The notes beneath the pieces are model-generated. The model was given only the letters and a program-made list of their open reading frames with translations. It did not search any database and was not told the origin of the DNA. The position numbers and the translations under genes were made by a program. Below are positions 1-64,000 of a DNA stretch of 64,000 bases, piece after piece. Position 1 is the first letter of the stretch; every line of letters begins with the position of its first letter. This DNA is from an uncultured Candidatus Peribacteria bacterium (GTDB lineage: Bacteria > Patescibacteriota > Gracilibacteria > Peribacterales > Peribacteraceae). Location: positions 64,488 through 128,487 of the forward strand of contig CAZHQF010000002.1 in assembly GCA_964534205.1 (NCBI GenBank), given 5' to 3'.

Positions 1-1
1 G

Positions 2-3000
2 TACGACGGCGCGCAGACAGGCTGGCGGCAAATCCGTCTGAACGGAGAGTGGATTCCCATCGAGGTGCTCCAGCCGCAGAATGCAGGTCTCTCCCGCGGG
101 TACTGTGCGACCGGAAACGCCGCCACAAGCTGTACGGAGACCCAGAACAATTTCCGGTGCTCGGGGATCAATCTTCTCATGAATCCCGTGCCGATAAACG
201 GACCAACGCGCCCTGTCACCCCTCTTACGGGAGTGTTCTTTCCCGCGCCGTTCGCTCCGGGAATGATCCTCGATCGACGCAGTGACACCGTTGCCCAGGC
301 GGCGTGCAGATATTATGTGGACCCTCAGACGCCGTTCCCGTGTTGCCAGCCGCGCCGGTGGAACACGGAAGCATCGTTTGTCAGCGTTCCGTACAGCCAG
401 TGTCTCGGTATGGCTTTTGATACGGAGCCGATCAGCCCGGATCTGAGAAACATTTACACCCGAAATGACTGCTTCATGGGGACGTTCGTGGTTCCGGGTT
501 TCCGTGGAGCGGACCCCGCGCCCGCGATGTCCATCGGTGACTATCATCTGTGTTGCGATCCGCAGGCCGATGACGGTCCCAATGGGCCCAACCGCACGGC
601 CAGACCGAACATCGGCCGCTGCTCCTACAGTCTGGAAGACAACATCATCGCCTTCAATACAGGAACGCTCTTTGCGGGTGTCGGTCGTCCCATTGCTACC
701 ATCAATCCCGTTCTCAAGCCCGATGCACCCGGCGACACCGGTCCCTCGCATTTCGAAATCGAGCCGCGTGCGCCGTACAGCCATGAATACATCCACTACC
801 TGCTGCATTACGAATTGCTGCAGGCTGACTTCTTTGCACCCCGCACAGGTCCAAGTGAGTTCAATCCCGCAAAGACGGTCGTGCGGATCAAAACGCCAAA
901 CCCCCAGCGCCTGAGCCGCATCATGGGATTACTGAGTGAAACACTGCCGATCCCCACAACCATCGAGGAATATAATGCGGACCCGCGTTCACTCTTTAAG
1001 CTCGTCCCGGATGGAGTGAATCCTCCAGCATGGAAAGCCTATGTACGGCCGGATCAGCCTCCGGGCCTTCCGCCGGACGGCATCCCTGTTCCGTTGCCGA
1101 TGAGCGCATCCGCGCATGCACTTGCGAGCGTGCGCAGACTTGGTGTTGTGGTGGGACTAGCGAATGCCGATGCGAATGGTTGGTTCTATCCCATTGCGGG
1201 TCTGGATGACTGGCGCAAAACCGAGCGGGCGCTGCAGCTGCTGCTCTATCCCCGTCAGGCAAGCAGGGGGGCTGCTCCGGCTCCAAATCGCGCTGTGAAT
1301 TCCTGCGGCGACCAAAATTCCGCGTCGTATCCGCATGCGAATTTTACCATTACGGCGGCAACAACCCCTCAGCAGGTACAGGAGAAAATCAATGAATGTG
1401 CCACCCGGTGCGGTCTCGTTTTCTGCGTATTCACCCGTTCCGGAGAAGGGGTTGCCGCCAGCTGCCAGCGCGGTGCACTGACCATTCCCAATGATGTTCT
1501 CGCGCAGCAGCCTCCCAACCGTTGCTTTGCGGATAACCAGAAGACTACGCATAACCGTCTGATGCCGAACTACTGTGCTCCGCATGCCAACCTTCCGCGC
1601 CCCCCCAACCCCGTCACGCTGCAGACGCAGAACCAGTACATCGCATCTCTCAGCGCACTCGGTTCTTCGCTGTGGGGTACGCGAAAATCCGATGCGGAGT
1701 ACCAGAATCTGCAAGATTGTTCTGCGGCTGCCACTCCTTGTTCCATTATCGTACGCAGCGCCACTGCATCGAGCAGAAGGTCCTTTGCAGGCGGCGGACA
1801 GCAGGGGCAGCAGGCAGGACCTGCGGGCGGCCCTGCCGGACAAGGAGGTGGGAACCTTCCCGGTGGAGGACCGCTCGGGGGACCGCTCGGAGGGCCGGTT
1901 GGCGGTCCGGTGGGAGGGCCGGTGGGTGCTAACGCAGGAACTCCCGCTGGCGGAACACCAACCGGTGCCACGCCCGGGACCGGTCCCGGGACAACACCCG
2001 GCGGAAGTACCTCACCAAGCGGCAACCAGCAGGGCGGTGCACGGTCATCCCCTCCGGGGACATCCACCTCTCCGGGCACCTCCACCGTTGGCCGCACATC
2101 GTCCAGAGCATCATCCGTAAACCTCATCGCTCCGTTCCCTCTTTCCAGTTCATCCTCGTCTACACGCCCGGCAAGTACCTCCTCCTCGCCCTTCAGTTTC
2201 ACAATTCCGTTCGGCAGTTCATCGTCCATAGGATCCAAAACTGGCAGTGCGTCCTCCGGCAGGAGTACGTCGTCCGTTTCCTCCAAGACCGCTTCCACCT
2301 CTTCGGCTTCGTCCAAATCTGCGTCCACCTCTTCGACTACGTCCAAATCCGCGTCCATGTCTTCGGGTGCCTCCAAGTCGGCGTCCGCGTCGTCGGTACG
2401 CTCCGGCACCTCGTCTTCGGCATCGAAAACATCGTCGGTTTCTTCCGGTACAACGTCTTCGCAGCACTCATCCGCATCGTCGATCATCATCGTCTTCAAC
2501 GGCTCATCGTCCAGATCCAGTTCGGCATTGAGTGGAGCCTCTTCCAGTCGTTCCGGTTCTTCCACGGCCGGTGGCTTCAGCTCCTCGCAAAAACCCGGCA
2601 CCAGCTCTGCAGGCGGTTCCACGGGAACAACCGGAGGAAACACGGGGACTACCGGCGGTACGGGTACGAGCGGAACAACGGGTGGAACCGGCACCACCGG
2701 TGCCACAGGGGCGACGGGGGGAAAAACCGGTGGTACGGGAACGACAGGGGGTTCAACCGGAACAACCGGCGGGACCGGCACTAGCGGCGGGACAGCCGGA
2801 ACAACGGGCGGCAGCACGGGGACAACCGGTGGGTACAAGGGCGCGACGGGCGGCACTGCGGCCACAACCGGCGGGTTCACCGGCACGACAGGAGGTCAGA
2901 GCGGGGGAACATCGCGCACGTCGTCGAGTATCAGCGGCGGATCCACGGGAACGACCGGCGGTTCTTTCTTTTCTGTCCGCAGTTCCTCCTCCATCTCTTC

Positions 3001-3913
3001 GTATTGCCCGCCCGAGATCTGCTTCCCGTGCTCTTCCAATGATCAGTGTCCGAGCAGGCAGTGCCTCAACGGCAAATGCACGCCGCTCTGCGGCAACGGG
3101 GTTGTGGACGCAAACGAAGTCTGCGACGACGGCAACACGAACAACGAGGATGCCTGCACCAACGCCTGCAAGCTTGGATCCGACGAACTCTGCAACACAC
3201 ACGGACAGTGCACGACGGGTCTCTGTCTCAACGGTCATTGTTCCGCCTGCAGTACCAACAGCCAGTGCCCCGCGGACACTCTCTGTCTCTCCCGCGCGTG
3301 CGTGGTATCTCCGGTCTGCGGAAACGGTATCATGGAATGGACGGAACGGTGCGACGACGGCAACCGCGATGACAACGATTCCTGCAGCAATCTCTGCCGC
3401 AGAGGCAACGGCGAATCCTGTTCGGTCAACCGCGACTGTGCATCGCTCTCCTGCCAGGACGGTTCTTGTGCAGCGTGCTCATCCGCCGACCGGTGTGGCG
3501 GGACTCCATGCGTCGACGGCCGCTGCGCAGACGGCTGCGGGAACGGCACGGTCGATCCGGGAGAGCAGTGTGATCAGGGAGCGATGAACAGCGATATCAT
3601 TGCTGATGTCTGTCGCACCGACTGTGCGCTCTTCAGAGTGGGCGACGGTGTGAAGGACGGGAATGAGGAGTGTGACGACGGCAACACCGTCTCCGGTGAC
3701 GGCTGCGACCGCTTCGGGCGTCTGGAAACGGGGAGCACGTCCGGCCGTCCCGTGGTCGTCGATCTCTCGCCGACCAAGAATCCCTACCCGGGTTCGGTGA
3801 TCAACGGCGGTAACCGTCCCAACTCGCTCTCGGAAGAAGGCCCTGCCGCGGTGGCCGTGATGGCCGCAGGAGGTGCAGCAGGGTGGGCGTGGATGCGGCG
3901 ACGACGAAAATAA
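2..3913 (+). CDS. Giant secreted/surface protein, 5'-partial. It has a Cys-containing N-region, a Gly/Pro then Ser/Thr/Gly low-complexity stalk, Cys-rich CGNG..E.CDDGN modules, and a C-terminal hydrophobic helix plus RRRRK.
   Basis: ORF 65..3913. The same frame has no stop from nt 2, so the start lies upstream of the window. Modules seen: CGNGVVDANEVCDDGN, CGNGIMEWTERCDDGN, CGNGTVDPGEQCDQG, GDGVKDGNEECDDGN. Tail: PAAVAVMAAGGAAGWAWMRRRRK. Confidence 0.85.
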   Translation, partial: YDGAQTGWRQIRLNGEWIPIEVLQPQNAGLSRGYCATGNAATSCTETQNNFRCSGINLLMNPVPINGPTRPVTPLTGVFFPAPFAPGMILDRRSDTVAQAACRYYVDPQTPFPCCQPRRWNTEASFVSVPYSQCLGMAFDTEPISPDLRNIYTRNDCFMGTFVVPGFRGADPAPAMSIGDYHLCCDPQADDGPNGPNRTARPNIGRCSYSLEDNIIAFNTGTLFAGVGRPIATINPVLKPDAPGDTGPSHFEIEPRAPYSHEYIHYLLHYELLQADFFAPRTGPSEFNPAKTVVRIKTPNPQRLSRIMGLLSETLPIPTTIEEYNADPRSLFKLVPDGVNPPAWKAYVRPDQPPGLPPDGIPVPLPMSASAHALASVRRLGVVVGLANADANGWFYPIAGLDDWRKTERALQLLLYPRQASRGAAPAPNRAVNSCGDQNSASYPHANFTITAATTPQQVQEKINECATRCGLVFCVFTRSGEGVAASCQRGALTIPNDVLAQQPPNRCFADNQKTTHNRLMPNYCAPHANLPRPPNPVTLQTQNQYIASLSALGSSLWGTRKSDAEYQNLQDCSAAATPCSIIVRSATASSRRSFAGGGQQGQQAGPAGGPAGQGGGNLPGGGPLGGPLGGPVGGPVGGPVGANAGTPAGGTPTGATPGTGPGTTPGGSTSPSGNQQGGARSSPPGTSTSPGTSTVGRTSSRASSVNLIAPFPLSSSSSSTRPASTSSSPFSFTIPFGSSSSIGSKTGSASSGRSTSSVSSKTASTSSASSKSASTSSTTSKSASMSSGASKSASASSVRSGTSSSASKTSSVSSGTTSSQHSSASSIIIVFNGSSSRSSSALSGASSSRSGSSTAGGFSSSQKPGTSSAGGSTGTTGGNTGTTGGTGTSGTTGGTGTTGATGATGGKTGGTGTTGGSTGTTGGTGTSGGTAGTTGGSTGTTGGYKGATGGTAATTGGFTGTTGGQSGGTSRTSSSISGGSTGTTGGSFFSVRSSSSISSYCPPEICFPCSSNDQCPSRQCLNGKCTPLCGNGVVDANEVCDDGNTNNEDACTNACKLGSDELCNTHGQCTTGLCLNGHCSACSTNSQCPADTLCLSRACVVSPVCGNGIMEWTERCDDGNRDDNDSCSNLCRRGNGESCSVNRDCASLSCQDGSCAACSSADRCGGTPCVDGRCADGCGNGTVDPGEQCDQGAMNSDIIADVCRTDCALFRVGDGVKDGNEECDDGNTVSGDGCDRFGRLETGSTSGRPVVVDLSPTKNPYPGSVINGGNRPNSLSEEGPAAVAVMAAGGAAGWAWMRRRRK
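2276..2395 (+). repeat. Four tandem 30-bp (10-aa) units inside the giant gene, encoding xSSK[ST]AS[TMA]SS
   Basis: Protein reads SSKTASTSSA / SSKSASTSST / TSKSASMSSG / ASKSASASSV. The DNA units align codon by codon. Confidence 0.8.
2614..2905 (+). repeat. Degenerate ~21-bp (7-aa) tandem units encoding TGG-x-TGT (Gly/Thr stalk)
   Basis: The run GGSTGTTGGNTGTTGGTGTSGTTGGTGTTGATGATGG... continues for about 95 aa. Confidence 0.75.
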
Positions 3914-4062
3914 GGGAACAGGGAATGGATTCGACGGGCTCACCACAAGTCGTGATTAGGGAATAGGGGGAAAAGACGATGATGCTGGAAAAACGTCCAA
4001 TTTTCTATGCGGAGGGCGGGCCTTTGTATCCTGAGCGGAGTCGAAGGCCGGGCCGCCGGCAA

Positions 4063-4566
4063 TTACCAAACCCTCATCTTACTCCCTTTCAGCAGCTGTG
4101 ACGATTCCTGTATGCGCTCCAGCATCAGATCAATGATCCGTACTTTCAGGAGCAGCGTTCCGCTTCCGGCGTCATGCACAGTGAGGTGATCTGCCTTGTC
4201 TGTCAGGAACGAAAAGCGCGAGTCTGCCGGGAGCACGTAGCGTGTGTAGCCTTCACCATCAGCGGCCGATGTGACCGTTGCAAGATCCGTCCCCCGCACC
4301 TCACGCAGTGTCCAGGAAGAGGGAACAGTGATGGATGCGGTTTCATCCGGAGCGAAATCGATCACCTCCAGCCCCTCGCGTGCGCCGCGGATGATGGTCA
4401 GCGACGTACTTTGCCCATGTCGTACCAGCACAGCCTGCTCTTCGATGTTCGGCGTGTCCGTTCGGATGCTCGCCGCACCAGGGTGCATGAACACGCTCAG
4501 CGCCGCGACCGCGAGAGCGGAAAAGAACATCATGCCGTGACGCGGGCGTTTTTTGGCGCGAGCCAT
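4063..4566 (-). CDS. Hypothetical secreted protein
   Basis: 167-aa ORF with a basic N-terminus plus hydrophobic segment (MARAKKRPRHGMMFFSALAVAALSVFM) typical of a signal peptide. No family recognised. Confidence 0.6.
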   Translation of the reverse strand: MARAKKRPRHGMMFFSALAVAALSVFMHPGAASIRTDTPNIEEQAVLVRHGQSTSLTIIRGAREGLEVIDFAPDETASITVPSSWTLREVRGTDLATVTSAADGEGYTRYVLPADSRFSFLTDKADHLTVHDAGSGTLLLKVRIIDLMLERIQESSQLLKGSKMRVW

Positions 4567-4664
4567 GGGGTCGATGCTACCTCATTCTTTGCATGCTGCG
4601 ACAGGGTGAGATAATCATTGCAAAAATCCGTTCACTTCCCGTCATTGGTGCTAGACTACGTGCC

Positions 4665-5036
4665 ATGGAACTTGATCCGCATACTCTCGAACAGATCATC
4701 CGCCGCATCGAACAGCAGATGCGCTGCCCGCAGTGCGGCAAAAAGGTCCCCGTGGACTTCGCCTCCGTGCGCGTTGCCGGGGATAACTTCCTCATCCTGC
4801 AGCTGAAATGTGAGACGTGCGATGCGTACATCGTGCTGCATGCCACGCTCCAGGGCACGGCCGTCGATGCCAAGCACCCGGAACAGCAGATGGCCAATGC
4901 ATCGTCATCGTTGCATCTCAAAGATGATGAGATCGCCCAGCTCAAAAAGGGCCTCGAGCAGTCCGGCGGCTCGTTTGAGAAGCTCTTCAAGAAATACGGT
5001 CCCCAGCGCGATGGCGATGCCCCGAGTGCTTCCTGA
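4665..5036 (+). CDS. Hypothetical zinc-ribbon protein
   Basis: ATG at 4665 (MELDPHTLEQ) within ORF 4593..5036. CPQCG...CETC four-Cys pair. Confidence 0.55.
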   Translation: MELDPHTLEQIIRRIEQQMRCPQCGKKVPVDFASVRVAGDNFLILQLKCETCDAYIVLHATLQGTAVDAKHPEQQMANASSSLHLKDDEIAQLKKGLEQSGGSFEKLFKKYGPQRDGDAPSAS

Positions 5037-5041
5037 TCTTC

Positions 5042-5335
5042 ATGAGACGCAACGTTTTGCTCCCGGCTGCACTCCTGCTCCTCACTGCCTGCGCAGACAC
5101 GCTCGCCGATATCCAGTCGGACACGGAAAAATTCCTCCATACCACGAGCGGTGCCACCGCCGACTGGCAGCAGACGCTCACCGATACCGTGGAGCTCGGG
5201 CGTCTGGAAGCCGAAAAGCTGAAGAAGGGAATCGAAGACGCGGGTAAGACGGTTGACCAGGTAAAAGAAGGAGTCGCAGAGGTGCAGGAAGGCATCGATG
5301 CCATCAATGAGGCGAAAGCGAACATCAATTTCTAA
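5042..5335 (+). CDS. Small lipoprotein
   Basis: Lipobox in MRRNVLLPAALLLLTAC, followed by a coiled-coil-like charged sequence. Confidence 0.65.
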   Translation: MRRNVLLPAALLLLTACADTLADIQSDTEKFLHTTSGATADWQQTLTDTVELGRLEAEKLKKGIEDAGKTVDQVKEGVAEVQEGIDAINEAKANINF

Positions 5336-5395
5336 TTCCACATTACTAATTGCAAATTAGGAATCAGCAATTTGGAATGTGTAATTCTTCAAAAC
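5326..5395. repeat. CTAATT-word stutter hairpin (family copy a)
   Basis: aatttctaattccacattactaattgcaaattaggaatcagcaatttggaatgtg. Arms cacatt/aatgtg and ctaatt/aattag. Shares atttctaattcc and aattgcaaatt with other copies. Confidence 0.7.
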
Positions 5396-5409
5396 ATTCT
5401 TGATTTCTT

Positions 5410-5437
5410 CCTCCCGGTAAGTAGAATGATCCCGTCA
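5410..5437 (+). promoter_or_regulatory. Sigma70-type promoter upstream of rpoC
   Basis: TTGATT, 16 nt, TAGAAT. About 150-nt leader to the rpoC ATG. Confidence 0.5.
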
Positions 5438-5556
5438 CCAACGTTCTCTTTCCCGCGGGTCAGACGACCGCACCAGGAGAGGGAGCGCTCTGTGGCGTGT
5501 TCATTCCTCGGCTACGCTCGGAATGACACGCTCTCAGATTTTGGCTCAGGGAAGCC

Positions 5557-5582
5557 CTATTCCCTAATTACTATTCCCTAAT
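5557..5582 (+). repeat. Two tandem exact copies of the 12-mer CTATTCCCTAAT directly upstream of rpoC
   Basis: ctattccctaatta ctattccctaatcc, then ctcctgtcATG. Confidence 0.85.
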
Positions 5583-5592
5583 CCCTCCTGTC

Positions 5593-9468
<3,876 letters not shown>

Positions 9469-9612
9469 TTTCACGGCTGCGAGCTGCGAGGAACGGGCTG
9501 CGAGAGCACCCTTCCCGCAGCCCGAAGCCCGTAACCCGCCGCTTTACGCCTTTACTTCACCCCCCGATCCCTCTACTATTCAGCGCCTTCTACGTTCGAT
9601 TCCTCAGTATAA

Positions 9613-10038
9613 ATGCCTACCATTAACCAGCTCGTCCGCCGCTCGCGCAAAAGCAACCGCGCAAAGTCCAAAGCTCCCGCTCTGCAGGAGGGCTGGAACG
9701 CACTCAAGATGCGCGCTGTCGCGATGCCGAAGGGCAGCCCCTTCAAGCGCGGTGTCTGCGTGAAGGTGACGACCATGACGCCCAAGAAGCCGAACTCCGC
9801 TCTCCGCAAAATCGCCCGCGTGCGTCTGGTGAACGGCAAGGAGGTGAAGGCCTACATCATGGGTGAAGGCCACAACCTGCAGGAACACTCCGTCGTGCTC
9901 ATCCGCGGCGGCCGTGTGAAAGACCTTCCGGGTGTGCGTTACCACATCGTCCGCGGCATCCTGGATACCGAAGGCGTGCGCGACCGCAAGCAGGGCCGCT
10001 CCCTCTACGGTGCAAAGAAGCCCAAAGCCGCCAAGTAA
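9613..10038 (+). CDS. rpsL: 30S ribosomal protein S12
   Basis: MPTINQLVR...[10 protein letters not shown]...[13 protein letters not shown]. Confidence 0.98.
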
Positions 10039-10047
10039 CTTCGAACC

Positions 10048-10080
10048 CTATTCCCTAATTCCTAGTCCCTATTCCCTGAG
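10048..10080 (+). repeat. CTATTCCCTAAT 12-mer plus a near copy (CTATTCCCTGAG) in the rpsL-rpsG spacer
   Basis: ctattccctaattcctagtccctattccctgag, then tccATG. Confidence 0.85.
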
Positions 10081-10083
10081 TCC

Positions 10084-10542
10084 ATGGCCCGCCCCGTCAA
10101 AGCCTTCATCCCCACCGGTTCCGACGCTCTCCAGGAGAAATTCGTCAACTGTCTGATGCACGGTGGCAAGAAAGTCACCGCCCGCAGGATTTTTGCCGAT
10201 GCCCTCGAGATCATCAAAACCCGCACCAAGGATGCCCCGACGGAAGTCTTCCAGAAGGCGCTCATGAACGTCACTCCGCTCATCGAGGTGCGCCCCAAGC
10301 GCATCGCCGGTTCGGTGTACCAGGTGCCGGTGGAGGTCAACCCCAAGCGCCAGCAGGCGCTCTCCATCCGCTGGATCCTGGATGCCGCACGTTCCCGCAA
10401 GGGTGTCCCCATGGCTCACAAGCTCGCGCTCGAGCTCCTCGATGCCTCCACGGACCAGGGCGCAGCCATCAAGAAGAAGCAGGACGTGCTCAAGATGGCC
10501 CAGGCCAACAAAGCTTTCGCTCACCTCGCAAAGTCAGCGTAA
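10084..10542 (+). CDS. rpsG: 30S ribosomal protein S7
   Basis: 152 aa. Position after rpsL and overall S7-like sequence (KKVTARRIFADALEII...VEVRPKRIAGSVYQVPVEV). Confidence 0.96.
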   Translation: MARPVKAFIPTGSDALQEKFVNCLMHGGKKVTARRIFADALEIIKTRTKDAPTEVFQKALMNVTPLIEVRPKRIAGSVYQVPVEVNPKRQQALSIRWILDAARSRKGVPMAHKLALELLDASTDQGAAIKKKQDVLKMAQANKAFAHLAKSA

Positions 10543-10567
10543 GCCAGTTCTCACTATTGATACTGAA

Positions 10568-10592
10568 GCGACGCCGCGAGGCGTCGTTTTTT
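10568..10592 (+). terminator. Rho-independent terminator after rpsG
   Basis: gcgacgcc-gcga-ggcgtcg followed by TTTTTT. Confidence 0.75.
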
Positions 10593-10695
10593 GTGTCTGG
10601 CGTGACAGCAGGCCGGTAGGCCTGCTCCAGGGTTTTACAAATACACACTTGCTTTCACTCTAACAACCAAACATCTTTCCAGGCATGGGGCAGGC

Positions 10696-11523
10696 CTACC
10701 GGCCTGCCGATGCTGCCATATTCAGATACTGCTCAAACACCTTCATCAGCTCCTTCAGCGTCTCCGGAATCGACCATTCCTGCTCATCAATCTTCCGAAG
10801 CGGCATGATCTTGCTGCTGGTGCTCGTGAGGAAGACGCCCTCGTAGTCTTTGAGTGACGTGAGCGGCAGATCTTTTTCGGTGAGCTCGTACCCGGCTGCG
10901 AGCGCAGCCTTGAGGACATGCATACGGGTGACGCCCTCCAAAATCTCTTTTGTCGGCGGTGAGTAGACCGTTTTTCCATTCATTGCGAAGAAGTTCGTTC
11001 TCGTGCCTTCGGTCACGCAGCCGTCGCGATTGATGAGCAGCGCGTCATAGCAGCCTTTGGCACGCGCCTGGCTGTAGGCCATGTAACTTGGGAACATGTT
11101 GAGCGTCTTTGCCTGCGGGAACATTCGTTCATATGGGAACGTGATCGCGGTCGCACCGTCCCGGTAGAGCTTGCGGTCGGGGAAGAGGGGGGTGAGCGGC
11201 AGGATGATCAACTGGCAGTCCTCGGTTTTCCGCGCCCCGATGAGCAAAATCTTCAGGTTGCAGGCTGCATCCCCCACTGTGCCGATCAGCTTCAGAATCC
11301 ACTGCTTCACATCGTCCGCGGCAAACGGGTGCCTGAGATCGATCACGCGGGCTGAGTGCATCAGGCGCGAAACATGATCATCGAGGAACCAGGCGTGGCC
11401 GTCGGTCACACGGACATTCTCGTACACGCCGAAGCCGTAGGCATACTCGATGTTCGAGAACGGGACGACAGCCTCATTCATCGGGAGCAGAACTCCGTTT
11501 TTGCTGAATTGCTGAAGAATCAT
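10696..11523 (-). CDS. Class IV aminotransferase (branched-chain/D-amino-acid aminotransferase or ADC-lyase family)
   Basis: 275 aa. EGTRTNFFAMNGKTVYSPP...ILEGVTRMHVL is typical of fold-type IV PLP enzymes. Confidence 0.8.
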   Translation of the reverse strand: MILQQFSKNGVLLPMNEAVVPFSNIEYAYGFGVYENVRVTDGHAWFLDDHVSRLMHSARVIDLRHPFAADDVKQWILKLIGTVGDAACNLKILLIGARKTEDCQLIILPLTPLFPDRKLYRDGATAITFPYERMFPQAKTLNMFPSYMAYSQARAKGCYDALLINRDGCVTEGTRTNFFAMNGKTVYSPPTKEILEGVTRMHVLKAALAAGYELTEKDLPLTSLKDYEGVFLTSTSSKIMPLRKIDEQEWSIPETLKELMKVFEQYLNMAASAGR

Positions 11524-11585
11524 GCAGTAAAAGTGTACATGTATTACAATGGCCGTGCGTTGCGGAATTTCGTATGCTCCTACCC

Positions 11586-11613
11586 TTGCAAAAAATCAAA
11601 AAATAAGTATAAT
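11586..11613 (+). promoter_or_regulatory. Sigma70-type promoter
   Basis: TTGCAA, 16 nt, TATAAT. Confidence 0.55.
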
Positions 11614-11669
11614 GCTTGCACGAAAAAAAACGGCTCATCACACATTTCATTCCCTTCACACCCACACCC

Positions 11670-12092
11670 ATGTCCACACCGCCCCGTTCCCGCCGTCTGA
11701 GCTCTGAAGATCTCGATCGCCCTCTCGATTTCTGGGAGAACGGTCCGGTTCGTCAGATACTGGAAATGGAATTTGAACTCGTGCTGGAACAGGAGCTCAC
11801 CGCGCGCGAACTTTCCCTCGATGCGCTGGTTTGTGATCTGCTCCACGATGCCGTCATCCCCGAAGTCATCCTCTTTGTCACCCAGAAGATGCACTGGACG
11901 CATCAGGAAGAGCGCCGGATGGCCCTCACTCTGGTGAATGAAAAGCGTGTCAGACGCGAGATTGTCAGGCGTCTTTCACGGCAGCTTGAGCGCTTCGGGC
12001 CGCTTTTGACCCGTCAGAAGGAACCCGCACTCCCACTGCAGGTGCTCAGCTGCGTTCCGCGCCTCATCCGCTTTGTGGTTACGGAGAGCTGA
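11670..12092 (+). CDS. Hypothetical protein
   Basis: ATG at 11670 (MSTPPRS) lies downstream of the predicted promoter and has pyrimidine-rich upstream context. The antisense ORF 11580..11903 is judged a shadow. Confidence 0.5.
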   Translation: MSTPPRSRRLSSEDLDRPLDFWENGPVRQILEMEFELVLEQELTARELSLDALVCDLLHDAVIPEVILFVTQKMHWTHQEERRMALTLVNEKRVRREIVRRLSRQLERFGPLLTRQKEPALPLQVLSCVPRLIRFVVTES

Positions 12093-12208
12093 ACGGTGCC
12101 TTTTGGCTCCTTGCGTCCGTTTGGCTCTTTCTGTAGAGTCTTCAGGCCTTTTCCGCAGGATCGGCGCTTTCGGGTGGCTGTCTGCGGAAATCTTTTTTCT
12201 CCTCCATC

Positions 12209-14308
<2,100 letters not shown>

Positions 14309-14315
14309 ACGCACG

Positions 14316-14386
14316 AAAAGAATCCGAAGAATAAAAGGAATCCAAGGAACATCCTCGGATTCTTTGGATTCGCCGGATTCTTTTTA
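14316..14386. repeat. GAATCC-word compound hairpin, copy A, between convergent genes
   Basis: gaaaagaatccgaagaataaaaggaatccaaggaac atcc tcggattctttggattcgccggattcttttt. Confidence 0.8.
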
Positions 14387-14390
14387 TTCC

Positions 14391-14777
14391 TTATTCCTTC
14401 TTTCCCTGCATCGTCATCAGCGCCGGCGTCACCATCCCGAGCAGTGTTCCTCCCACGTACCCAAGTACGCCCGAGAGCAGGATGAAGAAGATGCTCTCCA
14501 ATTTGCTCAGTCTGTTCTTTTTCCAGGCGATAAGAATTGCGAGCAGCAGAGAGCCTGCCGTAGAGACGATCGTTGCTACCTGATTGCTGAGCGCGTACCC
14601 CTGTTCAAGCGTCAGGGTCGGCTGAAACAGCGGCACCACCATCACGATGACCACTCCCAGAAGCGCAGTACCCAAGAAGGCAGTGATATAGAACCCGAGC
14701 ATCTGCAAAAATGTGTGCGGATGACGCAGATTCAGGAATGCGGGAAGGGTCATAGATTTCACTGTAGCACACGCCAT
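14391..14777 (-). CDS. Small polytopic membrane protein (start uncertain: 14777 or 14753)
   Basis: Three or four hydrophobic helices. The longer start at 14819 would overlap the divergent promoter. Confidence 0.55.
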   Translation of the reverse strand: MACATVKSMTLPAFLNLRHPHTFLQMLGFYITAFLGTALLGVVIVMVVPLFQPTLTLEQGYALSNQVATIVSTAGSLLLAILIAWKKNRLSKLESIFFILLSGVLGYVGGTLLGMVTPALMTMQGKKE

Positions 14778-14799
14778 TTTGTCATTCCGTAGTACTACG

Positions 14800-14827
14800 T
14801 TGACACAATAAAATTTCACCGTAGAAT
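14800..14827 (+). promoter_or_regulatory. Near-consensus sigma70 promoter
   Basis: TTGACA, 16 nt, TAGAAT. Confidence 0.6.
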
Positions 14828-14849
14828 GAATGTCACTTTCCTTTTTTCC

Positions 14850-15041
14850 ATGATCGAAAGCTCACCTGTCGCTTCCAAAATTAATGACATGAAAAACGGC
14901 GACCCGAGGACTGTGAAGCCAGTTGCAAGGAATCTGCTTGATCAGCTTGAAGGTCAGCGCGATCTCCCAGGAGGTGAGATTGATCAGCAGAACTTCGATA
15001 TCCCGCTGCTTCGAACGTTTATTCAGACTCTTCCAAAATAA
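14850..15041 (+). CDS. Small hypothetical protein (63 aa), translationally coupled to the downstream TrpR/YerC-like gene
   Basis: ATG at 14850 follows ctttccttttttcc. Stop TAA shares its A with the next ATG (TAATG at 15039-15043). Confidence 0.45.
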   Translation: MIESSPVASKINDMKNGDPRTVKPVARNLLDQLEGQRDLPGGEIDQQNFDIPLLRTFIQTLPK

Positions 15042-15559
15042 TGAAGATCCGCAAGCGCTTCACCGAGGATAGCTATCGCAAGGAGCCGTGGTTCCGTGCG
15101 GTGTGCGATGCGCTGCTTTCCTGCAAGAATGAGGAGGAAATGGCCGATTTCCTGCGTGATATCGGTACATTGAGTGAACTGCAGGCCTGGGGTGAGCGTC
15201 TGGAAGTGGCCAAAAACCTCGCCAAGGGCTTAAGCTACCGCGATGTCGCTGCGATGACCGGTGCCAGCACCACAACCGTAACGCGTGTTGCCCGTTTTAT
15301 CGAGAACGGACCGGGCGGCTACCGGAAATATCTGCAGGTCCACAGGCATCATCGCATGGGTGCCCAGATGAAATCCCCATCTTCACAGAGCGGGTTTTCT
15401 ACCCGCGGAACAGAGGACAGGGGAGGGGAGCCTGCAGCAATGATTGCTCAGGAGATCAAAGACCGTAATGTTGAATCGGCTTTACATGCAGAATTTCCCG
15501 AGAGAAATGGACATAAAAATATTTCAGTATTACAAAAGTATTTAGATAAGAAAAATTAA
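15041..15559 (+). CDS. TrpR-related YerC/YecD-family DNA-binding protein with a ~70-aa C-terminal extension
   Basis: LLSCKNEEEMADFLRDIGTLSELQAWGERLEVAKNLAKGLSYRDVAAMTGASTTTVTRVARFIENGPGGY matches the YerC/YecD pattern. Confidence 0.8.
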   Translation: MKIRKRFTEDSYRKEPWFRAVCDALLSCKNEEEMADFLRDIGTLSELQAWGERLEVAKNLAKGLSYRDVAAMTGASTTTVTRVARFIENGPGGYRKYLQVHRHHRMGAQMKSPSSQSGFSTRGTEDRGGEPAAMIAQEIKDRNVESALHAEFPERNGHKNISVLQKYLDKKN

Positions 15560-15618
15560 CATTACCAATTCAGAGTTTGCACAAAATATGTGATCGGGAT
15601 TTTCCTCTGTGTAATGAC

Positions 15619-15675
15619 AGGGGACAGGGGATTGGACTTAAAAACCACCTCCCACTCCCCTCTTGTATTTGTATT
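15619..15675 (+). terminator. Imperfect G-rich/C-rich hairpin followed by a T-rich tract
   Basis: aggggacaggggattgg ... ccacctcccactcccct, then tcttgtatttgtatt. Confidence 0.45.
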
Positions 15676-15689
15676 AACGTAGTAAAACA

Positions 15690-15718
15690 TTGACTCACCT
15701 TCGTGCCCAGCCTACAAT
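15690..15718 (+). promoter_or_regulatory. Near-consensus sigma70 promoter
   Basis: TTGACT, 17 nt, TACAAT. Followed by a ~230-nt leader. Confidence 0.6.
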
Positions 15719-15953
15719 TCAAGTATTCACAGTCCTCTCCCCGCTGTTTCCTCAGTCACTACGGAGAGCAGGCACTACATATGAGTCTTTTGGTCTCTAC
15801 CCGTCGGCAGCATCATTCTCTCTTCCCTCGTGCGGAGAGGATGGCGTCGGCGTAATCAATTCTTCCGACCGACTTCACCCCCTCCTCACGGAGGTTGTTT
15901 GCGTGTGTTGCGCAGACAAGTGATCGGTCTTTGTGTTCACCGGAGGAAAGATC

Positions 15954-16232
15954 ATGAACAGCATCCTGCAGGCATTGCGTGAGTGGATGAATGCTCCTGA
16001 GGCCGAGCTTGTGGCTGCCCTGGAGGCGGTCGTCCATCCGCTGTGGCTCGAGAGCAATCCGGATCTGCTTGTCCATCCCAGAGACACAGTCGATCCGGAG
16101 ACGCTCGGCATGCATCAGAATTGGACATTCATTGTCCTGCCCTTCCGTGAAGTGCGGTTCCGCGGCGCTTGCATCTATCTCTTTCAGTTCCACATCGATG
16201 AGCTGCTGGGGATCAAGGGAAGCGTCCGGTAA
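15954..16232 (+). CDS. Hypothetical protein (92 aa)
   Basis: Canonical SD cGGAGGaaagatcATG. The antisense ORF 15813..16193 is judged a shadow. Confidence 0.5.
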   Translation: MNSILQALREWMNAPEAELVAALEAVVHPLWLESNPDLLVHPRDTVDPETLGMHQNWTFIVLPFREVRFRGACIYLFQFHIDELLGIKGSVR

Positions 16233-16306
16233 ACCGGCACACGAGCAACCCGTTCACTACCCCGATTCCTTCACTGGGATCGGGGCTTTTTCTGTAGAAT
16301 AAATCC

Positions 16307-17341
16307 GTGCTCCACGATCACTTCCTCCACCGCTGCCTCACCCTCGCCTCTCTTGGGCGCGGCCATGTGGGAAACGGGGCCATGGTTGGCGCTGTACTCG
16401 TCCGTAACGGTCAAATCATCGCCGAAGGCATCCACAGGGGCTTTGGTCAGCCCCATGCCGAGCGTGACCTCCTGGAAAACTACGATGGTCCCATAGAACC
16501 TCAAGACATCCTCTATGTGAACCTGGAGCCGTGTTGTCACCAGGGAAAGACGCCGCCGTGTACGGAGATCATCCTGGAACGCGGGGTCAGGCACATGGTC
16601 TACGGTATGCACGATCCGGATTCCAGAGTATCCGGAAAAGGAAGAGCCCTATTACAAGCCAAAAAAGTTACTGTCGTGGGTCCCTATCTGCGTGCACACT
16701 GTGAATGGTTCAACCGCGGATTCATTACTGTCCGAGCGCATGGTCGTCCCTGGATCACCCTCAAGTCCGCACGAACACCTGATGGCAGGATTGCCTATCC
16801 AGATAGGTCTCCGCTTATGATTACATCCCCGGAACAGAATGCCTGGTCGCATCAGATGCTGCGGGCACGGCACGATGCCATCCTGGTCGGGGTGGGCACA
16901 ATCCTCACGGATAATCCCCTCTTGAATGTTCGATTGAATTATCACGGAGCCCTTCCTGAAAAGAAAAATTCTATGAACACTAAAATTGATCAATTTCACC
17001 CCCTGCGTGTCATTCTGGATCCACATCTGCGTACTCCGGAGTCAGCGACTGTTGTCACCGATGCAAGGCCGCATGACACGGTCATCATCGTCGATCCGGA
17101 CAGTGCCGAGCCCGACACCATCCGCTTCTTCCAGGGGCTCGGTGTCCATGTTCAGGCTGTGGTGATGAATGACGGCATCTTCGACTGGGCTTCACTCTGG
17201 TCTGTCCTCACCACTCCAGCCGGGGACTATCACGGCATCACGTCTATCCTCGTTGAAGGTGGTCAGAAGACGTGGGATGTGTTTGGGTCTTCTGGCTTCG
17301 TTGACGAGGAAGTCACTTTGATTGGTTCAAAGCAAGGTTGA
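16307..17341 (+). CDS. ribD: Bifunctional riboflavin biosynthesis protein RibD (pyrimidine deaminase/uracil reductase)
   Basis: Deaminase zinc motifs HAE and PCxxC-like EPCCHQGKTPPC. C-terminal reductase domain GRPWITLKSARTPDGRIA. Confidence 0.88.
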   Translation: MLHDHFLHRCLTLASLGRGHVGNGAMVGAVLVRNGQIIAEGIHRGFGQPHAERDLLENYDGPIEPQDILYVNLEPCCHQGKTPPCTEIILERGVRHMVYGMHDPDSRVSGKGRALLQAKKVTVVGPYLRAHCEWFNRGFITVRAHGRPWITLKSARTPDGRIAYPDRSPLMITSPEQNAWSHQMLRARHDAILVGVGTILTDNPLLNVRLNYHGALPEKKNSMNTKIDQFHPLRVILDPHLRTPESATVVTDARPHDTVIIVDPDSAEPDTIRFFQGLGVHVQAVVMNDGIFDWASLWSVLTTPAGDYHGITSILVEGGQKTWDVFGSSGFVDEEVTLIGSKQG

Positions 17342-17527
17342 GGTTCCGTGCATGAGTGATGCGCGCACACTGTTGCTGATCAGCCCGATTCTGTGGTGAT
17401 CCATGCCTCCTATTGTGAGGTGCTCATGAGGCCCCTGCAGTGCGTGACCATTCTCGGGTTGTGAGAATGTTCCAAGATGCAGGTCAGGGAGCTCATGGTC
17501 CGGATCTCTGTAGTTTTCGCGTGACAT
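17327..17527 (-). CDS. Possible small His-rich hypothetical protein
   Basis: 66-aa ORF preceded by ctttttcctcacgcgcctATG, the pyrimidine context typical of this window. Overlaps the ribD 3' end by 15 nt. No homology recognised. Confidence 0.25.
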   Translation of the reverse strand: MSRENYRDPDHELPDLHLGTFSQPENGHALQGPHEHLTIGGMDHHRIGLISNSVRASLMHGTSTLL

Positions 17528-17600
17528 AGGCGCGTGAGGAAAAAGCGCGATGTCTTATACGCTGATATTGCCTCTTTTTCAATGGTATTGCGCCAAATCC

Positions 17601-18275
17601 TTACAGTTTTGCCATAATTTTCTGGCCGAATCTGTATGCCCGGAGGAAGAGGCGGTTCCACAGCGGGATCGATCCGTCTTTGGCGTATCTGCGGACGTGC
17701 TTCACAAATCCTCGGCCTTTCTTCTCTGTCTTTTTGAGTGCCTGGGGGCGCTGGTCGAGGACCACACCGAATCTGCCGCGCCCCAGCATCGCCTTGCCTT
17801 CGTAGTGCTTGCCCATAGGCGTGCCGCCGAAGTACCGGATGGATTCCGGGAGGTGCAGTGTCGTCAGTCTCATCAGACCCTTCCAAGCCGGCACTGGTGC
17901 GCCACCGGTGAAGAGGAAGTAAAACGGCTTATTCTTGAGGAGCCCCTTGGAGCGTGTCTCTGCGTCCAGGGCGAACGTCCCCATACGGTCGATCAGGTTT
18001 TTGAGGTGCGCCGGAATAGAGAAATTCCAGATGGGTGTCGCGATCACAACACCGTCGGCATCGTCCATCTCCTTTTTGAGCCGGTCATACCCGAGACCCT
18101 GCTTTGTCCTGGGGTCGTAGTGCGCGAGGGTGAAGTGCTCCAGTTCCAGCTCCTCCACGCGCAGCAGCTCACAGGTCACATCACCTTCCTGCTGCATGCC
18201 CCGGCAGAAGGCTTCCGCAAGGACGCCGGCGTTGCTGGGATTGTTGGTTCCTGCAACCAGGAGGAGCACGCGCAT
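17601..18275 (-). CDS. NAD(P)H-dependent FMN reductase / flavodoxin-like fold protein
   Basis: MRVLLLVAGTNNPSNAGVLAEAF ... DGVVIATPIWNFSIPAHLKNLIDR. Confidence 0.75.
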   Translation of the reverse strand: MRVLLLVAGTNNPSNAGVLAEAFCRGMQQEGDVTCELLRVEELELEHFTLAHYDPRTKQGLGYDRLKKEMDDADGVVIATPIWNFSIPAHLKNLIDRMGTFALDAETRSKGLLKNKPFYFLFTGGAPVPAWKGLMRLTTLHLPESIRYFGGTPMGKHYEGKAMLGRGRFGVVLDQRPQALKKTEKKGRGFVKHVRRYAKDGSIPLWNRLFLRAYRFGQKIMAKL

Positions 18276-18587
18276 GCGCTGAGTGTACCTACGGAACACA
18301 CATTCTCACCACGTGTTTTGATGGGTCTCTGACCTGCATGCATTCCACAATCCGAAAACGCGCCGGAGGCAAGGAGGTTTTTCCGGTTGCATCATCCTGG
18401 TGATTGAGTTGCCGTGATGGAATTTCCGCGTCATCATTGTGCCCTTTTTCGTGACAGCAGAGCGGCCATTTCGGGGTCGACCCGTGTCAGACAACGCCGG
18501 GTTGACCGTCTCCGGTGATAACAATAGCTTGTGTCGTTGTCACAGCAGGTACAACTACCTGTTGTGTTTCCTTTCCCTCCCACACCG

Positions 18588-21500
18588 ATGAATCCCAAGG
18601 CCGCTTCCGCCGCTTCTGACGCCCTCACCCGCACCGATGGACGCAGGGCGGAAGGACTTGCCGTGAACGGTGGCGAACGGAGCATCCCTCCCATGGAGCA
18701 GGAGCGCGCACGCAAGGGGACGGGAAAGGGGCTCACGATCCCGCGCGTATTCACGACGCCGGGCAGTGATCCCTTGGATGAGATCCGGTACGAGATGCGC
18801 ACCAGCCGCATCGTGAACACCGACGGCTCGGTGGTCTTCGAGATGCAGAACGCCGAGATCCCGGCCGACTGGAGCCAGGTAGCCACCGATATCATGGTCA
18901 GCAAGTACTTCCGCAAGGCGGGTGTGCCGCAGACCGATGCCCAGGGCAATGTGCTGCGCAACGATAAGGGGGAGGTCATCACGGGGCCCGAGCGTTCCGC
19001 CCGCCAGGTGATGCGCCGCCTCGCAGGCTGCTGGAGATTCTGGGGACAGAAGTACGGGTACTTCGAGACCGCGCAGGACGCCCAGGCCTTCGAGGACGAG
19101 CTCTCCTACATGCTCATCCGCCAGATGGCCGCTCCCAACAGCCCCCAGTGGTTCAACACGGGCCTGCACTATGCGTACGGCATCACGGGTCCGGCCCAGG
19201 GGCACTACTACTGCGATCCCATCACGGGCGAGGTGCGCAAGAGCGAGGACGCCTACACACATCCCCAACCGCACGCCTGCTTCATCCAGAGCGTGGGTGA
19301 CGATATGGTCAATGAGGGCGGCATCATGGACCTGTGGGTCCGCGAGGCGCGCCTGTTCAAGTTCGGATCCGGCACCGGCACCAACTTCTCAAAACTCCGC
19401 GGAGCAGGGGAGCCGCTGTCCGGTGGCGGCAAGAGCTCGGGTCTCATGAGTTTCCTCAAGATCGGCGATCGTGCCGCCGGAGCCATCAAGTCCGGGGGCA
19501 CCACGCGTCGCGCCGCCAAGATGGTCTGTCTCGATCTCGATCACCCGGATATCGAGGAGTTCGTGAATTGGAAGGTCAACGAGGAGAAGAAAGTGGCTGC
19601 GATGGCCGCCGCCGGCTACGACACGGACTTCAACGGTGAGGCGTATTCCACCGTCTCCGGTCAGAATTCCAACAACTCCGTCCGCATCGCCCACGACTTC
19701 TTCGAGGCTGTCGAGAAGGATGGTGACTGGAATCTCTATTGGCGTACCGAACTCAAGAAGGCTCAGCGCGAAGGTCGCGAAGCCAAGCCCAGCAAGACGC
19801 TCAAGGCCAGAAAGCTCTGGGAGCAGATCGGCTACGCCGCATGGGCGTGTGCCGACCCGGGTGTGCAGTACGACACCACCATCAACGACTGGCACACCTG
19901 CCCGGCCGACGGACGCATCAATGCGTCTAACCCCTGCAGCGAGTACATGTTCCTCGATAACACCGCCTGCAACCTGGCATCCCTCAACCTGCTCAAGTTC
20001 TACGATGCCGAGCACGGGACGTTCGAGGTGGAGAAGTACAAACATGCCGTGCGCCTGTGGACCGTGGTGCTCGAGATCTCCGTGCTCATGGCCCAGTTCC
20101 CGAGCAAGGAGATCGCCGAACTCAGCTACACGTTCCGCACGCTCGGTCTCGGGTACGCCAACCTGGGTGCCATGCTGATGCGCATGGGCATTCCGTACGA
20201 TTCTCCCAAGGGGCGTGCCATCTGCGCGGCGCTCACCGCCATCATGACGGGCGAGAGCTACGTCACCTCCGCGGAGATGGCCGAATCGCTCGGGACGTTC
20301 AGCGGCTTTGAGCGCAACCGCGAGCACATGCTCCGCGTGATGCGCAACCACCGCCGTGCCGCCTACAATGTGCCCGTCAACGAGTACGAGTCGCTCGCGG
20401 TCCCTCCCGTCGGTATCGATCAGGAAGTCTGCCCGCCGGCCATGCTCACCGCTGCCAAGGAGGCCTGGGACAAGGCGCTCGCCAAGGGCGAGAAGTTTGG
20501 CTACCGCAACGCGCAGGTCACCGTCATCGCGCCCACGGGCACCATCGGTCTGCTGATGGATTGCGATACCACCGGCGTGGAGCCGGACTTCGCGCTCGTG
20601 AAATTCAAGAAGCTCGCAGGCGGCGGCTATATGAAGATCGCCAACCAGTCGGTGGCACCGGCCATGCGCGCTCTCGGCTACGGCCAGAAGGAAGTCACCG
20701 ACATCATGAACTACGTCATGGGCACGCTCTCGCTCAAGGGGGCACCGCACGTCAATGCCGAGACGCTCAGGGCGCGAGGCTTCACCGATGACGAGATCGC
20801 CAAAATCGAGAAGCAGCTCCCGCAGGTCTTCGAGCTGGGGTTCGCGTTCAACCGCTGGATCCTCGGCGATGCCACGCTCACGCGCCTGGGCATCACCGAT
20901 GAGCAGATGAAAGATCCGTCCTTCAGTCTGCTGCGCGCACTCGGCTTTACCCAGGAGCAGCTCGATGAGGCCAACCAGCACATCTGCGGCCGCATGACGG
21001 TGGAGGGTGCACCGCATCTGAAGCCCGAGCATCTCCCCGTCTTCGACTGCGCCAACAAGTGCGGCAAACTCGGCAAGCGCTACATCGCCGCCGAGGGGCA
21101 CATCCGCATGATGGCCGCCTCGCAGCCGTTCATCAGCGGGGCGATCTCTAAAACCATCAACCTCCCGAACGATGCCACGCTTGAGGACATCATGAATGCG
21201 TATCTCCTCAGCTGGAAGCTCGGACTCAAGGCCAACGCGCTCTACCGCGACGGCAGCAAGCTCTCGCAAGCCCTCTCCAACGTGTCGGACAGCAAGAAAT
21301 CCAAAGCGAAGGAGATGGAAGTCAAAACCGTTACCGTGGAGAAAATCGTCGTCAAAGAGGTGCCGCGCCGCCGCAAGCTCCCGGAGGAGCGCATGGCCAT
21401 TGCCCACAAGTTCTCCGTGGCCGGGCACGAAGGCTACGTGCACGTGGGTATGTACGAGGACGGCTCCCCGGGTGAACTCTTCATCAAGATGAGCAAGGAG

Positions 21501-22025
21501 GGTTCCACGCTCTCGGGTGTGATGGACACGCTCGCACTCAGCATCTCCATGAACCTGCAGTACGGCGTGCCGCTGGAAGTGCTCTGCGAGAAGCTGGTAC
21601 ACACCCGCTTTGAGCCCATGGGCATGACCACCAACAAGGAGATCCCGATGGTGAAAAGCATCATGGATTACCTCGGCCGCTGGCTGGCGCTCAAGTTCCT
21701 GACGAAGACCCAAGCCAAGACCTTCCACAACGGCGACCTGGTGGACCGCGCCTACGCCACCGGTACCAAGAGCCGCGATGCGTTCGCCATGCGCCTTCCG
21801 GTGATCGATGAGGGTGCACCCGCTGTGATGGATGAACTCGTCTCCACGGCGGCATCCGTGTCCATGGAGGAGGATTCCGAAAGCACAGCCGCGGACAAGG
21901 CCGCGCAGGCCAAGCTCCAGGGGTTCACCGGCTCCGTCTGCGGAGGCTGCGGCAGCCTCAAAATGAAACGCAACGGCTCCTGCGAGCTCTGTCTCGACTG
22001 CGGAGCCACCTCTGGTTGTTCGTAA
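18588..22025 (+). CDS. nrdJ: Class II (adenosylcobalamin-dependent) ribonucleotide reductase
   Basis: About 1145 aa. NPCSEYMFLDNTACNLASLNL active-site region, TGTIGLLMDCDTTGVEPDFA, and a C-terminal CGGCGS...CELCLDCG tail. Confidence 0.92.
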   Translation: MNPKAASAASDALTRTDGRRAEGLAVNGGERSIPPMEQERARKGTGKGLTIPRVFTTPGSDPLDEIRYEMRTSRIVNTDGSVVFEMQNAEIPADWSQVATDIMVSKYFRKAGVPQTDAQGNVLRNDKGEVITGPERSARQVMRRLAGCWRFWGQKYGYFETAQDAQAFEDELSYMLIRQMAAPNSPQWFNTGLHYAYGITGPAQGHYYCDPITGEVRKSEDAYTHPQPHACFIQSVGDDMVNEGGIMDLWVREARLFKFGSGTGTNFSKLRGAGEPLSGGGKSSGLMSFLKIGDRAAGAIKSGGTTRRAAKMVCLDLDHPDIEEFVNWKVNEEKKVAAMAAAGYDTDFNGEAYSTVSGQNSNNSVRIAHDFFEAVEKDGDWNLYWRTELKKAQREGREAKPSKTLKARKLWEQIGYAAWACADPGVQYDTTINDWHTCPADGRINASNPCSEYMFLDNTACNLASLNLLKFYDAEHGTFEVEKYKHAVRLWTVVLEISVLMAQFPSKEIAELSYTFRTLGLGYANLGAMLMRMGIPYDSPKGRAICAALTAIMTGESYVTSAEMAESLGTFSGFERNREHMLRVMRNHRRAAYNVPVNEYESLAVPPVGIDQEVCPPAMLTAAKEAWDKALAKGEKFGYRNAQVTVIAPTGTIGLLMDCDTTGVEPDFALVKFKKLAGGGYMKIANQSVAPAMRALGYGQKEVTDIMNYVMGTLSLKGAPHVNAETLRARGFTDDEIAKIEKQLPQVFELGFAFNRWILGDATLTRLGITDEQMKDPSFSLLRALGFTQEQLDEANQHICGRMTVEGAPHLKPEHLPVFDCANKCGKLGKRYIAAEGHIRMMAASQPFISGAISKTINLPNDATLEDIMNAYLLSWKLGLKANALYRDGSKLSQALSNVSDSKKSKAKEMEVKTVTVEKIVVKEVPRRRKLPEERMAIAHKFSVAGHEGYVHVGMYEDGSPGELFIKMSKEGSTLSGVMDTLALSISMNLQYGVPLEVLCEKLVHTRFEPMGMTTNKEIPMVKSIMDYLGRWLALKFLTKTQAKTFHNGDLVDRAYATGTKSRDAFAMRLPVIDEGAPAVMDELVSTAASVSMEEDSESTAADKAAQAKLQGFTGSVCGGCGSLKMKRNGSCELCLDCGATSGCS

Positions 22026-22219
22026 GAGCGACGCCCTGAGCCGCGTCGAAGGGCGGACAGACGTCCGGTTGCAGCTGAACGAACGAATAGAATCTCGGAT
22101 CGCGAATAGCGAATCGCGGATGACGGACAATATCCGCCATTCGCGATTCGTCATTCCGCTCTTTTGCCAGGCCTTGCCTGGCGGCGTACACTGACCGGTG
22201 ACTCTTTCCCCTTCTTTCC

Positions 22220-22381
22220 ATGAAGCAGGACTCCTGGCTCTATTCCGATAGCTTCCTCAAGCGCGCGTTTGCGATCTGGGGACATGCGACGGTGGCAGGC
22301 CTGATCATTGCCATCCCATTCTTCCTGTTGCAGATGCTGGCGCTCGGTGCAATCTTCGGCAACATGCAGATGGCTCCGTAA
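22220..22381 (+). CDS. Small membrane protein (53 aa), paralog 1
   Basis: MKQDSWLYSDSFLKRAFAIWGHATVAGLIIAIPFFLLQMLALGAIFGNMQMAP. Below the ORF-track size cutoff. The N-terminus is nearly identical to the next gene. Confidence 0.55.
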   Translation: MKQDSWLYSDSFLKRAFAIWGHATVAGLIIAIPFFLLQMLALGAIFGNMQMAP

Positions 22382-22414
22382 GGCGTTTTTGATTTTCCCT
22401 CTTCCTCCCTCCCT

Positions 22415-22678
22415 ATGAAGCAGGACTCCTGGCTCTATTCCGACAGCTTCCTCAAGCGCTGCTTTGCGTACTGGGGTTACATGATTGTGGCTAACCTCAT
22501 CATTACGATCCCGTTCATGATTCTTTGGGTCATGTTTGCGGCGATGTTCTTTGCGAGCTTTGCCACGCAGATGCAGAGAACCGATGACACGATGATGCAG
22601 TACGAACAGATGCCCGGGTTTGACGAGCTCCCTCCTGAAATTCAGGAACAGATCCGCGTGCAGCTCGAGGCACAATAA
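22415..22678 (+). CDS. Small membrane protein (87 aa), paralog 2
   Basis: MKQDSWLYSDSFLKRCFAYWGYMIVANLIITIPFMILWVMFAAMFFASF... Confidence 0.65.
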   Translation: MKQDSWLYSDSFLKRCFAYWGYMIVANLIITIPFMILWVMFAAMFFASFATQMQRTDDTMMQYEQMPGFDELPPEIQEQIRVQLEAQ

Positions 22679-22697
22679 TCTTGGCTTCCTCTGGAGA

Positions 22698-22730
22698 AGG
22701 AGACCGGGTCGTGGCCCCGTCTCCTTTTTC
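22698..22730 (+). terminator. Rho-independent terminator
   Basis: aaggagaccggg-loop-cccgtctcctt followed by TTTTT. Confidence 0.7.
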
Positions 22731-22731
22731 A

Positions 22732-22762
22732 TTTTCTGGCAAGCGCGACGCTTGCCAGAAAA
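22732..22762. repeat. Perfect 14-bp inverted repeat with a 3-nt loop
   Basis: ttttctggcaagcg cga cgcttgccagaaaa. Confidence 0.85.
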
Positions 22763-22804
22763 TGCCCCGAGCCGCGTCGAGGGGCATTGCGCTAGACTGT
22801 CTGC

Positions 22805-23242
22805 ATGTCCTCCTACCTCGATCACCTGCCAAGCAGAGAACGCGAGAAGATCCGTAAGCGCCTGCGCAGTTCCGCTGAGTATGAGAAGCTTCGTGAAAAG
22901 GTAAAGGGCCCGGAAGACCTGGAGCGTGAGCTCCCCCGCGCTGAGGCGATGGCCGAACTGCATTTTGAACTCAGCAGTCCTGAACGCGCATCCCAGCTTC
23001 GGGAACGGGTGCAGAATGACATTCGGGAGCAGGGGATCGATGTGGTCATTGATGGAGATGTGTCTGCGGAAGCATCGAAAAAACTCGCGCAGGGAAAATT
23101 CACACTCACGGTCGATACACACCCGGAGCACGACGGCGATGCGCTCGTCGCGATTCCGGAAGGCACCGTGAAAGAGAAGCTTGCGGTGAAGCCGGCATTC
23201 TCAGAATCGTACGCTGCGGGACTCCAGGGAACAGGGGAGTGA
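22805..23242 (+). CDS. Hypothetical charged protein
   Basis: 145-aa ORF, coherent and non-repetitive. The long antisense ORF 22151..23131 is rejected. Confidence 0.6.
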   Translation: MSSYLDHLPSREREKIRKRLRSSAEYEKLREKVKGPEDLERELPRAEAMAELHFELSSPERASQLRERVQNDIREQGIDVVIDGDVSAEASKKLAQGKFTLTVDTHPEHDGDALVAIPEGTVKEKLAVKPAFSESYAAGLQGTGE

Positions 23243-23243
23243 G

Positions 23244-23639
23244 TCAGCGTCCCTGCCTGGCCAAAAGCAGCAGGTAGCAGCCGCCTGCAGCGACCTCCGC
23301 CTCCACCTTGCCCCCGATATGCCCGAGCATCGCGGAGGTTTTGCCGAAGCAGTTCGTCTCCTGCTCCACCGAACCCACCGGTGCTCCTGTGGCATCCGCG
23401 ATGAGCACGTGGCTGCCGCTCAGCATCACGGAGCCCATCTTCCTCCCGTCCGCACCGAGGATCGTCCCGCTCTCCACTTTGCCCACCGTCGTTTCCCCTT
23501 TGCGGATCACCGCCTCCTCCCCATGGATCTCCATGCTGCCCACCTGGCTGCCCTGCGCGTCAAATACTCCCACAGGCTCTGCCCCGCACCCGGTGAGGAA
23601 CAGGAGACCGAAGAGGGAGAGAAAAATCAGGACGCGCAT
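23244..23639 (-). CDS. Lipoprotein
   Basis: Lipobox in MRVLIFLSLFGLLFLTGC. Confidence 0.7.
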   Translation of the reverse strand: MRVLIFLSLFGLLFLTGCGAEPVGVFDAQGSQVGSMEIHGEEAVIRKGETTVGKVESGTILGADGRKMGSVMLSGSHVLIADATGAPVGSVEQETNCFGKTSAMLGHIGGKVEAEVAAGGCYLLLLARQGR

Positions 23640-23767
23640 GACAACGGCGGAACTGCCCCCGAACGAATATTCGTTCGCGAGGTGAATGGCTCGTATCGTA
23701 ATCGTCTTTAGATCACTTTCAATTCAAACCTCTTGCTGTAGAGGAAAAAACTGATCACATTATGCAT

Positions 23768-24076
23768 TCACGAGTATAAATTCTGCTCAAAAGAAACCGT
23801 CAGATCGTCATCCGGAGCCGCTTTATTGCGGATCTTGCGCTTGCACGTTTCACACGCATAAAGAATCACAAATCCTTTTCGCGAGTCACTGTCCATGCCA
23901 ACCGGTTTCAAGAGACCCTTACAGAGTGACGCCCGGTCACCGGGTCCCGCATCATCCACGTGTTTGCCCCACAGACAGTAGGGACAGTGATCGCGGTACG
24001 TGCCGCTGCCGAGAGGGGATACAGCCTTGCCGCAGTGTCCGCAGGTGAAGGGCTCCTCTCGAGGGATAAATGTCAT
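23768..24076 (-). CDS. RNHCP-domain zinc-ribbon protein
   Basis: FTCGHCGKAV...YRDHCPYCLWGKHVD...CETCKRK. Confidence 0.75.
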   Translation of the reverse strand: MTFIPREEPFTCGHCGKAVSPLGSGTYRDHCPYCLWGKHVDDAGPGDRASLCKGLLKPVGMDSDSRKGFVILYACETCKRKIRNKAAPDDDLTVSFEQNLYS

Positions 24077-24098
24077 AGATGGAGGATAATGATGAATT

Positions 24099-24171
24099 GA
24101 AAGAATCCAAAGAATCCGAGGAATCCAAAGAGTATTTTCATGGGATTCTTTGGATTCGTCGGATTCCTTTT
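24099..24171. repeat. GAATCC-word compound hairpin, copy B
   Basis: gaaagaatccaaagaatccgaggaatccaaagag tattttcatg ggattctttggattcgtcggattcctttt. Confidence 0.8.
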
Positions 24172-25264
24172 ACACATTGAACCTGAAATGCATCACATCC
24201 CCATCTTTGACCACGTACGCCTTGCCTTCCTGCCGCATCTTGCCTGCTTCCTTGGCCTTCACTTCCGATCCGGCTGCCACGTAGTCGTCGTAGGCGATGG
24301 TCTCGGCGCAGATGAAGCCCTTCTCAAAATCGGTATGGATCACGCCTGCGGCTTGGGGGGCGGTAAACCCCTTGGTGATGGTCCACGCCCGTACCTCCTG
24401 CTCACCGGCGGTGAAGTAGGTGATGTATCCGAGTGCGTCGTACGCGGCGCGGATCAGACGGTCGAGGCCGGAGGATGTCACACCGAGATCGGCGAGAAAG
24501 GTTTTTGCCTCCTCGGCGCTGAGGTCCTGCAGATCTTCCTCGATCTTTGCAGAGATGATCACGATCTGTATGTCCGGTCCCAGCCCAAGCTGTCTGCGTA
24601 CCTCTTCAACCTTGAGTGTGCTCATCTGTTTTTCCGCGGCGTTCACCGCGTAGATCATCGGCTTATCGGTGAGGAGCTGAAAGCCGCAGGAGATCGCCTT
24701 CTCCTCCTTGGAAAGGTCCGCGGTCACGGCCATTTTCCCGGCTGCGAGTACCTGTTCGAGCTTTTGGGCGACCGCAAGTTCCGCCTGCTTCTCCTTGTCC
24801 CCCGTGCGCGCGGCACCCTGCGCTTTGTCGATGCGCTTCTTGATGCTCTCAAGATCACTGAGCGCCAGCTCTGTCTCGATCGTCTCGCGATCGCGTTTTG
24901 GGTCTACCGATCCTTCCACGTGGATGATGTCACCGCCTTCAAAAATGCGCACCACGTGGCAGATGGCATTCACCTCGCGGATGTGACTGAGGAATTTGTT
25001 GCCGAGCCCTTCACCGGCACTTGCGCCTTTCACAAGGCCGGCAATGTCCACGAATTCCACCGCGGCGGGAATGGTCTTTTTCGGCTTCACAAGTTCTGTC
25101 AGCTTCGCGAGGCGGGGATCCGGTACCTCCACAATGCCCACGTTGGGATCGATGGTGCAGAAGGGGTAGTTGGCCGCCTGGGCGCCCTTGGTGCGGGTGA
25201 GGGCATTGAAGAGAGTGGATTTGCCCACGTTCGGAAGACCGACAATGCCAATTTGTAGAGCCAT
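24170..25264 (-). CDS. ychF: Ribosome-binding ATPase YchF
   Basis: [23 protein letters not shown]...[14 protein letters not shown]-terminal TGS-like end [11 protein letters not shown]. Confidence 0.95.
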
Positions 25265-25383
25265 AGCTGCGGGAGTATGCAGAAGGTTTTGGCTTCTGGA
25301 AAGGCCGTTTTGCAGCCCGCGGAAAGAAAAATCCGGCTCGTGCGTCTCCTTCACCACATGCCATTGCGCCCTCTTTTCGGCAT

Positions 25384-25412
25384 TTGACAATTATTAAAAA
25401 TATGATTATCAT
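25384..25412 (+). promoter_or_regulatory. Sigma70-type promoter
   Basis: TTGACA, 17 nt, TATCAT. The -10 ends 10 nt before the ATG at 25423. Confidence 0.55.
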
Positions 25413-25422
25413 TGGCTTCCCT

Positions 25423-26640
25423 ATGCGTCGTACTCTCTCTTCGCTGGCGTCTGCCGCCATCCTGCTCTCCCTCGTTCCCGGGAGTGTGTTTGCCTCGTAC
25501 TCCGATGTGAACGGCACGCGCTTTGTCGCGGCGTACGATCATCTCACCGCCCGCGGCATGGTGCAGGGCTATCCCGATGGCACCGGTCGTCCCAATGCGG
25601 AAATCAACCGCGCAGAGGCGGTAAAAATCCTCCTCGAATCCCGTCCGGAGAACGAGAGCAGGGTCAACAACTACCGGAGCAACCCCTCGCGTGTCTTCAA
25701 TGATATCGGCAACGGTGAGTGGTACGACCCGTACATCCCTGCCGCGCGCGATGTGGGCATGCTCACCGGCTATCCCGACGGTTCGTTCCGTCCGAGCAAT
25801 CGCATCCTCCTTCCCGAAGCGCTGGGCATGATCTACCGCAGCTACGGCTTTACCGCGCAGGCGCAGGCCGGTCAGCAATGGTATCAGCCGTACCTGGACA
25901 AGGCGCTGGAACAGAACACCATCTTCCTCGGCGACCGCTACGGCATCAGCCAGCCCATCACCCGCGGACAGTTCATCGATATCGTGTACCGCCTGGAGAT
26001 TGTGCTCAGCCAGAACCTTAGCGCTTTCCGCGATCCGCCCGAGCTGGCCGGCATGCAGCGCTACGAGATTGATATGAGTACGGGCTCGCAGCAAAACAAC
26101 TCCGGGAACCCGCTCATCATCCATGAGAACAACCAGATGGAGTACCGCCAGCCCGGCACAAGCGCCGCTCCCACGGGTTCCTACAGCCAGTCCGAGCTGC
26201 AGTACAAGTCTTCCAAGGCGTTTGCCATCAGCATCCCGCGCCTGGGGATCAGCGATCTTACGATCACGCATCCGGAAGATGCCGGTACGAGCGAGGGTCT
26301 CGTGGCTCCGCTCCAGACCGGTGTCGGTCACCTCTTTGCCTTCCCCGGCCGTGACGGCAAGGTGATGGTCTACGGCCACTCCAGCGGCTACGCCTGGGAC
26401 GTCTCGGAGTACACCAAGATTTTCCGCAGGGTGAACGAGCTGCAGAACGGTGACCGTGTGTACGTCACGTTCGATGGCACGCTCTACATCTACGAGGTCA
26501 CGCGTCAGCAGGTGATCAACCCTTCCGATGTCACCCCCTTTATGGGCAACGGCGAGGAGCTGATCCTGTACACCTGCTGGCCGCCGGATTCGATCGATAC
26601 GCGCCTGCTGGTGCATGCGAAACCGGTAGCCCGGATCTAA
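25423..26640 (+). CDS. Signal peptide + three SLH repeats + sortase-family transpeptidase domain
   Basis: SLH repeats: YSDVNGTRF...GMVQGYPDGTGRP, FNDIGNGEWY...GMLTGYPDGSFRP. Sortase triad context: VYGHSSG, ELILYTCWP, DTRLLVHA. Confidence 0.8.
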   Translation: MRRTLSSLASAAILLSLVPGSVFASYSDVNGTRFVAAYDHLTARGMVQGYPDGTGRPNAEINRAEAVKILLESRPENESRVNNYRSNPSRVFNDIGNGEWYDPYIPAARDVGMLTGYPDGSFRPSNRILLPEALGMIYRSYGFTAQAQAGQQWYQPYLDKALEQNTIFLGDRYGISQPITRGQFIDIVYRLEIVLSQNLSAFRDPPELAGMQRYEIDMSTGSQQNNSGNPLIIHENNQMEYRQPGTSAAPTGSYSQSELQYKSSKAFAISIPRLGISDLTITHPEDAGTSEGLVAPLQTGVGHLFAFPGRDGKVMVYGHSSGYAWDVSEYTKIFRRVNELQNGDRVYVTFDGTLYIYEVTRQQVINPSDVTPFMGNGEELILYTCWPPDSIDTRLLVHAKPVARI

Positions 26641-26655
26641 TTTGGCTTTCGCGCG

Positions 26656-26729
26656 CCACGCACTGAAGTATCGGTGCGCTGGGTTGAATAAAATTATCGT
26701 CCTAGCCGACGGATACGTCCGTGCGGCGG
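26656..26729 (+). repeat. REP-like 74-bp element, left copy (two hairpins)
   Basis: ccacgcactgaagtatcggtgcgctgggttgaataaaattatcgtcctagccgacggatacgtccgtgcggcgg. Confidence 0.85.
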
Positions 26730-26735
26730 GCAGGA

Positions 26736-27170
26736 TTAAAAAGATAGTTCCGTGATATCCCACCTTCCACAGGCGGATGACCACGGAAATTCTTCAGGAT
26801 GTTCCACAAGACCTGCTTTCACCGGATTGCGATGAATGTAGGACTTTGCTGCGCCTGGATGGTTGACACACTGGATATGGAATCGCCTTTGCCAAAGGGG
26901 CCCGATACCGATGCTGTGACTCAATCCCATTTTGAATCTGTTTAAGATTGTGGAGGTATTCAATGGTGCATTCGTTTTCAGGAGAAGATGCACGTGATCC
27001 GGCATGATCACGAATGCGTAGAGCCAGAACGGCCACAGGGTCTGTACACGGTAAAGAAGTTCAACTGCTTCTCTGGCATAGACAGGGTCTTTGAAAATCG
27101 GCCGTCTGTTCTTCGTGATTGTTGTTACAAGCAGAATGCGGTCATGTTGGACAGGGTGGCGCTGGGTCAT
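26736..27170 (-). CDS. IS200/IS605-like Y1 transposase of the REP-associated (RAYT) type
   Basis: IMPDHVHLLL (HUH motif) and YIHRNPVKAGLVEHPEEFPWSS (catalytic Tyr region). Confidence 0.8.
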   Translation of the reverse strand: MTQRHPVQHDRILLVTTITKNRRPIFKDPVYAREAVELLYRVQTLWPFWLYAFVIMPDHVHLLLKTNAPLNTSTILNRFKMGLSHSIGIGPLWQRRFHIQCVNHPGAAKSYIHRNPVKAGLVEHPEEFPWSSACGRWDITELSF

Positions 27171-27295
27171 GCCTTCAGGATCGGTTTATCGGTACAATTC
27201 GGCGAGAGGGTTTCAAGGATTTATTCGTTGTCACGTCTGATTTTTGGCTTTTATCCTTGTAGTTTGGCGTTCTGTCCCTGTGCAGAACGTCGGTC

Positions 27296-27369
27296 CCACG
27301 CACAGAAGTATCTGTGCGCTGGGTTGAATAGAACTATTGTCTAGCCGCACGGATACGTCCGTGCGGCGG
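27296..27369 (+). repeat. REP-like 74-bp element, right copy, same orientation
   Basis: ccacgcacagaagtatctgtgcgctgggttgaatagaactattgtctagccgcacggatacgtccgtgcggcgg. Confidence 0.85.
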
Positions 27370-27373
27370 AATA

Positions 27374-29860
27374 TCACGCCCCGATTCTCCTAATAATTTC
27401 ACGATCCACAAACTCCTTCGCACGCCCGTACTTGAGACGGCTGAGCTGCTTGAAGGCTTCCGCGGCCTGTACATCCTTGGTGTAGGTGAAGTCCTTCCAC
27501 GGGGCCGGGACCTCGATGGAGAAGGGGCGGGAAGACTGGCCCTTAATGCAGAGCTTCATCGCGCCCTTCAAGAAGTCGGAGTTGGTGAGATCGGATTCCG
27601 AGAACACAGGGCCCATCTGCTTGGCACCGAGTTCCGCGTCCTGCGGACCGATACGGTAGAACATCATGGAACCGACGTTACCGAAGATGGCCCCCTTGAG
27701 GCTCACGGAGCCCGCGAGCTTGCTCTCCTTCTCCAGCTGGTCGAGGTACTGGTGGGCGAGCACGAGACCGAGGCGGTATTTGCGTGCCTCGGAGAGGATC
27801 GATTCGATCGACTGCGTCACGAAGTTCTGGAATTCGTCGATGTAGAGGAAGAAATCCTTCCGTTCCTCCGCGCTCGCGCGCTGGCGGCGCATGGCGGCGA
27901 CCTGGATCTTATTCACGGTCATGAGACCGAGCAGGTTACTGTTGATGTCACCGATGAGACCTTTCGAGAGGTTCATCAGGAGGATCTTGCCGTTATTCAT
28001 CACATCGGAGATATCGAACGCGCTCTTGGTCTGGCCCACGATGTTACGGATGAGCGTGTTGGTGGTGAACTGACCGAACTTGGCGGCGAAGTAGGGGATC
28101 ATCTCCTGCTTCTCGCGCTGGCCGGTGGAGGCCATCTGCTTTTCCCAGAAGGAACGCACGATCGGGTTTTTCACTTTGGAAACCTTGTGCTTCTGCCACT
28201 CGTCATCGGTGAACAGGCGCACGAGATCGGTGATGGCACCGCCCTCGTCCTCGTCATCCATGAGGGTGAGACAGCCGTTGCGGAAGTAGTCCTGGATGCG
28301 CGGACCGAAGATCTCCTCGCCGAACATCTTCACCATCATGTTCATGGCGTCGAGGGCGATGAGGTCTTTTTCCTCCGGCGTCTTGCCCTCGAGCAGGTTG
28401 AAACCCATCGGGCGTTCGGTATCGGCCGGGTTGAAGTAGATCACATCATCGGCGCGTGAGCGGGGGATGTAGGGCAGCAGGTCCTCGATGAGCGAGCCGT
28501 GCGGGTCAACCACACAGATGCCTTTGCCGTTATGCAGATCCTGGCGGGCCATCAGCTGAATGATGGAAGATTTACCCGTACCGGTCTGACCGATGATGTA
28601 GAAGTGTCGGAAGCGGTCTTCGTTCTCCACGAACACCTTCTTCTTCTCCCCGCGGTAGGAGTTGTAGCCGAGGAAGAGACCGTCGGTCGGCAGATCTTTT
28701 GGAGCAGGGGCCGTCTTGAAGTTCTGCCACTTGATCGTCTCCACTTTGTTGTACTTGATGTTCGGCAGGTGAAAGAGCGATGCAAGCTCCGTGGTGCCCA
28801 GCAGGAAACCCGGATAGCGCAGCATTTGCAGAAGCGTGCGGCGCGGGCTGCGGCGTACGAACTGCTCCACCACACGCGCATGGTTGATCATCTTCGCCTT
28901 CTTGAATTTATTCCCGCGGATCTCGTTGAACTGCGCGAAGGAGGCGACGACGCCGTCGAGCAGCATGTCTGCGCGTGACTGCGTCTTTGCGGATGTGACA
29001 AGCCGGATGACCGCGTGGAAGCCGGCGTAGTTGGCCTTCTCGTCCAGGGCCTTGCTGTACTCCTCGGCCATCTGTGAAACTCGCTCGCCGGTGGACTGTT
29101 CCGCCTTCTCATCGATGATGCTGTCGCCGCCGCCGAGGATGTTGTAGACGGCGGTGACGATGTTCATGGGGTTCCACCAGCTTCCCGAGCCTTTCTTCTT
29201 CGGATTGATGAGGGCTCTGGCCTCGTCCTGCAGCTTGGACTGCCAGCCGGACTTGGCGGGGCGGAGGACAAACTGCACGGCGGCACCTTCGTCTTTTGCA
29301 AGCTTGGAGAATGCGTTGGTGATGGAGTTGAGCGGGTCGCTCTTGAGGTGCTGATAGGTCTTGAACACCGACTTCCAGTTCTTGGACGGCACGAGCACTT
29401 CGGTGGACGTCACGGATTCCTCCGTGAAGATGTTGTAGTCCTCCACCTCGTCGATGATCATGTCCGGGTAGAACGATGTCAGCTGCTTCTCGATCAGGTG
29501 CGCGATTTTGCGGGGACACACCATGAAGAACAGAATCTCTCCCGCAAGCGCGGCGTATTCGACGGAGAAGTACTCCTGGCCCTTCCAATTCGCGGAGAAC
29601 TTGCTCGTGTAGAGGCTGTGGAGCGACTGATACAGGTGATCCATCACCCCGAGCACCTCGCGGAAGTCTTTCCCCGAGGAGAACTGCTCGGAATCCGTTT
29701 CTTTATCCTCCTTGCTCTCCTTCTTCGGCATCAGAATCTGGAAGAACACGAGCTCCTTCTCGCGCTTCCGGTCGGCCATCCAGCGCATCGACGCCAACAC
29801 TCCCTGCACGATGCCGTACAGGGCGGCGAGAGAGCCGAAGAGGATCAGGATGCTCTGCAT
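27374..29860 (-). CDS. VirD4/TraD/TraG-like (type IV coupling protein family) P-loop ATPase with an N-terminal TM helix
   Basis: ATG at 29860 (MQSILILFGSLAALYG). Walker A IIGQTGTGKSS, Walker B FFLYIDEFQNF, then GLVLAHQYLDQL. The 347 upstream codons of ORF 27374..30901 are rejected. Confidence 0.8.
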   Translation of the reverse strand: MQSILILFGSLAALYGIVQGVLASMRWMADRKREKELVFFQILMPKKESKEDKETDSEQFSSGKDFREVLGVMDHLYQSLHSLYTSKFSANWKGQEYFSVEYAALAGEILFFMVCPRKIAHLIEKQLTSFYPDMIIDEVEDYNIFTEESVTSTEVLVPSKNWKSVFKTYQHLKSDPLNSITNAFSKLAKDEGAAVQFVLRPAKSGWQSKLQDEARALINPKKKGSGSWWNPMNIVTAVYNILGGGDSIIDEKAEQSTGERVSQMAEEYSKALDEKANYAGFHAVIRLVTSAKTQSRADMLLDGVVASFAQFNEIRGNKFKKAKMINHARVVEQFVRRSPRRTLLQMLRYPGFLLGTTELASLFHLPNIKYNKVETIKWQNFKTAPAPKDLPTDGLFLGYNSYRGEKKKVFVENEDRFRHFYIIGQTGTGKSSIIQLMARQDLHNGKGICVVDPHGSLIEDLLPYIPRSRADDVIYFNPADTERPMGFNLLEGKTPEEKDLIALDAMNMMVKMFGEEIFGPRIQDYFRNGCLTLMDDEDEGGAITDLVRLFTDDEWQKHKVSKVKNPIVRSFWEKQMASTGQREKQEMIPYFAAKFGQFTTNTLIRNIVGQTKSAFDISDVMNNGKILLMNLSKGLIGDINSNLLGLMTVNKIQVAAMRRQRASAEERKDFFLYIDEFQNFVTQSIESILSEARKYRLGLVLAHQYLDQLEKESKLAGSVSLKGAIFGNVGSMMFYRIGPQDAELGAKQMGPVFSESDLTNSDFLKGAMKLCIKGQSSRPFSIEVPAPWKDFTYTKDVQAAEAFKQLSRLKYGRAKEFVDREIIRRIGA

Positions 29861-30061
29861 GCGGAGTATCGTATCATTGTAGCAGAAATCGTGCTTTTTC
29901 TCCAGCTGGAGCGGCGAACCGCCTTTGGGACGGGGGGGCCTGTTTTCCGCTACACTGCTGGCCGAATAGCCAGGTCTCTGACGTCCTTCAACCGGCGCAC
30001 CATCCGGTCGCTTCTCCGCGGCGCACACGGGTATATCTTTGGCAGGCGCGGTCAGGGCAGG

Positions 30062-31132
30062 GTGCACGGGTGGAAGGCCCTCTATCGACTGCGGGTCAAC
30101 GTTCTTCTGCATTCCCCCAGGGCGATCCGTGAAGCAAGCGCCTTTCAGCGGCCCAGACTCTGGGTCGATGACGAGGCATTCCCGCGCATCTTCAAGCTCC
30201 TCAGGCGTGCGCGCCACACCGTGCTGATCCAGATGTTCATCTGGAAGGACGACCGCATCGGCCGCAAGACCGCCGAGGTGCTCTGCGAGGCCGCTGACCG
30301 TGGCGTGAATGTGGAGATCTTCAAGGAAGCAGTGGGGGATTTCTTCGAGACCGATCAGGATTTTTTGACCACCAAATCTTCCGAAGATCCCGTGTGGAAG
30401 CGTTTCTGGAACCACAAGCGGATCCGTGTGGTCTATGAGCCGCGCAACGACCACACCAAGGTGTTCATTATCGATGACAATATCCTGCTGCTCACCGGCA
30501 TGAACGTCGCCGATGAATACCATGAGGAATGGCACGATTACATGGTTGAGCTCAAGGGGCACGCGTTCATCGAGCATTACCTGAGCCGCGGCGAAGCGGT
30601 GACCACCTCGGGAGCCGAACGGCTCGTGATGAATACCGATACACGCAAAGACATCCGCCCGGTGATGATGGAGCTCATTTCCGCCGCGCGCGAAACCATC
30701 GTCATCGAGCACTGCTACTTCTCCGATACGCAGGTGGTTGATGCCTTGGCTCAGAGAAGCCACGAAGGCGTGCGGGTGACGGTGATCGTGCCGAAAGAGC
30801 CCGATCTCCATTACAACGCCAACCAGCAGGCGATGGCGCGGCTCCTCTCCGGCGGCCATCCCAAGCGGTTGCAGGTGTTCCAGTATCCCCGCATCGTCCA
30901 CGGCAAGATCATGCTCATCGACCGCTCGCGCGCTTTCATCGGATCGGCAAATCTCATGGCCTCCTCGCTCGATGAGATGGGCGAGGTGAATGTGCTGCTC
31001 TCGGGTGCAAACTCCCCGGCTATCCTCAAGCTCCGTCAGGTATTACGTGATGACATACTCCAGAGTGAACCGCTCAGGAGCCCGCCGTCGCTGTGGTGGT
31101 TCAGGCGGTGGTTGGCATGGCTCAAGCTCTGA
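30062..31132 (+). CDS. Phospholipase D-superfamily protein with two HKD motifs (cardiolipin-synthase-like). Start uncertain (GTG 30062 proposed).
   Basis: NDHTKVFIIDDNILLLTGMN and IVHGKIMLIDRSRAFIGSANL. The upstream part of ORF 29348..31132 overlaps the ATPase gene antisense. Confidence 0.75.
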   Translation: MHGWKALYRLRVNVLLHSPRAIREASAFQRPRLWVDDEAFPRIFKLLRRARHTVLIQMFIWKDDRIGRKTAEVLCEAADRGVNVEIFKEAVGDFFETDQDFLTTKSSEDPVWKRFWNHKRIRVVYEPRNDHTKVFIIDDNILLLTGMNVADEYHEEWHDYMVELKGHAFIEHYLSRGEAVTTSGAERLVMNTDTRKDIRPVMMELISAARETIVIEHCYFSDTQVVDALAQRSHEGVRVTVIVPKEPDLHYNANQQAMARLLSGGHPKRLQVFQYPRIVHGKIMLIDRSRAFIGSANLMASSLDEMGEVNVLLSGANSPAILKLRQVLRDDILQSEPLRSPPSLWWFRRWLAWLKL

Positions 31133-31137
31133 GGATA

Positions 31138-31210
31138 GAAAGGAATCAGAAGAATAAAAAGAATCCGAGGAATCCAAGGAAAAGTCCTCGTTGGATTCTT
31201 TGGATTCCTT
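31138..31210. repeat. GAATCC-word compound hairpin, copy C, between convergent genes
   Basis: gaaaggaatcagaagaataaaaagaatccgaggaatccaaggaaaagtcctcgttggattctttggattcctt. Confidence 0.8.
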
Positions 31211-31577
31211 ACAGGTGCGTGTGCTTCGACACCATGTCCACCAGCGTCTTGATGGTCATGTCTTTCTTCACAAAGTAATCGTCGGCGCCGAGTTCCATGG
31301 CTTTGAGCTTAAAGTCCGACTGGTCGAAATTGGTGAGCATGATCACCGGGAACGTGCGGGAGTTTTTCGGGAACTGTTCCAGCACCTGAAAGCCGTCCAT
31401 CTTGGGCATATGGATATCCAGGAGCACCATGCCGGGGCTGCTCTCCCGGATGAGTTTGACGGCCTGTTCACCGTCTTCAGCCGTGATGACGTCATAGCCT
31501 TCCACGGAAAACTTCTTCACATAGAGGCTGCGGAGAACCGCATCATCTTCCGCGACAAGGATTTTTCCTTTGATCAT
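31209..31577 (-). CDS. Stand-alone response-regulator receiver (CheY-like) protein
   Basis: MIKGKILVAEDD...MVLLDIHMPKMDG...VIMLTN...GADDYFVK. Confidence 0.85.
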   Translation of the reverse strand: MIKGKILVAEDDAVLRSLYVKKFSVEGYDVITAEDGEQAVKLIRESSPGMVLLDIHMPKMDGFQVLEQFPKNSRTFPVIMLTNFDQSDFKLKAMELGADDYFVKKDMTIKTLVDMVSKHTHL

Positions 31578-31668
31578 AAGACACATCATACAGGATTTGG
31601 AGCCAAAAGTAAAAAGCTCTGCACACAACAGGTGGAGGCTGCAGAGCGTGAAAGAGGTCTCTTTTGGC

Positions 31669-32487
31669 TTACTGACGCCGTACTGCGCGTCTGATCAGTA
31701 ACCGTTTCAGTGTGCGAAGGGGATGTGCTTCCTGCTCCGGCTCCATAACGGTATCTGCAGGTGGCTGAATGCCAATGCTTGATACATTTGCTGCCGAGCT
31801 GCTGCTCACGGTTGTCACCTCGGCGCTCTCGGTATCCAGTGCCTCCTGCAGGAGGATCTGCATCCGCAGTCTGCGAAGCGTGGGTGCATGATTCTGGATG
31901 ATTTCCAAAATGCGTTCCGCCGCCTCGTTGCTTGCATCGGGATCACCGCTTGCTTCCAGAGCCGCTGCCCCTTCGGCGACTTCCTGCATTTTCCATTCGA
32001 TCTTCTCTATGAGGATCGCCTGCACGTCGGGCGTGAGGCGGCTGCGGGCAATCAGTTCCTCGGCTTCCTGCAGCCGGCGTTCGGCTTGCGTGGTGGCCCA
32101 GTCGGTCTGCGCTTCCGGTGAGAGCGCGAGCGCGGAGAAGACCGTCTCGTTGATGTTGATCTTCACCGGATACAGAGCGTCTCCGGGAACAGCGGCTTCC
32201 GCCGCAAAGCACACCTGTCCGCCGGTCGCGACGAGCAGCAGTGATGCGTACGCGGCCTTCCACTGCGTGCTCCAGCCGAAGGCAAACCAACGCCGCTTTT
32301 CGCGAACTGGATGCTCCGCTGCGTACGCGCGTATGGCCGAGCGCATGAGTGCTTTTCTGTCTGCTGGCATCTGCGTCTTCTGCGCCGGTGCAAAGAGGGC
32401 ATCAAGGTCCATCTGCTCCTGTAGACAATCGTCCCGGTCATTTCTGACGCCGGGGTTCTGCCGTTGATCGGAATCGCGCTGTGTCAT
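31669..32487 (-). CDS. Putative anti-sigma factor: one TM helix plus an extracytoplasmic helical domain (DUF5667-like)
   Basis: Overlaps the sigma gene by ATGA. TM helix WKAAYASLLLVATGG. GDALYPVKININE motif. Confidence 0.5.
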   Translation of the reverse strand: MTQRDSDQRQNPGVRNDRDDCLQEQMDLDALFAPAQKTQMPADRKALMRSAIRAYAAEHPVREKRRWFAFGWSTQWKAAYASLLLVATGGQVCFAAEAAVPGDALYPVKININETVFSALALSPEAQTDWATTQAERRLQEAEELIARSRLTPDVQAILIEKIEWKMQEVAEGAAALEASGDPDASNEAAERILEIIQNHAPTLRRLRMQILLQEALDTESAEVTTVSSSSAANVSSIGIQPPADTVMEPEQEAHPLRTLKRLLIRRAVRRQ

Positions 32488-32972
32488 GGATGCGGGAGAA
32501 GTGTACGGACTTTTTTCATGGCACGGGTGAGAGCGGCGGAGACGGCGTTTTCACTTTGTCCCGTGATGCTGGAGATGTCTTTGGGGCCGAGCCCGTCGAT
32601 GAAACGCATGACGAGGACGTCACGATCGGTCTGCGGCAGCTGTTCCAGGAGTCGTAGCACATCTTTTTCGGTCTCAAATTCCTGCGCCACGTTCTCTTCA
32701 CTCGCCGGATCAAAGCCGCCCTCCATGAGGACATCAAGAGAAGCGCTCTTCTTTTTCTTGTAGTGGTTGATGATCAGGTTGTTGGCGATGCGGAAGAGGA
32801 ATGCGCGCATCTGCTCGATCGAGTGCCCCTTGGCGATGTAATCCCACGCACGCAGGAAGGTATCCTGAGTGAGATCTGCCGCAATCTCGGTATCCGACAC
32901 GCGGTACGCGCAATGCCGGTAGATGGCATCGGCGTGGGCATCGTAGACACTGGTAAACTCGTCGGGCGTCAT
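32484..32972 (-). CDS. ECF-type RNA polymerase sigma factor
   Basis: Region 2: DLTQDTFLRAWDY. Region 4: LPQTDRDVLVMRFIDGLGPKDISSITGQSENAVSAALTRAMKKV. Confidence 0.88.
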   Translation of the reverse strand: MTPDEFTSVYDAHADAIYRHCAYRVSDTEIAADLTQDTFLRAWDYIAKGHSIEQMRAFLFRIANNLIINHYKKKKSASLDVLMEGGFDPASEENVAQEFETEKDVLRLLEQLPQTDRDVLVMRFIDGLGPKDISSITGQSENAVSAALTRAMKKVRTLLPHP

Positions 32973-33125
32973 GGGGCTATCGATACATCGAGAATACCAG
33001 CTTTCTGCAGTGAACAGTTAAAGTATTATTATAACATAATATTAAAAAAAGTCAAGTCATCATCATCCACTCAGGCGTGTCTACGTGCGTGCAACGCTTC
33101 GTTGCTTTCTTTTCTCCCCATTTAT

Positions 33126-33575
33126 ATGAACAAGCTTCTCACCTCCGCCGTTCTCTCGGGTGCACTGCTCCTCGGTTCGGCTCCGTCGGCACTCGCCGCC
33201 ACGCACGTGACCTTCACCGGGTCTGCCGGCCGCACGAGCACGCTGGATTCGGCCTACACGCCGAACGGCTGCACCACTGCCAATAGTGCCACGACCTGCA
33301 GCGGCAGCCGTGCCACCACGTATACCAACCGCTACGGCCGCACGTACACGGTGAACGGCAGCCATAGCACCAAGACCAGCGGTTCCACCACAACGCGGAC
33401 CGGGAACCGCACTTCCTCCAACACGTACGGCGGCCACGGCACTGCCGGGTACACCGCCACCACGACGGTGAACCCCGACGGCACGATTTCCACAAGCGGC
33501 AGCGCAAACGCCAGCCACACCAACCGCTACGGACAGACGGTCACCCGCACGCCATCCTTCACGCTCACGCGCTAA
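33126..33575 (+). CDS. Secreted Thr/Ser/Gly-rich protein with an internal TNRYG repeat
   Basis: Signal peptide MNKLLTSAVLSGALLLGSAPSALA. TNRYGRTYTV and TNRYGQTVTR. Confidence 0.7.
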   Translation: MNKLLTSAVLSGALLLGSAPSALAATHVTFTGSAGRTSTLDSAYTPNGCTTANSATTCSGSRATTYTNRYGRTYTVNGSHSTKTSGSTTTRTGNRTSSNTYGGHGTAGYTATTTVNPDGTISTSGSANASHTNRYGQTVTRTPSFTLTR

Positions 33576-33597
33576 GCGCTTCCTATTCATTGCCAGG

Positions 33598-33621
33598 AAG
33601 AGGGGATCCGCCCCTCTTTTT
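33598..33621 (+). terminator. Rho-independent terminator
   Basis: aagagggg-atccg-cccctctt with a T-run. Confidence 0.75.
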
Positions 33622-33626
33622 GGTTA

Positions 33627-33655
33627 TTGACATAAAACTAAAAATATAGTATTAT
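33627..33655 (+). promoter_or_regulatory. Near-consensus sigma70 promoter
   Basis: TTGACA, 17 nt, TATTAT. Confidence 0.65.
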
Positions 33656-33688
33656 ATTTGCAATACCAAATTCCTTCCCATCTCTTCC

Positions 33689-33823
33689 ATGACGAAGATC
33701 GCCTTCTCCCGCACGCTTTCCCGCGTAGAGAGCCTGATTGGCGTCCTTCTCGCTCTGGTCATCCCGGTGGCTGCCGCCGGTGGTACGGCCTTTGTTGAGC
33801 TCTCGGCCACAGTGATCCGCTAA
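33689..33823 (+). CDS. Small hydrophobic protein (44 aa) in its own promoter-terminator unit
   Basis: MTKIAFSRTLSRVESLIGVLLALVIPVAAAGGTAFVELSATVIR. Preceded by ccttcccatctcttccATG. Below the ORF-track cutoff. Confidence 0.4.
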   Translation: MTKIAFSRTLSRVESLIGVLLALVIPVAAAGGTAFVELSATVIR

Positions 33824-33842
33824 GGACGTCTCCAGATCGACG

Positions 33843-33866
33843 AAGGGCACCATTGTGCCCTTTTTG
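33843..33866 (+). terminator. Rho-independent terminator
   Basis: aagggcac-catt-gtgccctt followed by TTTTT. Confidence 0.7.
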
Positions 33867-33913
33867 TCGTTGAGAGACTTTACGTCAAAGGAACACATTC
33901 CTGTCAGGTCTCC

Positions 33914-33942
33914 TTCACTTTTTCCGCCATTTCTGCTAGAAT
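33914..33942 (+). promoter_or_regulatory. Sigma70-type promoter
   Basis: TTCACT, 17 nt, TAGAAT. The -10 ends 10 nt before the ATG at 33953. Confidence 0.55.
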
Positions 33943-33952
33943 TCTTGGATAC

Positions 33953-35503
33953 ATGACACAAAACCGTATCCGTCTCGGGCTGGTGGGAGGAGTGGTCGCA
34001 CTCGTCGTGATGGCGGGCGTGTCGTCGCGCCTCAAGGCCGATGTCACGTCGGACTGTGTGGGCAAGCCGTACGGCTACCCCGGGTGCCCCACGCGTTCCA
34101 CCGCCCGTTCGTCCGCCGCGTCGGCACCGATGAGCTGCGGGAACGCGGTTGTCGATGCCGGTGAGCAGTGCGACAAGGGCCGCTTTAACGGGTACAGCGA
34201 CTGCTCCACGGAATGCACGGTGCTCTACTGCGGTGACGGCATCATCACGCCGCAGGCCGGTGAGGAGTGCGAGCCGCAGACCGAAGAGGTATACGTGCAA
34301 GATCCCCAGACCGGCGATCTTGTGACTGAAGTACGCTTTAAGTCCACCGGAGGTCAGTGCGGCAGCTACTGCGCCCCGCCTTCCTGTGACGCCTCCGGCC
34401 AGTGCTCCGGCGGCTGCCGCTGGGCGTTTGTGTACCAGTGCTCGTCTTCGTCTTCTGTATCTTCTGCCGCTGCGGCGACCGCAGAATCATCTTCCGCTGC
34501 CGTCTCCGCGACCCCGGTTACCCAGTCTTCGTCTGAATCCGCTACCGTTTCTTCCACTGCGGTCACCGCCTCTTCCGCCGGTGTGGGCCCCACGCTCTTC
34601 ACCTCCGTGCCGGTGTGCGGCAACGGCACCGTGGAAGCCGGTGAGGAATGTGATGACAGCAACCGCATCGATACCGATAACTGCACCAACCTGTGCCGCT
34701 CTCCGCGCTGCGGCGATGGTCTGCTGCAGGCGTACGAGGAGTGCGATGACGGCAACCGCATCGCCAACGACAACTGCACGCTCACCTGCAGACTTGCTTC
34801 CTGCGGTGACGGGGTTGTGCAGATTGCCGAGGACTGTGATGACGGAAACCGTGTGCAGAATGACGCGTGCACCAACGAGTGCCGCATCCCGCGTTGCGGC
34901 GATGCCATCATCCAGCGCGGTGAAGACTGCGATGACGGCAATGATGATGATGCCGACGCCTGCACCGCGCTCTGCCGCCGCGCGCGCTGCGGTGACGGCA
35001 TCCAGCAGAGCGGCGAACTCTGTGATGATGGCAACCGCGTTCAGAACGATTCCTGCAGCAACGACTGCCGCCTGCCGCGCTGCGGCGACGGTACCGTGCA
35101 AGCCGGTGAGCAGTGCGACAGCGGTGCCGATAACTCCGATACCGTCTCGGACCGTTGCCGCCTCACATGCCGCTTCCCCGCCTGCGGGGACAACATCATC
35201 GACAGCGGCGAAGAGTGCGACGGCGGCCCCAACTGCAACCAGTGCCGCACCGGTCTTGGCGGTGCAATCGATTCCTCGTCCTCCGCTCCCACGCATTCCG
35301 CAGCCCCGGTCGTCAGCGCCCGTACCGCCGGCATGAGTGCCGCACGCACGATGCTTGCGGGTACGCTCGGTGCCGCGGGTTCGCTCTCCATCTTAGGCGC
35401 GTGGATGCTGCGTCGCCGCCTTGCGAAGGTGCTGCGCTCGAGCCCCAAGTCGATCGACGATATCCCGCTCGATCAGATCGAGATGCCGTGGCATAAGTGG
35501 TAA
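33953..35503 (+). CDS. Surface protein with an N-terminal TM/signal, a Ser/Ala-rich linker, a tandem array of Cys-rich CGDG..E.CDDGN modules, and a C-terminal TM helix plus a ~30-aa basic tail
   Basis: Modules: CGNGTVEAGEECDDSNRIDTDNCTNLC, CGDGLLQAYEECDDGNRIANDNCTLTC, CGDGVVQIAEDCDDGNRVQNDACTNEC and more. C-terminal helix MLAGTLGAAGSLSILGAWMLRRR. Confidence 0.85.
   Translation: MTQNRIRLGLVGGVVALVVMAGVSSRLKADVTSDCVGKPYGYPGCPTRSTARSSAASAPMSCGNAVVDAGEQCDKGRFNGYSDCSTECTVLYCGDGIITPQAGEECEPQTEEVYVQDPQTGDLVTEVRFKSTGGQCGSYCAPPSCDASGQCSGGCRWAFVYQCSSSSSVSSAAAATAESSSAAVSATPVTQSSSESATVSSTAVTASSAGVGPTLFTSVPVCGNGTVEAGEECDDSNRIDTDNCTNLCRSPRCGDGLLQAYEECDDGNRIANDNCTLTCRLASCGDGVVQIAEDCDDGNRVQNDACTNECRIPRCGDAIIQRGEDCDDGNDDDADACTALCRRARCGDGIQQSGELCDDGNRVQNDSCSNDCRLPRCGDGTVQAGEQCDSGADNSDTVSDRCRLTCRFPACGDNIIDSGEECDGGPNCNQCRTGLGGAIDSSSSAPTHSAAPVVSARTAGMSAARTMLAGTLGAAGSLSILGAWMLRRRLAKVLRSSPKSIDDIPLDQIEMPWHKW
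34616..35245 (+). repeat. Six to seven tandem ~105-bp (about 35-aa) coding repeats (Cys-rich module array)
   Basis: Periodic C-G-[DN]-G-x5-E-x-C-D-D-G-N-x5-C-[TS]-x2-C in the translation. Confidence 0.8.
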
Positions 35504-35569
35504 TTCGCGCGGAAGGGCCACCTCCGGTGTCCCTCCCACGGACCCTCCCTTCCGGCAAGGTCGCGCTCC

Positions 35570-35590
35570 AAACCGGCAGAGCCGGTTTTC
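35570..35590 (+). terminator. Hairpin with a short T-run downstream of the Cys-rich gene
   Basis: aaaccggc-aga-gccggttt, then t. Confidence 0.55.
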
Positions 35591-35814
35591 GCGCACTTAT
35601 TCAATTACTTCGCACAATCAGAACACTGGTTTAGCTTTTGCATGGTATGGACTATGCGAAGCGGGCGGTCCGCCGCCACGGGGGGTGAAGGGGAAGGTGC
35701 CGCGTCCGCCGCAGCGGACGTTTTTCGACGAGACGACGCCGAATCCCTGTAGGCATCGTCGAGGAGAATCGGCACCGGGAGGAGCGTGGACTGGCGGCGG
35801 TGCGCTTTCTTTTG

Positions 35815-35849
35815 CCTCTTTTCTTTGTCGGGCAGACAAAGAAAAGAGG
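35815..35849. repeat. Perfect 15-bp stem hairpin in an orphan non-coding region
   Basis: cctcttttctttgtc gggca gacaaagaaaagagg. Confidence 0.85.
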
Positions 35850-35912
35850 AAAGAGCAGAATCATCATTTTTTAAAGAAAGACGGACCGGGATCCGTCTTC
35901 TTTGATCGATGA

Positions 35913-36089
35913 TCAGTGTCGTGTCTGGTTCAGGAAGTCGTGGTGTGCCTCTGCAATGGTTCGTACTGTCCTCACTTTCGCCGCCTGCACGACTCGTGTG
36001 ATTGCCTCGAGGAACTCAGGGATGTCTTCTGCGCGCTCGGGAATGCGCGGAGGAGTCTCGTCCAATGGAATGGCGTACTCGAGTGTCAT
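35913..36089 (-). CDS. Small hypothetical protein (58 aa) 3 nt downstream of the tsf stop
   Basis: MTLEYAIPLDETPPRIPERAEDIPEFLEAITRVVQAAKVRTVRTIAEAHHDFLNQTRH. Followed by hairpin aagacgga-ccggga-tccgtctt. Confidence 0.35.
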   Translation of the reverse strand: MTLEYAIPLDETPPRIPERAEDIPEFLEAITRVVQAAKVRTVRTIAEAHHDFLNQTRH

Positions 36090-36092
36090 GGC

Positions 36093-36866
36093 TCAGATAC
36101 CTGCGCGGAGGTAACCGGTGATCTTGGCACCACCCAGGTACTGCTCCACGGTCTGGTTCTGGTCCTTCACGAACGGCTGTTTCAGGAGCGCGTTTTCCTC
36201 GCGGAACTTCTTCTCCTTGCCGAGCATGATCTTCTCCAGGATCTCGGGGGGCTTCTTATCGTCCTTCATCTGCTCCTTCCAGATCTCCTTCTCCTTGGCG
36301 ATGAGGTCGGCGGGGATCTCGTCCGGAGTGACGTACAGCGGGTTCATGGCGGCGGCGTGCATGGCCACATCCCTGGCCTTGGCGGCATCACCGGAATCGA
36401 GACCCACGACCACCGCGATCTTGCGGTTACTGTGCACGTACGTGCCGATGACGGACGCCATCGTCTCCTGCATCTCGCCGAGTGCGATGTTCTCACCGAG
36501 CTGGTTGACCAGGTCCGGCACGCGGGCGTCAGCGTTCTTCTTTGCCGTCTCGAGACCATCCTTGATCACGGCATCGGCGAACTCCTGACCGATCTTGATA
36601 AAGCCCTCGCTGCGTGCGACGAAATCGGTCTCGCAACGGAGCGACACAACGGCAGCCTTTCCTTTGGCCTCGGCAACGAACAGCGCGCCTTCGCCCTGGT
36701 TGCGGTCGGACTTCTTCACGGCCTGAGCAATACCGCGCTTGCGGAGGATCTCGATGGCCTTCTCCTGGTCGCCACCCGCTTCCTCAAGGGCTTCCTTGCA
36801 GGCGAGAATGGAAACGCCCGTGCGGGCGCGGAGGGCCTGAACATCGGCGGCGGTGACTGGTGACAT
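36093..36866 (-). CDS. tsf: Elongation factor Ts
   Basis: ATG at 36866. MSPVTAADVQALRARTGVSILACKEALEEAGGDQEKAIEILRKRG (UBA-like N-domain). Confidence 0.93.
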   Translation of the reverse strand: MSPVTAADVQALRARTGVSILACKEALEEAGGDQEKAIEILRKRGIAQAVKKSDRNQGEGALFVAEAKGKAAVVSLRCETDFVARSEGFIKIGQEFADAVIKDGLETAKKNADARVPDLVNQLGENIALGEMQETMASVIGTYVHSNRKIAVVVGLDSGDAAKARDVAMHAAAMNPLYVTPDEIPADLIAKEKEIWKEQMKDDKKPPEILEKIMLGKEKKFREENALLKQPFVKDQNQTVEQYLGGAKITGYLRAGI

Positions 36867-36877
36867 GGGGGTGGGGG

Positions 36878-36908
36878 AAAATTGCAAATTCCTAATTTCT
36901 AATTCCTC
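36878..36908. repeat. CTAATT-word stutter spacer (copy b) between rpsB and tsf
   Basis: aaattgcaaattcctaatttctaattcctca. Confidence 0.75.
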
Positions 36909-36909
36909 A

Positions 36910-37635
36910 TTATGCGGCGACGGCATCTTTGTCCTTGATCGTTTCGCGCGGGGCCTTCTTGGGTGCACCGGCGAGTTCCTGCTCGATCGTGGAGAGGATG
37001 ATGTTGATGGAGTTCACGGCGTCGTCGTTGGCCGGGATGAAGGACGTGAACAGATCTGGATCGGCGTTACTATCACAGATGCCGAAGAGCGGGATCTTGA
37101 GCTTGCTTGCCTCGAGAACCGCCACGCGGTCGCGGATGGCATCGACGATGAACACCGCATCAGGGAGGCCCGTCATCTTGGCGATACCGCCGAGAGCGTT
37201 ATCGAGCTTGGCGAGCTGCTTGCGCAGGCTCGTCTGTTCCTTCTTGGTGTACTTCTCGATCTCACCGGTCTGGAACGACCTCTGGAGATCCAGGTAGTAC
37301 TTGAGGCGGCGCTTGATGGTGGGCCAGTTGGTGAGGAGGCCCGGGATCCACTTCTTGGTCACCATCGGCTGGCTCACGGCATCGGCCGTCTTCTCGATCA
37401 GCGGGATGCTCTGCTGCTTGGTGGACACAAAGAGAATGGTCTTGCCCTCGGCCTGGAGCTTTTTCAGGTGCTCACAGGTCTTCTCCAGGTGCTCGCGGGT
37501 TTTGGCGAGATCGAAGACGTGAATGCCCTTGCGGGTGCCGAAGAGGAATTGCTTCATCTTGGGGTTCCACTTTTCGCGGCGGTGGCCGATGTGGCACGCG
37601 TGCTCGAGGAGCTGCTTTTCAGAAGGAATGGACAT
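36910..37635 (-). CDS. rpsB: 30S ribosomal protein S2
   Basis: LLEHACHIGHRREKWNPKMKQFLFGTRKGIHVFDL...ILFVSTK. Confidence 0.96.
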   Translation of the reverse strand: MSIPSEKQLLEHACHIGHRREKWNPKMKQFLFGTRKGIHVFDLAKTREHLEKTCEHLKKLQAEGKTILFVSTKQQSIPLIEKTADAVSQPMVTKKWIPGLLTNWPTIKRRLKYYLDLQRSFQTGEIEKYTKKEQTSLRKQLAKLDNALGGIAKMTGLPDAVFIVDAIRDRVAVLEASKLKIPLFGICDSNADPDLFTSFIPANDDAVNSINIILSTIEQELAGAPKKAPRETIKDKDAVAA

Positions 37636-37878
37636 GACGGAGGGGTAAAAGGGTGAAAAGGTTCAAAAGGGCTAAAACGTGACGATGATGGGGATCCTTA
37701 GGGGTTTCGATGCGGTCGCGCGGCGAGGCATCTACCTGACATCTTTTCACTCTGGTGCGGAGGAAAGCGGAGGGACACCCTTCGACGTGCTCAGGGTGAC
37801 GCTACGCGTCAGGACCGCAGTGATCAGTCAGGACCGGAACTATAGGGATAAACGCGCTTTTAGGCAAAAAGACTGGTT

Positions 37879-37906
37879 TTGCACTATTTAAGTAATATTG
37901 TATAAT
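37879..37906 (+). promoter_or_regulatory. Near-consensus sigma70 promoter
   Basis: TTGCAC, 16 nt, TATAAT. Confidence 0.6.
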
Positions 37907-37990
37907 AATAAAAGTTCCTGGAGTTCCTTTACACCAGCGGAAACGGACTTCCGCGCTACTTTTCATCCCGAAAGGGAGAAAGGCTTGATC

Positions 37991-38653
37991 ATGCTTCGAT
38001 GGTCTCTTGCTGTCACGGTCGTGTTCTGCACGGCTGTGGTGGCGGCGCTCGCGGGGGAACAATCGACAACGTGGAAGGCCGGGGAGCCGGCGTTCACCAA
38101 GTCGAAAGACAAAAAGTTCCACAGCTCCGCGACGATCGACAACGAGAAAGTTACCGCGACTCTCAACAATCGCGGCATCATTCTCAGCACCGCCGACTAT
38201 CCGGACGGTGCGGAACTGTCTCTGACCTGGGAATGGAAAGAGGGGAAAGATGAGGGGGCGTATCAGGACGTCCTCTCGGTTGTCGTGATGACCGATGGTG
38301 CACAGCGCCCTTGGTCTCACGAAATCCGCAGTGGAGTTGCAGTGCAGTTTTCTGCGCCCGACTCCTCCATCTTCGTTCGCCGCTACATCAGCGACGAGCA
38401 CTCTCCTAAACTTCTTGCGAAGCAGACGCACGTCTCCTTCGAACGCAACAAGAAGTATGGACTTCGGATCGCCTACGACAAGACCAACCTGCAGGTCTTC
38501 ATGGGCGATGACCGAGAGCCGTTGGTGTCGGCGGATCTTCCGCCCATTACCAACGCGAGGATCGCGCTTTACAACCGCGAACCCGTTGCAGGCCACCTGC
38601 AGCTCACTCAAATCACGAACTTGTTCGTGAACCCGAAAAAAGCCAAGAAGTAA
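37991..38653 (+). CDS. Secreted hypothetical protein
   Basis: ATG at 37991 (MLRWSLAVTVVFCTAVVAALAGE) preceded by aGGGAGaaagg. Confidence 0.6.
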   Translation: MLRWSLAVTVVFCTAVVAALAGEQSTTWKAGEPAFTKSKDKKFHSSATIDNEKVTATLNNRGIILSTADYPDGAELSLTWEWKEGKDEGAYQDVLSVVVMTDGAQRPWSHEIRSGVAVQFSAPDSSIFVRRYISDEHSPKLLAKQTHVSFERNKKYGLRIAYDKTNLQVFMGDDREPLVSADLPPITNARIALYNREPVAGHLQLTQITNLFVNPKKAKK

Positions 38654-38675
38654 GAAAATCCTCTCCAGGAACCAC

Positions 38676-38708
38676 GGGGGCCGGCATGATGCCGGTCCCC
38701 CATTTTTG
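38676..38708 (+). terminator. Rho-independent terminator
   Basis: gggggccggca-tgat-gccggtccccc, then atttttg. Confidence 0.75.
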
Positions 38709-38761
38709 TGTTATAGTACATTTAGGAATCCCTCTTCTCTCTAGACCATAAGGAGGTACCC

Positions 38762-39148
38762 ATGAGAGAAATGTTCCTTCTGTTCGCAGCTGGTCTTGCA
38801 CCCATGGCCGTCTCGGCAATCGTGGGTGGTGCCATCGTCTATGGCCTGTCCGACAGGGCGGACCGCGACGATGCGCCCGTCTGGATGCCGGGGAAGGCAG
38901 CGATCTTCACATGGATCGCCATCGCCTTTCTGATCGGGTGGGGCTTGTGCCCCTTCGATCGCCGCTACTTCGGCGGCATCGCAGTTGCTGTCACCGTGGT
39001 TCTTTGTCTCTATTACCGCTGGCTCAGCGCTCAGAGCGAAGAATCTATGGGGATATGGATCCCGTCTCTGGTTTCACTCTCTGCAGCACTCTGCGTGAGC
39101 ATGTTTACGGAAATCATCCGTGCAGGGATGAGCCGCAGTAGCATGTGA
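38762..39148 (+). CDS. Polytopic small membrane protein
   Basis: Strong SD AAGGAGGtacccATG. Four hydrophobic segments. Confidence 0.7.
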   Translation: MREMFLLFAAGLAPMAVSAIVGGAIVYGLSDRADRDDAPVWMPGKAAIFTWIAIAFLIGWGLCPFDRRYFGGIAVAVTVVLCLYYRWLSAQSEESMGIWIPSLVSLSAALCVSMFTEIIRAGMSRSSM

Positions 39149-39174
39149 ACAGTGCAGTCTCCGGATTGCACAAC

Positions 39175-39205
39175 AAAGGCCCGCCTGCCCCGGCGGGTCT
39201 TTTCT
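39175..39205. terminator. Bidirectional terminator-like hairpin between convergent genes
   Basis: aaaggcccgcc-tgccc-cggcgggtctttt. Confidence 0.6.
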
Positions 39206-39214
39206 CAAAATCTT

Positions 39215-40618
39215 TTAGCTCTTCAGCCGCTTCACGAGCTCATCAATCGTCACACGTTTTTGCTTGAGCGTATCGCGATCTCTAATCGTGACGGTGTCCT
39301 TTTCACCCTGCGCGGCCTCTTCACCGAGCGTGCCGAAGTCGACCGTGACGCACTTGGGCGTGCCGATCTCGTCCTGGCGGCGGTAGCGCTTGCCGATGGA
39401 GCCCGTGACATCAAAATCTAGGCGCAGGTTCGTTTCCGTGTTCAGTCTGCTGTAGATCTCCTGCGCTTTGGCGATGAGGTGTTCTTTTTTGCTGAGCGGC
39501 AGGATGGCCACCTGCACGGGGGCGATGCGCGGGTGGAAGTGCATCACGATGCGGGTGTCGTCTTCCAGCTTCTGCTCCTCGTACGCCTCGATCATGGTCA
39601 TCAGAGTCAGGCGCGAGAGACCGAACGTGGGTTCGATGACGTGCGGGATGAACTTCTGCGTGGCGTCATCGGGATCGGTGTACTGCAGATCCTCACCCGA
39701 TTTCTCCATGTGGTTCTTCAGATCGAAATCCGTGCGGTAGGCGAGACCGAAGAGCTCCTTCCAGCCGCCGAACGGCGTGTTGTACTCAATGTCCGCCGTG
39801 CGCCTGGAATAGTGCGAGAGCTCGTCTTTGCTGTGTTCGCGTACCCTGATGCGCGAGAGATCGAACCCCAGTTCGGCAACCCACTTTTTCTGTTCCTCCA
39901 GCCAATAATTGAACGTGGTTTCCCAGGTGTTCTCGCGGATGAAGTACTCGAATTCCATGAGATCGAACTCGAGCGTGCGGAAGGTGAAGTTCCCCGGCGT
40001 GATTTCGTTGCGGAACACTTTACCCACCGATGCGATGCCGAACGGCAGACGCTTGCGTGTGGTGCCGAGCACGCTCTTGAAATTGACGAACATCGCCTGG
40101 GCGATCTCTCCGCGCATGTACACCGTCGGGTTGCTCTCCTGTTCAATGGCACCGAGCTGCGTGCGGAAGAGCAGGTTGAAGCGGCGGGCCTCGGTGAGCT
40201 GGTGCGCATCGCCGCACGTGGGACAGGCGATCTTCTTCTCCCTGATGATCGCCGTGAGTTCGGCGGGGGACTTCCCTTCCACTTTGACGTCCGGATACGC
40301 GTTTTCAATCAGGTGATCCGCCCTGTGGCGGGCCTTGCACTTTTTGCAGTCGACCATCGCGTCGTTGAAGTTGGCGACATGGCCGGATGCCTCCCAGACT
40401 TTGGGGTTCATCATGATCGCGGCATCGATACCCACCATGTCCTGGCGTTTCTGGACAAAGCGTTCCCACCACCAGTCCCTCAGCGCGTTTTTGAGTTCGG
40501 TTCCGAGCGGACCGTAGTCCCAGCTATTAGAGAGTCCTCCGTAAATCTCCGAGCCCGGGAACACAAACCCGCGCCGTTTGGCGAGGGAGACGATCTGATC
40601 AAGAGAGGAAGCTGGCAT
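39215..40618 (-). CDS. glyQS: Glycine--tRNA ligase (single-chain, dimeric class II type)
   Basis: 467 aa. RRGFVFPGSEIYGGLSNSWDYGPLG, FRNEITPGNFTFRTLEFDLMEFEYF. Confidence 0.95.
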   Translation of the reverse strand: MPASSLDQIVSLAKRRGFVFPGSEIYGGLSNSWDYGPLGTELKNALRDWWWERFVQKRQDMVGIDAAIMMNPKVWEASGHVANFNDAMVDCKKCKARHRADHLIENAYPDVKVEGKSPAELTAIIREKKIACPTCGDAHQLTEARRFNLLFRTQLGAIEQESNPTVYMRGEIAQAMFVNFKSVLGTTRKRLPFGIASVGKVFRNEITPGNFTFRTLEFDLMEFEYFIRENTWETTFNYWLEEQKKWVAELGFDLSRIRVREHSKDELSHYSRRTADIEYNTPFGGWKELFGLAYRTDFDLKNHMEKSGEDLQYTDPDDATQKFIPHVIEPTFGLSRLTLMTMIEAYEEQKLEDDTRIVMHFHPRIAPVQVAILPLSKKEHLIAKAQEIYSRLNTETNLRLDFDVTGSIGKRYRRQDEIGTPKCVTVDFGTLGEEAAQGEKDTVTIRDRDTLKQKRVTIDELVKRLKS

Positions 40619-40675
40619 TGATAAGGGAGGGGTGGGTCGAAAGGTTGAAGATTCGGAGGGGCAGGATAGCAGAAT

Positions 40676-40747
40676 TACTTATTGCTAATTGCTAATTTCT
40701 AATTTTACGGGGAATTAGCAATTAGAAATCAGGAATCAGAAATTAGT
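40676..40747. repeat. CTAATT-word long imperfect hairpin (copy c)
   Basis: attacttattgctaattgctaatttctaatt ttacgggg aattagcaattagaaatcaggaatcagaaattag. Confidence 0.8.
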
Positions 40748-40802
40748 GTTTGGCTTTTCAGTAAGCCAAAAACATGCTATAATAAAGAAGACACAAACCC
40801 CT

Positions 40803-42155
40803 ATGTTCTCCGTCCCCCTGTCCCTCCCTCGGACGCTCGTGGTGCTCACTGCACTGGCGGCGGTGGTGTGCCTGGACCTGGTGGGCCGGTACCGCGGGAA
40901 GCCATCCAATTACGCATTCGGCGTGCTCCTGGGCTCCGTGATCGGCGTGGGTCTCATCATCGCGTTGCAGTCGCTTTTCGGTACCGCGTACCGCAGCAAC
41001 GGGTTTGTGATGGCGATGGGAGTCCTCTTTGTGATTCTCGTCTGGCGTCTGCTCTTCGGAAACTGGGATGCCAAAACCAAGGCCACGGTGCTTGGTACCA
41101 TGAACTTCTGGATCGCGTTCCACATGCTCCTCTCGGAAACGCCACAGGAGCGGTTCGCGCACTTCCTCGCGATTGCCTTCGCCATCATTCCAGCCGTGGT
41201 GTGGTGCATGCTTTTCCTGCCGTACCACCGCGAGCGTCTCTCGATCGTGCTCACGATGTTCTTTGCGGGCATGCTCTCCACGGTGCCGATCCTCTTCTAC
41301 GATGCGCTCGTGCGCCGGGGGATCCAGATGGACTTCTTCCTCTTCCGCATCGTCCCGCAAAATTTTTCCGGTGCCGCCCATGCCTTCGTGCGCGGGCAAT
41401 GGCCGGAGCTTACGCCGGTGGCCATGTCGCTCTTCGGGATGTTCGTGTCGTTCGCGGTCGTCGGCATCATCGAGGAGGCAAGCAAGCTGTGGGTAGTGAA
41501 GAAGGCCGGTACCCAGTTTGTCCGCAGCATCGATGACGTGGTGCAGCTCGGTATCCTTGCGGGTATCGGTTTTGCCTTTGCGGAAAACGTGACGAGCAGC
41601 GGCTACTTCCTCAGCTTCGTCCGTGAATATCTGCTCCATCCGTCCAGTCCCGACTGGGTGGGCTTTCTCGGGAACGTGGCAGGGCGCTCCATCCTCACAA
41701 GCATGGTGCACATCGTGTCCACGGGCGTAATGGCCTACTTCCTCGGGCTTGCCATCTTTGCCGATCCCGTGATGCGCCACAGCTACGCGCGCGGCTGGCG
41801 GTTCCCGTTCATCGAGGAACTGCATGATCTCTTCGGTGCCGAGCGCAAGGAGCTTTTCCGCCGCGAGATGCTCCTCCTCGGTTTCGTGCTCTCCTCCGGT
41901 CTGCATGCGCTCAGCAACATCCTGGTCTCACTGCCCGATGCACTGCCCGGCAACCCGCGCACCATCGGCGATATCGTGGGAGCTCCCGCAGGCTCTCCGT
42001 TGCACCTCATTGCGTTCCTTGTCTTCCCGACACTCCTCTATGTGGGAGGCGGATTCCTGCTGCTGACGACCTTGCTCGGCAGGCGCGGAAATCGCGCGGT
42101 ACACGGCAAAAGAATAGTCGCCGACACGTTTGTCACGCGCGAGGGCGAGGTATAA
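40803..42155 (+). CDS. PrsW-like intramembrane metalloprotease family protein
   Basis: Multi-TM. GIIEEASKLWVV (EExxK) and GLHALSN (His motif). Confidence 0.6.
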   Translation: MFSVPLSLPRTLVVLTALAAVVCLDLVGRYRGKPSNYAFGVLLGSVIGVGLIIALQSLFGTAYRSNGFVMAMGVLFVILVWRLLFGNWDAKTKATVLGTMNFWIAFHMLLSETPQERFAHFLAIAFAIIPAVVWCMLFLPYHRERLSIVLTMFFAGMLSTVPILFYDALVRRGIQMDFFLFRIVPQNFSGAAHAFVRGQWPELTPVAMSLFGMFVSFAVVGIIEEASKLWVVKKAGTQFVRSIDDVVQLGILAGIGFAFAENVTSSGYFLSFVREYLLHPSSPDWVGFLGNVAGRSILTSMVHIVSTGVMAYFLGLAIFADPVMRHSYARGWRFPFIEELHDLFGAERKELFRREMLLLGFVLSSGLHALSNILVSLPDALPGNPRTIGDIVGAPAGSPLHLIAFLVFPTLLYVGGGFLLLTTLLGRRGNRAVHGKRIVADTFVTREGEV

Positions 42156-42166
42156 AGTGACGGCCT

Positions 42167-43813
42167 ATGCATGCGCTGTTCGACCCCGTTTTTTCCTCAG
42201 TGCGTAGGGCGGTTTCCCGCACTGCGGCATTCGTCGTTGTCCTTTCCCTCGCTCTTCCGTCTCCGGCCTTCGGTGCGGATTTCACGCTGAAAGGTGCCGA
42301 TAACGTGCCTGTCACGCGCGGGGATTTTCTCCGTGCGGTGACCGACGCACTCGATATTCCGCTGCCGAAGCTCAACCGCACGTCTCTGCCGGCGGGAGTC
42401 ACGCGCACCATGGCACCGTACGTGTCGGTTGCCCGCACCAAGGGTGCGCTCGCGGTCTTCGGCGATGCGATTGAGCTCAATAAAACCATCACACGCATCG
42501 AGGCTGCCGTGGTGCTCACAAAGATGAGCGGGAAGGGGATTGATGCGAGGAGAACCGTCCAGACTTTCCGGGATGTCCGCGGTGATCTCCGGAAGGAAGC
42601 CGCCGCTGTTGTCGTTCAACAGGGCTGGATGCGAGGCAACAAGGGTCTCTTTGGTGCGGGTAAAGTGCTGCGCACCCGGGAGGCCAAGCTCATCCTCAAA
42701 GCTCTGGAGGTCACGCTGAATGCCGATCCGAATTCGGTGAGGATTGAGGTGCCTGTCATTGAATTCAAGCCGACGATTTCCGATGAGCGCAAGAAGCAGG
42801 AGCTCCTCAAAATCCTCTCTGAGAAGTATCTGTACGGAGACAAGCTGGGATCGCTTGCGACGAGTTCGGGCTCGCTCGAGAACGTGCTCGATCCTCTCAA
42901 GGACCCCTACACCACGTACTTCAACGAGGACGACACCGAGAATTTCTTCCAGACGCTCAAGGGCGACCTGGAGGGCATCGGTACCACGGTGGAACTCGTC
43001 GACGGCAAAATCCTGGTGATCGCGCCACTGAGAGGATCACCCGCTGAAAAAGCCGGAGTGCTTCCGAAAGATGAACTGCTTGCCGCCAACGGCGTGAGCT
43101 TCAACGGCAAATCCCTCAACGAGGCGGTCAACCTGATCCGCGGCCCGAGCGGGAGCACGGTGGTTCTGAGGATCCGCAGAGACGTGCAGGAGTTCGAGCT
43201 GACGATCGTGCGTCAAAAGCTGCATATCCCGGATATCGACGTGGTGTACCAGGACGGGATCGCCGTCGTGCACGTCAACCAGTTCGGTGAGGACGCGCTC
43301 TACCGCAGCCGCGAGTATATGGCTGCCGTTGCCGAGAAGAAGCCCAAGGCCATCATCCTCGATCTACGCAATAATCCCGGCGGCTACCTGGATGCCGCGG
43401 GGTCGCTTGTGAGCGCGCTTCTTCCCGCTGATTCTGTCTACGTGGTGATCCGGGAGAAGGCTTCCACCTACACGAACAAGACAAGGCACGCGCCGCTGAT
43501 CGATTCGTCCGTTCCGGTGATGGTACTCGTGAACAAGGGTACGGCCTCCGCCGCCGAAATTGTCGCCGGAGCTCTGCAGGATACCGGTCGGGCCACGATC
43601 ATCGGTCAGAAAACGTTCGGCAAGGGTACCGTGCAGGAGGTGATCGAGTTCACGGACAACACCAGTCTCAAGTACACGCTGGCCGAGTGGCTCACTCCCG
43701 ACCGTCACCCCATCGATAAAGTGGGCGTGCAACCGGACATCGTCACGGAGCTTTCCACAGATAGAAGCGTTGATGCGGAGATGCAGCGGGCGATGAAGGA
43801 GCTGGGGAGGTGA
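42167..43813 (+). CDS. S41 carboxy-terminal processing peptidase with a PDZ domain and an N-terminal SLH-like region
   Basis: LDLRNNPGGYL, LVNKGTASAAEIVAGALQD, FGKGTVQ. PDZ: GSPAEKAGVLPKDELLAANG. Signal peptide. Confidence 0.88.
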   Translation: MHALFDPVFSSVRRAVSRTAAFVVVLSLALPSPAFGADFTLKGADNVPVTRGDFLRAVTDALDIPLPKLNRTSLPAGVTRTMAPYVSVARTKGALAVFGDAIELNKTITRIEAAVVLTKMSGKGIDARRTVQTFRDVRGDLRKEAAAVVVQQGWMRGNKGLFGAGKVLRTREAKLILKALEVTLNADPNSVRIEVPVIEFKPTISDERKKQELLKILSEKYLYGDKLGSLATSSGSLENVLDPLKDPYTTYFNEDDTENFFQTLKGDLEGIGTTVELVDGKILVIAPLRGSPAEKAGVLPKDELLAANGVSFNGKSLNEAVNLIRGPSGSTVVLRIRRDVQEFELTIVRQKLHIPDIDVVYQDGIAVVHVNQFGEDALYRSREYMAAVAEKKPKAIILDLRNNPGGYLDAAGSLVSALLPADSVYVVIREKASTYTNKTRHAPLIDSSVPVMVLVNKGTASAAEIVAGALQDTGRATIIGQKTFGKGTVQEVIEFTDNTSLKYTLAEWLTPDRHPIDKVGVQPDIVTELSTDRSVDAEMQRAMKELGR

Positions 43814-43925
43814 GCGGGGCAGCAGGCAGCAGGTGTAAAGGTAGGGAACAGACGTTCCTTACCTTTTTGCGTAGCAAACCTCCCTCTTAGCCCCTTGTCT
43901 GCTTTTGCAGTGTCCCGTAGGATGA

Positions 43926-45323
<1,398 letters not shown>

Positions 45324-45324
45324 G

Positions 45325-45412
45325 TGTTCAGTATTCAGCGTTCAGTGGTCAGTTCTGAAGCTGAATCTCCCCCGATAGCTGACTGCTGATCCCTGACCAC
45401 TGATTACTGTCC
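45325..45412. repeat. CAGT-word stutter hairpin (copy a) filling the atpD-atpC spacer
   Basis: gttcagtattcagcgttcagtggtcag ... ctgaccactgattactg. 11-bp arms tcagtggtcag/ctgaccactga. Confidence 0.8.
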
Positions 45413-45413
45413 C

Positions 45414-45836
45414 ATGATCCATCTCGATATCACCACACCCGACGGGTCCGTGTACGCCGGCGATGCCGAGTCTGTCACGCTGCCGACGGCGGATGGCGAG
45501 ATCACGGTTCTCGGCGGCCACGTGCCGCTCATCACCGTGCTCGGTTCCGGGTCCATGGTGGTGCGTGCAGGGGGAGAGGAGACGCTCTACGCCGTCTCGC
45601 GCGGGGTCGTGGAAATCACCGGAACCAACATCAAAGTATTGGCCGATATCGCCGATAGGGCCGAAAAGCTGGAAGAAGCGACGATCGAGCAGGCACGCAA
45701 GCGCGCCGAAGAACTGCGCTCGCAGCGCCAGGGTGATGCCGAGGCCTTTGCCGATGCGACGGCACTCCTCGAACGCGAGCTGGCACGCCTCACGGCAGTG
45801 AGACGACTGAAGAGCAGGAGCAAGCGCGGAATTTAA
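45414..45836 (+). CDS. atpC: F1 ATP synthase subunit epsilon
   Basis: MIHLDITTPDGSVYAGDAESVTLPTADGEITVLGGHVPLITVL. Confidence 0.9.
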   Translation: MIHLDITTPDGSVYAGDAESVTLPTADGEITVLGGHVPLITVLGSGSMVVRAGGEETLYAVSRGVVEITGTNIKVLADIADRAEKLEEATIEQARKRAEELRSQRQGDAEAFADATALLERELARLTAVRRLKSRSKRGI

Positions 45837-45846
45837 TTTGCTGATC

Positions 45847-45885
45847 AGCGGGTCGGAGACCCGCTCTCAGGTTTATTTATCTATT
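45847..45885 (+). terminator. Terminator after atpC
   Basis: agcgggtc-gga-gacccgct followed by a T-rich tract. A mirrored copy gcgggtc-tcc-gacccgc lies at 45894..45910. Confidence 0.6.
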
Positions 45886-45931
45886 TTCGCGGGGCGGGTC
45901 TCCGACCCGCCGGCATCTGTATACTCTCCGT

Positions 45932-46207
45932 ATGTCCTCTCAGAACAACGACCGCGCCGCCCTCTTCTCCGCATACAGTCTCGTCAGCGAGCTTGGTTTT
46001 ATTATCGCCGGTCCGGTTGTTTTGCTCGGGGTCGGTGGTGCCTATCTCGATAAATATCTCGGCACCTCGCCGCTCTTCCTGCTGCTGGGCTTCCTGCTCT
46101 CGTTTGTCGTGTCCGCGATGGGGGTGTGGAACATCATCAAACGCCTCAATGCACAGCAGGAGGCACTTGATGCCGCTAAAAAAACGCAGACGGCCCAGAA
46201 GAACTGA
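45932..46207 (+). CDS. atpZ: AtpZ/AtpI-family small membrane protein (ATP synthase gene 1-like)
   Basis: GFIIAGPVVLLGVGGAYLDKYLGTSPLFLLLGFLLSFVVSAMGVWNIIKRL. Confidence 0.7.
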   Translation: MSSQNNDRAALFSAYSLVSELGFIIAGPVVLLGVGGAYLDKYLGTSPLFLLLGFLLSFVVSAMGVWNIIKRLNAQQEALDAAKKTQTAQKN

Positions 46208-46235
46208 ACCGCCTGCGTTGTCATTCACTAACAGA

Positions 46236-47348
46236 TTATTGGAGCCAGGGCTCGATGGTGACCCGGAGGTTCCAGAGGATTTCTGCCATGTCTCCGCGCG
46301 TGATCATCGTGCCTGCAGAGACACCGGCCGGCATTACCTGCTGTTCATTGAGCGCGTTGATGTACGGCACGTACCACTCAACGCCTGCCTGCGTTTTCAC
46401 ATCCAGGCCCATCGTCAGTGCAACAATCTTTGCTGCCTCAGCAGCATTGATCGTTGCGCTCGGGCGGAATGAGCCATCGGGATACCCGCGGATGATGTTT
46501 TCCTCTTTTGCGACGCACACGTACGCGGCGTACCACTCCTTGCGCGATACATCAGAGAAGAGAAGATCTCTATTGTTATTGAGACATTCATACGAGTAGT
46601 CACCGCTGTACATTGCTCCAACAAGCATCTTCACGAACTCTGCGCGGGTGATGAGCCTTTCGGGGCGGAACGTGCCATCCGGATAGCCCTGTACGATGCC
46701 GTGTGTCTTCACAAAGACGATAGCTTCAAAGATGGGATGACGCTCGGAGACATCGGTGAATGGCCGGTCAGCGGTCGCATCACCACCGTGCGTGAGGCAG
46801 GGCGGAGCGAAGTAATTGATCACGTGGCCGTCCTCAGTGCAGCTGGGATGTGTGGTTCCGTCCATGCACACGTACGGCTTGCACTCATCGGAAATAGTTG
46901 AAGATGACGAACTGGAGGACGACTGGGGAAGAGTCTTGAGATAGGCCAATGTTTCCGTGGCGTTCCTTATGCTTGCGGTCCCAGTACAGAGGCCAGTCCA
47001 GAGCTCATTATTGTAAGAGGATGACGTCGTGCCGTCCCGCGTATACGCAAAGACAACGTACTCACCGCCTTCGGAAAAGTTGAAGCCACAGGTGGCAGAA
47101 TCCTGATGGGAAAGAATCAGCACAGAGCTCCCCACATCTCCTTTCCACTCCTGATCGACATCGAATGTGTAGCCGATGATGCGGTTGCGGTCAGGCTCAC
47201 TGACTGCCGTGACCGTGCCTGAGAACACGACGTCTGCACGTTCATAGTGCTCAGCGGGTGTGGACATCATGCACGAACACGCATAAGCCGTGGTGGCGAC
47301 CAGAAACGCGCCGATGGCGGTACTGAGAGAAAGGAGAGGGTGTTTCAT
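46236..47348 (-). CDS. Secreted protein: TIMP-like (CSC N-terminus) OB/NTR domain + Ser linker + Cys-rich segment + three SLH repeats
   Basis: MKHPLLSLSTAIGAFLVATTAYA|CSCMMSTPAEHYERADVVFSGTV...CGFNFSEGGEYVVFA. SLH repeats: FTDVSERHPIF...GIVQGYPDGTFRP, FSDVSRKEWY...IIRGYPDGSFRP. Confidence 0.75.
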   Translation of the reverse strand: MKHPLLSLSTAIGAFLVATTAYACSCMMSTPAEHYERADVVFSGTVTAVSEPDRNRIIGYTFDVDQEWKGDVGSSVLILSHQDSATCGFNFSEGGEYVVFAYTRDGTTSSSYNNELWTGLCTGTASIRNATETLAYLKTLPQSSSSSSSSTISDECKPYVCMDGTTHPSCTEDGHVINYFAPPCLTHGGDATADRPFTDVSERHPIFEAIVFVKTHGIVQGYPDGTFRPERLITRAEFVKMLVGAMYSGDYSYECLNNNRDLLFSDVSRKEWYAAYVCVAKEENIIRGYPDGSFRPSATINAAEAAKIVALTMGLDVKTQAGVEWYVPYINALNEQQVMPAGVSAGTMITRGDMAEILWNLRVTIEPWLQ

Positions 47349-47451
47349 AGATACGGGGGAAGGTAGCACATGACCTACTACGGACAGATGGCCCGTGGGT
47401 AACACCATTGTCTGACGCATGGAGAATGCCCTTCTGACCGTTTTTCCACCC

Positions 47452-47480
47452 TTGCTTCCTTTTCACGCTGTCCTTAGAAT
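47452..47480 (+). promoter_or_regulatory. Sigma70-type promoter upstream of atpB
   Basis: TTGCTT, 17 nt, TAGAAT. The -10 ends 12 nt before the ATG. Confidence 0.55.
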
Positions 47481-47492
47481 CCCCGCACTCTT

Positions 47493-48260
47493 ATGGAGAT
47501 CCACGCACCCACCCTCGCGTCCGAGACCGTGGCCCACATCGGGCACTTCGGTATCCGCAACACACTCATCATGTCGTGGCTGGCGATGGCCGTACTGATT
47601 CTTGGCGCACTCTCGCTCCGAGGAACGGGGTACAGGCTGATCCCCGGACGTCTCCAGGCGATGGGCGAGCTGGTCGTGGAGGGTCTTTTCAATTTTTTCA
47701 ATTCGATCCTGGGCGACGAACGCCGTACCCGCAAGCTCTTCCCGCTCGTGGCGACGATGTTCCTGTTCATCATCATCGCCAACTGGATGGGTATCCTGCC
47801 GGGAGTCGGCAGCATCACCATTCTCGGTGAGCACGAGGGGCATGAGATGGCACTCCCGCTCTTCCGCTCCATGAACGCGGATATGAACGTCACGCTGGCC
47901 TTCTCCATTGTCTCCATCATCACGGTCCAGATCCTCGGCTTTGCCGCTCTCGGGTTCCGCGGTCACCTGGGCAAGTACTTTGTGGCTCCGTGGAAGAAGC
48001 CCTACGGCATCGGTACCTTTGTGGGCATCCTGGAATTCATCGGAGAGTTCACCCGCATCGTCTCCTTTTCCTTCCGTCTGTTCGGAAACATCTTTGCCGG
48101 AGAAGTGCTACTGATGGTCATCTCCGCCATTGTCCCGTACGTGGTCCCGGTCCCGTTCTACGGGCTCGAGATCTTCGTGGGCTTCATCCAGGCTCTCGTC
48201 TTCTCCATGCTGACCCTGGTCTTCATCTCCATGGCGGTCACGCCGCATGAGGCACATTAA
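47493..48260 (+). CDS. atpB: Fo ATP synthase subunit a
   Basis: 255 aa, polytopic. FSFRLFGNIFAGEVLL contains the conserved Arg. Confidence 0.93.
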   Translation: MEIHAPTLASETVAHIGHFGIRNTLIMSWLAMAVLILGALSLRGTGYRLIPGRLQAMGELVVEGLFNFFNSILGDERRTRKLFPLVATMFLFIIIANWMGILPGVGSITILGEHEGHEMALPLFRSMNADMNVTLAFSIVSIITVQILGFAALGFRGHLGKYFVAPWKKPYGIGTFVGILEFIGEFTRIVSFSFRLFGNIFAGEVLLMVISAIVPYVVPVPFYGLEIFVGFIQALVFSMLTLVFISMAVTPHEAH

Positions 48261-48483
48261 TTTCATGAAAGGAAAACCTAACGGTTTTCCTCTCATGGAC
48301 TCACCTTTCCCTTCAGTGGTATGCCTCCAGGCAGGCAGAGCCTGCCTTCGGCATGACTTTTCTGAATCGGCTCAGCACAGTTATTCTTACGGTCATCAGT
48401 TCAAAGCCTGAAATATGCCCATAATGTATATTTTATTTTACATTTTTGTGCTGTTTCGGCAAATGGAGTGGTCTCTTAGGCCC

Positions 48484-48813
<330 letters not shown>

Positions 48814-48885
48814 AGACAGTGGTCAGTCATCAGTCTTCAGTCATTCCACATCCGGAAACTGTCGGCTGAAAACTGAAACTTCTCC
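48814..48885. repeat. CAGT-word stutter spacer (copy b) after atpE
   Basis: agacagtggtcagtcatcagtcttcagtcatt ... aaactgtcggctgaaaactgaaac. Shares cagtggtcagt with copy a. Confidence 0.75.
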
Positions 48886-48931
48886 GGCCGGCAATCACTT
48901 TCTCCCGGTCAGACCTTCCTTCTTCCTCCCC

Positions 48932-49438
48932 ATGGAACTTATCGACAAACTCGGCATCGATCTGGGCATGTTTCTCGCACAGCTGGTGAACTTCACGATC
49001 CTCATCGTGGCGCTCTCCGTCTTTGTGTACCGCCCGATCCTGCGCCTCCTCGACGACCGTCGCGAGAGGATCCGCAAGTCCATGGAGGATGCCAAAGCCA
49101 TCGAGAACCAGAAGCGCGAGCTCGATGAATTCAAAATGGAGCAGATGCGCAAAATCGATCAGGAGACGGGTACCTTCCTCGAGAACGCCAAGAAGCAGGC
49201 AGAAACGCTCAAGAAGGACATCCTTGCCAACGCAGAGAAGGAAGCCGCAAACATTCTCCAGAAGGCCAAGGCCCAGCTGGATGAAGAGCGCGGCCGCATG
49301 GTGAGCGATCTGCAGGCCACGCTCGCATCCACGGTGGTGAAGCTGAGTCAGAAGGTGATTGAGCGCGAGTTCTCCAAGGCTGACCAGGATCGTCTGCTTT
49401 CTTCGGTTCAGAAGGATCTTCCCGCTCTCCTCAGATGA
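48932..49438 (+). CDS. atpF: Fo ATP synthase subunit b
   Basis: N-terminal TM helix followed by a long charged helix. Operon position. Confidence 0.88.
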   Translation: MELIDKLGIDLGMFLAQLVNFTILIVALSVFVYRPILRLLDDRRERIRKSMEDAKAIENQKRELDEFKMEQMRKIDQETGTFLENAKKQAETLKKDILANAEKEAANILQKAKAQLDEERGRMVSDLQATLASTVVKLSQKVIEREFSKADQDRLLSSVQKDLPALLR

Positions 49439-49788
49439 AGGCCGTCAACGCGTCCGATATCGTGCAGGCCGTTCTTGCCCTCTGCAAAGAGCACGGTGGT
49501 AAGCCGCTACTGCGCGAGGTTGCAGAAGGCCTTGAGCGTGAACTCGGGGGCAGCGGGACACTCCCGGTGCTGCTCATCACCCCGTCCGGTGATGCCGGGG
49601 AGCTGACCAAGAAGATCACTGACCTCCTCGAAAAGAAGTTCGACCGCCCGGTTGCACTCATGCAGAAGGCCGACCCCGCGATGATCGGCGGTGTGGTGGT
49701 GCAGTTTGGCGATGAGCGCGTCGATCTCTCCGTGCGCGGCGCACTCGAACAACTGGAGAAGAACCTCTCGATGACCGCCCTTTCCTGA
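49435..49788 (+). CDS. atpH: ATP synthase subunit delta (short, 117 aa)
   Basis: ATGA overlap with atpF. C-terminal IGGVVVQFGDERVDLSVRGALEQL is OSCP/delta-like. Confidence 0.75.
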   Translation: MKAVNASDIVQAVLALCKEHGGKPLLREVAEGLERELGGSGTLPVLLITPSGDAGELTKKITDLLEKKFDRPVALMQKADPAMIGGVVVQFGDERVDLSVRGALEQLEKNLSMTALS

Positions 49789-49806
49789 TTTCCCTCACTC
49801 CTCCCC

Positions 49807-51333
<1,527 letters not shown>

Positions 51334-51367
51334 GATTTCTAATTCCTAATTGCTAATTCCTAATTGG
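51334..51367. repeat. CTAATT-word stutter spacer (copy d) between atpA and atpG
   Basis: gatttctaattcctaattgctaattcctaattgg. Confidence 0.8.
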
Positions 51368-52296
51368 CTCGCTCCCTCGCTGATATCCGGCGCAAAATCA
51401 AGTCCACCAAGTCCTTGAGACAGGTGACAAAAGCCATGGAACTGGTCTCCGCGTCCAAGATGCGTCGTGCCGTCCAGAATGCGCAGACGCTCCGGAGCTA
51501 CGCCCTCGCTGCGTGGGAGGTGCTCCAGAAGATGGCGATGGTGCAGGGCGGGGGACACCCGTTTCTCACGGAGCGCCCCGTCAAAAAGATTCTCGTCGTC
51601 CTCTTCTCATCCGACCGCGGACTCTGCGGCGGACTCAATGCCCAGATGTTCCGTACGGTCAACGCCTACCTGCGCGCCTCGCGCGAGCTCAAGGGGCTTG
51701 AAAAGATCGACTTCATCGCCGTCGGGCGCAAGGGCCAGCAGTTCCTCACCCGCATGGGCGAGAACGTGGTTGCCGCGTTCCCGGCATTCAGCAACCACCC
51801 GCAATTCCGCGATGTGCTGCCCATGGCCCGCATGGCCATCGACGGCTTCCGCGACGGGAACTATGACCACGTGGTGCTGCTCTACACCGATTTCGTTTCG
51901 CCGCTCCTGCAGGAGCCCACAGTCAAAGTGCTCCTACCGTTTTCGCCGTCGGAGCTCAAATCCATGATCGGCAGTCTCGATCAGCGCAAGACCACGTCTC
52001 GCGAGGATGAGGTGGCCAAAAACATCGAACTCCCCAAGAGCGAGTACCTCTTTGAGCCCGATCCCGTCGCCGTCCTCGACCGTATTTTGCCGCAGCTCAC
52101 CGAGGTGCAGATCTATCAGGGAGCCCTGGAGACGGCCGCGTCCGAGCATTCGGCACGCATGGTCGCGATGCGGAATGCCACCGATAACGCCACCGACGTG
52201 CTTGCCGATTACACGCTCACCTATAACCGCAGCCGCCAGGCGAATATCACTGCAGAATTGGCGGAGCTGAGTGCGTCCAAGGCGGCGCTCGATTAA
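51364..52296 (+). CDS. atpG: F1 ATP synthase subunit gamma (TTG start)
   Basis: LADIRRKIKSTKSLRQVTKAMELVSASKMRRA ... ITAELAELSASKAAL. Confidence 0.93.
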   Translation: MARSLADIRRKIKSTKSLRQVTKAMELVSASKMRRAVQNAQTLRSYALAAWEVLQKMAMVQGGGHPFLTERPVKKILVVLFSSDRGLCGGLNAQMFRTVNAYLRASRELKGLEKIDFIAVGRKGQQFLTRMGENVVAAFPAFSNHPQFRDVLPMARMAIDGFRDGNYDHVVLLYTDFVSPLLQEPTVKVLLPFSPSELKSMIGSLDQRKTTSREDEVAKNIELPKSEYLFEPDPVAVLDRILPQLTEVQIYQGALETAASEHSARMVAMRNATDNATDVLADYTLTYNRSRQANITAELAELSASKAALD

Positions 52297-52361
52297 CAAG
52301 GATCCATCAAAGAAAAACGGCACGGCATTTCTTCGTGGCGTTGATCATTGATTACAGGTGT

Positions 52362-52880
52362 TCAGTCCAAATCGCAGTAGGCGATGGACACATCCGAGAT
52401 CGGGTTTTGGCTTGGAGATGTGGAAACAGCGGTGCTGGTCTGAGCTCTGTAGGCTTTCAGGAGTTCCCACTCACCGCAGCCGGACTGTTCGTCGAACTCG
52501 CGCTTCTCGATCCTGAGGACGTTGCCGTCGCGGCGGAGGGCCACAAGCGTGCCGCCACCGGCGTAGTAGCTCCACCACGCGGCGATCACGTCTCTGGGGA
52601 GCAGGTCCTTCGTAAGAGAATCAAACATCACAGTGCCGTCTGTTTCGGACTCTTCGATGAGAATCCTGTCAGTCTTGCTTCCGGAGAGGACGACAGACGT
52701 GGTGTTTTTGGTCAGCCCCAGATCACCACCCACCGGGACGCTGTCAGTGATCACGGCGACGCGGAGAGCGCCCTCGCCGAGTGTCTCGAGGGTGCCGTAC
52801 GCGTCTTCATCTGGCTGAAGAGTGGGGGCAGCACAGGAAACGAGCAGCAGGCAGGTGAGGAGGAGAAGATGAGAGCGCAT
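52362..52880 (-). CDS. Lipoprotein
   Basis: ATG at 52880. Lipobox in MRSHLLLLTCLLLVSC. Confidence 0.65.
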   Translation of the reverse strand: MRSHLLLLTCLLLVSCAAPTLQPDEDAYGTLETLGEGALRVAVITDSVPVGGDLGLTKNTTSVVLSGSKTDRILIEESETDGTVMFDSLTKDLLPRDVIAAWWSYYAGGGTLVALRRDGNVLRIEKREFDEQSGCGEWELLKAYRAQTSTAVSTSPSQNPISDVSIAYCDLD

Positions 52881-52954
52881 ACATGGAGTGTGTCGCATTT
52901 TCTCTATCATGACAATTGAAGAAGCCAAAGTGCCAGCGATGAGGTTTCAAGAAA

Positions 52955-53030
52955 GATCCAGAATCCAGTTTTCAGTAGGCAAGTATATTCTTGCTAGCTG
53001 ATGTTTGGATTCTGAATCCTCTTTGGACTT
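52955..53030. repeat. Divergent GAATCC-word compound hairpin (copy E) downstream of the P-type ATPase
   Basis: gatccagaatccag ... ggcaagtatattcttgc ... tttggattctgaatcctctttgg. Confidence 0.65.
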
Positions 53031-53061
53031 TGGCTTTTGGCACTCTGGTTTTTCTCGAAGG

Positions 53062-55722
53062 TTATTCTTTCATCCTCCGCGTGAACCACTTGCCGAATTC
53101 GAGCACGGGCACGATGGTCAGGGCGGCGGGGATGATAATCATCCAGTCCATGGATGTGAGGCTGAAGGTACCGAACGCCGTGTGGAACGGCGGCCAGTAG
53201 ACGATCACGAAGAGCAACGCGAGTTCCCACAGGATCGCCATATTGAGCCACTTGTTGCGGAAGAAGCCATAGAAGATGGTGTGCGTATCGCTGCGGAAAC
53301 TGTACGCCTTGAAGAACTCGATCAGGACCAGGCTCACGAAGATCATCGTCATCGCCTCCTCGTGCGCGCGGCCGGAGTTATCGGCGTAGTTATAGAGCCA
53401 GAGGTTCACAAGCGTTGACCAGATACCGCCAAGGAGCAGGAGTGTCACTACGGGCTTGGTGAAGATCCCTTTGCGCGGGTCGCGCGGCGGGTGCTTCATC
53501 AGGTCCTTGGCCGGCGGATCGAGCGCAAGCGCGAGTGCGGGCAATCCATCGGTCGCCAGGTTGATATAGAGGATCTGCACGGCCGAGAGCGGCAGCGGCC
53601 AGCCGAGGATCGTGGCACCGGTCATGATGCCGATCTCACCGATGTTGGCGGAGAGCAGGTACATGAGGTACTTCTTGATATTGCCGAAGATCGCGCGGCC
53701 TTCTTCCACCGCTGCGACGATGGACGCGAAGTTGTCATCGGTGAGGGTCATCGCAGCGGCCTCTTTGGAAACGTCCGTTCCGGTGATGCCCATCGCCACT
53801 CCGATGTCCGCCTTCTTGAGTGCGGGTGCGTCATTCACGCCGTCACCGGTCATGGCAGCCACGTGTCCCTCCTCTTGCAGTGCAGTGACCACGCGCAGTT
53901 TGTGAGCCGGGGAGACGCGCGCAAATACACCGATCTCATCGATCTGCTCCTTGAGCTCCTTGTCGCTCATCTTCTCCAGTTCCGCTCCGATCACCACCCC
54001 GTCCTTCTTCTGGAGGATCCCCAGTTCTCTGGCGATCGCCTCCGCGGTCACCGGGTGATCGCCCGTGATCATGATCACACGGATGCCCGCCTGGTGGCAG
54101 GTGGCAATCGCCGCTTTGGCCTCCGGACGCGGGGGATCGATCATGCCGAAGAGTCCGAGGAACTTCATGCCCTTGTGCGCATTCTCGATATCATCCGTTC
54201 CCTTGCGCGCAACCGCGAGCACGCGCATACCCTGCTCGGCCATCGCTTTGGCATCGTCCAGAATGCGCCTGCGCCCCTTCTCGTCCAAATCCTTCTCGCC
54301 TTCATGGCCCCATTCACGGGTGCAGAACGGCAGCAGGATCTCGGGAGCGCCTTTGGTGTAGCTCATGTGTCCTTCCTCCAGTTCATGGAGGGTCGTCATG
54401 CGCTTGGTTTCCGAGGTGAAGGGAATTTCATTCTTGCGCGGATGTTTTTTATCAAGGTCCGGCTTGGGAAGACCTGCTTTCGCGGCTGCGACGACAATTG
54501 CGCCTTCGGTCGGGTCACCGATGATGTCCCAGCCTTCGGCACCGTTATGCAGACGCGCATCGGAGGAGAGTGTTCCTGCCGTCAGCGTTTCCATCAGGGC
54601 AGGGGAGAGCTCCGCCTTCGTTCCGTCGACGGTAAATTCTCCCTCCGGTGCGTAGCCCGCTCCCGAGACTTCGTACGTGACGCCTGCTGTGCGCACGGCG
54701 CGGACGGTCATTTCGTCTTTCGTGAGGGTTCCGGTTTTGTCGGTACAGATGACGGTGGTACTGCCCAGCGTTTCCACGGCGGGCAGACGGCGGATGAGCG
54801 CGTGGCGTTTGACCATGCGTTGCACGCCGATGGCGAGCGAGACGGTCACCACTGCAGGCAGAGCCTCCGGCACCACGGCCACCGCAAGCGCGATACCGAA
54901 GAGCAGGATGTCGATGAAGCTCTCGCCGCGCATCCACCCGAGCCCGCTGATGATGACGACGATCACGAGTGCGGCTTTGGCCAGCGTGTGGCCCACTTTT
55001 TCCAGGTTCTTCTGCAGCGGCGTCTCCTCCTGTTCCACCGTATCCAGCATGGTTGCGATCTTGCCGAACTCCGTCTGCATGCCCGTGCCCGTCACCGCCA
55101 CTTTGCCGCGTCCGTAGGTGATGGCCGTACCCGCGAACACCATGCAGCGCTGATCACCGGGGTTCAGCTTGTCGCCCTCCACGGCTTCCGTCTGTTTCTC
55201 CGAAGGAAGACTCTCTCCGGTGAGAGCAGCCTCCTCGGCTTTCATGGTCATACTCTCAATCACGCGTCCGTCCGCAGGTACGCGGTCACCGGCAGAGAGG
55301 AGCACGATATCCCCGGGCACCACGTCACTCGCCGGGATTTCGGTCGGCAGACCGTTGCGTAGCACCTTGGCTGCAGGAGCCGCCATCTTCTTCAGTGCTT
55401 CCATGGCCTTCTCCGCGCGGAACTCCTGTACGAACCCGAGTCCCACGGCAAAGAGCACAATGATGCCGATGGTGACGGCTTCCACCGTGTGCCCCAGGAA
55501 CGCCGAAAGCGCCACCGCGAGGAGCAGGATGATCACAAGTACGTTCTTAAACTGCCCAAGCAAGAGTTCCCACGCGGAAACCCCTCCCTTCTTTTTCAGT
55601 TCGTTCTTGCCGTACTCCAAAAGTCTCCTCTGCGATTCCTGTTCATCAATGCCGTCCCCGGCATTGGTCTTGAGGAGGGAGAGCGTTTCCTCGATCGACT
55701 GGGAGTAGAAGGGGGTGTGCAT
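53062..55722 (-). CDS. P-type cation-transporting ATPase (P2/Ca2+-ATPase-like)
   Basis: ICTDKTGTLT, MITGDHPVTA, TGDGVNDAPALKKADIGVAMG, PEALPAVVTVSLA. Confidence 0.93.
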   Translation of the reverse strand: MHTPFYSQSIEETLSLLKTNAGDGIDEQESQRRLLEYGKNELKKKGGVSAWELLLGQFKNVLVIILLLAVALSAFLGHTVEAVTIGIIVLFAVGLGFVQEFRAEKAMEALKKMAAPAAKVLRNGLPTEIPASDVVPGDIVLLSAGDRVPADGRVIESMTMKAEEAALTGESLPSEKQTEAVEGDKLNPGDQRCMVFAGTAITYGRGKVAVTGTGMQTEFGKIATMLDTVEQEETPLQKNLEKVGHTLAKAALVIVVIISGLGWMRGESFIDILLFGIALAVAVVPEALPAVVTVSLAIGVQRMVKRHALIRRLPAVETLGSTTVICTDKTGTLTKDEMTVRAVRTAGVTYEVSGAGYAPEGEFTVDGTKAELSPALMETLTAGTLSSDARLHNGAEGWDIIGDPTEGAIVVAAAKAGLPKPDLDKKHPRKNEIPFTSETKRMTTLHELEEGHMSYTKGAPEILLPFCTREWGHEGEKDLDEKGRRRILDDAKAMAEQGMRVLAVARKGTDDIENAHKGMKFLGLFGMIDPPRPEAKAAIATCHQAGIRVIMITGDHPVTAEAIARELGILQKKDGVVIGAELEKMSDKELKEQIDEIGVFARVSPAHKLRVVTALQEEGHVAAMTGDGVNDAPALKKADIGVAMGITGTDVSKEAAAMTLTDDNFASIVAAVEEGRAIFGNIKKYLMYLLSANIGEIGIMTGATILGWPLPLSAVQILYINLATDGLPALALALDPPAKDLMKHPPRDPRKGIFTKPVVTLLLLGGIWSTLVNLWLYNYADNSGRAHEEAMTMIFVSLVLIEFFKAYSFRSDTHTIFYGFFRNKWLNMAILWELALLFVIVYWPPFHTAFGTFSLTSMDWMIIIPAALTIVPVLEFGKWFTRRMKE

Positions 55723-55750
55723 GTTACAATTCTGCCTGAAGTTGTCGTCA

Positions 55751-55783
55751 ACAAAAAATCCCGGAGACATTGTCTCCGGGATT
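55751..55783 (-). terminator. Perfect hairpin plus T6 on the minus strand, between a small ORF and the ATPase start
   Basis: Minus strand reads aatcccggagaca a tgtctccgggatt, then TTTTTG. Confidence 0.7.
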
Positions 55784-55802
55784 CGACCGCTCCGAGGAGC
55801 TG

Positions 55803-55949
55803 TCAGAAGCGCCAGGTCGGTTCACCGAACCGGCCGGCGAGGCCGTACAGGATGCCCATTGCGGTGACGATCAGGACCCCAAGGGCCCAGTCGGACCAAC
55901 TTTGTGGGGTCGCTTCACCTTCGCGGTTTTCCAAGACCTCTTGGTCCAT
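55803..55949 (-). CDS. Small single-TM protein (48 aa) upstream of the P-type ATPase
   Basis: SD aAAGGAGcctgccATG. MDQEVLENREGEATPQSWSDWALGVLIVTAMGILYGLAGRFGEPTWRF. Below the ORF-track cutoff. Confidence 0.6.
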   Translation of the reverse strand: MDQEVLENREGEATPQSWSDWALGVLIVTAMGILYGLAGRFGEPTWRF

Positions 55950-56130
55950 GGCAGGCTCCTTTCAAGGAACGGAGAGTGTCACCCAGAACGCCGGAAATCG
56001 GACATTCCTGAAGGTGACTCTTCATTATAACATGCTCTCCCAAATTATTCCATGGTTGTCAATTTTTCTGATTCTCTGAATAGGATCAGAATTTCTTTGA
56101 GAATCAGGAAACCAGTAGTAGCATCCCGGT

Positions 56131-56538
56131 ATGTCAGAAGTGCTCCGCCATGAGGCTCCGGAAGCTCCCAAGCGCTGGACAGATATCCTCGTACGGATCG
56201 GCAAAACAGCAGCAGATATTGCGAACGCAGTGAAAGTCGCTCTCTTACCCGATCCTGCCGCGGCGGCGCTTCTCTCCGACAAAGATTTTGTCGAGGGCTT
56301 TACCAAGAGATATCAGGAAATGCTGCAAGAAGGACGTGAGTTTGCGGAGACTGACCCGGATTCCGGACTAGGTGACGTTTTTTATGTGAACGGATGCATC
56401 TTCCCCCACGAGTGTTTTTCCTTGGCATACGATGAGTATCGGCAAGAGTATCCGGAAATGATGCGGCTCACGGAAAAGGGGCAGCGTGATCTGCGGATAG
56501 GGCTGATGGAAGCCAGCGGAACAGTCTCCATGTACTGA
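56131..56538 (+). CDS. Hypothetical protein
   Basis: 135-aa coherent ORF. No family recognised. Confidence 0.55.
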   Translation: MSEVLRHEAPEAPKRWTDILVRIGKTAADIANAVKVALLPDPAAAALLSDKDFVEGFTKRYQEMLQEGREFAETDPDSGLGDVFYVNGCIFPHECFSLAYDEYRQEYPEMMRLTEKGQRDLRIGLMEASGTVSMY

Positions 56539-56541
56539 TCC

Positions 56542-57774
56542 TCACTCCGTCTGGCAGCTGCTGTCGCAGCCGTCACCGCTACTGGAGTTGCTGTCATCAC
56601 ACTCTTCACCGGTCTGCGTGACGCCGTTGCCGCACGTTGCGATGACGTTCACCGAGAATCCCGCGCCCGTGTTGTCCCAGCTCTGGCCGCGGTTTTCGAA
56701 GCTCGAGCCGTCGTAGCCATCCACAGGGATACTCGTCATACCGAGGCTCGAGGCGTTGAAGTGCACGGTGATGTTGCTGAATCCCGCCAAGCAGCCGACG
56801 TAGTACGATCCCAGGTAGTTGCGGCTGGAAACAGAGCAGCCACCATTTTCAAAAGTGATGCCGGTGACATCCGGGTGCTGCGGGTTAATGTATGGTGCGG
56901 AGGAGGTGGAGCCGCGGTTTTCCACGCTGGCCGTCAGGTTGCAGGTGATGTTGGCCTCGCAGGTGAAGCCGCCGCCCACGCTCGTGTAGCTGTAGTCCCA
57001 GGTAATCAGGCAACCCGGTGTGCACGAATCTCCCCAGTCCAGGTTTCCGTCATCGCACTCCTCCCCGTTGTCTACAACATCATTACCGCATTGGTTATTG
57101 GATGAGCTCGAGTCGGAAGACGAGGAGGAATCAGAGGAACTGGAGTCGGACGAGGATGAGGAAGAGTCAGACGAGGATGAACTGGAATCGGAAGAAGAGG
57201 AATCAGAAGAGCTCGATCCCGCTGCGGATGACGATTCCGAGGAGCTCGAGTCGGTAGAAGAGGATTCGGAAGAGCTGGAGCCGCCCGATGAAGACGAGCT
57301 TTCGCCGCCTTCCGTTTCCGTCGAGGCGGTGCAGCGCATTCCGCTTGCCGTATCGATGTAATCCGAGCAGATGCGCGGGCGCTGGGCCGTGTCTTTGTAG
57401 AGACGGTACCCGAGCACGACGCTGCCCGTCTCACGCACATCAATCGGCAGTTCAGTGAGATAATCCGGCACGAGCACATCCAGGCTCAGGCAGGACGGGT
57501 CCGTGATTCCCTGTTGGCAAATGGGTGTGGCTTGGGGTTCGGCAAACGGAATACCGGTGACGGGATCCCTGCCTTCGCGGATGAGGTACTCCATCATCGC
57601 CTTTTCCATCTCACGCACGTGCGTTCTGCGTCTGGCGTTCTCGGCGTCCTCCAGCTGCTTTCCCGGGTTGATGGCTACAAGCACGATGGAGGACAGCACG
57701 CCGATCATGCCGATGGCAACGAGCAGCTCGATCAGCGTGAATCCGCGCCGGCTCTGGAGAAAGCCTGTACGCAT
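56542..57774 (-). CDS. Type IV pilin-like protein: prepilin N-terminus + poly-Ser/Asp stalk + two CDDGN Cys-rich modules flanking a ~150-aa domain
   Basis: MRTGFLQSRRG|FTLIELLVAIGMIGVLSSIVLVAI (G-1, F+1, E+5). CGNDVVDNGEECDDGN and CGNGVTQTGEECDDSN. Confidence 0.85.
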   Translation of the reverse strand: MRTGFLQSRRGFTLIELLVAIGMIGVLSSIVLVAINPGKQLEDAENARRRTHVREMEKAMMEYLIREGRDPVTGIPFAEPQATPICQQGITDPSCLSLDVLVPDYLTELPIDVRETGSVVLGYRLYKDTAQRPRICSDYIDTASGMRCTASTETEGGESSSSSGGSSSSESSSTDSSSSESSSAAGSSSSDSSSSDSSSSSSDSSSSSSDSSSSDSSSSSDSSSSNNQCGNDVVDNGEECDDGNLDWGDSCTPGCLITWDYSYTSVGGGFTCEANITCNLTASVENRGSTSSAPYINPQHPDVTGITFENGGCSVSSRNYLGSYYVGCLAGFSNITVHFNASSLGMTSIPVDGYDGSSFENRGQSWDNTGAGFSVNVIATCGNGVTQTGEECDDSNSSSGDGCDSSCQTE

Positions 57775-58364
57775 CAGAAGGTCTGGAGGAAGAGGATCCA
57801 CCCGACAGTCGAGAACAGCAGCAGCACGTGTGCACCCCGCGGCCACTCGCGGACCAGCTTGCGGTTACGCATCTGGATAACCGTCACGATGCAGGCAGTC
57901 CCGAGCAGGAACAGCGTGGTTGCGGCGGTCAGCGGCGAATCGATGTTCAGAAGAGAGGCGACACCGATCCCGAACATCATGCCGAGACTCAACGAAATGC
58001 CGTAGATGCGCGTCTTGAGGGAAATCAGTTCCGCTGCGACGGCGACGGCGATAACGAGCAGTGCCGGGCCGAGGAGCCGGATACCCTCATACGGGGTGAT
58101 CAGCGGCAATTCAGTCGCAAGGAGAGACGCACATGCAGCCAAAAATGCCACCACCTGTACCAGCACGTGGTTCGGGGAGGGCAGGTGCGGGTGGGTGAAT
58201 TCCACCCTGTCGAGGCGGACATCATCCAGAAAGGACCAGCGCACCGCCCGGACCCAGACGAGCGCGGCAATGGAGAGGAGCAGGATTCCCGTGCTCATCG
58301 TAAACATCTGGAGACTCGTGGAACTGGAGAGATAGTCCGACCAGCGGAGGAGAGTGGGCGACAT
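57774..58364 (-). CDS. Polytopic membrane protein of unknown function, translationally coupled to the pilin-like gene
   Basis: About five hydrophobic helices. Its TGA shares the A with the pilin ATG (TGATG at 57772-57776). Confidence 0.65.
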   Translation of the reverse strand: MSPTLLRWSDYLSSSTSLQMFTMSTGILLLSIAALVWVRAVRWSFLDDVRLDRVEFTHPHLPSPNHVLVQVVAFLAACASLLATELPLITPYEGIRLLGPALLVIAVAVAAELISLKTRIYGISLSLGMMFGIGVASLLNIDSPLTAATTLFLLGTACIVTVIQMRNRKLVREWPRGAHVLLLFSTVGWILFLQTF

Positions 58365-58392
58365 TGGGTATTGGTGTCAGAAGTTCTGTATT

Positions 58393-58401
58393 ATTCTACC
58401 A
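58393..58401 (-). promoter_or_regulatory. Extended -10 promoter element for the membrane protein-pilin operon
   Basis: Minus strand reads TGGTAGAAT, 29 nt upstream of the ATG, in an AT-rich region. Confidence 0.45.
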
Positions 58402-58477
58402 CAAGCCAAAATGGTTGAGTATTCACAAAAATATGAATATATATTATAAATATACTTCTAATCTCTCTTTGCAGTGA

Positions 58478-58693
58478 TTACATGTTGGAGTAGAACTGCT
58501 TTTTGCGGTTCTGCTGGCGGTATTCCTCGCGCTTCAGGGCGCGCTTGCGGCGCAGGCGTGCCGTGGGCTTACGCTTGTGGATGGCGCGCTCGCGGAGCAT
58601 CTTCAGAATACCGGTCTTCTGGACCTGCTTCTTAAAGCGCTGCTGGAGCCTGTCGGAGGACTCGTCGCCGTGTTTGATCGCGTAGATAGCCAT
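58478..58693 (-). CDS. rpsU: 30S ribosomal protein S21
   Basis: 71 aa, very basic. SDRLQQRFKKQVQKTGILKMLRERAIHKRKPTARLRRKRALKRE. Confidence 0.88.
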   Translation of the reverse strand: MAIYAIKHGDESSDRLQQRFKKQVQKTGILKMLRERAIHKRKPTARLRRKRALKREEYRQQNRKKQFYSNM

Positions 58694-58725
58694 AAAGCTG
58701 GGAGATGGTAGGGAAAGGACGGTGC

Positions 58726-59379
58726 TTACGCAAGGGCATTCTGCGCCCAGTCATTGAGGGCCGAGGTGATACCCCGGCGTTCCGGCAGATCTTTGCTTTC
58801 CGCATGTTCAACCCTCAGAACCTCCTTTTTCGTGCGCTGAAAGAGGCCCCATTCATTGAGGAAAAATCCCTGATCGTTCAGGACATCGTGAATGATCCAT
58901 CGGAAGTAGTCTCTGGATTCCTTCTCGCCATGAGGCAAGGCATGGAATGCCATGCAGAGATCAAAGCGCTCCGACAGAGGGGAAAGTGGGCTGCCACCGA
59001 TTGCACGGAAGTTCGGTACCACACGGTTTTTCAGCTGCACCGTGTCCTCATCATCCACCTCCAACAGGTACTCGATCTGTAACGATCTGATGAGTGACCG
59101 GTATTCCCTGGTGGGCAGATCCGTGCCCGTGATCTGCCGTGCGGGCCACTGCTGGAATGATGATTGGATGGCATCATCATTGTTCTGCAGCACGGTGAAC
59201 CGGACTGCACGATGTGCGATGGCGAGAACCGATTCATTCAGGCCGGTATCCGGGCCGATGGAGAGCACGGACTCAATCTGTGGATTGCGCTGAAGGATTT
59301 CCGCGACAGTATGGCCGTCCCCGTTCTTCCGGAGCTCTGCATTCAACCGATGGATCAGCACAGGACCAGGTGAGTGCAT
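58726..59379 (-). CDS. Hypothetical protein (weak SAM-methyltransferase motif-I-like VLSIGPDTG)
   Basis: ATG at 59379 lies 9 nt after a TACAAT. A TTG at 59397 is the alternative start. Confidence 0.5.
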   Translation of the reverse strand: MHSPGPVLIHRLNAELRKNGDGHTVAEILQRNPQIESVLSIGPDTGLNESVLAIAHRAVRFTVLQNNDDAIQSSFQQWPARQITGTDLPTREYRSLIRSLQIEYLLEVDDEDTVQLKNRVVPNFRAIGGSPLSPLSERFDLCMAFHALPHGEKESRDYFRWIIHDVLNDQGFFLNEWGLFQRTKKEVLRVEHAESKDLPERRGITSALNDWAQNALA

Positions 59380-59387
59380 AGGCGTGA

Positions 59388-61515
<2,128 letters not shown>

Positions 61516-61517
<2 letters not shown>

Positions 61518-61590
61518 AAAAGGAATCCGAAGAATCCAAGGAATCCGATGAACATGCTCTTTGGATTCTTCGGGTTCCCTGGATTCCTTC
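61516..61590. repeat. GAATCC-word compound hairpin, copy D, after gyrB
   Basis: gaaaaaggaatccgaagaatccaaggaatccgatgaac atgctc tttggattcttcgggttccctggattccttc. Confidence 0.8.
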
Positions 61591-61627
61591 GTTCGAGGTT
61601 AAACGACTCCAACTCCTGGTCCGCCAA

Positions 61628-61636
61628 TGCTATAGT
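61628..61636 (+). promoter_or_regulatory. Extended -10 element TGCTATAGT, 6 nt before the ATG
   Basis: caaTGCTATAGTggaaccATG. Confidence 0.5.
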
Positions 61637-61642
61637 GGAACC

Positions 61643-61963
61643 ATGATCCTCTCCACCACGAGCACCCTCGACGGCAAAAAGGTCTCCGAGTATCTCGGAG
61701 TCGTCGCGGGCGAAACGATCATCGGTGCCAACGTCTTCCGGGATTTTGCCGCATCGCTGCGTGATTTCTTCGGAGGTCGCTCCGCCTCCTATGAAAAAGT
61801 GTTTTCCGATGCCCGCAAGACCGCACTGGATGAAATGACTGTCCGTGCCCAGGACATGGGTGCCGATGCCGTGATCGGTATTGATATCGATTATGAAGTG
61901 CTGGGGCAGAGGAATGGAATGTTGATGGTCTCTGCCTCCGGTACTGCGGTAAAGCTCGGTTGA
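61643..61963 (+). CDS. YbjQ/UPF0145-family protein
   Basis: GKKVSEYLGVVAGETIIGANVFRDFAASLRDFFGGRSASYEKVF...GADAVIGIDIDYEVLG...MLMVSASGTAVKL. Confidence 0.88.
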   Translation: MILSTTSTLDGKKVSEYLGVVAGETIIGANVFRDFAASLRDFFGGRSASYEKVFSDARKTALDEMTVRAQDMGADAVIGIDIDYEVLGQRNGMLMVSASGTAVKLG

Positions 61964-61975
61964 GGCATTGAGACC

Positions 61976-61984
61976 TGCTATAGT
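61976..61984 (+). promoter_or_regulatory. Extended -10 element TGCTATAGT, 9 nt before the ATG
   Basis: accTGCTATAGTggtgcggatATG. The 11-mer tgctatagtgg is identical to the one at 61628. Confidence 0.5.
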
Positions 61985-61993
61985 GGTGCGGAT

Positions 61994-63208
61994 ATGAAGA
62001 TCGCCTTCTTCAGCGATACGTTCCTCCCGCAGGTGAACGGCGTGGCCACGTCGCTGGCCAATTTTGCGCGCGAGCTCGGTGAGCAGGGGCATGAGGTGCT
62101 CATCGTCACCCCGCGCGTGAAGGTGGAAGGACCTGCATTCACCGCGAAGAATGTGGAAGTCGTGCATCTGCCGTCGCTCCCTGCGCTCGTGTATCCCACG
62201 TTCCGCATGAGTCCGGTGATGGGCTTTCCGCGCGCGTACGCCGCAGTGAAGGCGTTTGATCCGGATGTCATTCACTTCCACACCACGCTCTCGGTGTGTA
62301 TGGACGCATTGCTCATTGCGCGCATGCTCAAAAAGCCGCTGGTCGGCACCTATCACATCTACCTCACCCCCCGGAACAACGAATACCTCTCGTTCATCGC
62401 ACCCAATCCGTTCTTCCGGAAGTTCGCGACGTCGCTCGTGCTCAATGTCTCCCTGCCCTTCTACCGCGCGTGCGACATTGCTCTCGCACCGTCGCATCTG
62501 CTCTGCGACGAACTCAGGGCCTGCAACGTGCGCCCGGACTTTCACTACCTTCCCAATGCCGTGCCGGATTTCTCCGTGCACACTCCGAGTGATGAGGAGC
62601 GCAAACGCCTCAAGGAGAAGTATGGACTCAAAAAAAACGTGATCCTCCACATCGGCAGATTATCCGCTGAAAAGTGTGTCGATGACGTTGTCCGGTCGTT
62701 CGCACTCGTCTGCAAACAGCTGCCGGATTCCACACTCCTCATCGTGGGCGAAGGCCCGCATCGCGCTGCACTGGAATCACTCGTCGCCGAATTCGGGCTC
62801 CAGGACAACGTGCACTTCACCGGTTTCCTGCCTCCGTCCGAGCTCTTTGCATCGGGTCTTCCTGCCGTCGCTGATGTATTTGCAACCGCGAGCACGATGG
62901 AGAGCCAGGGCATGGTCGTGGTGGAAGCGATGACCGTGGGTCTCCCGGTCGTTGCTGCGCGTGGGGGTGCTGTCCCCGAGGTTCTTGGGAATGCGGGTCT
63001 ACTCGGCGAGAAGGGGGATCTCCAGGCGATGGCCGATGCATTGATCAAGATCCTCAGTGACGATGTCCTGAGGAAAGATCAGCAGCGCTTGTCGCTTGAG
63101 CGTCGCAGGGAATTTACCATCGGCAACGTGACACGGCGGCTCGTTGCCTACTACGAAGAAGCGATACGTATGCGCACGACAGAGTCGGTGCACGCTATTT
63201 CCCGCTGA
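61994..63208 (+). CDS. GT-B fold glycosyltransferase (family 4-like)
   Basis: MKIAFFSDTFLPQVNGVATS...HEVLIVTP. C-terminal FATASTMESQGMVVVEAM (E-x7-E region). Confidence 0.85.
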   Translation: MKIAFFSDTFLPQVNGVATSLANFARELGEQGHEVLIVTPRVKVEGPAFTAKNVEVVHLPSLPALVYPTFRMSPVMGFPRAYAAVKAFDPDVIHFHTTLSVCMDALLIARMLKKPLVGTYHIYLTPRNNEYLSFIAPNPFFRKFATSLVLNVSLPFYRACDIALAPSHLLCDELRACNVRPDFHYLPNAVPDFSVHTPSDEERKRLKEKYGLKKNVILHIGRLSAEKCVDDVVRSFALVCKQLPDSTLLIVGEGPHRAALESLVAEFGLQDNVHFTGFLPPSELFASGLPAVADVFATASTMESQGMVVVEAMTVGLPVVAARGGAVPEVLGNAGLLGEKGDLQAMADALIKILSDDVLRKDQQRLSLERRREFTIGNVTRRLVAYYEEAIRMRTTESVHAISR

Positions 63209-63926
63209 GTGTTGTGAGCGTCACGTTCTCGCGCCCGAGGACTACGGATTGCACGAATGTCTTTGCGTATTCACCCATGCCTTTGAGGAGGCTTTCCTCA
63301 AACCGTCTGCCTGAGGTGACGGGCATGGCATTGAGCATGCGCACTTTGCCGATCTGCCGCACACGGAGCGTGAGGAGCATGTCTTCCTGCGCATCGGAGA
63401 GGGGATCAAAGCCGCCGCTGCGTTCGTAGACGCTTCTGCGGATCCCGAAGTTGAAGCCGTTGAGACACGTGAATCCTGTTATGCCGTACATTGTGCGAAT
63501 GCAGGCCCAGGAGCCGTAGGTGAGGAAGGTGTTCTTCCACCTGGTGCAATCCTCGATGCGCCCGATATTCGTGAAGGCTGCCACATCCGGTTGCGTCCGG
63601 AATGCGTCCACATACGTCTGTACCCAGTGCGGGGGCACAACCGTATCGGCGTCGGTGGAGAGGATGAATTCTCCATTCGCTTTTCCGAAGCCGGTCTTCC
63701 TCGCTCTCCCCCTGCCGCCGCGGTGCTCGCGGACAATCGTCAGCCTCAAGCTCTTCAAAAATGACCGGGCTACCCGCACGGTCTGATCCGTACTGCCATT
63801 ATCCACAACAATCACTTCAAAAGCAGCGCTCGTTTTTTGCTGCGACAGTGCCTGTAGGCAGCGGGCAAGGCGACGCTCTTCGTTCTTCGCCGGAATGACA
63901 ACAGAGACAGTGAGTGGCTGTGTCAT
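63195..63926 (-). CDS. GT-A fold glycosyltransferase (family 2)
   Basis: VSVVIPAKNEERRLARCLQAL...EVIVVDNGSTDQT...STDADTVVP. Confidence 0.85.
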   Translation of the reverse strand: MTQPLTVSVVIPAKNEERRLARCLQALSQQKTSAAFEVIVVDNGSTDQTVRVARSFLKSLRLTIVREHRGGRGRARKTGFGKANGEFILSTDADTVVPPHWVQTYVDAFRTQPDVAAFTNIGRIEDCTRWKNTFLTYGSWACIRTMYGITGFTCLNGFNFGIRRSVYERSGGFDPLSDAQEDMLLTLRVRQIGKVRMLNAMPVTSGRRFEESLLKGMGEYAKTFVQSVVLGRENVTLTTLSGK

Positions 63927-64000
63927 GCGCTGAGGTGGGGGAAGCCCTGGGCGCGTGAGGGATCACTCCATCTCGTACTTGCCCAGATGATCCTTGAGGA

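What the first reader, a model, noticed from the sequence alone, without database searches (positions are those of the whole stretch)
25384..26640. Sortase domain anchored by three SLH repeats instead of a membrane helix
Seen: the protein has a signal peptide (MRRTLSSLASAAILLSLVPGSVFA). Three S-layer-homology repeats follow (…GMVQGYPDGTGRP…, …GMLTGYPDGSFRP…, and a third WYQPY… repeat). A C-terminal domain carries the sortase signature residues in order: VYGHSSG, LILYTCWP and DTRLLVHA. Established: sortases are normally held at the membrane by an N-terminal TM anchor, and SLH domains bind pyruvylated secondary cell-wall polymers. Inference: this would be a transpeptidase displayed on the wall or S-layer, which implies an unusual site or substrate for sorting. 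No LPXTG-type motif was seen in any protein in this window. The only tripartite C-terminal signal-like tail is on the giant protein ending at 3913 (…SLSEEGPAAVAVMAAGGAAGWAWMRRRRK).
Basis: partly seen in the sequence, partly recalled or inferred. Interest (0 to 1): 0.66.

Follow-up and report, generated by a model that had tools for sequence, protein, structure and literature searches.

The report
Wall-tethered SLH sortase of Peribacteria
This gene encodes a sortase (a surface-protein-attaching enzyme) that has a cleavable export signal and three cell-wall-binding SLH repeats where sortases normally have a membrane anchor; it is a conserved but never-studied core gene of the Peribacteria/Peregrinibacteria candidate bacteria, and its substrates are still unknown.

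Summary
The gene at 25423-26640 (+) encodes a 405-aa protein with four parts: a Sec-type signal peptide, three SLH repeats, a roughly 55-aa disordered linker, and a sortase domain with invariant His319, Cys385 and Arg394. The SLH residues that bind pyruvylated wall polymer in the P. alvei SpaA structure are invariant in the aligned homologues.

The gene is not a one-off. At least 823 homologues exist, and 171 species representatives carry one, nearly all of them Peribacteria or Peregrinibacteria. In 78 of 80 loci it sits divergently next to ychF. The supplement to the 2016 Ca. Peribacter riflensis paper labels the orthologue both "srtA" and "S-layer domain-containing protein". No paper I could find discusses the fusion.

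Its nearest relatives without SLH are CPR sortases with true N-terminal membrane helices. Related genomes also carry a second, membrane-anchored sortase.

The tail on the giant protein ending at 3913 belongs to a conserved sorting-signal family, P-[VA]-G-[DQ]-T-G-P followed by a 17-residue Ala/Gly helix and RRRR. It is found on giant Cys-rich DUF4215 proteins. The window's own copy is degenerate (SEEGP).

Which enzyme processes that tail is unresolved. I read the protein as a wall-tethered sortase and therefore a new variant of a known kind. The substrate and the site of action are inferred.

The parts
25384..25412 (+). Promoter-like site TTGACA-17-TATCAT. It would place the transcript start a few bases before ATG 25423.
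   Evidence: 11 of 12 consensus matches. This is a consensus match only, not evidence of function.
25423..26640 (+). SLH-sortase coding sequence (405 aa plus stop).
   Evidence: Self-match P0001; 823 homologues.
25423..25494 (+). Signal peptide aa 1-24 (MRR, then a hydrophobic core, then PGSVFA), with a predicted cut before S25.
   Evidence: 116 of 116 homologues have a small-x-small site directly before SLH1. Cleavage itself is inferred.
25495..25686 (+). SLH repeat 1 (aa 25-88). Carries GMVQG and NRAE (Arg63, Glu65).
   Evidence: Residue roles are taken from PMC6081394.
25687..25866 (+). SLH repeat 2 (aa 89-148). Carries Trp100, GMLTG (Gly116) and LLPE (Glu132), a TVEE-like variant without Arg.
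25867..26022 (+). SLH repeat 3 (aa 149-200). Carries Trp153 and TRGQ (Arg181), a TRAQ-like variant.
26023..26184 (+). Variable linker, predicted disordered (aa 201-254).
   Evidence: pLDDT below 50 at aa 221-246; length and sequence vary between homologues.
26185..26637 (+). Sortase catalytic domain (aa 255-405).
   Evidence: PF04203; Foldseek hits to class C, E, D and A sortases.
26377..26379 (+). His319 codon (YGHSS).
   Evidence: Invariant. Aligns with the GHS motif of chain 6bwe_A.
26575..26577 (+). Cys385 codon (YTCWPP).
   Evidence: Invariant. Aligns with the TC motif of chain 6bwe_A.
26602..26604 (+). Arg394 codon (TRLLVHA).
   Evidence: Invariant. Aligns with the Arg of the R-LLV motif of chain 6bwe_A.
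2..3913 (+). Tentative substrate: a giant surface protein (more than 1303 aa, N-terminus outside the window) with Ser/Thr/Gly-rich spacers and DUF4215 Cys-rich repeats.
   Evidence: A tail-bearing ORF sits at the same place relative to rpoC in other Peribacteria.
3821..3910 (+). C-terminal tripartite tail NSLSEEGP-AAVAVMAAGGAAGWAWM-RRRRK. It is a degenerate member of the P[VA]G[DQ]TGP tail family.
   Evidence: The link to this sortase is inferred only.
46236..47420 (-). Context: a second secreted protein with three C-terminal SLH repeats. It shows that SLH anchoring is used by other proteins of this organism.

Best explanation
The gene encodes a catalytically competent sortase-family cysteine transpeptidase. 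I propose it is exported by Sec, loses its 24-residue signal peptide, and is then held non-covalently in the cell wall. The holding device would be the SLH trimer bound to pyruvylated secondary cell-wall polymer, in place of the usual membrane helix.

A variable linker, about 55 residues here and predicted disordered, lets the catalytic barrel move between the wall and the outer face of the membrane. There the enzyme would cut a C-terminal sorting signal and join the freed carboxyl to an amine in the envelope. That amine could be a peptidoglycan stem peptide or lipid II.

The most likely signal is the lineage-specific tail P-[VA]-G-[DQ]-T|G-P followed by a 17-residue Ala/Gly-rich helix and RRRR. 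It is carried by giant Cys-rich DUF4215 surface proteins, one of which ends at 3913 in this window.

Shown here: the domain architecture, the conserved His/Cys/Arg residues, the conserved SCWP-binding residues, the lineage-wide conservation and synteny, and the existence and conservation of the tail family.

Inferred: signal-peptide cleavage, the wall location, the identity of the substrate, the scissile bond and the acceptor.
For: Domain content: Pfam Sortase at E=7.6e-19 and SLH at E=4.9e-13.

Structure: the AlphaFold model has mean pLDDT 80.7, a confident SLH trimer, a confident sortase barrel and a disordered linker. Foldseek top hits are class C, E, D and A sortases at E about 1e-8.

Catalytic residues: His319, Cys385 and Arg394 are invariant in 31 homologues and align with the matching motifs of a solved sortase chain.

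SLH binding pocket: the primary pyruvyl-ManNAc pocket of SpaA uses the Arg of the SLH1 TRAE motif, SLH-Gly29 of SLH2 and SLH-Trp13 of SLH3 (PMC6081394). The residues at those motif positions here, Arg63, Gly116 and Trp153, are invariant (motif positions checked). The motif series NRAE / xxEE / TRGQ parallels SpaA's TRAE / TVEE / TRAQ.

No membrane anchor: 116 of 116 homologues have a signal-peptidase-type site just before SLH1, and only 1 of 116 has any other hydrophobic segment.

Contrast with relatives: the closest sortases without SLH (30-39% identity, motif LQTCWPPG) mostly have real N-terminal membrane helices.

Core-gene status: 171 species representatives carry a relative. ychF is the divergent neighbour in 78 of 80 loci and RNHCP is present in 73 of 80.

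SLH anchoring is plausible in this lineage. The window has another SLH protein. The complete Ca. Peribacter riflensis genome has two genes annotated as CsaB pyruvyl transferase and several S-layer-domain proteins.

Tail family: across 31 tails, P1 is Thr in 28, P1' is Gly in 31 and P2' is Pro in 31, with a fixed 16-17 residues before the basic cluster. The tails sit on ORFs of about 310 to 1560 aa (stop-to-stop; several cut by a contig end) that match the window's Cys-rich DUF4215 region. The canonical T-G pair is kept, and some tails just pass the LPXTG_anchor model TIGR01167 (17.6 against a cutoff of 15.9).

Co-location: the tail gene and the SLH-sortase lie in the same conserved block, about 21.5 kb apart in the window.
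Against: - No experiment and no dedicated signal-peptide predictor supports cleavage. An uncleaved signal-anchor would give a membrane-anchored enzyme that also binds the wall.
- The protein scores below every NCBIfam sortase-class cutoff and just below the generic sortase model (35.3 against 39.35).
- No substrate gene is adjacent in any of 80 loci.
- The window's own tail has Glu, not Thr, at P1 (SEEGP).
- Related genomes hold a second, membrane-anchored sortase: gene 350 of Ca. P. riflensis and L047 17331-18623. That enzyme is at least as good a candidate for a membrane-embedded tail.
- In the tails, the motif abuts the helix directly and the helix sequence itself is conserved. To my knowledge this is more typical of signals read by intramembrane sorting enzymes.
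- The tails also score at the cutoffs of the MYXO-CTERM and PEP-CTERM models.
Confidence: 0.6

Rival explanations
1. The architecture is the same, but the P[VA]G[DQ]TGP tails are processed by another enzyme. That enzyme could be the co-resident membrane-anchored sortase or an intramembrane protease of the CPBP, PrsW or rhomboid type. The SLH-sortase would then act on a different, still unidentified set of proteins within the wall. Examples are secreted or SLH-bound proteins, the S-layer, or a second polymerising or cross-linking step after the membrane sortase.
For: - A second sortase with a long cytosolic N-terminus and a membrane helix occurs in related genomes (L047; passes TIGR01076 at 53.5 bits).
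- In Ca. P. riflensis that second sortase sits directly upstream of a pappalysin-like protein gene on the same strand. Several pappalysin-annotated genes of that genome are listed as cysteine-rich.
- The tail motif abuts a conserved Ala/Gly-rich helix of fixed length.
- The tails reach the cutoffs of MYXO-CTERM and PEP-CTERM as well as LPXTG.
- The window encodes a PrsW-like protease, and Ca. P. riflensis has weak COG1266 (CAAX-protease-type) hits.
- The window's own tail lacks Thr at P1.
Against: - The invariant T-G pair is the classical sortase cut site.
- No exosortase and only a weak rhomboid hit appear in the complete Peribacter annotation.
- The gene after the second sortase is not conserved: in L047 it is a 472-aa protein without a tail.
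- No alternative motif for the SLH-sortase was found.
Confidence: 0.3
2. The N-terminal hydrophobic segment is not cleaved. The enzyme would be an ordinary membrane-anchored sortase whose stalk happens to contain an SLH trimer. It would then be tethered to both membrane and wall, with SLH serving to position or regulate it rather than replace the anchor.
For: - To my knowledge, the membrane anchors of sortases resemble uncleaved signal peptides.
- No dedicated signal-peptide predictor or experimental data were available here.
- Some homologues have uncharged runs of up to 23 residues.
Against: - The median uncharged run is 16 residues.
- A small-x-small motif, often preceded by Pro or Gly, lies directly before SLH1 in 116 of 116 homologues.
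- To my knowledge, SLH trimers of characterised proteins start right after a cleaved signal peptide.
- Related CPR sortases that are membrane-anchored look quite different, with a cytosolic extension and a 19-23-residue helix scoring KD 1.6 or more.
Confidence: 0.1

Closest known systems
Membrane-anchored CPR (Patescibacteria) sortases with the LQTCWPPG active-site motif, including the second sortase of Peribacteria (L047 17331-18623; Ca. P. riflensis gene 350)
   Same: - Closest catalytic-domain relatives, at 30-39% identity.
- Same TC-W/T-P-type cysteine motif.
- Same His and Arg spacing.
- Also unclassifiable among classes A-F by NCBIfam.
   Different: - Most have a cytosolic N-terminal extension and a true membrane helix, and no SLH.
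- The window protein has a signal peptide, an SLH trimer and a linker instead.
- The window protein is more divergent from the generic sortase model (35 against 53-59 bits).
Class C (pilus-polymerising) sortases, e.g. S. agalactiae SrtC1 (3tbe), A. oris SrtC-1 (2xwg), S. sanguinis SrtC (8guu)
   Same: - Best structural matches (Foldseek E about 1e-8).
- Best NCBIfam class score (47.6 bits).
- To my knowledge, class C sortases also have a cleavable N-terminal signal peptide.
   Different: - The score is far below the class C cutoff of 160.
- There is no C-terminal membrane helix.
- I found no lid segment upstream of the barrel. The conserved DPF of the family (DAG in the window) lies in the normal beta2-beta3 region, only 33 residues before the His.
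- No pilin genes are adjacent.
SLH-anchored surface proteins: B. anthracis Sap (3pyw), P. alvei SpaA and SlhA
   Same: - Signal peptide followed directly by three SLH repeats.
- TRAE / TVEE / TRAQ-like motif series.
- Conserved Arg, Gly and Trp at the motif positions of the pyruvyl-ManNAc pocket.
   Different: The passenger is a sortase catalytic domain. I found no described case of that in the literature library.
C-terminal sorting signals: LPXTG (TIGR01167), MYXO-CTERM (TIGR03901/TIGR03382), PEP-CTERM (TIGR02595), GVDTG-CTERM (NF058571)
   Same: - The candidate substrate tails are tripartite: motif, hydrophobic helix, basic cluster.
- They keep T-G.
- They sit on DUF4215 Cys-rich repeat proteins. 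Pfam names DUF4215 and NCBIfam names a myxococcal Cys-rich repeat for this region.
   Different: - The tails score only at or below the cutoffs of all these models.
- The motif is P[VA]G[DQ]TGP with no Leu-Pro and no Cys.
- The helix has a fixed length and is Ala/Gly-rich.

Membership tests
Sortase superfamily (Pfam PF04203 / cysteine transpeptidases) | Significant match to the sortase domain model. | tested here: met
   PF04203 at 68.1 bits against a cutoff of 26.6, E=7.6e-19, full model length.
Sortase superfamily (Pfam PF04203 / cysteine transpeptidases) | His, Cys and Arg present in order and conserved. | tested here: met
   His319, Cys385 and Arg394 are invariant in 31 homologues. They align to the GHS, TC and R-LLV motifs of chain 6bwe_A.
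Sortase superfamily (Pfam PF04203 / cysteine transpeptidases) | Sortase beta-barrel fold. | tested here: met
   In the AlphaFold model most of aa 251-405 has block-mean pLDDT above 70. Foldseek probability is 1.00 to many sortase structures, with TM-scores of 0.5-0.68 normalised to the target. Distances between the three residues could not be measured because no coordinates were returned.
Sortase superfamily (Pfam PF04203 / cysteine transpeptidases) | Transpeptidase activity on a sorting signal. | not testable with these tools
   Needs biochemistry.
NCBIfam generic sortase TIGR01076 | Score at or above the curated cutoff. | tested here: not met
   35.3 bits against a cutoff of 39.35. This is a near miss.
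Sortase classes A-F and GN (NCBIfam class models) | Score at or above the class cutoff. | tested here: not met
   Class C 47.6 against 160, SrtD 41.3 against 140, class E 40.4 against 160, class D 38.6 against 165, GN 23 against 158, class F 18.7 against 166. The protein is not a member of any defined class.
Canonical housekeeping sortase topology | N-terminal (or C-terminal) membrane helix that anchors the enzyme. | tested here: not met
   The N-terminal segment has signal-peptide features in 116 of 116 homologues. No other hydrophobic segment is present in 115 of 116. Cleavage itself is untested.
SLH-domain trimer (PF00395 / PROSITE PS51272) | Three tandem SLH repeats. | tested here: met
   PF00395 at 49.3 bits against a cutoff of 20.8, two stretches. 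The third repeat is supported by internal alignment (z=4.4), by its motifs and by the model. There are sequence matches to the Sap SLH trimer.
SLH-domain trimer (PF00395 / PROSITE PS51272) | Conserved ligand-binding residues: the Arg of the TRAE motif, SLH-Gly29 and SLH-Trp13. | tested here: met
   Arg63, Glu65, Gly116, Glu132, Trp100, Trp153 and Arg181 are invariant. Their motif positions were checked. Roles are taken from PMC6081394.
SLH-domain trimer (PF00395 / PROSITE PS51272) | The organism makes pyruvylated SCWP (CsaB present). | tested here: inconclusive
   No csaB lies in the 64-kb window. Two genes are annotated as CsaB in the complete genome of the relative Ca. P. riflensis. The rest of the source genome could not be read.
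LPXTG-type cell-wall sorting signal (for the candidate substrate) | LPXTG pentapeptide, hydrophobic segment and basic tail at the C-terminus. | tested here: inconclusive
   The hydrophobic and basic parts are present. The motif is P[VA]G[DQ]TGP, and SEEGP in the window. TIGR01167 scores range from 14.2 to 17.6 around the cutoff of 15.9.

The most novel reading that the evidence does not exclude
The SLH-sortase and the P[VA]G[DQ]TGP tails form a Peregrinibacteria-specific sorting system. In it, a wall-resident sortase rather than a membrane-resident one captures giant Cys-rich adhesins at the membrane surface. It then joins them to mature wall material, such as an uncross-linked stem peptide or another wall component, next to the polymer that holds the enzyme. 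The membrane-anchored paralogue would serve a different set of proteins. This would be the first sortase whose site of action is set by a carbohydrate-binding module.
Probability: 0.2. Interest if true: 0.75.

Novelty: new variant of a known kind. Interest (0 to 1): 0.55.

Why it matters
As far as I know, every characterised sortase works from the membrane, because both the enzyme and its substrate are held there and the acceptor is lipid II. A sortase held by SLH repeats to wall polysaccharide raises two questions: where sorting takes place, and what the acceptor is.

The enzyme is conserved in a whole class of ultra-small, probably host-attached CPR bacteria. Their giant Cys-rich surface proteins are thought to mediate attachment (PMC4736985). 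If the pairing with the P[VA]G[DQ]TGP tails holds, it would explain how those proteins are fixed to the envelope. It would also add a new sorting motif for genome annotation. At present gene callers cut these giant genes into 44-72-aa fragments.

The catalytic domain might also be of practical interest as a ligase with a non-LPXTG specificity.

Tried and rejected
- I looked for a substrate gene next to the sortase in 80 related loci (1.3 Mb). None was found. The neighbours are housekeeping genes: ychF, RNHCP, ribonucleotide reductase and a TrwB-like ATPase.
- I tested whether the tail belongs to a known sorting-signal model. Only borderline scores were obtained, spread over LPXTG, MYXO-CTERM, PEP-CTERM and GVDTG-CTERM, so no assignment is possible. 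A literature search for GVDTG gave nothing relevant.
- I considered a class C "lid". The family's DPF motif lies in the ordinary beta2-beta3 region, and the window protein has DAG there, so I rejected it.
- I considered a pseudo-enzyme. This is rejected because His, Cys and Arg are invariant across the family.
- I considered recent horizontal acquisition or a mobile-element cargo, because an IS200-like ORF lies downstream. This is rejected because the gene sits in a conserved syntenic block in 78 of 80 genomes, and only 6 of 80 loci have such an ORF.
- The metagenome scan with the first tail alignment failed because no stretch was conserved enough. The narrower alignment gave only 4 loci, because the pattern MAAGAAAG is common.
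- I tried to recover the N-terminus of the giant protein by looking up its neighbour. Only 2.6-kb contigs that break inside the giant gene were found.
- csaB, exosortase and rhombosortase were not found in the window. The rest of the source genome could not be read.
Full report
**1. The observation**

An ORF runs from 25384 to 26640 on the + strand. The likely start is ATG 25423 (MRRTLSS...). The closest homologues that begin at the aligned position start with MRR. The TTG at 25384 is the TTGACA hexamer of a promoter-like site, TTGACA-17-TATCAT, at 25384-25412 (11 of 12 matches). That site would give a nearly leaderless mRNA.

The divergent neighbour is ychF. Its homology-supported start is at 25264, which leaves an intergenic region of about 160 bp.

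**2. What the protein is**

- Pfam gives Sortase PF04203 (E=7.6e-19, aa 269-402, full model) and SLH PF00395 (E=4.9e-13).
- Against solved structures, the C-terminal part matches sortase chains and the N-terminal part matches the SLH trimer of B. anthracis Sap.
- An AlphaFold model built on 31 homologues (mean pLDDT 80.7) shows a signal helix, a confident SLH domain (most 10-residue blocks over aa 30-200 exceed pLDDT 90), a disordered stretch (pLDDT below 50 at aa 221-246) and a beta-barrel at aa 255-405.
- Foldseek finds class C sortases first, then classes E, D and A, all near E=1e-8.
- His319, Cys385 and Arg394 are invariant. They align with the GHS, TC and R-LLV motifs of chain 6bwe_A.
- The protein fails every NCBIfam class model by a wide margin and narrowly misses the generic TIGR01076 cutoff (35.3 against 39.35). 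It is therefore a divergent, unclassified sortase.

**3. The SLH part**

Three repeats are present: aa 25-88, 89-148 and 149-200. Repeats 1/2 align with z=9.3 and repeats 2/3 with z=4.4.

Their motifs, NRAE, LLPE (family consensus xxEE) and TRGQ, parallel the TRAE, TVEE and TRAQ series of Paenibacillus alvei SpaA. In SpaA the main pocket for pyruvylated ManNAc is formed by the Arg of the SLH1 TRAE motif, SLH-Gly29 of SLH2 and SLH-Trp13 of SLH3 (PMC6081394). By motif position these correspond here to Arg63, Gly116 and Trp153, all of which are invariant in the family.

The window encodes another SLH protein at 46236-47420. No csaB lies in the window. The annotation table of the complete Ca. Peribacter riflensis genome lists two CsaB-annotated genes and several S-layer-domain proteins.

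**4. Anchor or signal peptide?**

I examined the 120 best homologues; 116 have a recognisable SLH1 start.
- All 116 have a small-x-small site within 7 residues upstream of SLH1.
- The median uncharged run is 16 residues.
- Only one has any other hydrophobic segment.
- There is no C-terminal helix.

The nearest sortases without SLH are CPR enzymes with the motif LQTCWPPG, at 30-39% identity. Most carry a cytosolic extension followed by a real membrane helix. Cleavage itself is inferred.

**5. Distribution**

- The first protein search returned 823 homologues, and the best 120 all have the SLH plus sortase architecture.
- The exhaustive search with the catalytic domain alone found 59 cluster representatives at E<1e-30. 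Beyond these, 4 of 38 more distant relatives sampled also carry SLH.
- In species-representative genomes, 171 encode a relative. Of the best 80, nearly all are named Peribacteria or Peregrinibacteria.
- Synteny is strong: ychF is divergent in 78 of 80 loci, RNHCP is present in 73 of 80, ribonucleotide reductase in 61 of 80, and a TrwB-like ATPase is convergent downstream in 47 of 80.

The orthologue in Ca. P. riflensis is gene 264 (402 aa, next to ychF). It is labelled both "srtA" and "S-layer domain-containing protein" in the supplement of PMC4736985. The main text mentions only "a sortase A". No paper in the library holds both "sortase domain" and "SLH", and other searches found no description of the fusion.

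**6. Substrates**

No canonical LPXTG tail occurs in the window or in 1.3 Mb of related loci.

The tail on the giant DUF4215 protein ending at 3913 is a member of a conserved family. I collected 31 tails from protein hits and loci.

| Position | Residue | Count |
|---|---|---|
| P1 | Thr | 28 of 31 |
| P1' | Gly | 31 of 31 |
| P2' | Pro | 31 of 31 |
| P2 | Asp, Gln, Glu or Asn | 28 of 31 |
| P3 | Gly | 20 of 31 |
| P4 | Val or Ala | 21 of 31 |
| P5 | Pro | 19 of 31 |

These positions are followed by 16-17 Ala/Gly-rich residues and a basic cluster. The tails end ORFs of about 310 to 1560 aa that match the window's Cys-rich region. Gene callers often cut these genes into fragments of 44-72 aa.

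In L081-L084 the tail ORF sits at the same place as in the window, upstream of a 167-aa gene, rpoC, rpsL and fusA. Other copies lie near ribosomal-protein genes or prfA, which suggests the family has more than one genomic location.

The window's copy is the outlier (SEEGP). Curated models give only borderline scores, spread over LPXTG, MYXO-CTERM and PEP-CTERM.

**7. A complication**

Related genomes have a second sortase. In Ca. P. riflensis it is gene 350 (408 aa, beside mnmA and prfA, upstream of a pappalysin-like protein gene). In L047 it lies at 17331-18623 and has a long cytosolic N-terminus, a membrane helix and the motif LMTCTPVG. It passes TIGR01076. It is an obvious alternative processor for membrane-embedded tails.

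Weak COG1266 hits in Ca. P. riflensis and a PrsW-like protease in the window are further alternatives. I could not decide between them with the data in reach.

**8. Verdict**

The architecture and its meaning, a sortase tethered to wall polymer rather than to the membrane, are well supported. The family is real, ancient within its lineage and uncharacterised. The mechanism of tethering is inferred from strong residue-level conservation. The substrate, cut site and acceptor are hypotheses.

This is a new variant of a known kind. It is already visible in database annotation, but I found no description of it in the literature I could search.

Noticed in passing
window 25384-25412: A near-consensus promoter-like site, TTGACA-17-TATCAT, overlaps the TTG that the ORF finder took as the start. 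ATG 25423 would then begin a nearly leaderless transcript.
   Followed up: partly
window 26736-27170 (-): An IS200-like Y1 transposase ORF lies between the sortase and the TrwB-like ATPase. Only 6 of 80 related loci have such a hit nearby. It was not called as a gene in other assemblies that carry the identical sortase protein (L095-L097).
   Followed up: partly
window 46236-47420 (-): A second SLH protein. After a hydrophobic N-terminal segment its N-terminal domain starts with Cys-Ser-Cys, which looks TIMP/NTR-like (untested). It is followed by a Ser-rich spacer and three C-terminal SLH repeats.
   Followed up: no
window 33953-35503 (+): A DUF4215 Cys-rich protein whose membrane helix and RRR are followed by a 30-aa cytosolic tail ending DDIPLDQIEMPWHKW. 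P0147 ends with almost the same motif (DDIPLDELEMPWHNWDK), so this is a conserved cytosolic motif of unknown role.
   Followed up: no
window 56542-57846 (-): A protein that combines an N-terminal type IV pilin methylation motif (N_methyl) with a C-terminal DUF4215 Cys-rich repeat.
   Followed up: no
window 40746-43813 (+): A PrsW-like intramembrane protease gene is followed by an S41 (CtpA-type) PDZ protease gene. A 557-aa uncharacterised gene followed by ctpA occupies the matching position in Ca. Peribacter riflensis (genes 275-276).
   Followed up: partly
L047 17331-18623 (-): A second sortase of 430 aa, with a long cytosolic N-terminus, a membrane helix and the motif LMTCTPVG. It lies next to mnmA and prfA, as gene 350 does in Ca. 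P. riflensis. Peribacteria therefore appear to carry two sortases with different anchoring.
   Followed up: partly
L092 3740-3937: A stand-alone 65-aa ORF (at most 104 aa stop-to-stop) that consists almost only of the PVGDTGP tail. It lies between rplL and a 484-aa gene in a 43.6% GC contig. It is either a remnant or a small tail-anchored protein.
   Followed up: no
L081, L082, L089-L091 (P0178, P0183, P0184, P0190): Public gene calls cut the tail-bearing giant genes into fragments of 48-72 aa, although the stop-to-stop ORFs are about 310 to 1460 aa. Contigs also tend to break inside these repeat-rich genes. As a result these surface proteins are under-represented in protein databases.
   Followed up: partly
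window 27374-30901 (-): A large TrwB/VirD4-like (COG0433-type) ATPase with an N-terminal membrane segment is conserved convergently downstream of the sortase in 47 of 80 loci. Its function is unknown.
   Followed up: no

Follow-up and report, generated by a model that had tools for sequence, protein, structure and literature searches.

A TIMP-like N-domain on a putatively wall-anchored SLH protein encoded in the ATP synthase cluster of Peribacteria

Described TIMP-like proteins and the protein of this locus

The N-domain of the animal inhibitors TIMP-1 to TIMP-4 is represented by Pfam PF00965 and MEROPS I35, with structures such as PDB 2tmp, 3ma2 and 3cki. In the window, by which we mean the whole 64-kb stretch of DNA analysed here, a gene was found whose product shares with these proteins the mature Cys-Ser/Thr-Cys start, an OB barrel (TM 0.76), a match of its family profile at E=5e-10, and the motifs (F/Y/W)KG, SAxCG, E(Y/F)(L/V)(I/V) and LC. 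It also has the equivalents of Cys1-Cys70 and Cys3-Cys99, and these disulfides are predicted. Unlike the animal TIMPs, the window protein is of bacterial origin and has only two of the three N-domain disulfides, and in place of the C-terminal TIMP domain it carries a poly-Ser linker followed by a 4-Cys module and by SLH repeats, three in number. Bacterial or prokaryotic TIMPs were not mentioned in the text of the TIMP-evolution literature that was checked.

The only experimentally studied bacterial TIMP-like protein is Tim of Listeria monocytogenes (LMRG_00714), the partner of the metzincin Mtz, and the 2021 paper describing it noted that bacterial TIMP-like proteins were not on the literature record (PMC8235301). 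Tim is, like the window protein, bacterial, envelope-tethered and TIMP-like in fold. Unlike the window protein, it resembles TIMPs in structure only (Phyre2), has an N-terminal lipid anchor, is encoded together with a metzincin that cleaves it, and has a phage-related origin (PMC8235301). Surface or periplasmic inhibitors of metzincins are also represented by the potempins of Tannerella forsythia (PMC9890683) and the alkaline protease inhibitor of Pseudomonas. PotA has an OB-type beta-barrel, as predicted for the window N-domain (PMC9890683), but both kinds of inhibitor are unrelated to the window protein in sequence and act by other mechanisms. Moreover, potempins are lipoproteins, each linked genetically to the protease that it inhibits (PMC9890683), and such a linkage was not found here.

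In bacteria, TIMP-like proteins also stand alone: about 180-200 aa long, they comprise a signal peptide, a CSC domain and a C-terminal TM helix, and they occur for example in Viridibacillus arvi, Paenibacillus sediminis, Pontibacillus marinus and Aerosakkonema. The window N-domain is 30-45% identical to these proteins and has the same A-x-A↓CSC site and four invariant Cys, whereas the tether to the wall by SLH repeats distinguishes it from members with a membrane helix and agrees with the SLH anchors on other enzymes of this genome. No experimental characterisation of the stand-alone members was found in the literature searched. Some of them carry the automatic UniRef name 'Tissue inhibitor of metalloproteinase'. 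As for the anchor, Sap of B. anthracis and SpaA of P. alvei have a three-SLH pseudo-trimer with a TRAE-type motif, as does the window protein; unlike in Sap and SpaA, the SLH unit is C-terminal here, and a small inhibitor-like head replaces the S-layer crystallisation domain.

Parts of the protein and homology of its N-domain to TIMPs

The ORF list and translation gave a 370-aa protein encoded on the minus strand at 46236-47348. It begins with MKHPLLSLSTAIGAFLVATTAYA, followed directly by CSCMMSTPAEHYERADVVFSGTVTAV, and contains ATCGFNFSEGGEYVVFA further in. This agrees with the sequence-only reading, whose architecture (signal peptide, CSC, poly-Ser, Cys-rich part and three SLH repeats, antisense to atpZ/atpB) was present in the ORF. 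In two wastewater contigs, the called protein was 99-100% identical to the window protein. A longer alternative ORF starts with an ATG at 47420, but 47348 appears to be the best start because the orthologues have an MKHP start in common. The features of the locus are as follows.

46236..47348, minus strand: whole gene of the secreted TIMP-like/SLH protein, stop codon at 46236-46238 (ORF and translation)
47280..47348, minus strand: predicted Sec type I signal peptide spanning residues 1-23, with MKH, a hydrophobic core and AYA (sequence and family statistics)
46923..47279, minus strand: TIMP-like N-domain, residues 24-142, 119 aa (family profile, AF2, Foldseek)
46899..46922, minus strand: poly-Ser linker of 8 Ser, residues 143-150 (sequence; low pLDDT in the full-length model)
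46788..46886, minus strand: 4-Cys spacer module, residues 155-187 (alignments A3/A4)
46266..46760, minus strand: three SLH repeats, residues 197-245, 264-314 and 325-361 (Pfam and Foldseek)
46176..46219, minus strand: intrinsic-terminator-like hairpin, 16-bp stem and T5 (terminator scan)
47349..47492, no strand: divergent intergenic region from the TIMP-SLH start to the atpB start, 144 bp (coordinates)
45932..46207, plus strand: atpZ/atpI-like gene (ATPase_gene1), convergent neighbour (Pfam PF09527, E=1.2e-10)
47493..48260, plus strand: atpB (F0 subunit a), divergent neighbour (Pfam PF00119, E=1.5e-45)

The signal peptide of the window protein ends in AYA↓CSC, with the canonical A-x-A directly ahead of Cys-Ser-Cys. 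The cleavage site was judged by rule and by family conservation. Among 124 motif-matched members, position -1 was Ala in 95%, position -3 was A, V or T and position -2 was bulky or variable, while residue 2 was Ser in 87% and Thr in 6%. A C-x-C motif lay inside the first 90 residues in 146 of the 156 collected proteins, mostly at positions 16-45. Cleavage by a type I signal peptidase is predicted to expose Cys1, as the sequence-only reading had supposed; profile, Pfam, fold and the family-wide A-x-A↓C-S-C arrangement agree on a TIMP-like N-domain bared in this way.

Homology to the N-terminal inhibitory domain of animal TIMPs extends over the 119 residues behind the signal peptide. Searches with a single sequence were too weak, and a family profile (A1) was built from 77 members. 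The window protein alone scored 11.8 bits against Pfam TIMP PF00965 (E=0.2; gathering cut-off 23.1) and matched Pfam NtA just as weakly (E=0.19), and its N-domain alone gave sub-threshold TIMP/NtA matches or none in Pfam, NCBIfam and PDB. Profile A1 matched 15 distinct TIMP-1/-2/-3 sequences in PDB at E=4.9e-10 to 1.5e-3, the best being TIMP-2. No other protein was significant (E>=0.6 throughout, agrin only at E>1), and each alignment ran from residue 1 of the mature inhibitor to the partner of Cys3. Pfam TIMP was matched by 37 of the 77 members (best E=1.2e-9), and three SLH-fused proteins exceeded the 23.1-bit cut-off, namely P0008 (25.4 bits), P0041 (28.1 bits) and P0009 (30.2 bits), the last being the syntenic L006 orthologue. 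In the HMM check of the TIMP kinship proposed earlier, orthologues passed the Pfam cut-off and the window protein alone did not. Similarity to TIMP is far above chance at the family level (profile, Pfam) with the window sequence singly sub-threshold in Pfam, and on these alignments its TIMP family membership holds by transitive homology.

The residues expected of a TIMP lie at the equivalent places. Cys24 (Cys1), Ser25, Cys26 (Cys3), Cys87 and Cys121 align with Cys1, Ser2, Cys3, Cys72 and Cys101 of TIMP-2. In domain numbering, C1, C3, C64, C98, G21, K46 and G47 were invariant across the 77 members, and the four invariant Cys are aligned with the positions of the Cys1-Cys70 and Cys3-Cys99 disulfides of TIMP-1, with the bonds themselves predicted. 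For the third N-domain disulfide (Cys13-Cys124/126), Cys was absent at the aligned positions, where 'FCNAD' of TIMP-2 corresponds to 'leRAD' in the family. The C-terminal TIMP domain with its three further disulfides is likewise absent, residues 143-370 being linker, 4-Cys module and SLH repeats, and in the orthologues the Pfam TIMP match spanned only positions 2-117 of the 183 in the profile. N-TIMPs inhibit even in isolation, and N-TIMP complexes were among the Foldseek matches, so the mechanism does not depend on the C-terminal domain. Three segments, ACSC..STPAE.Y.RADVVFSG, ESSATCG and LCSGT, were conserved in the orthologues, and the whole protein was only 41-46% identical. Several secreted proteins of the window are rich in Cys, which supports a capacity to form disulfides.

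The AF2 model of the N-domain (pLDDT 92.4, pTM 0.86) contained strands E17-26, 34-46, 52-58 and 73-80 and helices 8-14 and 108-114. The 20 best Foldseek matches in PDB comprised 16 TIMP-1/-2/-3 chains, with TM up to 0.76 (N-TIMP-1, 3ma2_C), and 4 chains of agrin NtA, and identity with TIMPs across the structural alignments was only 13-21%. NTR modules of PCOLCE, meteorin and complement followed as lower matches. In its predicted structure the N-domain folds as a TIMP-type OB barrel, which answers the comparison with the TIMP OB fold proposed in the sequence-only reading. The fold is shared with the NTR superfamily, but the domain has four Cys against the conserved six of NTR and is strictly N-terminal in the family, where NTR modules are mostly internal or C-terminal, and by sequence TIMPs are much closer to it than any other NTR protein.

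The spacer behind the linker has its Cys at C156, C161, C170 and C184, in the pattern C-x4-C-x-DG-x6-C-x-EDGH-x-INYF-x3-C. One copy is present in the window protein and two in the orthologues, and the module also occurs in the non-syntenic homologue L015. No Pfam match was found for it. A copy of the CDDGN/DUF4215 module abundant in this genome was considered and rejected, since the patterns differ and a Pfam match is absent. The SLH repeats matched Pfam SLH at E=8.3e-29 and carry the motifs ITRAE, INAAE and ITRGD. With the full-length model, Foldseek found the SLH unit of B. anthracis Sap (3pyw, E=1.7e-7, target-normalised TM 0.73) and SpaA-SLH (0.75), and the repeats are similar to ones that recognise pyruvylated secondary cell-wall polymer. 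The wall anchoring proposed earlier is supported by these matches, and the repeats probably serve as a cell-wall polymer anchor. SLH1 contains a mosaic patch that varies at strain level, and neither the window nor the compared loci yielded a donor for it. A sortase, also SLH-anchored, is encoded in the same window.

The bacterial family comprises about 4,100 clusters at 50% identity, and almost all members have A-x-A↓C-S-C right after the signal peptide and the four invariant Cys. In all fusions examined, the TIMP-like domain was N-terminal and the partner C-terminal, the partners being SLH, a TM helix, serpin, dockerin with Kunitz, a T9SS tail, beta-propeller and HEAT. One partner is a complete serpin (E=7e-116) and another a Kunitz/BPTI domain (31.7 bits; cut-off 21). 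The occurrence of the same domain in fusion with a serpin and with a Kunitz domain favours a metalloprotease-inhibitor reading.

Possible inhibition of metalloproteases and competing readings

We consider it fairly probable that the gene product is a bacterial TIMP of one domain, displayed on the cell surface, and from the sequence an activity as a metalloprotease inhibitor is plausible. Signal peptidase I would free Cys1, and two disulfides would connect the C-D and E-F loops with the N-terminal strand in a rigid wedge like that of TIMP. The wedge would enter the active-site cleft of a zinc endopeptidase of the metzincin type, where the free alpha-amino group and carbonyl of Cys1 would chelate the zinc and Ser2 would point towards the S1' pocket. 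The protein would sit about one linker length above the wall, and the S-layer and surface proteins could be shielded from metalloproteases secreted by other organisms in a protease-rich habitat (wastewater).

Defence against foreign proteases is favoured over control of an own enzyme because no cognate protease gene linked to family members was found in the loci sampled. An adjacent metalloprotease was seen in none of the seven sampled neighbourhoods of stand-alone members, and neither a metzincin motif nor a recognised secreted metalloprotease was found in the 64-kb window. The sole HExxH-type match of note in the six frames of the window was HEYIH in a giant surface protein (65-3913). The N-terminal 700 aa of that protein had no match in PDB or NCBIfam, and a Pfam search of it and nine other large ORFs of the window did not find a secreted metalloprotease.

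A broader reading, which we put forward tentatively, is that the large bacterial family may consist of genuine single-domain TIMPs inhibiting zinc endopeptidases through a free Cys1 in the manner of animal TIMPs, with the animal TIMP/NTR module as an offshoot. The animal module would then derive from an ancient prokaryotic inhibitor family and not be a metazoan invention. Lineages would exchange the tether (TM helix, SLH, T9SS tail or dockerin) or add serpin or Kunitz modules, and the Peribacteria protein would be a wall-mounted shield against foreign metalloproteases. The window offers a concrete, easily expressed 119-residue bacterial homologue from a family of thousands, with every hallmark of the mechanism that a sequence can show. 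If it is active, the origin of the TIMP/NTR module would move into bacteria, small metalloprotease inhibitors with two disulfides would form a new class, and protease defence would become a cell-surface function in candidate-phyla-radiation bacteria.

The N-domain might instead be a non-inhibitory NTR-type head on an SLH stalk, used for surface adhesion or ligand binding in contact with a host, prey or matrix. Agrin NtA and the PCOLCE NTR, meteorin NTR and complement C345C modules are also significant fold matches, many NTR-fold modules are non-inhibitory (for example netrin, C345C and the laminin-binding agrin NtA), and the single sequence matches NtA and TIMP about equally in Pfam. Candidate-phyla-radiation bacteria are thought to rely on cell-cell contact, which would suit such a head, as would the other modular surface proteins encoded in the window and the lack of a linked protease in the seven neighbourhoods. 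We nevertheless regard this as rather unlikely. At the profile level all 15 significant PDB matches are TIMPs, the domain is fixed at the signal-peptidase site with Ala(-1), Cys1, Ser2 and Cys3 near-invariant, and the family includes the serpin and Kunitz inhibitor fusions. The TIMP mechanism accounts for this constraint on the N-terminus, for which NTR modules located internally or C-terminally have no need.

A further reading takes the protein as a substrate or regulator in wall remodelling, along the lines proposed for the Mtz/Tim pair, in which a metzincin would cut the head off its anchor and the fragment would alter the wall instead of serving as a protective inhibitor. The precedent is that Listeria Tim is cut by its partner metzincin and makes cells more sensitive to agents that target the wall (PMC8235301), and the window protein is likewise tethered, through a long flexible linker. 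Such a role is improbable here: Tim is TIMP-like in structure only, has its lipid anchor at the N-terminus and always occurs with mtz, whereas the window protein has a signal-peptidase-I site and significant TIMP homology, and no metzincin gene was found next to the TIMP-SLH gene of the window or of its syntenic relatives.

Position in the ATP synthase cluster

The gene lies antisense between atpZ (ATPase_gene1) and atpB, a position that the sequence-only reading took as the sign of a recent insertion. This claim found no support, since the same antisense slot is filled in three other Peribacteria genomes and one metagenome contig. Across these four relatives, AtpB is 72-85% identical and the TIMP-SLH protein only 41-46%. 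The atpZ-atpB arrangement was kept in four relatives, but the gene is missing from this position in a more distant genome of the Peribacterales, whose atp cluster is permuted in the same way. In that genome atpZ and atpB are 2 nt apart, and for this reason the gene is still to be seen as an insertion relative to the ancestral state. It is an old, clade-specific insertion, and its position is a stable lineage marker and not a sign of mobility. The gene would have entered the atpZ-atpB gap in the ancestor of one Peribacteria subclade and been retained there as an independent antisense transcription unit. A mobile element or recent insertion was also rejected on the local sequence: no flanking direct or inverted repeats were found around the gene, synteny is conserved, and the GC content of the gene (54-55% against 57-63% nearby) is inside the local range without a clear composition break.

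No functional link to ATP synthase was seen. That the protein is a lipoprotein processed by signal peptidase II, or that its CSC binds metal, with a part in assembling ATP synthase or supplying ions, is very improbable: a Cys immediately after the signal peptide, the atp-cluster position kept in four relatives and the nature of atpZ as a putative Mg2+/Ca2+ transporter gene would fit, but lipobox-like residues at -3 to -1 occur in only 4 of the 124 members, with -2 often aromatic or charged, and the lipoprotein was rejected on these statistics; the counterparts of Cys1 and Cys3 in TIMPs are disulfide-bonded, and the partners of both are invariant; the protein is predicted to be extracellular and wall-bound, from a gene on the opposite strand with its own terminator; a 40%-identical homologue of the same architecture adjoins dnaX, 5-FTHF cyclo-ligase and glyA, not atp genes; and the distant Peribacterales relative has the permuted cluster without the gene.

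The own terminator and the opposite strand also mark the gene as an independent unit. The terminator-like hairpin begins 17 nt past the stop codon, inside the coding sequence of the convergent gene atpZ, at its 3' end. At the other end, the TIMP-SLH gene and atpB must both start from the 144-bp divergent region, in which a simple scan gave no match to the sigma-70 consensus. Two short metatranscriptome RNA contigs, which carry no strand information, match perfectly and cover the 3' end of the gene together with the 3' end of atpZ.

Family membership of the TIMP-SLH protein

The TIMP-SLH gene lies reversed within the ATP synthase cluster, in the order S41 peptidase, atpD, atpC, atpZ, [TIMP-SLH reversed], atpB, atpE, atpF, atpH, atpA, atpG. 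The description given in the sequence-only reading was accurate in every point. The parts and neighbours of the gene are:

46236-47348, minus strand: TIMP-SLH open reading frame, 370 codons
MKH, hydrophobic core, AYA: signal peptide, Sec type
Residues 143-150: poly-Ser linker, eight Ser in a row
Residues 155-187: 4-Cys module, 33 residues with four Cys
Residues 197-361: three SLH repeats
45932-46207: ATPase_gene1/AtpZ gene, neighbour to which the TIMP-SLH gene is antisense
47493-48260: atpB, neighbour on the other side of the antisense gene

A longer frame starting at 47420 is possible, and 47348 was taken as the best start because MKHP is common to the orthologues. The predicted mature chain begins with CSCMMSTPAEHYERADVVFSGTVTAV directly after AYA and further on contains ATCGFNFSEGGEYVVFA, then GLCTGT.

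The N-domain alone (residues 24-142) matched Pfam TIMP (E=0.2, 11.8 bits, cut-off 23.1 bits) and agrin NtA (E=0.19) below threshold, and this single sequence had no match in NCBIfam or PDB. When 1.84 billion representative proteins were searched exhaustively, 4,109 related clusters scored E<=1e-3, of which 172 reached E<=1e-10. When 77 bacterial members were aligned, C1, C3, G21, K46, G47, C64 and C98 were invariant, and Ser2 and the Ala at -1 were conserved in at least 90%. Searched against all PDB sequences, the profile of this alignment retrieved 15 distinct TIMP-1, -2 and -3 sequences, the best at E=4.9e-10 (TIMP-2 N-domain, 2tmp) and the weakest at 1.5e-3, and apart from TIMPs there was no match under E=0.6. 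All the alignments began with the first residue of the mature inhibitor, and the invariant bacterial cysteines fell on Cys1, Cys3, Cys72 and Cys101 of TIMP-2, which pair in the two disulfides forming the inhibitory ridge. Pfam TIMP was matched by 37 of the 77 members (best E=1.2e-9), and three SLH-fused relatives exceeded its cut-off, namely P0009 (the orthologue in the same slot of assembly L006, 30.2 bits), P0041 (28.1) and P0008 (25.4).

With the alignment as input, AlphaFold2 gave a confident model of the N-domain (pLDDT 92.4, pTM 0.86). TIMP-1, -2 and -3 chains made up 16 of its 20 top Foldseek matches in PDB (TM up to 0.76) and agrin NtA the other four, followed by PCOLCE, meteorin and complement NTR modules. 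The profile, Pfam, model and fold matches therefore establish homology to the TIMP N-domain at the family level, as the sequence-only reading had proposed from the CSC N-terminus, and the window protein is a divergent member of a bacterial TIMP-like family.

UniRef automatically names some family members of cultivated Bacillales and cyanobacteria "Tissue inhibitor of metalloproteinase", and PF00965 is annotated for some, so the family assignment is already in databases. We found no experimental or comparative work on the bacterial family in the literature, and the texts of two papers on TIMP evolution, one a review, did not mention bacterial or prokaryotic TIMPs. Bacterial TIMP-like proteins were stated to be absent from the record in the Listeria Mtz/Tim paper (PMC8235301). 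In contrast to TIMP-SLH, Listeria Tim resembles TIMPs in structure only, is lipid-anchored and is paired with a protease (PMC8235301). The potempins are unrelated and would be functional analogues if TIMP-SLH is an inhibitor (PMC9890683). We class TIMP-SLH as a putative SLH-anchored, two-disulfide, N-domain-only TIMP.

Predicted exposure of Cys1 and probable inhibitor function

Of the 156 proteins from the first two family searches, 146 had C-x-C among their N-terminal 90 residues, usually between positions 16 and 45. Among the 124 members fitting the strict motif, residue -1 before Cys1 was Ala in 95%, -3 was A/V/T, and -2 was variable and frequently aromatic or charged; residue 2 was mostly Ser (87%) and sometimes Thr (6%). 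This pattern is a predicted signal peptidase I signature. Lipoprotein processing was rejected on the rarity of lipobox-like sites (4/124). Cleavage of the window protein is predicted between AYA and CSC, which would expose Cys1 as had been supposed. In all fusions examined the TIMP-like domain came first behind the signal peptide, with variable partners always C-terminal. This placement, a constraint that internal NTR modules do not have, is predicted by the TIMP mechanism, which depends on Cys1 having a free alpha-amino group.

TIMP-SLH probably acts by the predicted metalloprotease-inhibitor mechanism. The mechanistic hallmarks readable from sequence are all present, and orthologues that otherwise share only 41-46% identity keep the three ridge segments. 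Two relatives are compound protease-inhibitor architectures, which also count for this function: P0005 (L098 227-2044, 605 aa) joins a TIMP-like N-domain to a complete serpin (E=7e-116), and P0126 (370 aa) joins one to a dockerin and a Kunitz/BPTI domain. Their logic is analogous to that of animal multi-inhibitor proteins. Against this function, TIMP-SLH lacks both the C-terminal domain and the third N-domain disulfide of TIMPs, and some proteins with the NTR fold are not inhibitors.

The gene surroundings also count against it. No metalloprotease neighboured the stand-alone family members in seven neighbourhoods (Viridibacillus, a complete Peregrinibacteria genome, Paenibacillus, Aerosakkonema and three metagenome contigs), no metzincin motif was found in the 64-kb window, and Pfam detected no secreted metalloprotease in ten of its large ORFs. 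As these searches linked no cognate protease to the family, we favour a putative role in defence against metalloproteases secreted by other organisms; the source habitat, wastewater, is a protease-rich community.

The window also encodes a giant secreted protein (65-3913, ~1,282 aa). Cys-rich DUF4215 repeats lie towards its C-terminal end, and a HEYIH (HExxH) motif occurs ~260 residues from the beginning of the stop-to-stop frame. The N-terminal 700 residues had no match in Pfam, NCBIfam or PDB.

Position in the ATP synthase cluster

The sequence-only reading had suggested a recent insertion, and this was not borne out. Three Candidatus Peribacteria assemblies (L004, L005, L006) and one JGI contig (L001) share the order (S41)-atpD-atpC-atpZ-[TIMP-SLH reversed]-atpB-atpE-atpF-atpA, with AtpB 85, 84, 72 and 84% identical to that of the window, respectively, and TIMP-SLH itself only 41-46%. 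No flanking repeats were found, and the GC content of the gene is slightly below that of its neighbours, inside the local range. The Peribacterales relative L008 (AtpB, present only in part, 65% identical) has the same permuted atpD-atpC-atpZ-atpB order, with 2 nt from the atpZ stop to the atpB start, while a Falkowbacteria genome has the usual order atpB-E-F-A-D-C. With L008 as the single outgroup, the simpler reading is that the gene was inserted into an older state in one subclade, though L008 may instead have lost it. On the simpler reading the insertion is old, clade-specific and stably inherited. A homologue on metagenome contig L015, 40% identical and of identical architecture including the 4-Cys module, follows dnaX, 5-FTHF cyclo-ligase and glyA. 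The S41 C-terminal processing peptidase gene (42167-45323), directly upstream of atpD, keeps its position in L004 and L006, so the syntenic block is larger than the atp genes.

A terminator-like hairpin (16-bp stem and T-run, 46176-46219) begins 17 nt past the TIMP-SLH stop and sits in the last codons of plus-strand atpZ, and the convergent units therefore overlap by ~30 nt. The divergent spacer between the TIMP-SLH start and atpB is 144 bp. The gene is predicted to be a transcription unit of its own, and no observation links it to the working of ATP synthase.

The exact TIMP-SLH sequence was present in two wastewater DNA runs. Metatranscriptome contigs matched 46163-46328 and 46127-46261, across the convergent ends of atpZ and TIMP-SLH, with zero mismatches, and a third wastewater match lay inside atpB (48030-48192). 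These matches show transcription by the organism in the wastewater community; as the contigs carry no strand, the first two are not assignable to either atpZ or TIMP-SLH.

Wall anchor, 4-Cys module and variation among relatives

In the full-length model the C-terminal 175 residues were confident, and the linker and 4-Cys module were weak. The C-terminal part matched the SLH domains of B. anthracis Sap (3pyw; E=1.7e-7, target-normalised TM 0.73) and P. alvei SpaA (target-normalised TM 0.75), which bind pyruvylated wall polymer. Together with the motifs ITRAE, INAAE and ITRGD in the three repeats, this supports the proposed wall anchoring. The window also encodes a sortase with SLH repeats, so this lineage seems to tether enzymes through SLH habitually. 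Elsewhere among bacteria, the TIMP-like domain mostly belongs to ~180-200-aa proteins that a C-terminal membrane helix anchors.

The 4-Cys module (C-x4-C-x-DG...EDGH-x-INYF...C) is present once in the window protein and twice in three orthologues, and had no match in Pfam. It is not the DUF4215/CDDGN repeat common in this genome. Cys255 (46585-46587, YECL) and Cys278 (46516-46518, YVCVA) of the SLH region are invariant in the four closest orthologues and may join SLH1 to SLH2 by a disulfide, an unusual feature in SLH domains.

Over 3,785 nt, the locus of a second wastewater strain (L002) and the window had 62 differences, 49 of them inside a 127-nt patch in SLH repeat 1 (46680-46806; L002 1545-1671). 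Divergence was ~39% in the patch and 0.36% elsewhere; 17 residues of SLH1 were altered, and the atpB, atpC and atpD products were 100% identical. The patch looks like a gene-conversion or recombination tract, and neither the window nor the compared loci yielded a donor.

At another locus (L017 2902-4515), the TIMP-like head of a 537-aa SLH protein is degenerate and has lost the N-terminal Cys-x-Cys (AASSVVADFEQADVVF); the two partner cysteines are kept, a long C-terminal extension is added, and a second SLH gene adjoins. A metagenome contig (L095 4432-6151) carries three tandem stand-alone TIMP-like paralogues of 189, 194 and 188 aa in an operon-like row.

Follow-up and report, generated by a model that had tools for sequence, protein, structure and literature searches.

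Proteins that join the N-terminal type IV pilin module (IPR012902) to a domain that is not pilus-specific are termed modular pilins (PMC8179133). More than 1,200 of these proteins, in 264 architectures, were counted in InterPro (Raynaud et al. 2021, PMC8179133), and the survey already included examples from lineages of the candidate phyla radiation (CPR); in Streptococcus sanguinis, PilB has a vWA module and PilC a lectin module (PMC8179133). Modular pilins are thought to give simple type IV filaments new binding abilities, and CPR/Patescibacteria pilins with large C-terminal domains have been implicated in host-cell attachment. In Saccharibacteria (TM7x), the minor pilins PilX1 and PilX2 have C-terminal jelly-roll or beta-propeller domains, and the propeller-bearing PilX2 is required for host binding (PMC11623550). 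Some membrane proteins are dedicated to pilins: TfpY/TfpZ/TfpX/FimB-like proteins are proposed to bind pilins in the membrane, aid the start of assembly and stay outside the fibre (PMC11841053). The six-TM sensor domain of the histidine kinase PilS also contacts pilin directly in the membrane (PMC6058289, citing Kilmury and Burrows 2016).

Here we describe a two-gene locus from an uncultured Candidatus Peribacteria bacterium, found in a 64-kb stretch of its DNA (the window), in which a gene for a modular pilin directly follows a gene for a small polytopic membrane protein. The architecture of the pilin is less unusual than a sequence-only reading of the locus had implied, because modular pilins are already established. 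Taken by itself, the pilin adds a member to an established class, and the novelty lies in its conserved partner; recurrence of the pair in related uncultured bacteria points to a new helper for displaying such pilins.

A prepilin with a Ser-rich linker and a Cys-rich cargo

The features of the locus are collected in Table 1. In the 410-aa prepilin a leader is followed by a pilin module, a Ser-rich linker, and a cargo made of a DUF4215 repeat, a 125-aa Cys-containing domain and a second DUF4215 repeat. Read from the ORF, the N-terminus consists of MRTGFLQSRRG followed by FTLIELLVAIGMIG, with Gly-1, Phe+1 and Glu+5. The leader (11 aa, three Arg, Gly-1 then Phe) fits the short basic prepilin type, and the other pilins of the clade likewise have short, basic leaders with a terminal G (A in L095). 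Within FTLIE, E16 is the +5 residue, and Kyte-Doolittle hydropathy peaks at 2.79 over aa 17-35. The prepilin cleavage/methylation motif claimed in the sequence-only reading was borne out by Pfam N_methyl (PF07963; 27.9 bits against a curated cut-off of 21.2) and TIGR02532 (29.0 against 16.3). The models for the Cys-rich repeat also scored above cut-off, each over two stretches (Pfam DUF4215, 34 bits against 27; TIGR02232, 51.2 bits against 20.8). By HMM and motif, then, the 410-aa protein is a type IV prepilin, and with N_methyl and DUF4215/TIGR02232 all above cut-off it fits the definition of a modular pilin.

Table 1. Coordinates of the gene pair, its sequence features and a related module in the window
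Feature	Position	Strand	Remarks
Pilin gene	56542-57774	-	ORF for 410-aa prepilin; stop codon 56542-56544
Class III (prepilin) leader, aa 1-11	57742-57774	-	MRTGFLQSRRG; basis: ORF, motif, HMMs
Pilin module, aa 12-150	57325-57741	-	FTLIELL alpha1 helix with Glu+5, then globular part
Ser-rich low-complexity linker, aa 151-226	57097-57324	-	Basis: composition
DUF4215/Myxococcus-type Cys-rich acidic repeat 1, aa 229-255	57010-57090	-	CGNDVVDNGEECDDGNLDWGDSCTPGC; basis: HMMs, motif scan
Central 125-aa domain, aa 256-380	56635-57009	-	4 Cys, four N-x-S/T sequons
DUF4215 repeat 2, aa 381-410	56545-56634	-	CGNGVTQTGEECDDSNSSSGDGCDSSCQTE; best-scoring DUF4215/TIGR02232 stretch (aa 380-410)
TGATG stop/start overlap	57772-57776	-	Membrane-gene stop and pilin ATG share one base
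196-aa membrane protein gene ('HPHLPS' family), the pilin's partner	57774-58364	-	ORF, upstream of pilin
Most conserved partner stretch, aa 37-63	58176-58256	-	W..RA.R.SFLD..L..VE..HPHLPS
Extended -10-like element	58393-58401	-	TGGTAGAAT; consensus match only; 31% GC spacer
Three-TM N-terminal extension (aa 50-128) of PrsW-family intramembrane protease ORF 40746-42155	40893-41129	+	

The pilin module shares 40-54% identity with the modules of P0001, P0002, P0004, L089, L090 and L095. Its Cys are conserved at four positions (C86, C95, C136 and C148), probably forming two disulfides. Sequence comparison with the PDB matched alpha1 of Geobacter PilA-N (6e-9), S. sanguinis PilE1, GspG and PAK pilin. 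AlphaFold2 predicted a helix over residues 14-67 followed by strands, with a block-mean pLDDT of about 50-75 over aa 11-140. The model of the full pilin had a mean pLDDT of 39.6 and left the cargo unmodelled; its Foldseek matches carried no meaning and were discarded. Matches of the pilin to DDHD, SOG2, SPX and sigma-54 models were likewise set aside as sub-cut-off, low-complexity artefacts of the Ser-rich linker.

The linker had been described as about 75 residues of Ser and Asp only; the length holds (76 aa), but the composition is broader, with 53 Ser accompanied by D, E, G, T and A. It is unstructured in the AlphaFold2 model and is probably an extended stalk. Similar Ser-rich stretches, either linkers or tails, are present in P0001, P0002, P0004, L101 and L102. 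No DNA tandem repeat was found in the linker, which makes slippage-driven length variation unlikely.

The two Cys-rich modules do bracket a further Cys-containing domain, as had been proposed, but this domain spans about 125 aa and not ~150. Both repeats show the C..GEECDDGN..GDGC...C spacing of DUF4215/TIGR02232, and the second holds a fifth N-x-S/T sequon at N396. The central domain had no match in Pfam or NCBIfam, the cargo had no sequence match in the PDB, and with a pLDDT of 20-33 over the cargo AlphaFold2 gave no model of this domain. A word-indexed search with the whole pilin returned 8000 candidates dominated by poly-Ser; we therefore searched with the C-terminal region alone, which matched DUF4215 repeats only. 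In the homology search, the layout of an insert between two DUF4215 repeats was common only to P0021. DUF4215 modules are reused, as the sequence-only reading had noticed, in two further ORFs of the window, at 65-3913 and 33953-35503, where a low-complexity stalk and a Cys-rich head are combined with a C-terminal TM segment as membrane anchor. DUF4215/TIGR02232/IPR011936 repeats are typical of extracellular, often adhesive, proteins. We call the cargo a putative binding head by analogy.

The partner and its family of six-helix membrane proteins

The membrane gene has a GC content of 0.60/0.44/0.79 at the three codon positions, a coding signature typical for genes in the window. Its 196-aa product had been taken for a five-TM protein. 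Kyte-Doolittle analysis instead gave six hydrophobic segments and no soluble domain, and an AlphaFold2 model built from 21 family members (pLDDT 84.4, pTM 0.77) also showed six helices, at residues 16-44, 64-85, 91-114, 116-139, 144-165 and 176-195. A word-indexed search with the protein retrieved only itself; the family surfaced solely in an exhaustive HMMER search of 1.84 billion proteins, which yielded 28 representatives at E<1e-3. Of these, P0089, a 4261-aa LRR protein that the family HMM does not match, was spurious and was excluded, leaving about 27. A metagenome scan with a subset of the family alignment gave no confirmed match. We define this family, referred to as 'HPHLPS', by a length of about 190-205 aa, six TM segments, VE..HPHLPS following TM1, a Glu where TM3 ends, a Trp in TM6, and a pilin gene of the clade directly 3'. 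The partner in the window, which served as the family query, carries all motif residues.

No relative of the partner was found in Pfam, NCBIfam or the PDB, and a Foldseek comparison of its confident model with the PDB gave a best E of 0.6 and TM scores of at most 0.3. Pfam and NCBIfam likewise yielded no PrsW, Abi or T2SSF (PilC platform) match. By these searches the partner belongs to an undescribed small protein family, which is the new result here.

Lys and Arg residues are unevenly distributed in the family, averaging 3.3 in L1, 2.1 in L3 and 2.7 in L5, compared with 0.2-0.6 in the other segments. Because of these family-wide counts we place L1, L3 and L5 in the cytoplasm, which gives a predicted N-out/C-out topology. 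The most conserved stretch would then lie in the first cytoplasmic loop, with a short helix predicted at aa 51-57. In alignments A2 and A4, E55 and P62 are invariant, and conservation reaches at least 90% at H58, P59, H60, S63 and E112; all seven are predicted to lie at the cytoplasmic membrane face. The cytoplasmic face is also where a membrane-inserted prepilin exposes its leader and cleavage site.

This placement bears on the possibility that the partner is an enzyme acting on the pilin N-terminus, such as a Glu/His leader peptidase or a modifying enzyme, so that processing of the pilin would be done by the cassette itself, either without PilD or in addition to it. The near-invariant E55, H58, H60 and E112 map to the side of the membrane at which prepilins are cleaved, and no prepilin peptidase gene lies near any of the cassettes. 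Moreover, the C-terminal half of the family (TM4-TM6) resembles the N-terminal extension of a PrsW-family protease encoded in the same genome (Table 1). The family HMM scored 25-30 bits on this extension, compared with 10.4 bits for the best of 2000 shuffles and 8.7 bits for the next-best unrelated ORF of 12,659, and hhalign aligned the two with a probability of 77% (E 2e-5). We consider the extension a possible paralogous module of the partner family. The likeness falls outside the PrsW domain (aa 167-396), however, in a non-catalytic part of the protease, and no protease or methyltransferase family matched the partner in Pfam, NCBIfam or the PDB. None of the 21 family members matched Peptidase_A24 at E<=1, and because the family alignments contain no invariant Asp the partner is not a peptidase of the A24 type. 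We therefore regard an enzymatic role as unlikely. Nevertheless, the conserved E/H/H/E cluster would seem to exceed what a passive chaperone needs, and in this respect counts against the chaperone function that we favor below.

Conservation of the pair and the role of the partner

A family gene followed directly, and often with overlap, by the gene of a clade pilin was found in 12 of 13 independent loci (the window, L086, L087/88, L089, L090, L091, L092-94, L095/96, L098, L099/100, L101 and L102). In the exception, L097, the family member P0091 precedes a Sec-signal protein and not a pilin; the related pilin P0002 has no partner. The partner accompanies every full-length pilin with a clade-HMM score of 145 bits or more, compared with none of about 75 more distant pilins with lower scores. 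A reference-genome scan with the pilin module found only ordinary pilins of 96-211 aa, mostly in Patescibacteria MAGs, with 26-71% identity over the best segment and at most 38% where most of the module aligned; no consistent polytopic gene lay upstream of these. The cargo differs from locus to locus, comprising DUF4215 arrays, Ig with HINT, propeller or galactose-binding-like domains, or a Ser-rich tail alone. The partner goes with the pilin-module clade and not with the cargo. With cargo this variable and a partner that is conserved, it must be the conserved pilin module on which the partner acts. The suggestion, made from the window alone, that the membrane protein is a dedicated partner of the pilin is thus supported by its co-occurrence with such pilins in relatives.

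Variable C-terminal cargo beside a small membrane protein could also suggest a system resembling polymorphic toxins, in which the pilin module would traffic variable effectors and the membrane protein would confer immunity; the cargo in L090 includes a pretoxin HINT domain. Immunity proteins normally co-vary with their toxins and are encoded downstream of them. Here the membrane gene is upstream, it accompanies pilins that carry only a Ser-rich tail (L101 and L102), and Pfam and NCBIfam detected no toxin domain in the pilin of the window. We rejected the immunity role on the grounds of a conserved partner and a variable cargo, and consider a toxin system very improbable.

The stop codon of the membrane gene shares one base with the pilin ATG, as had been pointed out before, and 6 of the 12 paired loci show a stop/start overlap (-1 in L087 and -4 in L089, L092, L098 and L099). 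The overlap is consistent with translational coupling of the pair. The extended -10-like element, a candidate promoter of the pair, has its first base 37 nt and its last base 28 nt 5' of the membrane gene ATG. The earlier claim of such an element stands as a consensus match, but a standard two-hexamer sigma-70 scan of the locus returned no canonical promoter. The element gains some support from TGGTAnnnT, located at -31 in L087 and, against a background of 74% GC, at -30 in L091; L095 has TATAAT at -34. Terminator-like matches at the locus were at chance level.

No Shine-Dalgarno sequence is evident ahead of either start codon, and an alternative GTG start lies 72 nt 5' of the pilin ATG. These features would suit the view that the adjacency arose by chance or is an annotation artefact, with the true pilin start after FTLIELL or the membrane ORF not being a gene. 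Against this view, gene calls made independently on three identical Logan contigs agree on the ATG and on the 196-aa and 410-aa products, the prepilin HMMs score above cut-off, the family alignment covers the membrane protein from its first residues, and the codon-position GC is of the coding type. Together with the pairing in 12 of 13 loci, these observations uphold the start ahead of FTLIELL. The conservation data effectively refute chance or artefact as an explanation, which we find scarcely credible.

Genes for PilB, PilC, PilD, PilM and PilT were absent from the window, and none was found within 6-10 kb of the related cassettes. We assume that this pilin is assembled into a pilus because type IV pili are near-universal in Patescibacteria (PMC11623550), and we infer that it would be incorporated at a minor or tip position and would act in adhesion. 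The missing pilus genes fit another possibility, in which the pilin-like protein never polymerizes and its N-terminal helix is an anchor held by the partner in a static complex, either as a stalked surface adhesin or receptor or as a pilin-type signaling device in the membrane. The two other DUF4215 proteins of the window share the layout of anchor, stalk and head, and a Ser stalk of 76 aa might be long enough to cross a cell wall or an S-layer; SLH and sortase genes are present in the window. For signaling, the L098 cassette adjoins CheW, Hpt and response-regulator genes, and PilS, with its six TM segments, senses membrane pilins (PMC6058289). On the other hand, all pilins of the clade retain Glu+5, Gly-1 and the full alpha1 consensus, and the pilin module is most closely related to ordinary pilins of 135-210 aa. 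These conserved features serve cleavage and filament packing, and a mere anchor needs none of them. We think a static complex doubtful.

We propose that the locus is a coupled two-gene cassette in which the partner serves a displayed, probably tip-located, binding modular pilin as its specific chaperone or adapter, and we put the probability of this at roughly 0.55. The pilin would insert into the membrane as an N-in/C-out bitopic protein. The partner, synthesized in step with it, would bind the conserved N-terminal helix or the leader of the pilin within the membrane, keep the bulky protein competent for assembly, and pass it to the type IV pilus machine of the organism. The pilin would be incorporated in few copies, probably at the tip or close to it, with the stalk and the Cys-rich head projecting from the cell as a binding module. 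With an unrelated fold, the partner would thereby fill the role proposed for the TfpY/FimB-like accessory proteins.

A bolder proposal, to which we give some but rather low credence, is that the cassette is self-sufficient, with the partner being either a Glu/His leader peptidase or modifying enzyme, or a socket for a stalked receptor that does not polymerize. If true, this would be an unrecognized way for ultrasmall monoderm bacteria to process or display proteins with class III signal peptides. More generally, should the partner turn out to be an enzyme or an anchor, the biology of class III signal peptides would gain a new component.

Comparison with described systems

Like the modular pilins described previously, the pilin reported here would be expected to present a binding module on a filament (PMC8179133). 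It differs from them in having a DUF4215/orphan 125-aa domain/DUF4215 cargo behind an unusually long Ser-rich stalk, and in being encoded outside a pilus locus, coupled to a dedicated polytopic membrane protein of a sort not described for modular pilins. The term DUF4215 does not occur in the available part of the supplement text of the modular pilin survey (PMC8179133). PilX1 and PilX2 of Saccharibacteria are similar in being Patescibacteria-type pilins with a large C-terminal accessory domain, and the cargo in L092 is also propeller-like. The PilX1 and PilX2 genes, unlike the gene pair here, share type IV pilus loci with other pilin genes, and no partner of the HPHLPS type has been reported for them. 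The CGNG..GEECDDGN...C..C modules of the cargo are clear TIGR02232/DUF4215 members, as in the Myxococcus repeat proteins; unlike those proteins, the pilin has just two repeats, placed around an unrelated domain and grafted onto a pilin.

Among membrane proteins that act on pilins, PilD/TadV (A24) is also polytopic and acts at the prepilin leader at the cytoplasmic face, and small Tad-type prepilin peptidases are similar in size to the partner. The partner differs in having no A24 match and no conserved Asp pair; its conserved residues are Glu and His. PilS has a cytoplasmic kinase and regulates pilA transcription, whereas the partner is a bare 196-aa bundle with no detected homology to it.

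The closest parallel is with the TfpY-type proteins, in which a pilin gene and the gene of a pilin-specific polytopic membrane protein also form a conserved cassette. TfpY-like genes are found in Pseudomonadota, downstream of the gene for the major pilin and behind an attenuating terminator (PMC11841053), whereas the partner gene is upstream of, and translationally coupled to, a modular and probably minor pilin. TfpY-like proteins have three TM segments and a periplasmic globular domain with a mixed beta-sheet, in contrast to the six TM segments and missing soluble domain of the partner, and the two show no similarity in sequence or fold. The arrangement of an HPHLPS gene followed by a pilin gene may serve as a marker for cargo-carrying pilins in metagenomes. 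The pair is also compact and genetically testable, as it combines a pilin clade with interchangeable cargo and a small six-helix protein. If the partner is indeed a chaperone or adapter, it would provide a handle on minor-pilin incorporation in monoderms, and the TfpY-type solution would have been invented a second time, independently.

The modular pilin and its membrane partner

The 410-aa minus-strand protein carries the prepilin N-terminus that the sequence-only reading had assigned to it, with both N_methyl (27.9 bits, curated threshold 21.2) and TIGR02532 (29.0 bits, threshold 16.3) scoring above threshold. A six-frame regular-expression scan of the 64 kb found the prepilin motif at the start of this ORF only. 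The profile of the pilin module matched alpha1 of solved pilins and pseudopilins (Geobacter PilA-N at 6e-9, S. sanguinis PilE1, GspG and PAK pilin). Its nearest relatives in reference genomes were ordinary pilins of 96-211 aa, mainly from Patescibacteria MAGs, at no more than 38% identity where the alignment covered most of the module. The Cys-rich modules also scored above curated thresholds as DUF4215 (34 bits against 27) and TIGR02232 (51.2 against 20.8). They bracket a Cys-containing domain as described, which measures ~125 aa instead of ~150 aa, and the preceding linker is dominated by Ser, not composed of Ser and Asp only. No relative of the variable C-terminal part, the cargo, was found among solved structures. 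Besides the Ser-rich linker, five N-x-S/T sequons in the cargo are possible glycosylation sites.

The stop codon of the upstream partner gene and the pilin start codon share one base, as had been noted (TGATG, 57776-57772). Codon-position GC in both ORFs resembled that of genuine genes of the window, which has 58% GC overall. Three public Logan contigs were 100% identical to window positions 50800-59615, and the 196-aa and 410-aa products were identical in their gene calls. A convergent 135-aa ORF comes within 3 nt of the pilin stop codon at its own end, too close for a terminator to fit between it and the pilin gene.

Features of the cassette and of other genes in the window
Feature	Position	Strand	Description
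Partner ORF	57774-58364	minus	196 aa, hydrophobic
Pilin ORF	56542-57774	minus	410 aa, N-terminus MRTGFLQSRRGFTLIELLVAIGMIG
Leader	pilin aa 1-11
Pilin module	pilin aa 12-150		Cys 86, 95, 136, 148
Linker	pilin aa 151-226		53/76 residues Ser
First Cys-rich repeat	pilin aa 229-255		CGNDVVDNGEECDDGN...C...C
Insert region between repeats	pilin aa 256-380		125 aa, four Cys
Second Cys-rich repeat	pilin aa 381-410
Cargo sequons	56545-57009 (pilin aa 275-398)	minus	N275, N279, N334, N340, N396
Convergent ORF	56131-56538	plus	135 aa, no family match
DUF4215 surface protein	65-3913	plus	at least 1282 aa, extends beyond left edge
Second open frame	1933-2784		strong coding signature
Sortase fused to SLH domain	25384-26640	plus
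TrwB/VirD4-like protein	27374-30901	minus	1175 aa, coupling-protein ATPase domain
DUF5667 protein	31669-32487	minus
ECF-type sigma factor	32484-32972	minus
DUF4215 surface protein	33953-35503	plus	516 aa
PrsW-family protease ORF	40746-42155	plus
Matched three-TM extension	40893-41129	plus	resembles TM4-TM6 of partner family
SLH-domain protein	46236-47420	minus

The partner, previously counted as a 5-TM protein, has six helices: its AlphaFold2 model (21 members) was a confident six-helix bundle (pLDDT 84.4, pTM 0.77). A word-indexed search found no relative of it. When 1.84 billion representatives were searched exhaustively with HMMER, 28 matched at E<1e-3; nearly all were 190-204 aa long, and one match was spurious. 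After the first TM helix, the family shares the consensus W..RA.RLSFLD..L..VE..HPHLPS, carried in the model by a short helix (aa 51-57). E55 and P62 are invariant, and H58, P59, H60, S63, E112, G128 and W189 are conserved in at least 90% of members. Family-wide, Lys+Arg averaged 3.3, 2.1 and 2.7 in loops 1, 3 and 5 versus 0.2-0.6 elsewhere; from this bias the partner is predicted to be N-out/C-out, with the conserved Glu and His at the cytoplasmic face. Neither sequence nor fold comparison turned up a relative in Pfam, NCBIfam or the PDB. Public annotation calls the members 'hypothetical protein', and our literature search did not find the family described.

Conservation of the pairing

Contigs encoding partner-family members were looked up and the downstream sequence was translated. 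A pilin of the same clade as the window's lay directly downstream in 12 of 13 independent loci, bearing out the proposal of a dedicated membrane partner. The sole exception was L097 (1036-1359), where the most divergent member (P0091, motif HPYIPN) precedes a protein with a Sec-type signal peptide, so the family may serve non-pilin partners too.

Partner-family genes and the proteins encoded downstream
Locus	Partner	Downstream product	Junction
Window	196 aa	410-aa pilin: Ser linker, DUF4215 / 125-aa domain / DUF4215	overlap 1 nt
L086	192 aa	P0001, 622 aa, two galactose-binding-like domains	gap 34 nt
L087/88	P0087	...SRSG/FTLLEIL, contig end	overlap 1 nt
L089	P0088	491-aa pilin, DUF4215 array	overlap 4 nt
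L090	P0090	594-aa pilin: Big_5, PT-HINT, Cys/Asp repeats	gap 80 nt
L091	P0095	pilin N-terminus, contig end	gap 3 nt
L092-94	P0097	601-aa pilin: Big_13, Kelch-like propeller	overlap 4 nt
L095/96	P0106	pilin fragment	start uncertain
L098	P0109 + second tandem copy	pilin	overlap 4 nt
L099/100	P0092	462-aa N_methyl protein	overlap 4 nt
L101, L102 (via pilin scan)		pilin module with Ser/Tyr/Asn-rich tail only	gap 12 nt (L101)

For the converse test, pilins were scored with an HMM built from the pilin modules of the clade. Every full-length pilin reaching at least 145 bits had a partner upstream, including those of L092, L099, L101 and L102, which had been left out of the HMM. Of ~75 metagenome-scan pilins that scored lower, most of them 135-150 aa with ~3 kb of upstream sequence, none had the partner, and nor did any of 80 reference-genome loci; it was also absent from the P0002 pilin locus. 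Since the partner is present across differing cargoes of one pilin-module clade, it tracks the module and not the cargo. Such a pattern would be expected of a partner whose target is the conserved pilin module.

Two further observations concern these pilins. A large JGI metagenome set (L105-L180) of 135-150-aa pilins with the near-invariant N-terminus GFTLIELLLVIGIIAILASIVIVAI, none with the six-TM partner, probably represents the major pilins of a lineage that is widespread and related to the organism of the window. With its pretoxin HINT domain, which accompanies a Big_5 Ig-like domain and Cys/Asp-rich repeats, the L090 pilin (2659-4443) might release its distal part by autoproteolysis.

The spacer upstream of the partner gene (31% GC) contains TGGTAGAAT, its first base 37 nt before the ATG. 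This is the extended -10 claimed earlier; a canonical -35/-10 scan found no promoter. Similarly placed were TGGTACGAT at -31 in L087, TGGTATACT at -30 in L091 (background 74% GC) and TATAAT at -34 in L095; at the remaining loci the partner gene directly follows an upstream gene. An extended -10 promoter common to these loci is plausible, if unproven. Overall, the sequence-only observation of the gene pair was confirmed, and its interpretation was supported in those parts that were open to testing.

Proposed handling of the pilin in the membrane

Architecture, predicted topology, conserved coupling and tracking of module rather than cargo are the demonstrated part of the mechanism we propose. 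The prepilin would insert N-in/C-out, with its leader and Gly-1/Phe+1 junction at the cytoplasmic face, the same face as the partner's conserved residues. The partner would bind the conserved pilin N-terminus within the membrane and, as a pilin-specific chaperone or adapter, deliver the pilin to the pilus machine. The pilin would then be displayed as a binding module, with a Ser-rich stalk and a disulfide-rich head; we infer an adhesion role, a tip location and stalk glycosylation.

Alternatively, since its E/H/H/E residues are conserved and lie on the correct side of the membrane, the partner may be an enzyme acting on the pilin N-terminus. Pilin and partner may also form a static anchor or signalling complex. 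No PilB/C/D/M/T genes were found in the 64-kb window or within 6-10 kb of related cassettes, and in L098 (1-3836) the cassette, in which a tandem duplicate of the partner gene (2476-3078, 3225-3836) precedes the pilin, adjoins CheW, Hpt and two response-regulator genes; both points speak for such a complex. Against a static anchor, pilins across the clade retain Gly-1 and Glu+5 together with the complete alpha1 consensus, which favours a processed, polymerised subunit over a mere anchor. A role of the partner as an immunity protein was rejected.

The partner-family HMM also matched aa 50-128 of a PrsW-family intramembrane protease ORF at 25-30 bits (best of 2000 shuffles, 10.4 bits; next-best unrelated ORF among 12,659, 8.7 bits), and hhalign gave this stretch a probability of 77% against the family. 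The match falls on an unannotated N-terminal three-TM extension, not on the protease domain (aa 167-396). PrsW-type proteases cleave single-pass N-in/C-out membrane proteins, and prepilins have the same topology. The three TM helices in the partner's C-terminal half may form a mobile module, associated with an intramembrane protease as well; we regard this as a lead rather than a conclusion.

Surface proteins of the window and comparison with known systems

The Cys-rich module is reused in two further window proteins, as the sequence-only reading had it: ORFs 65-3913 and 33953-35503 both carry DUF4215 modules, low-complexity stalks and C-terminal TM anchors. The former combines several modules with a Gly/Ser/Thr stalk several hundred residues long, and its hydrophobic C-terminal segment bears an RRRRK tail; the protein shares the pilin's 'anchor, stalk, Cys-rich head' design, but its anchor is C-terminal. 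A second open frame overlaps its low-complexity part. Just upstream of and divergent from 33953-35503 lie the genes for an ECF-type sigma factor and a DUF5667 protein, possibly an anti-sigma factor; together with the PrsW-like protease, these hint at envelope-stress-type regulation of the Cys-rich surface proteins. The sortase, SLH-domain and DUF5667 genes fit a CPR-like monoderm, and the sortase-SLH and SLH proteins suggest a monoderm envelope with an S-layer, which would fit the long stalks. The window also encodes a TrwB/VirD4-like protein, and the gene of the related pilin P0002 (L084) adjoins a TraG/VirB4-like ATPase gene and three T4SS_pilin genes. These organisms may possess a type IV secretion system.

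Modular pilins, in which a functional domain is grafted onto a pilin module, are a described class of >1,200 examples and 264 architectures that includes CPR/Patescibacteria proteins, with adhesion demonstrated for S. sanguinis PilB (PMC8179133). In Saccharibacteria, host binding depends on PilX2, a minor pilin bearing a propeller at its C-terminus (PMC11623550). The 410-aa protein fits the definition of PMC8179133 and, taken alone, is a further member of this class. Pilin binding within the membrane by polytopic proteins has precedents. It is proposed for TfpY/FimB-like accessory proteins, which combine three TM helices with a periplasmic domain and whose genes follow those of major pilins (PMC11841053), and the six-TM domain of PilS also binds pilin in the membrane (PMC6058289). 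The partner resembles neither in sequence or fold and is therefore comparable by analogy at most. Its conserved and translationally coupled association with a six-TM family not described before, which merits experimental follow-up, adds a new form to the known theme of a pilin with an accessory protein.
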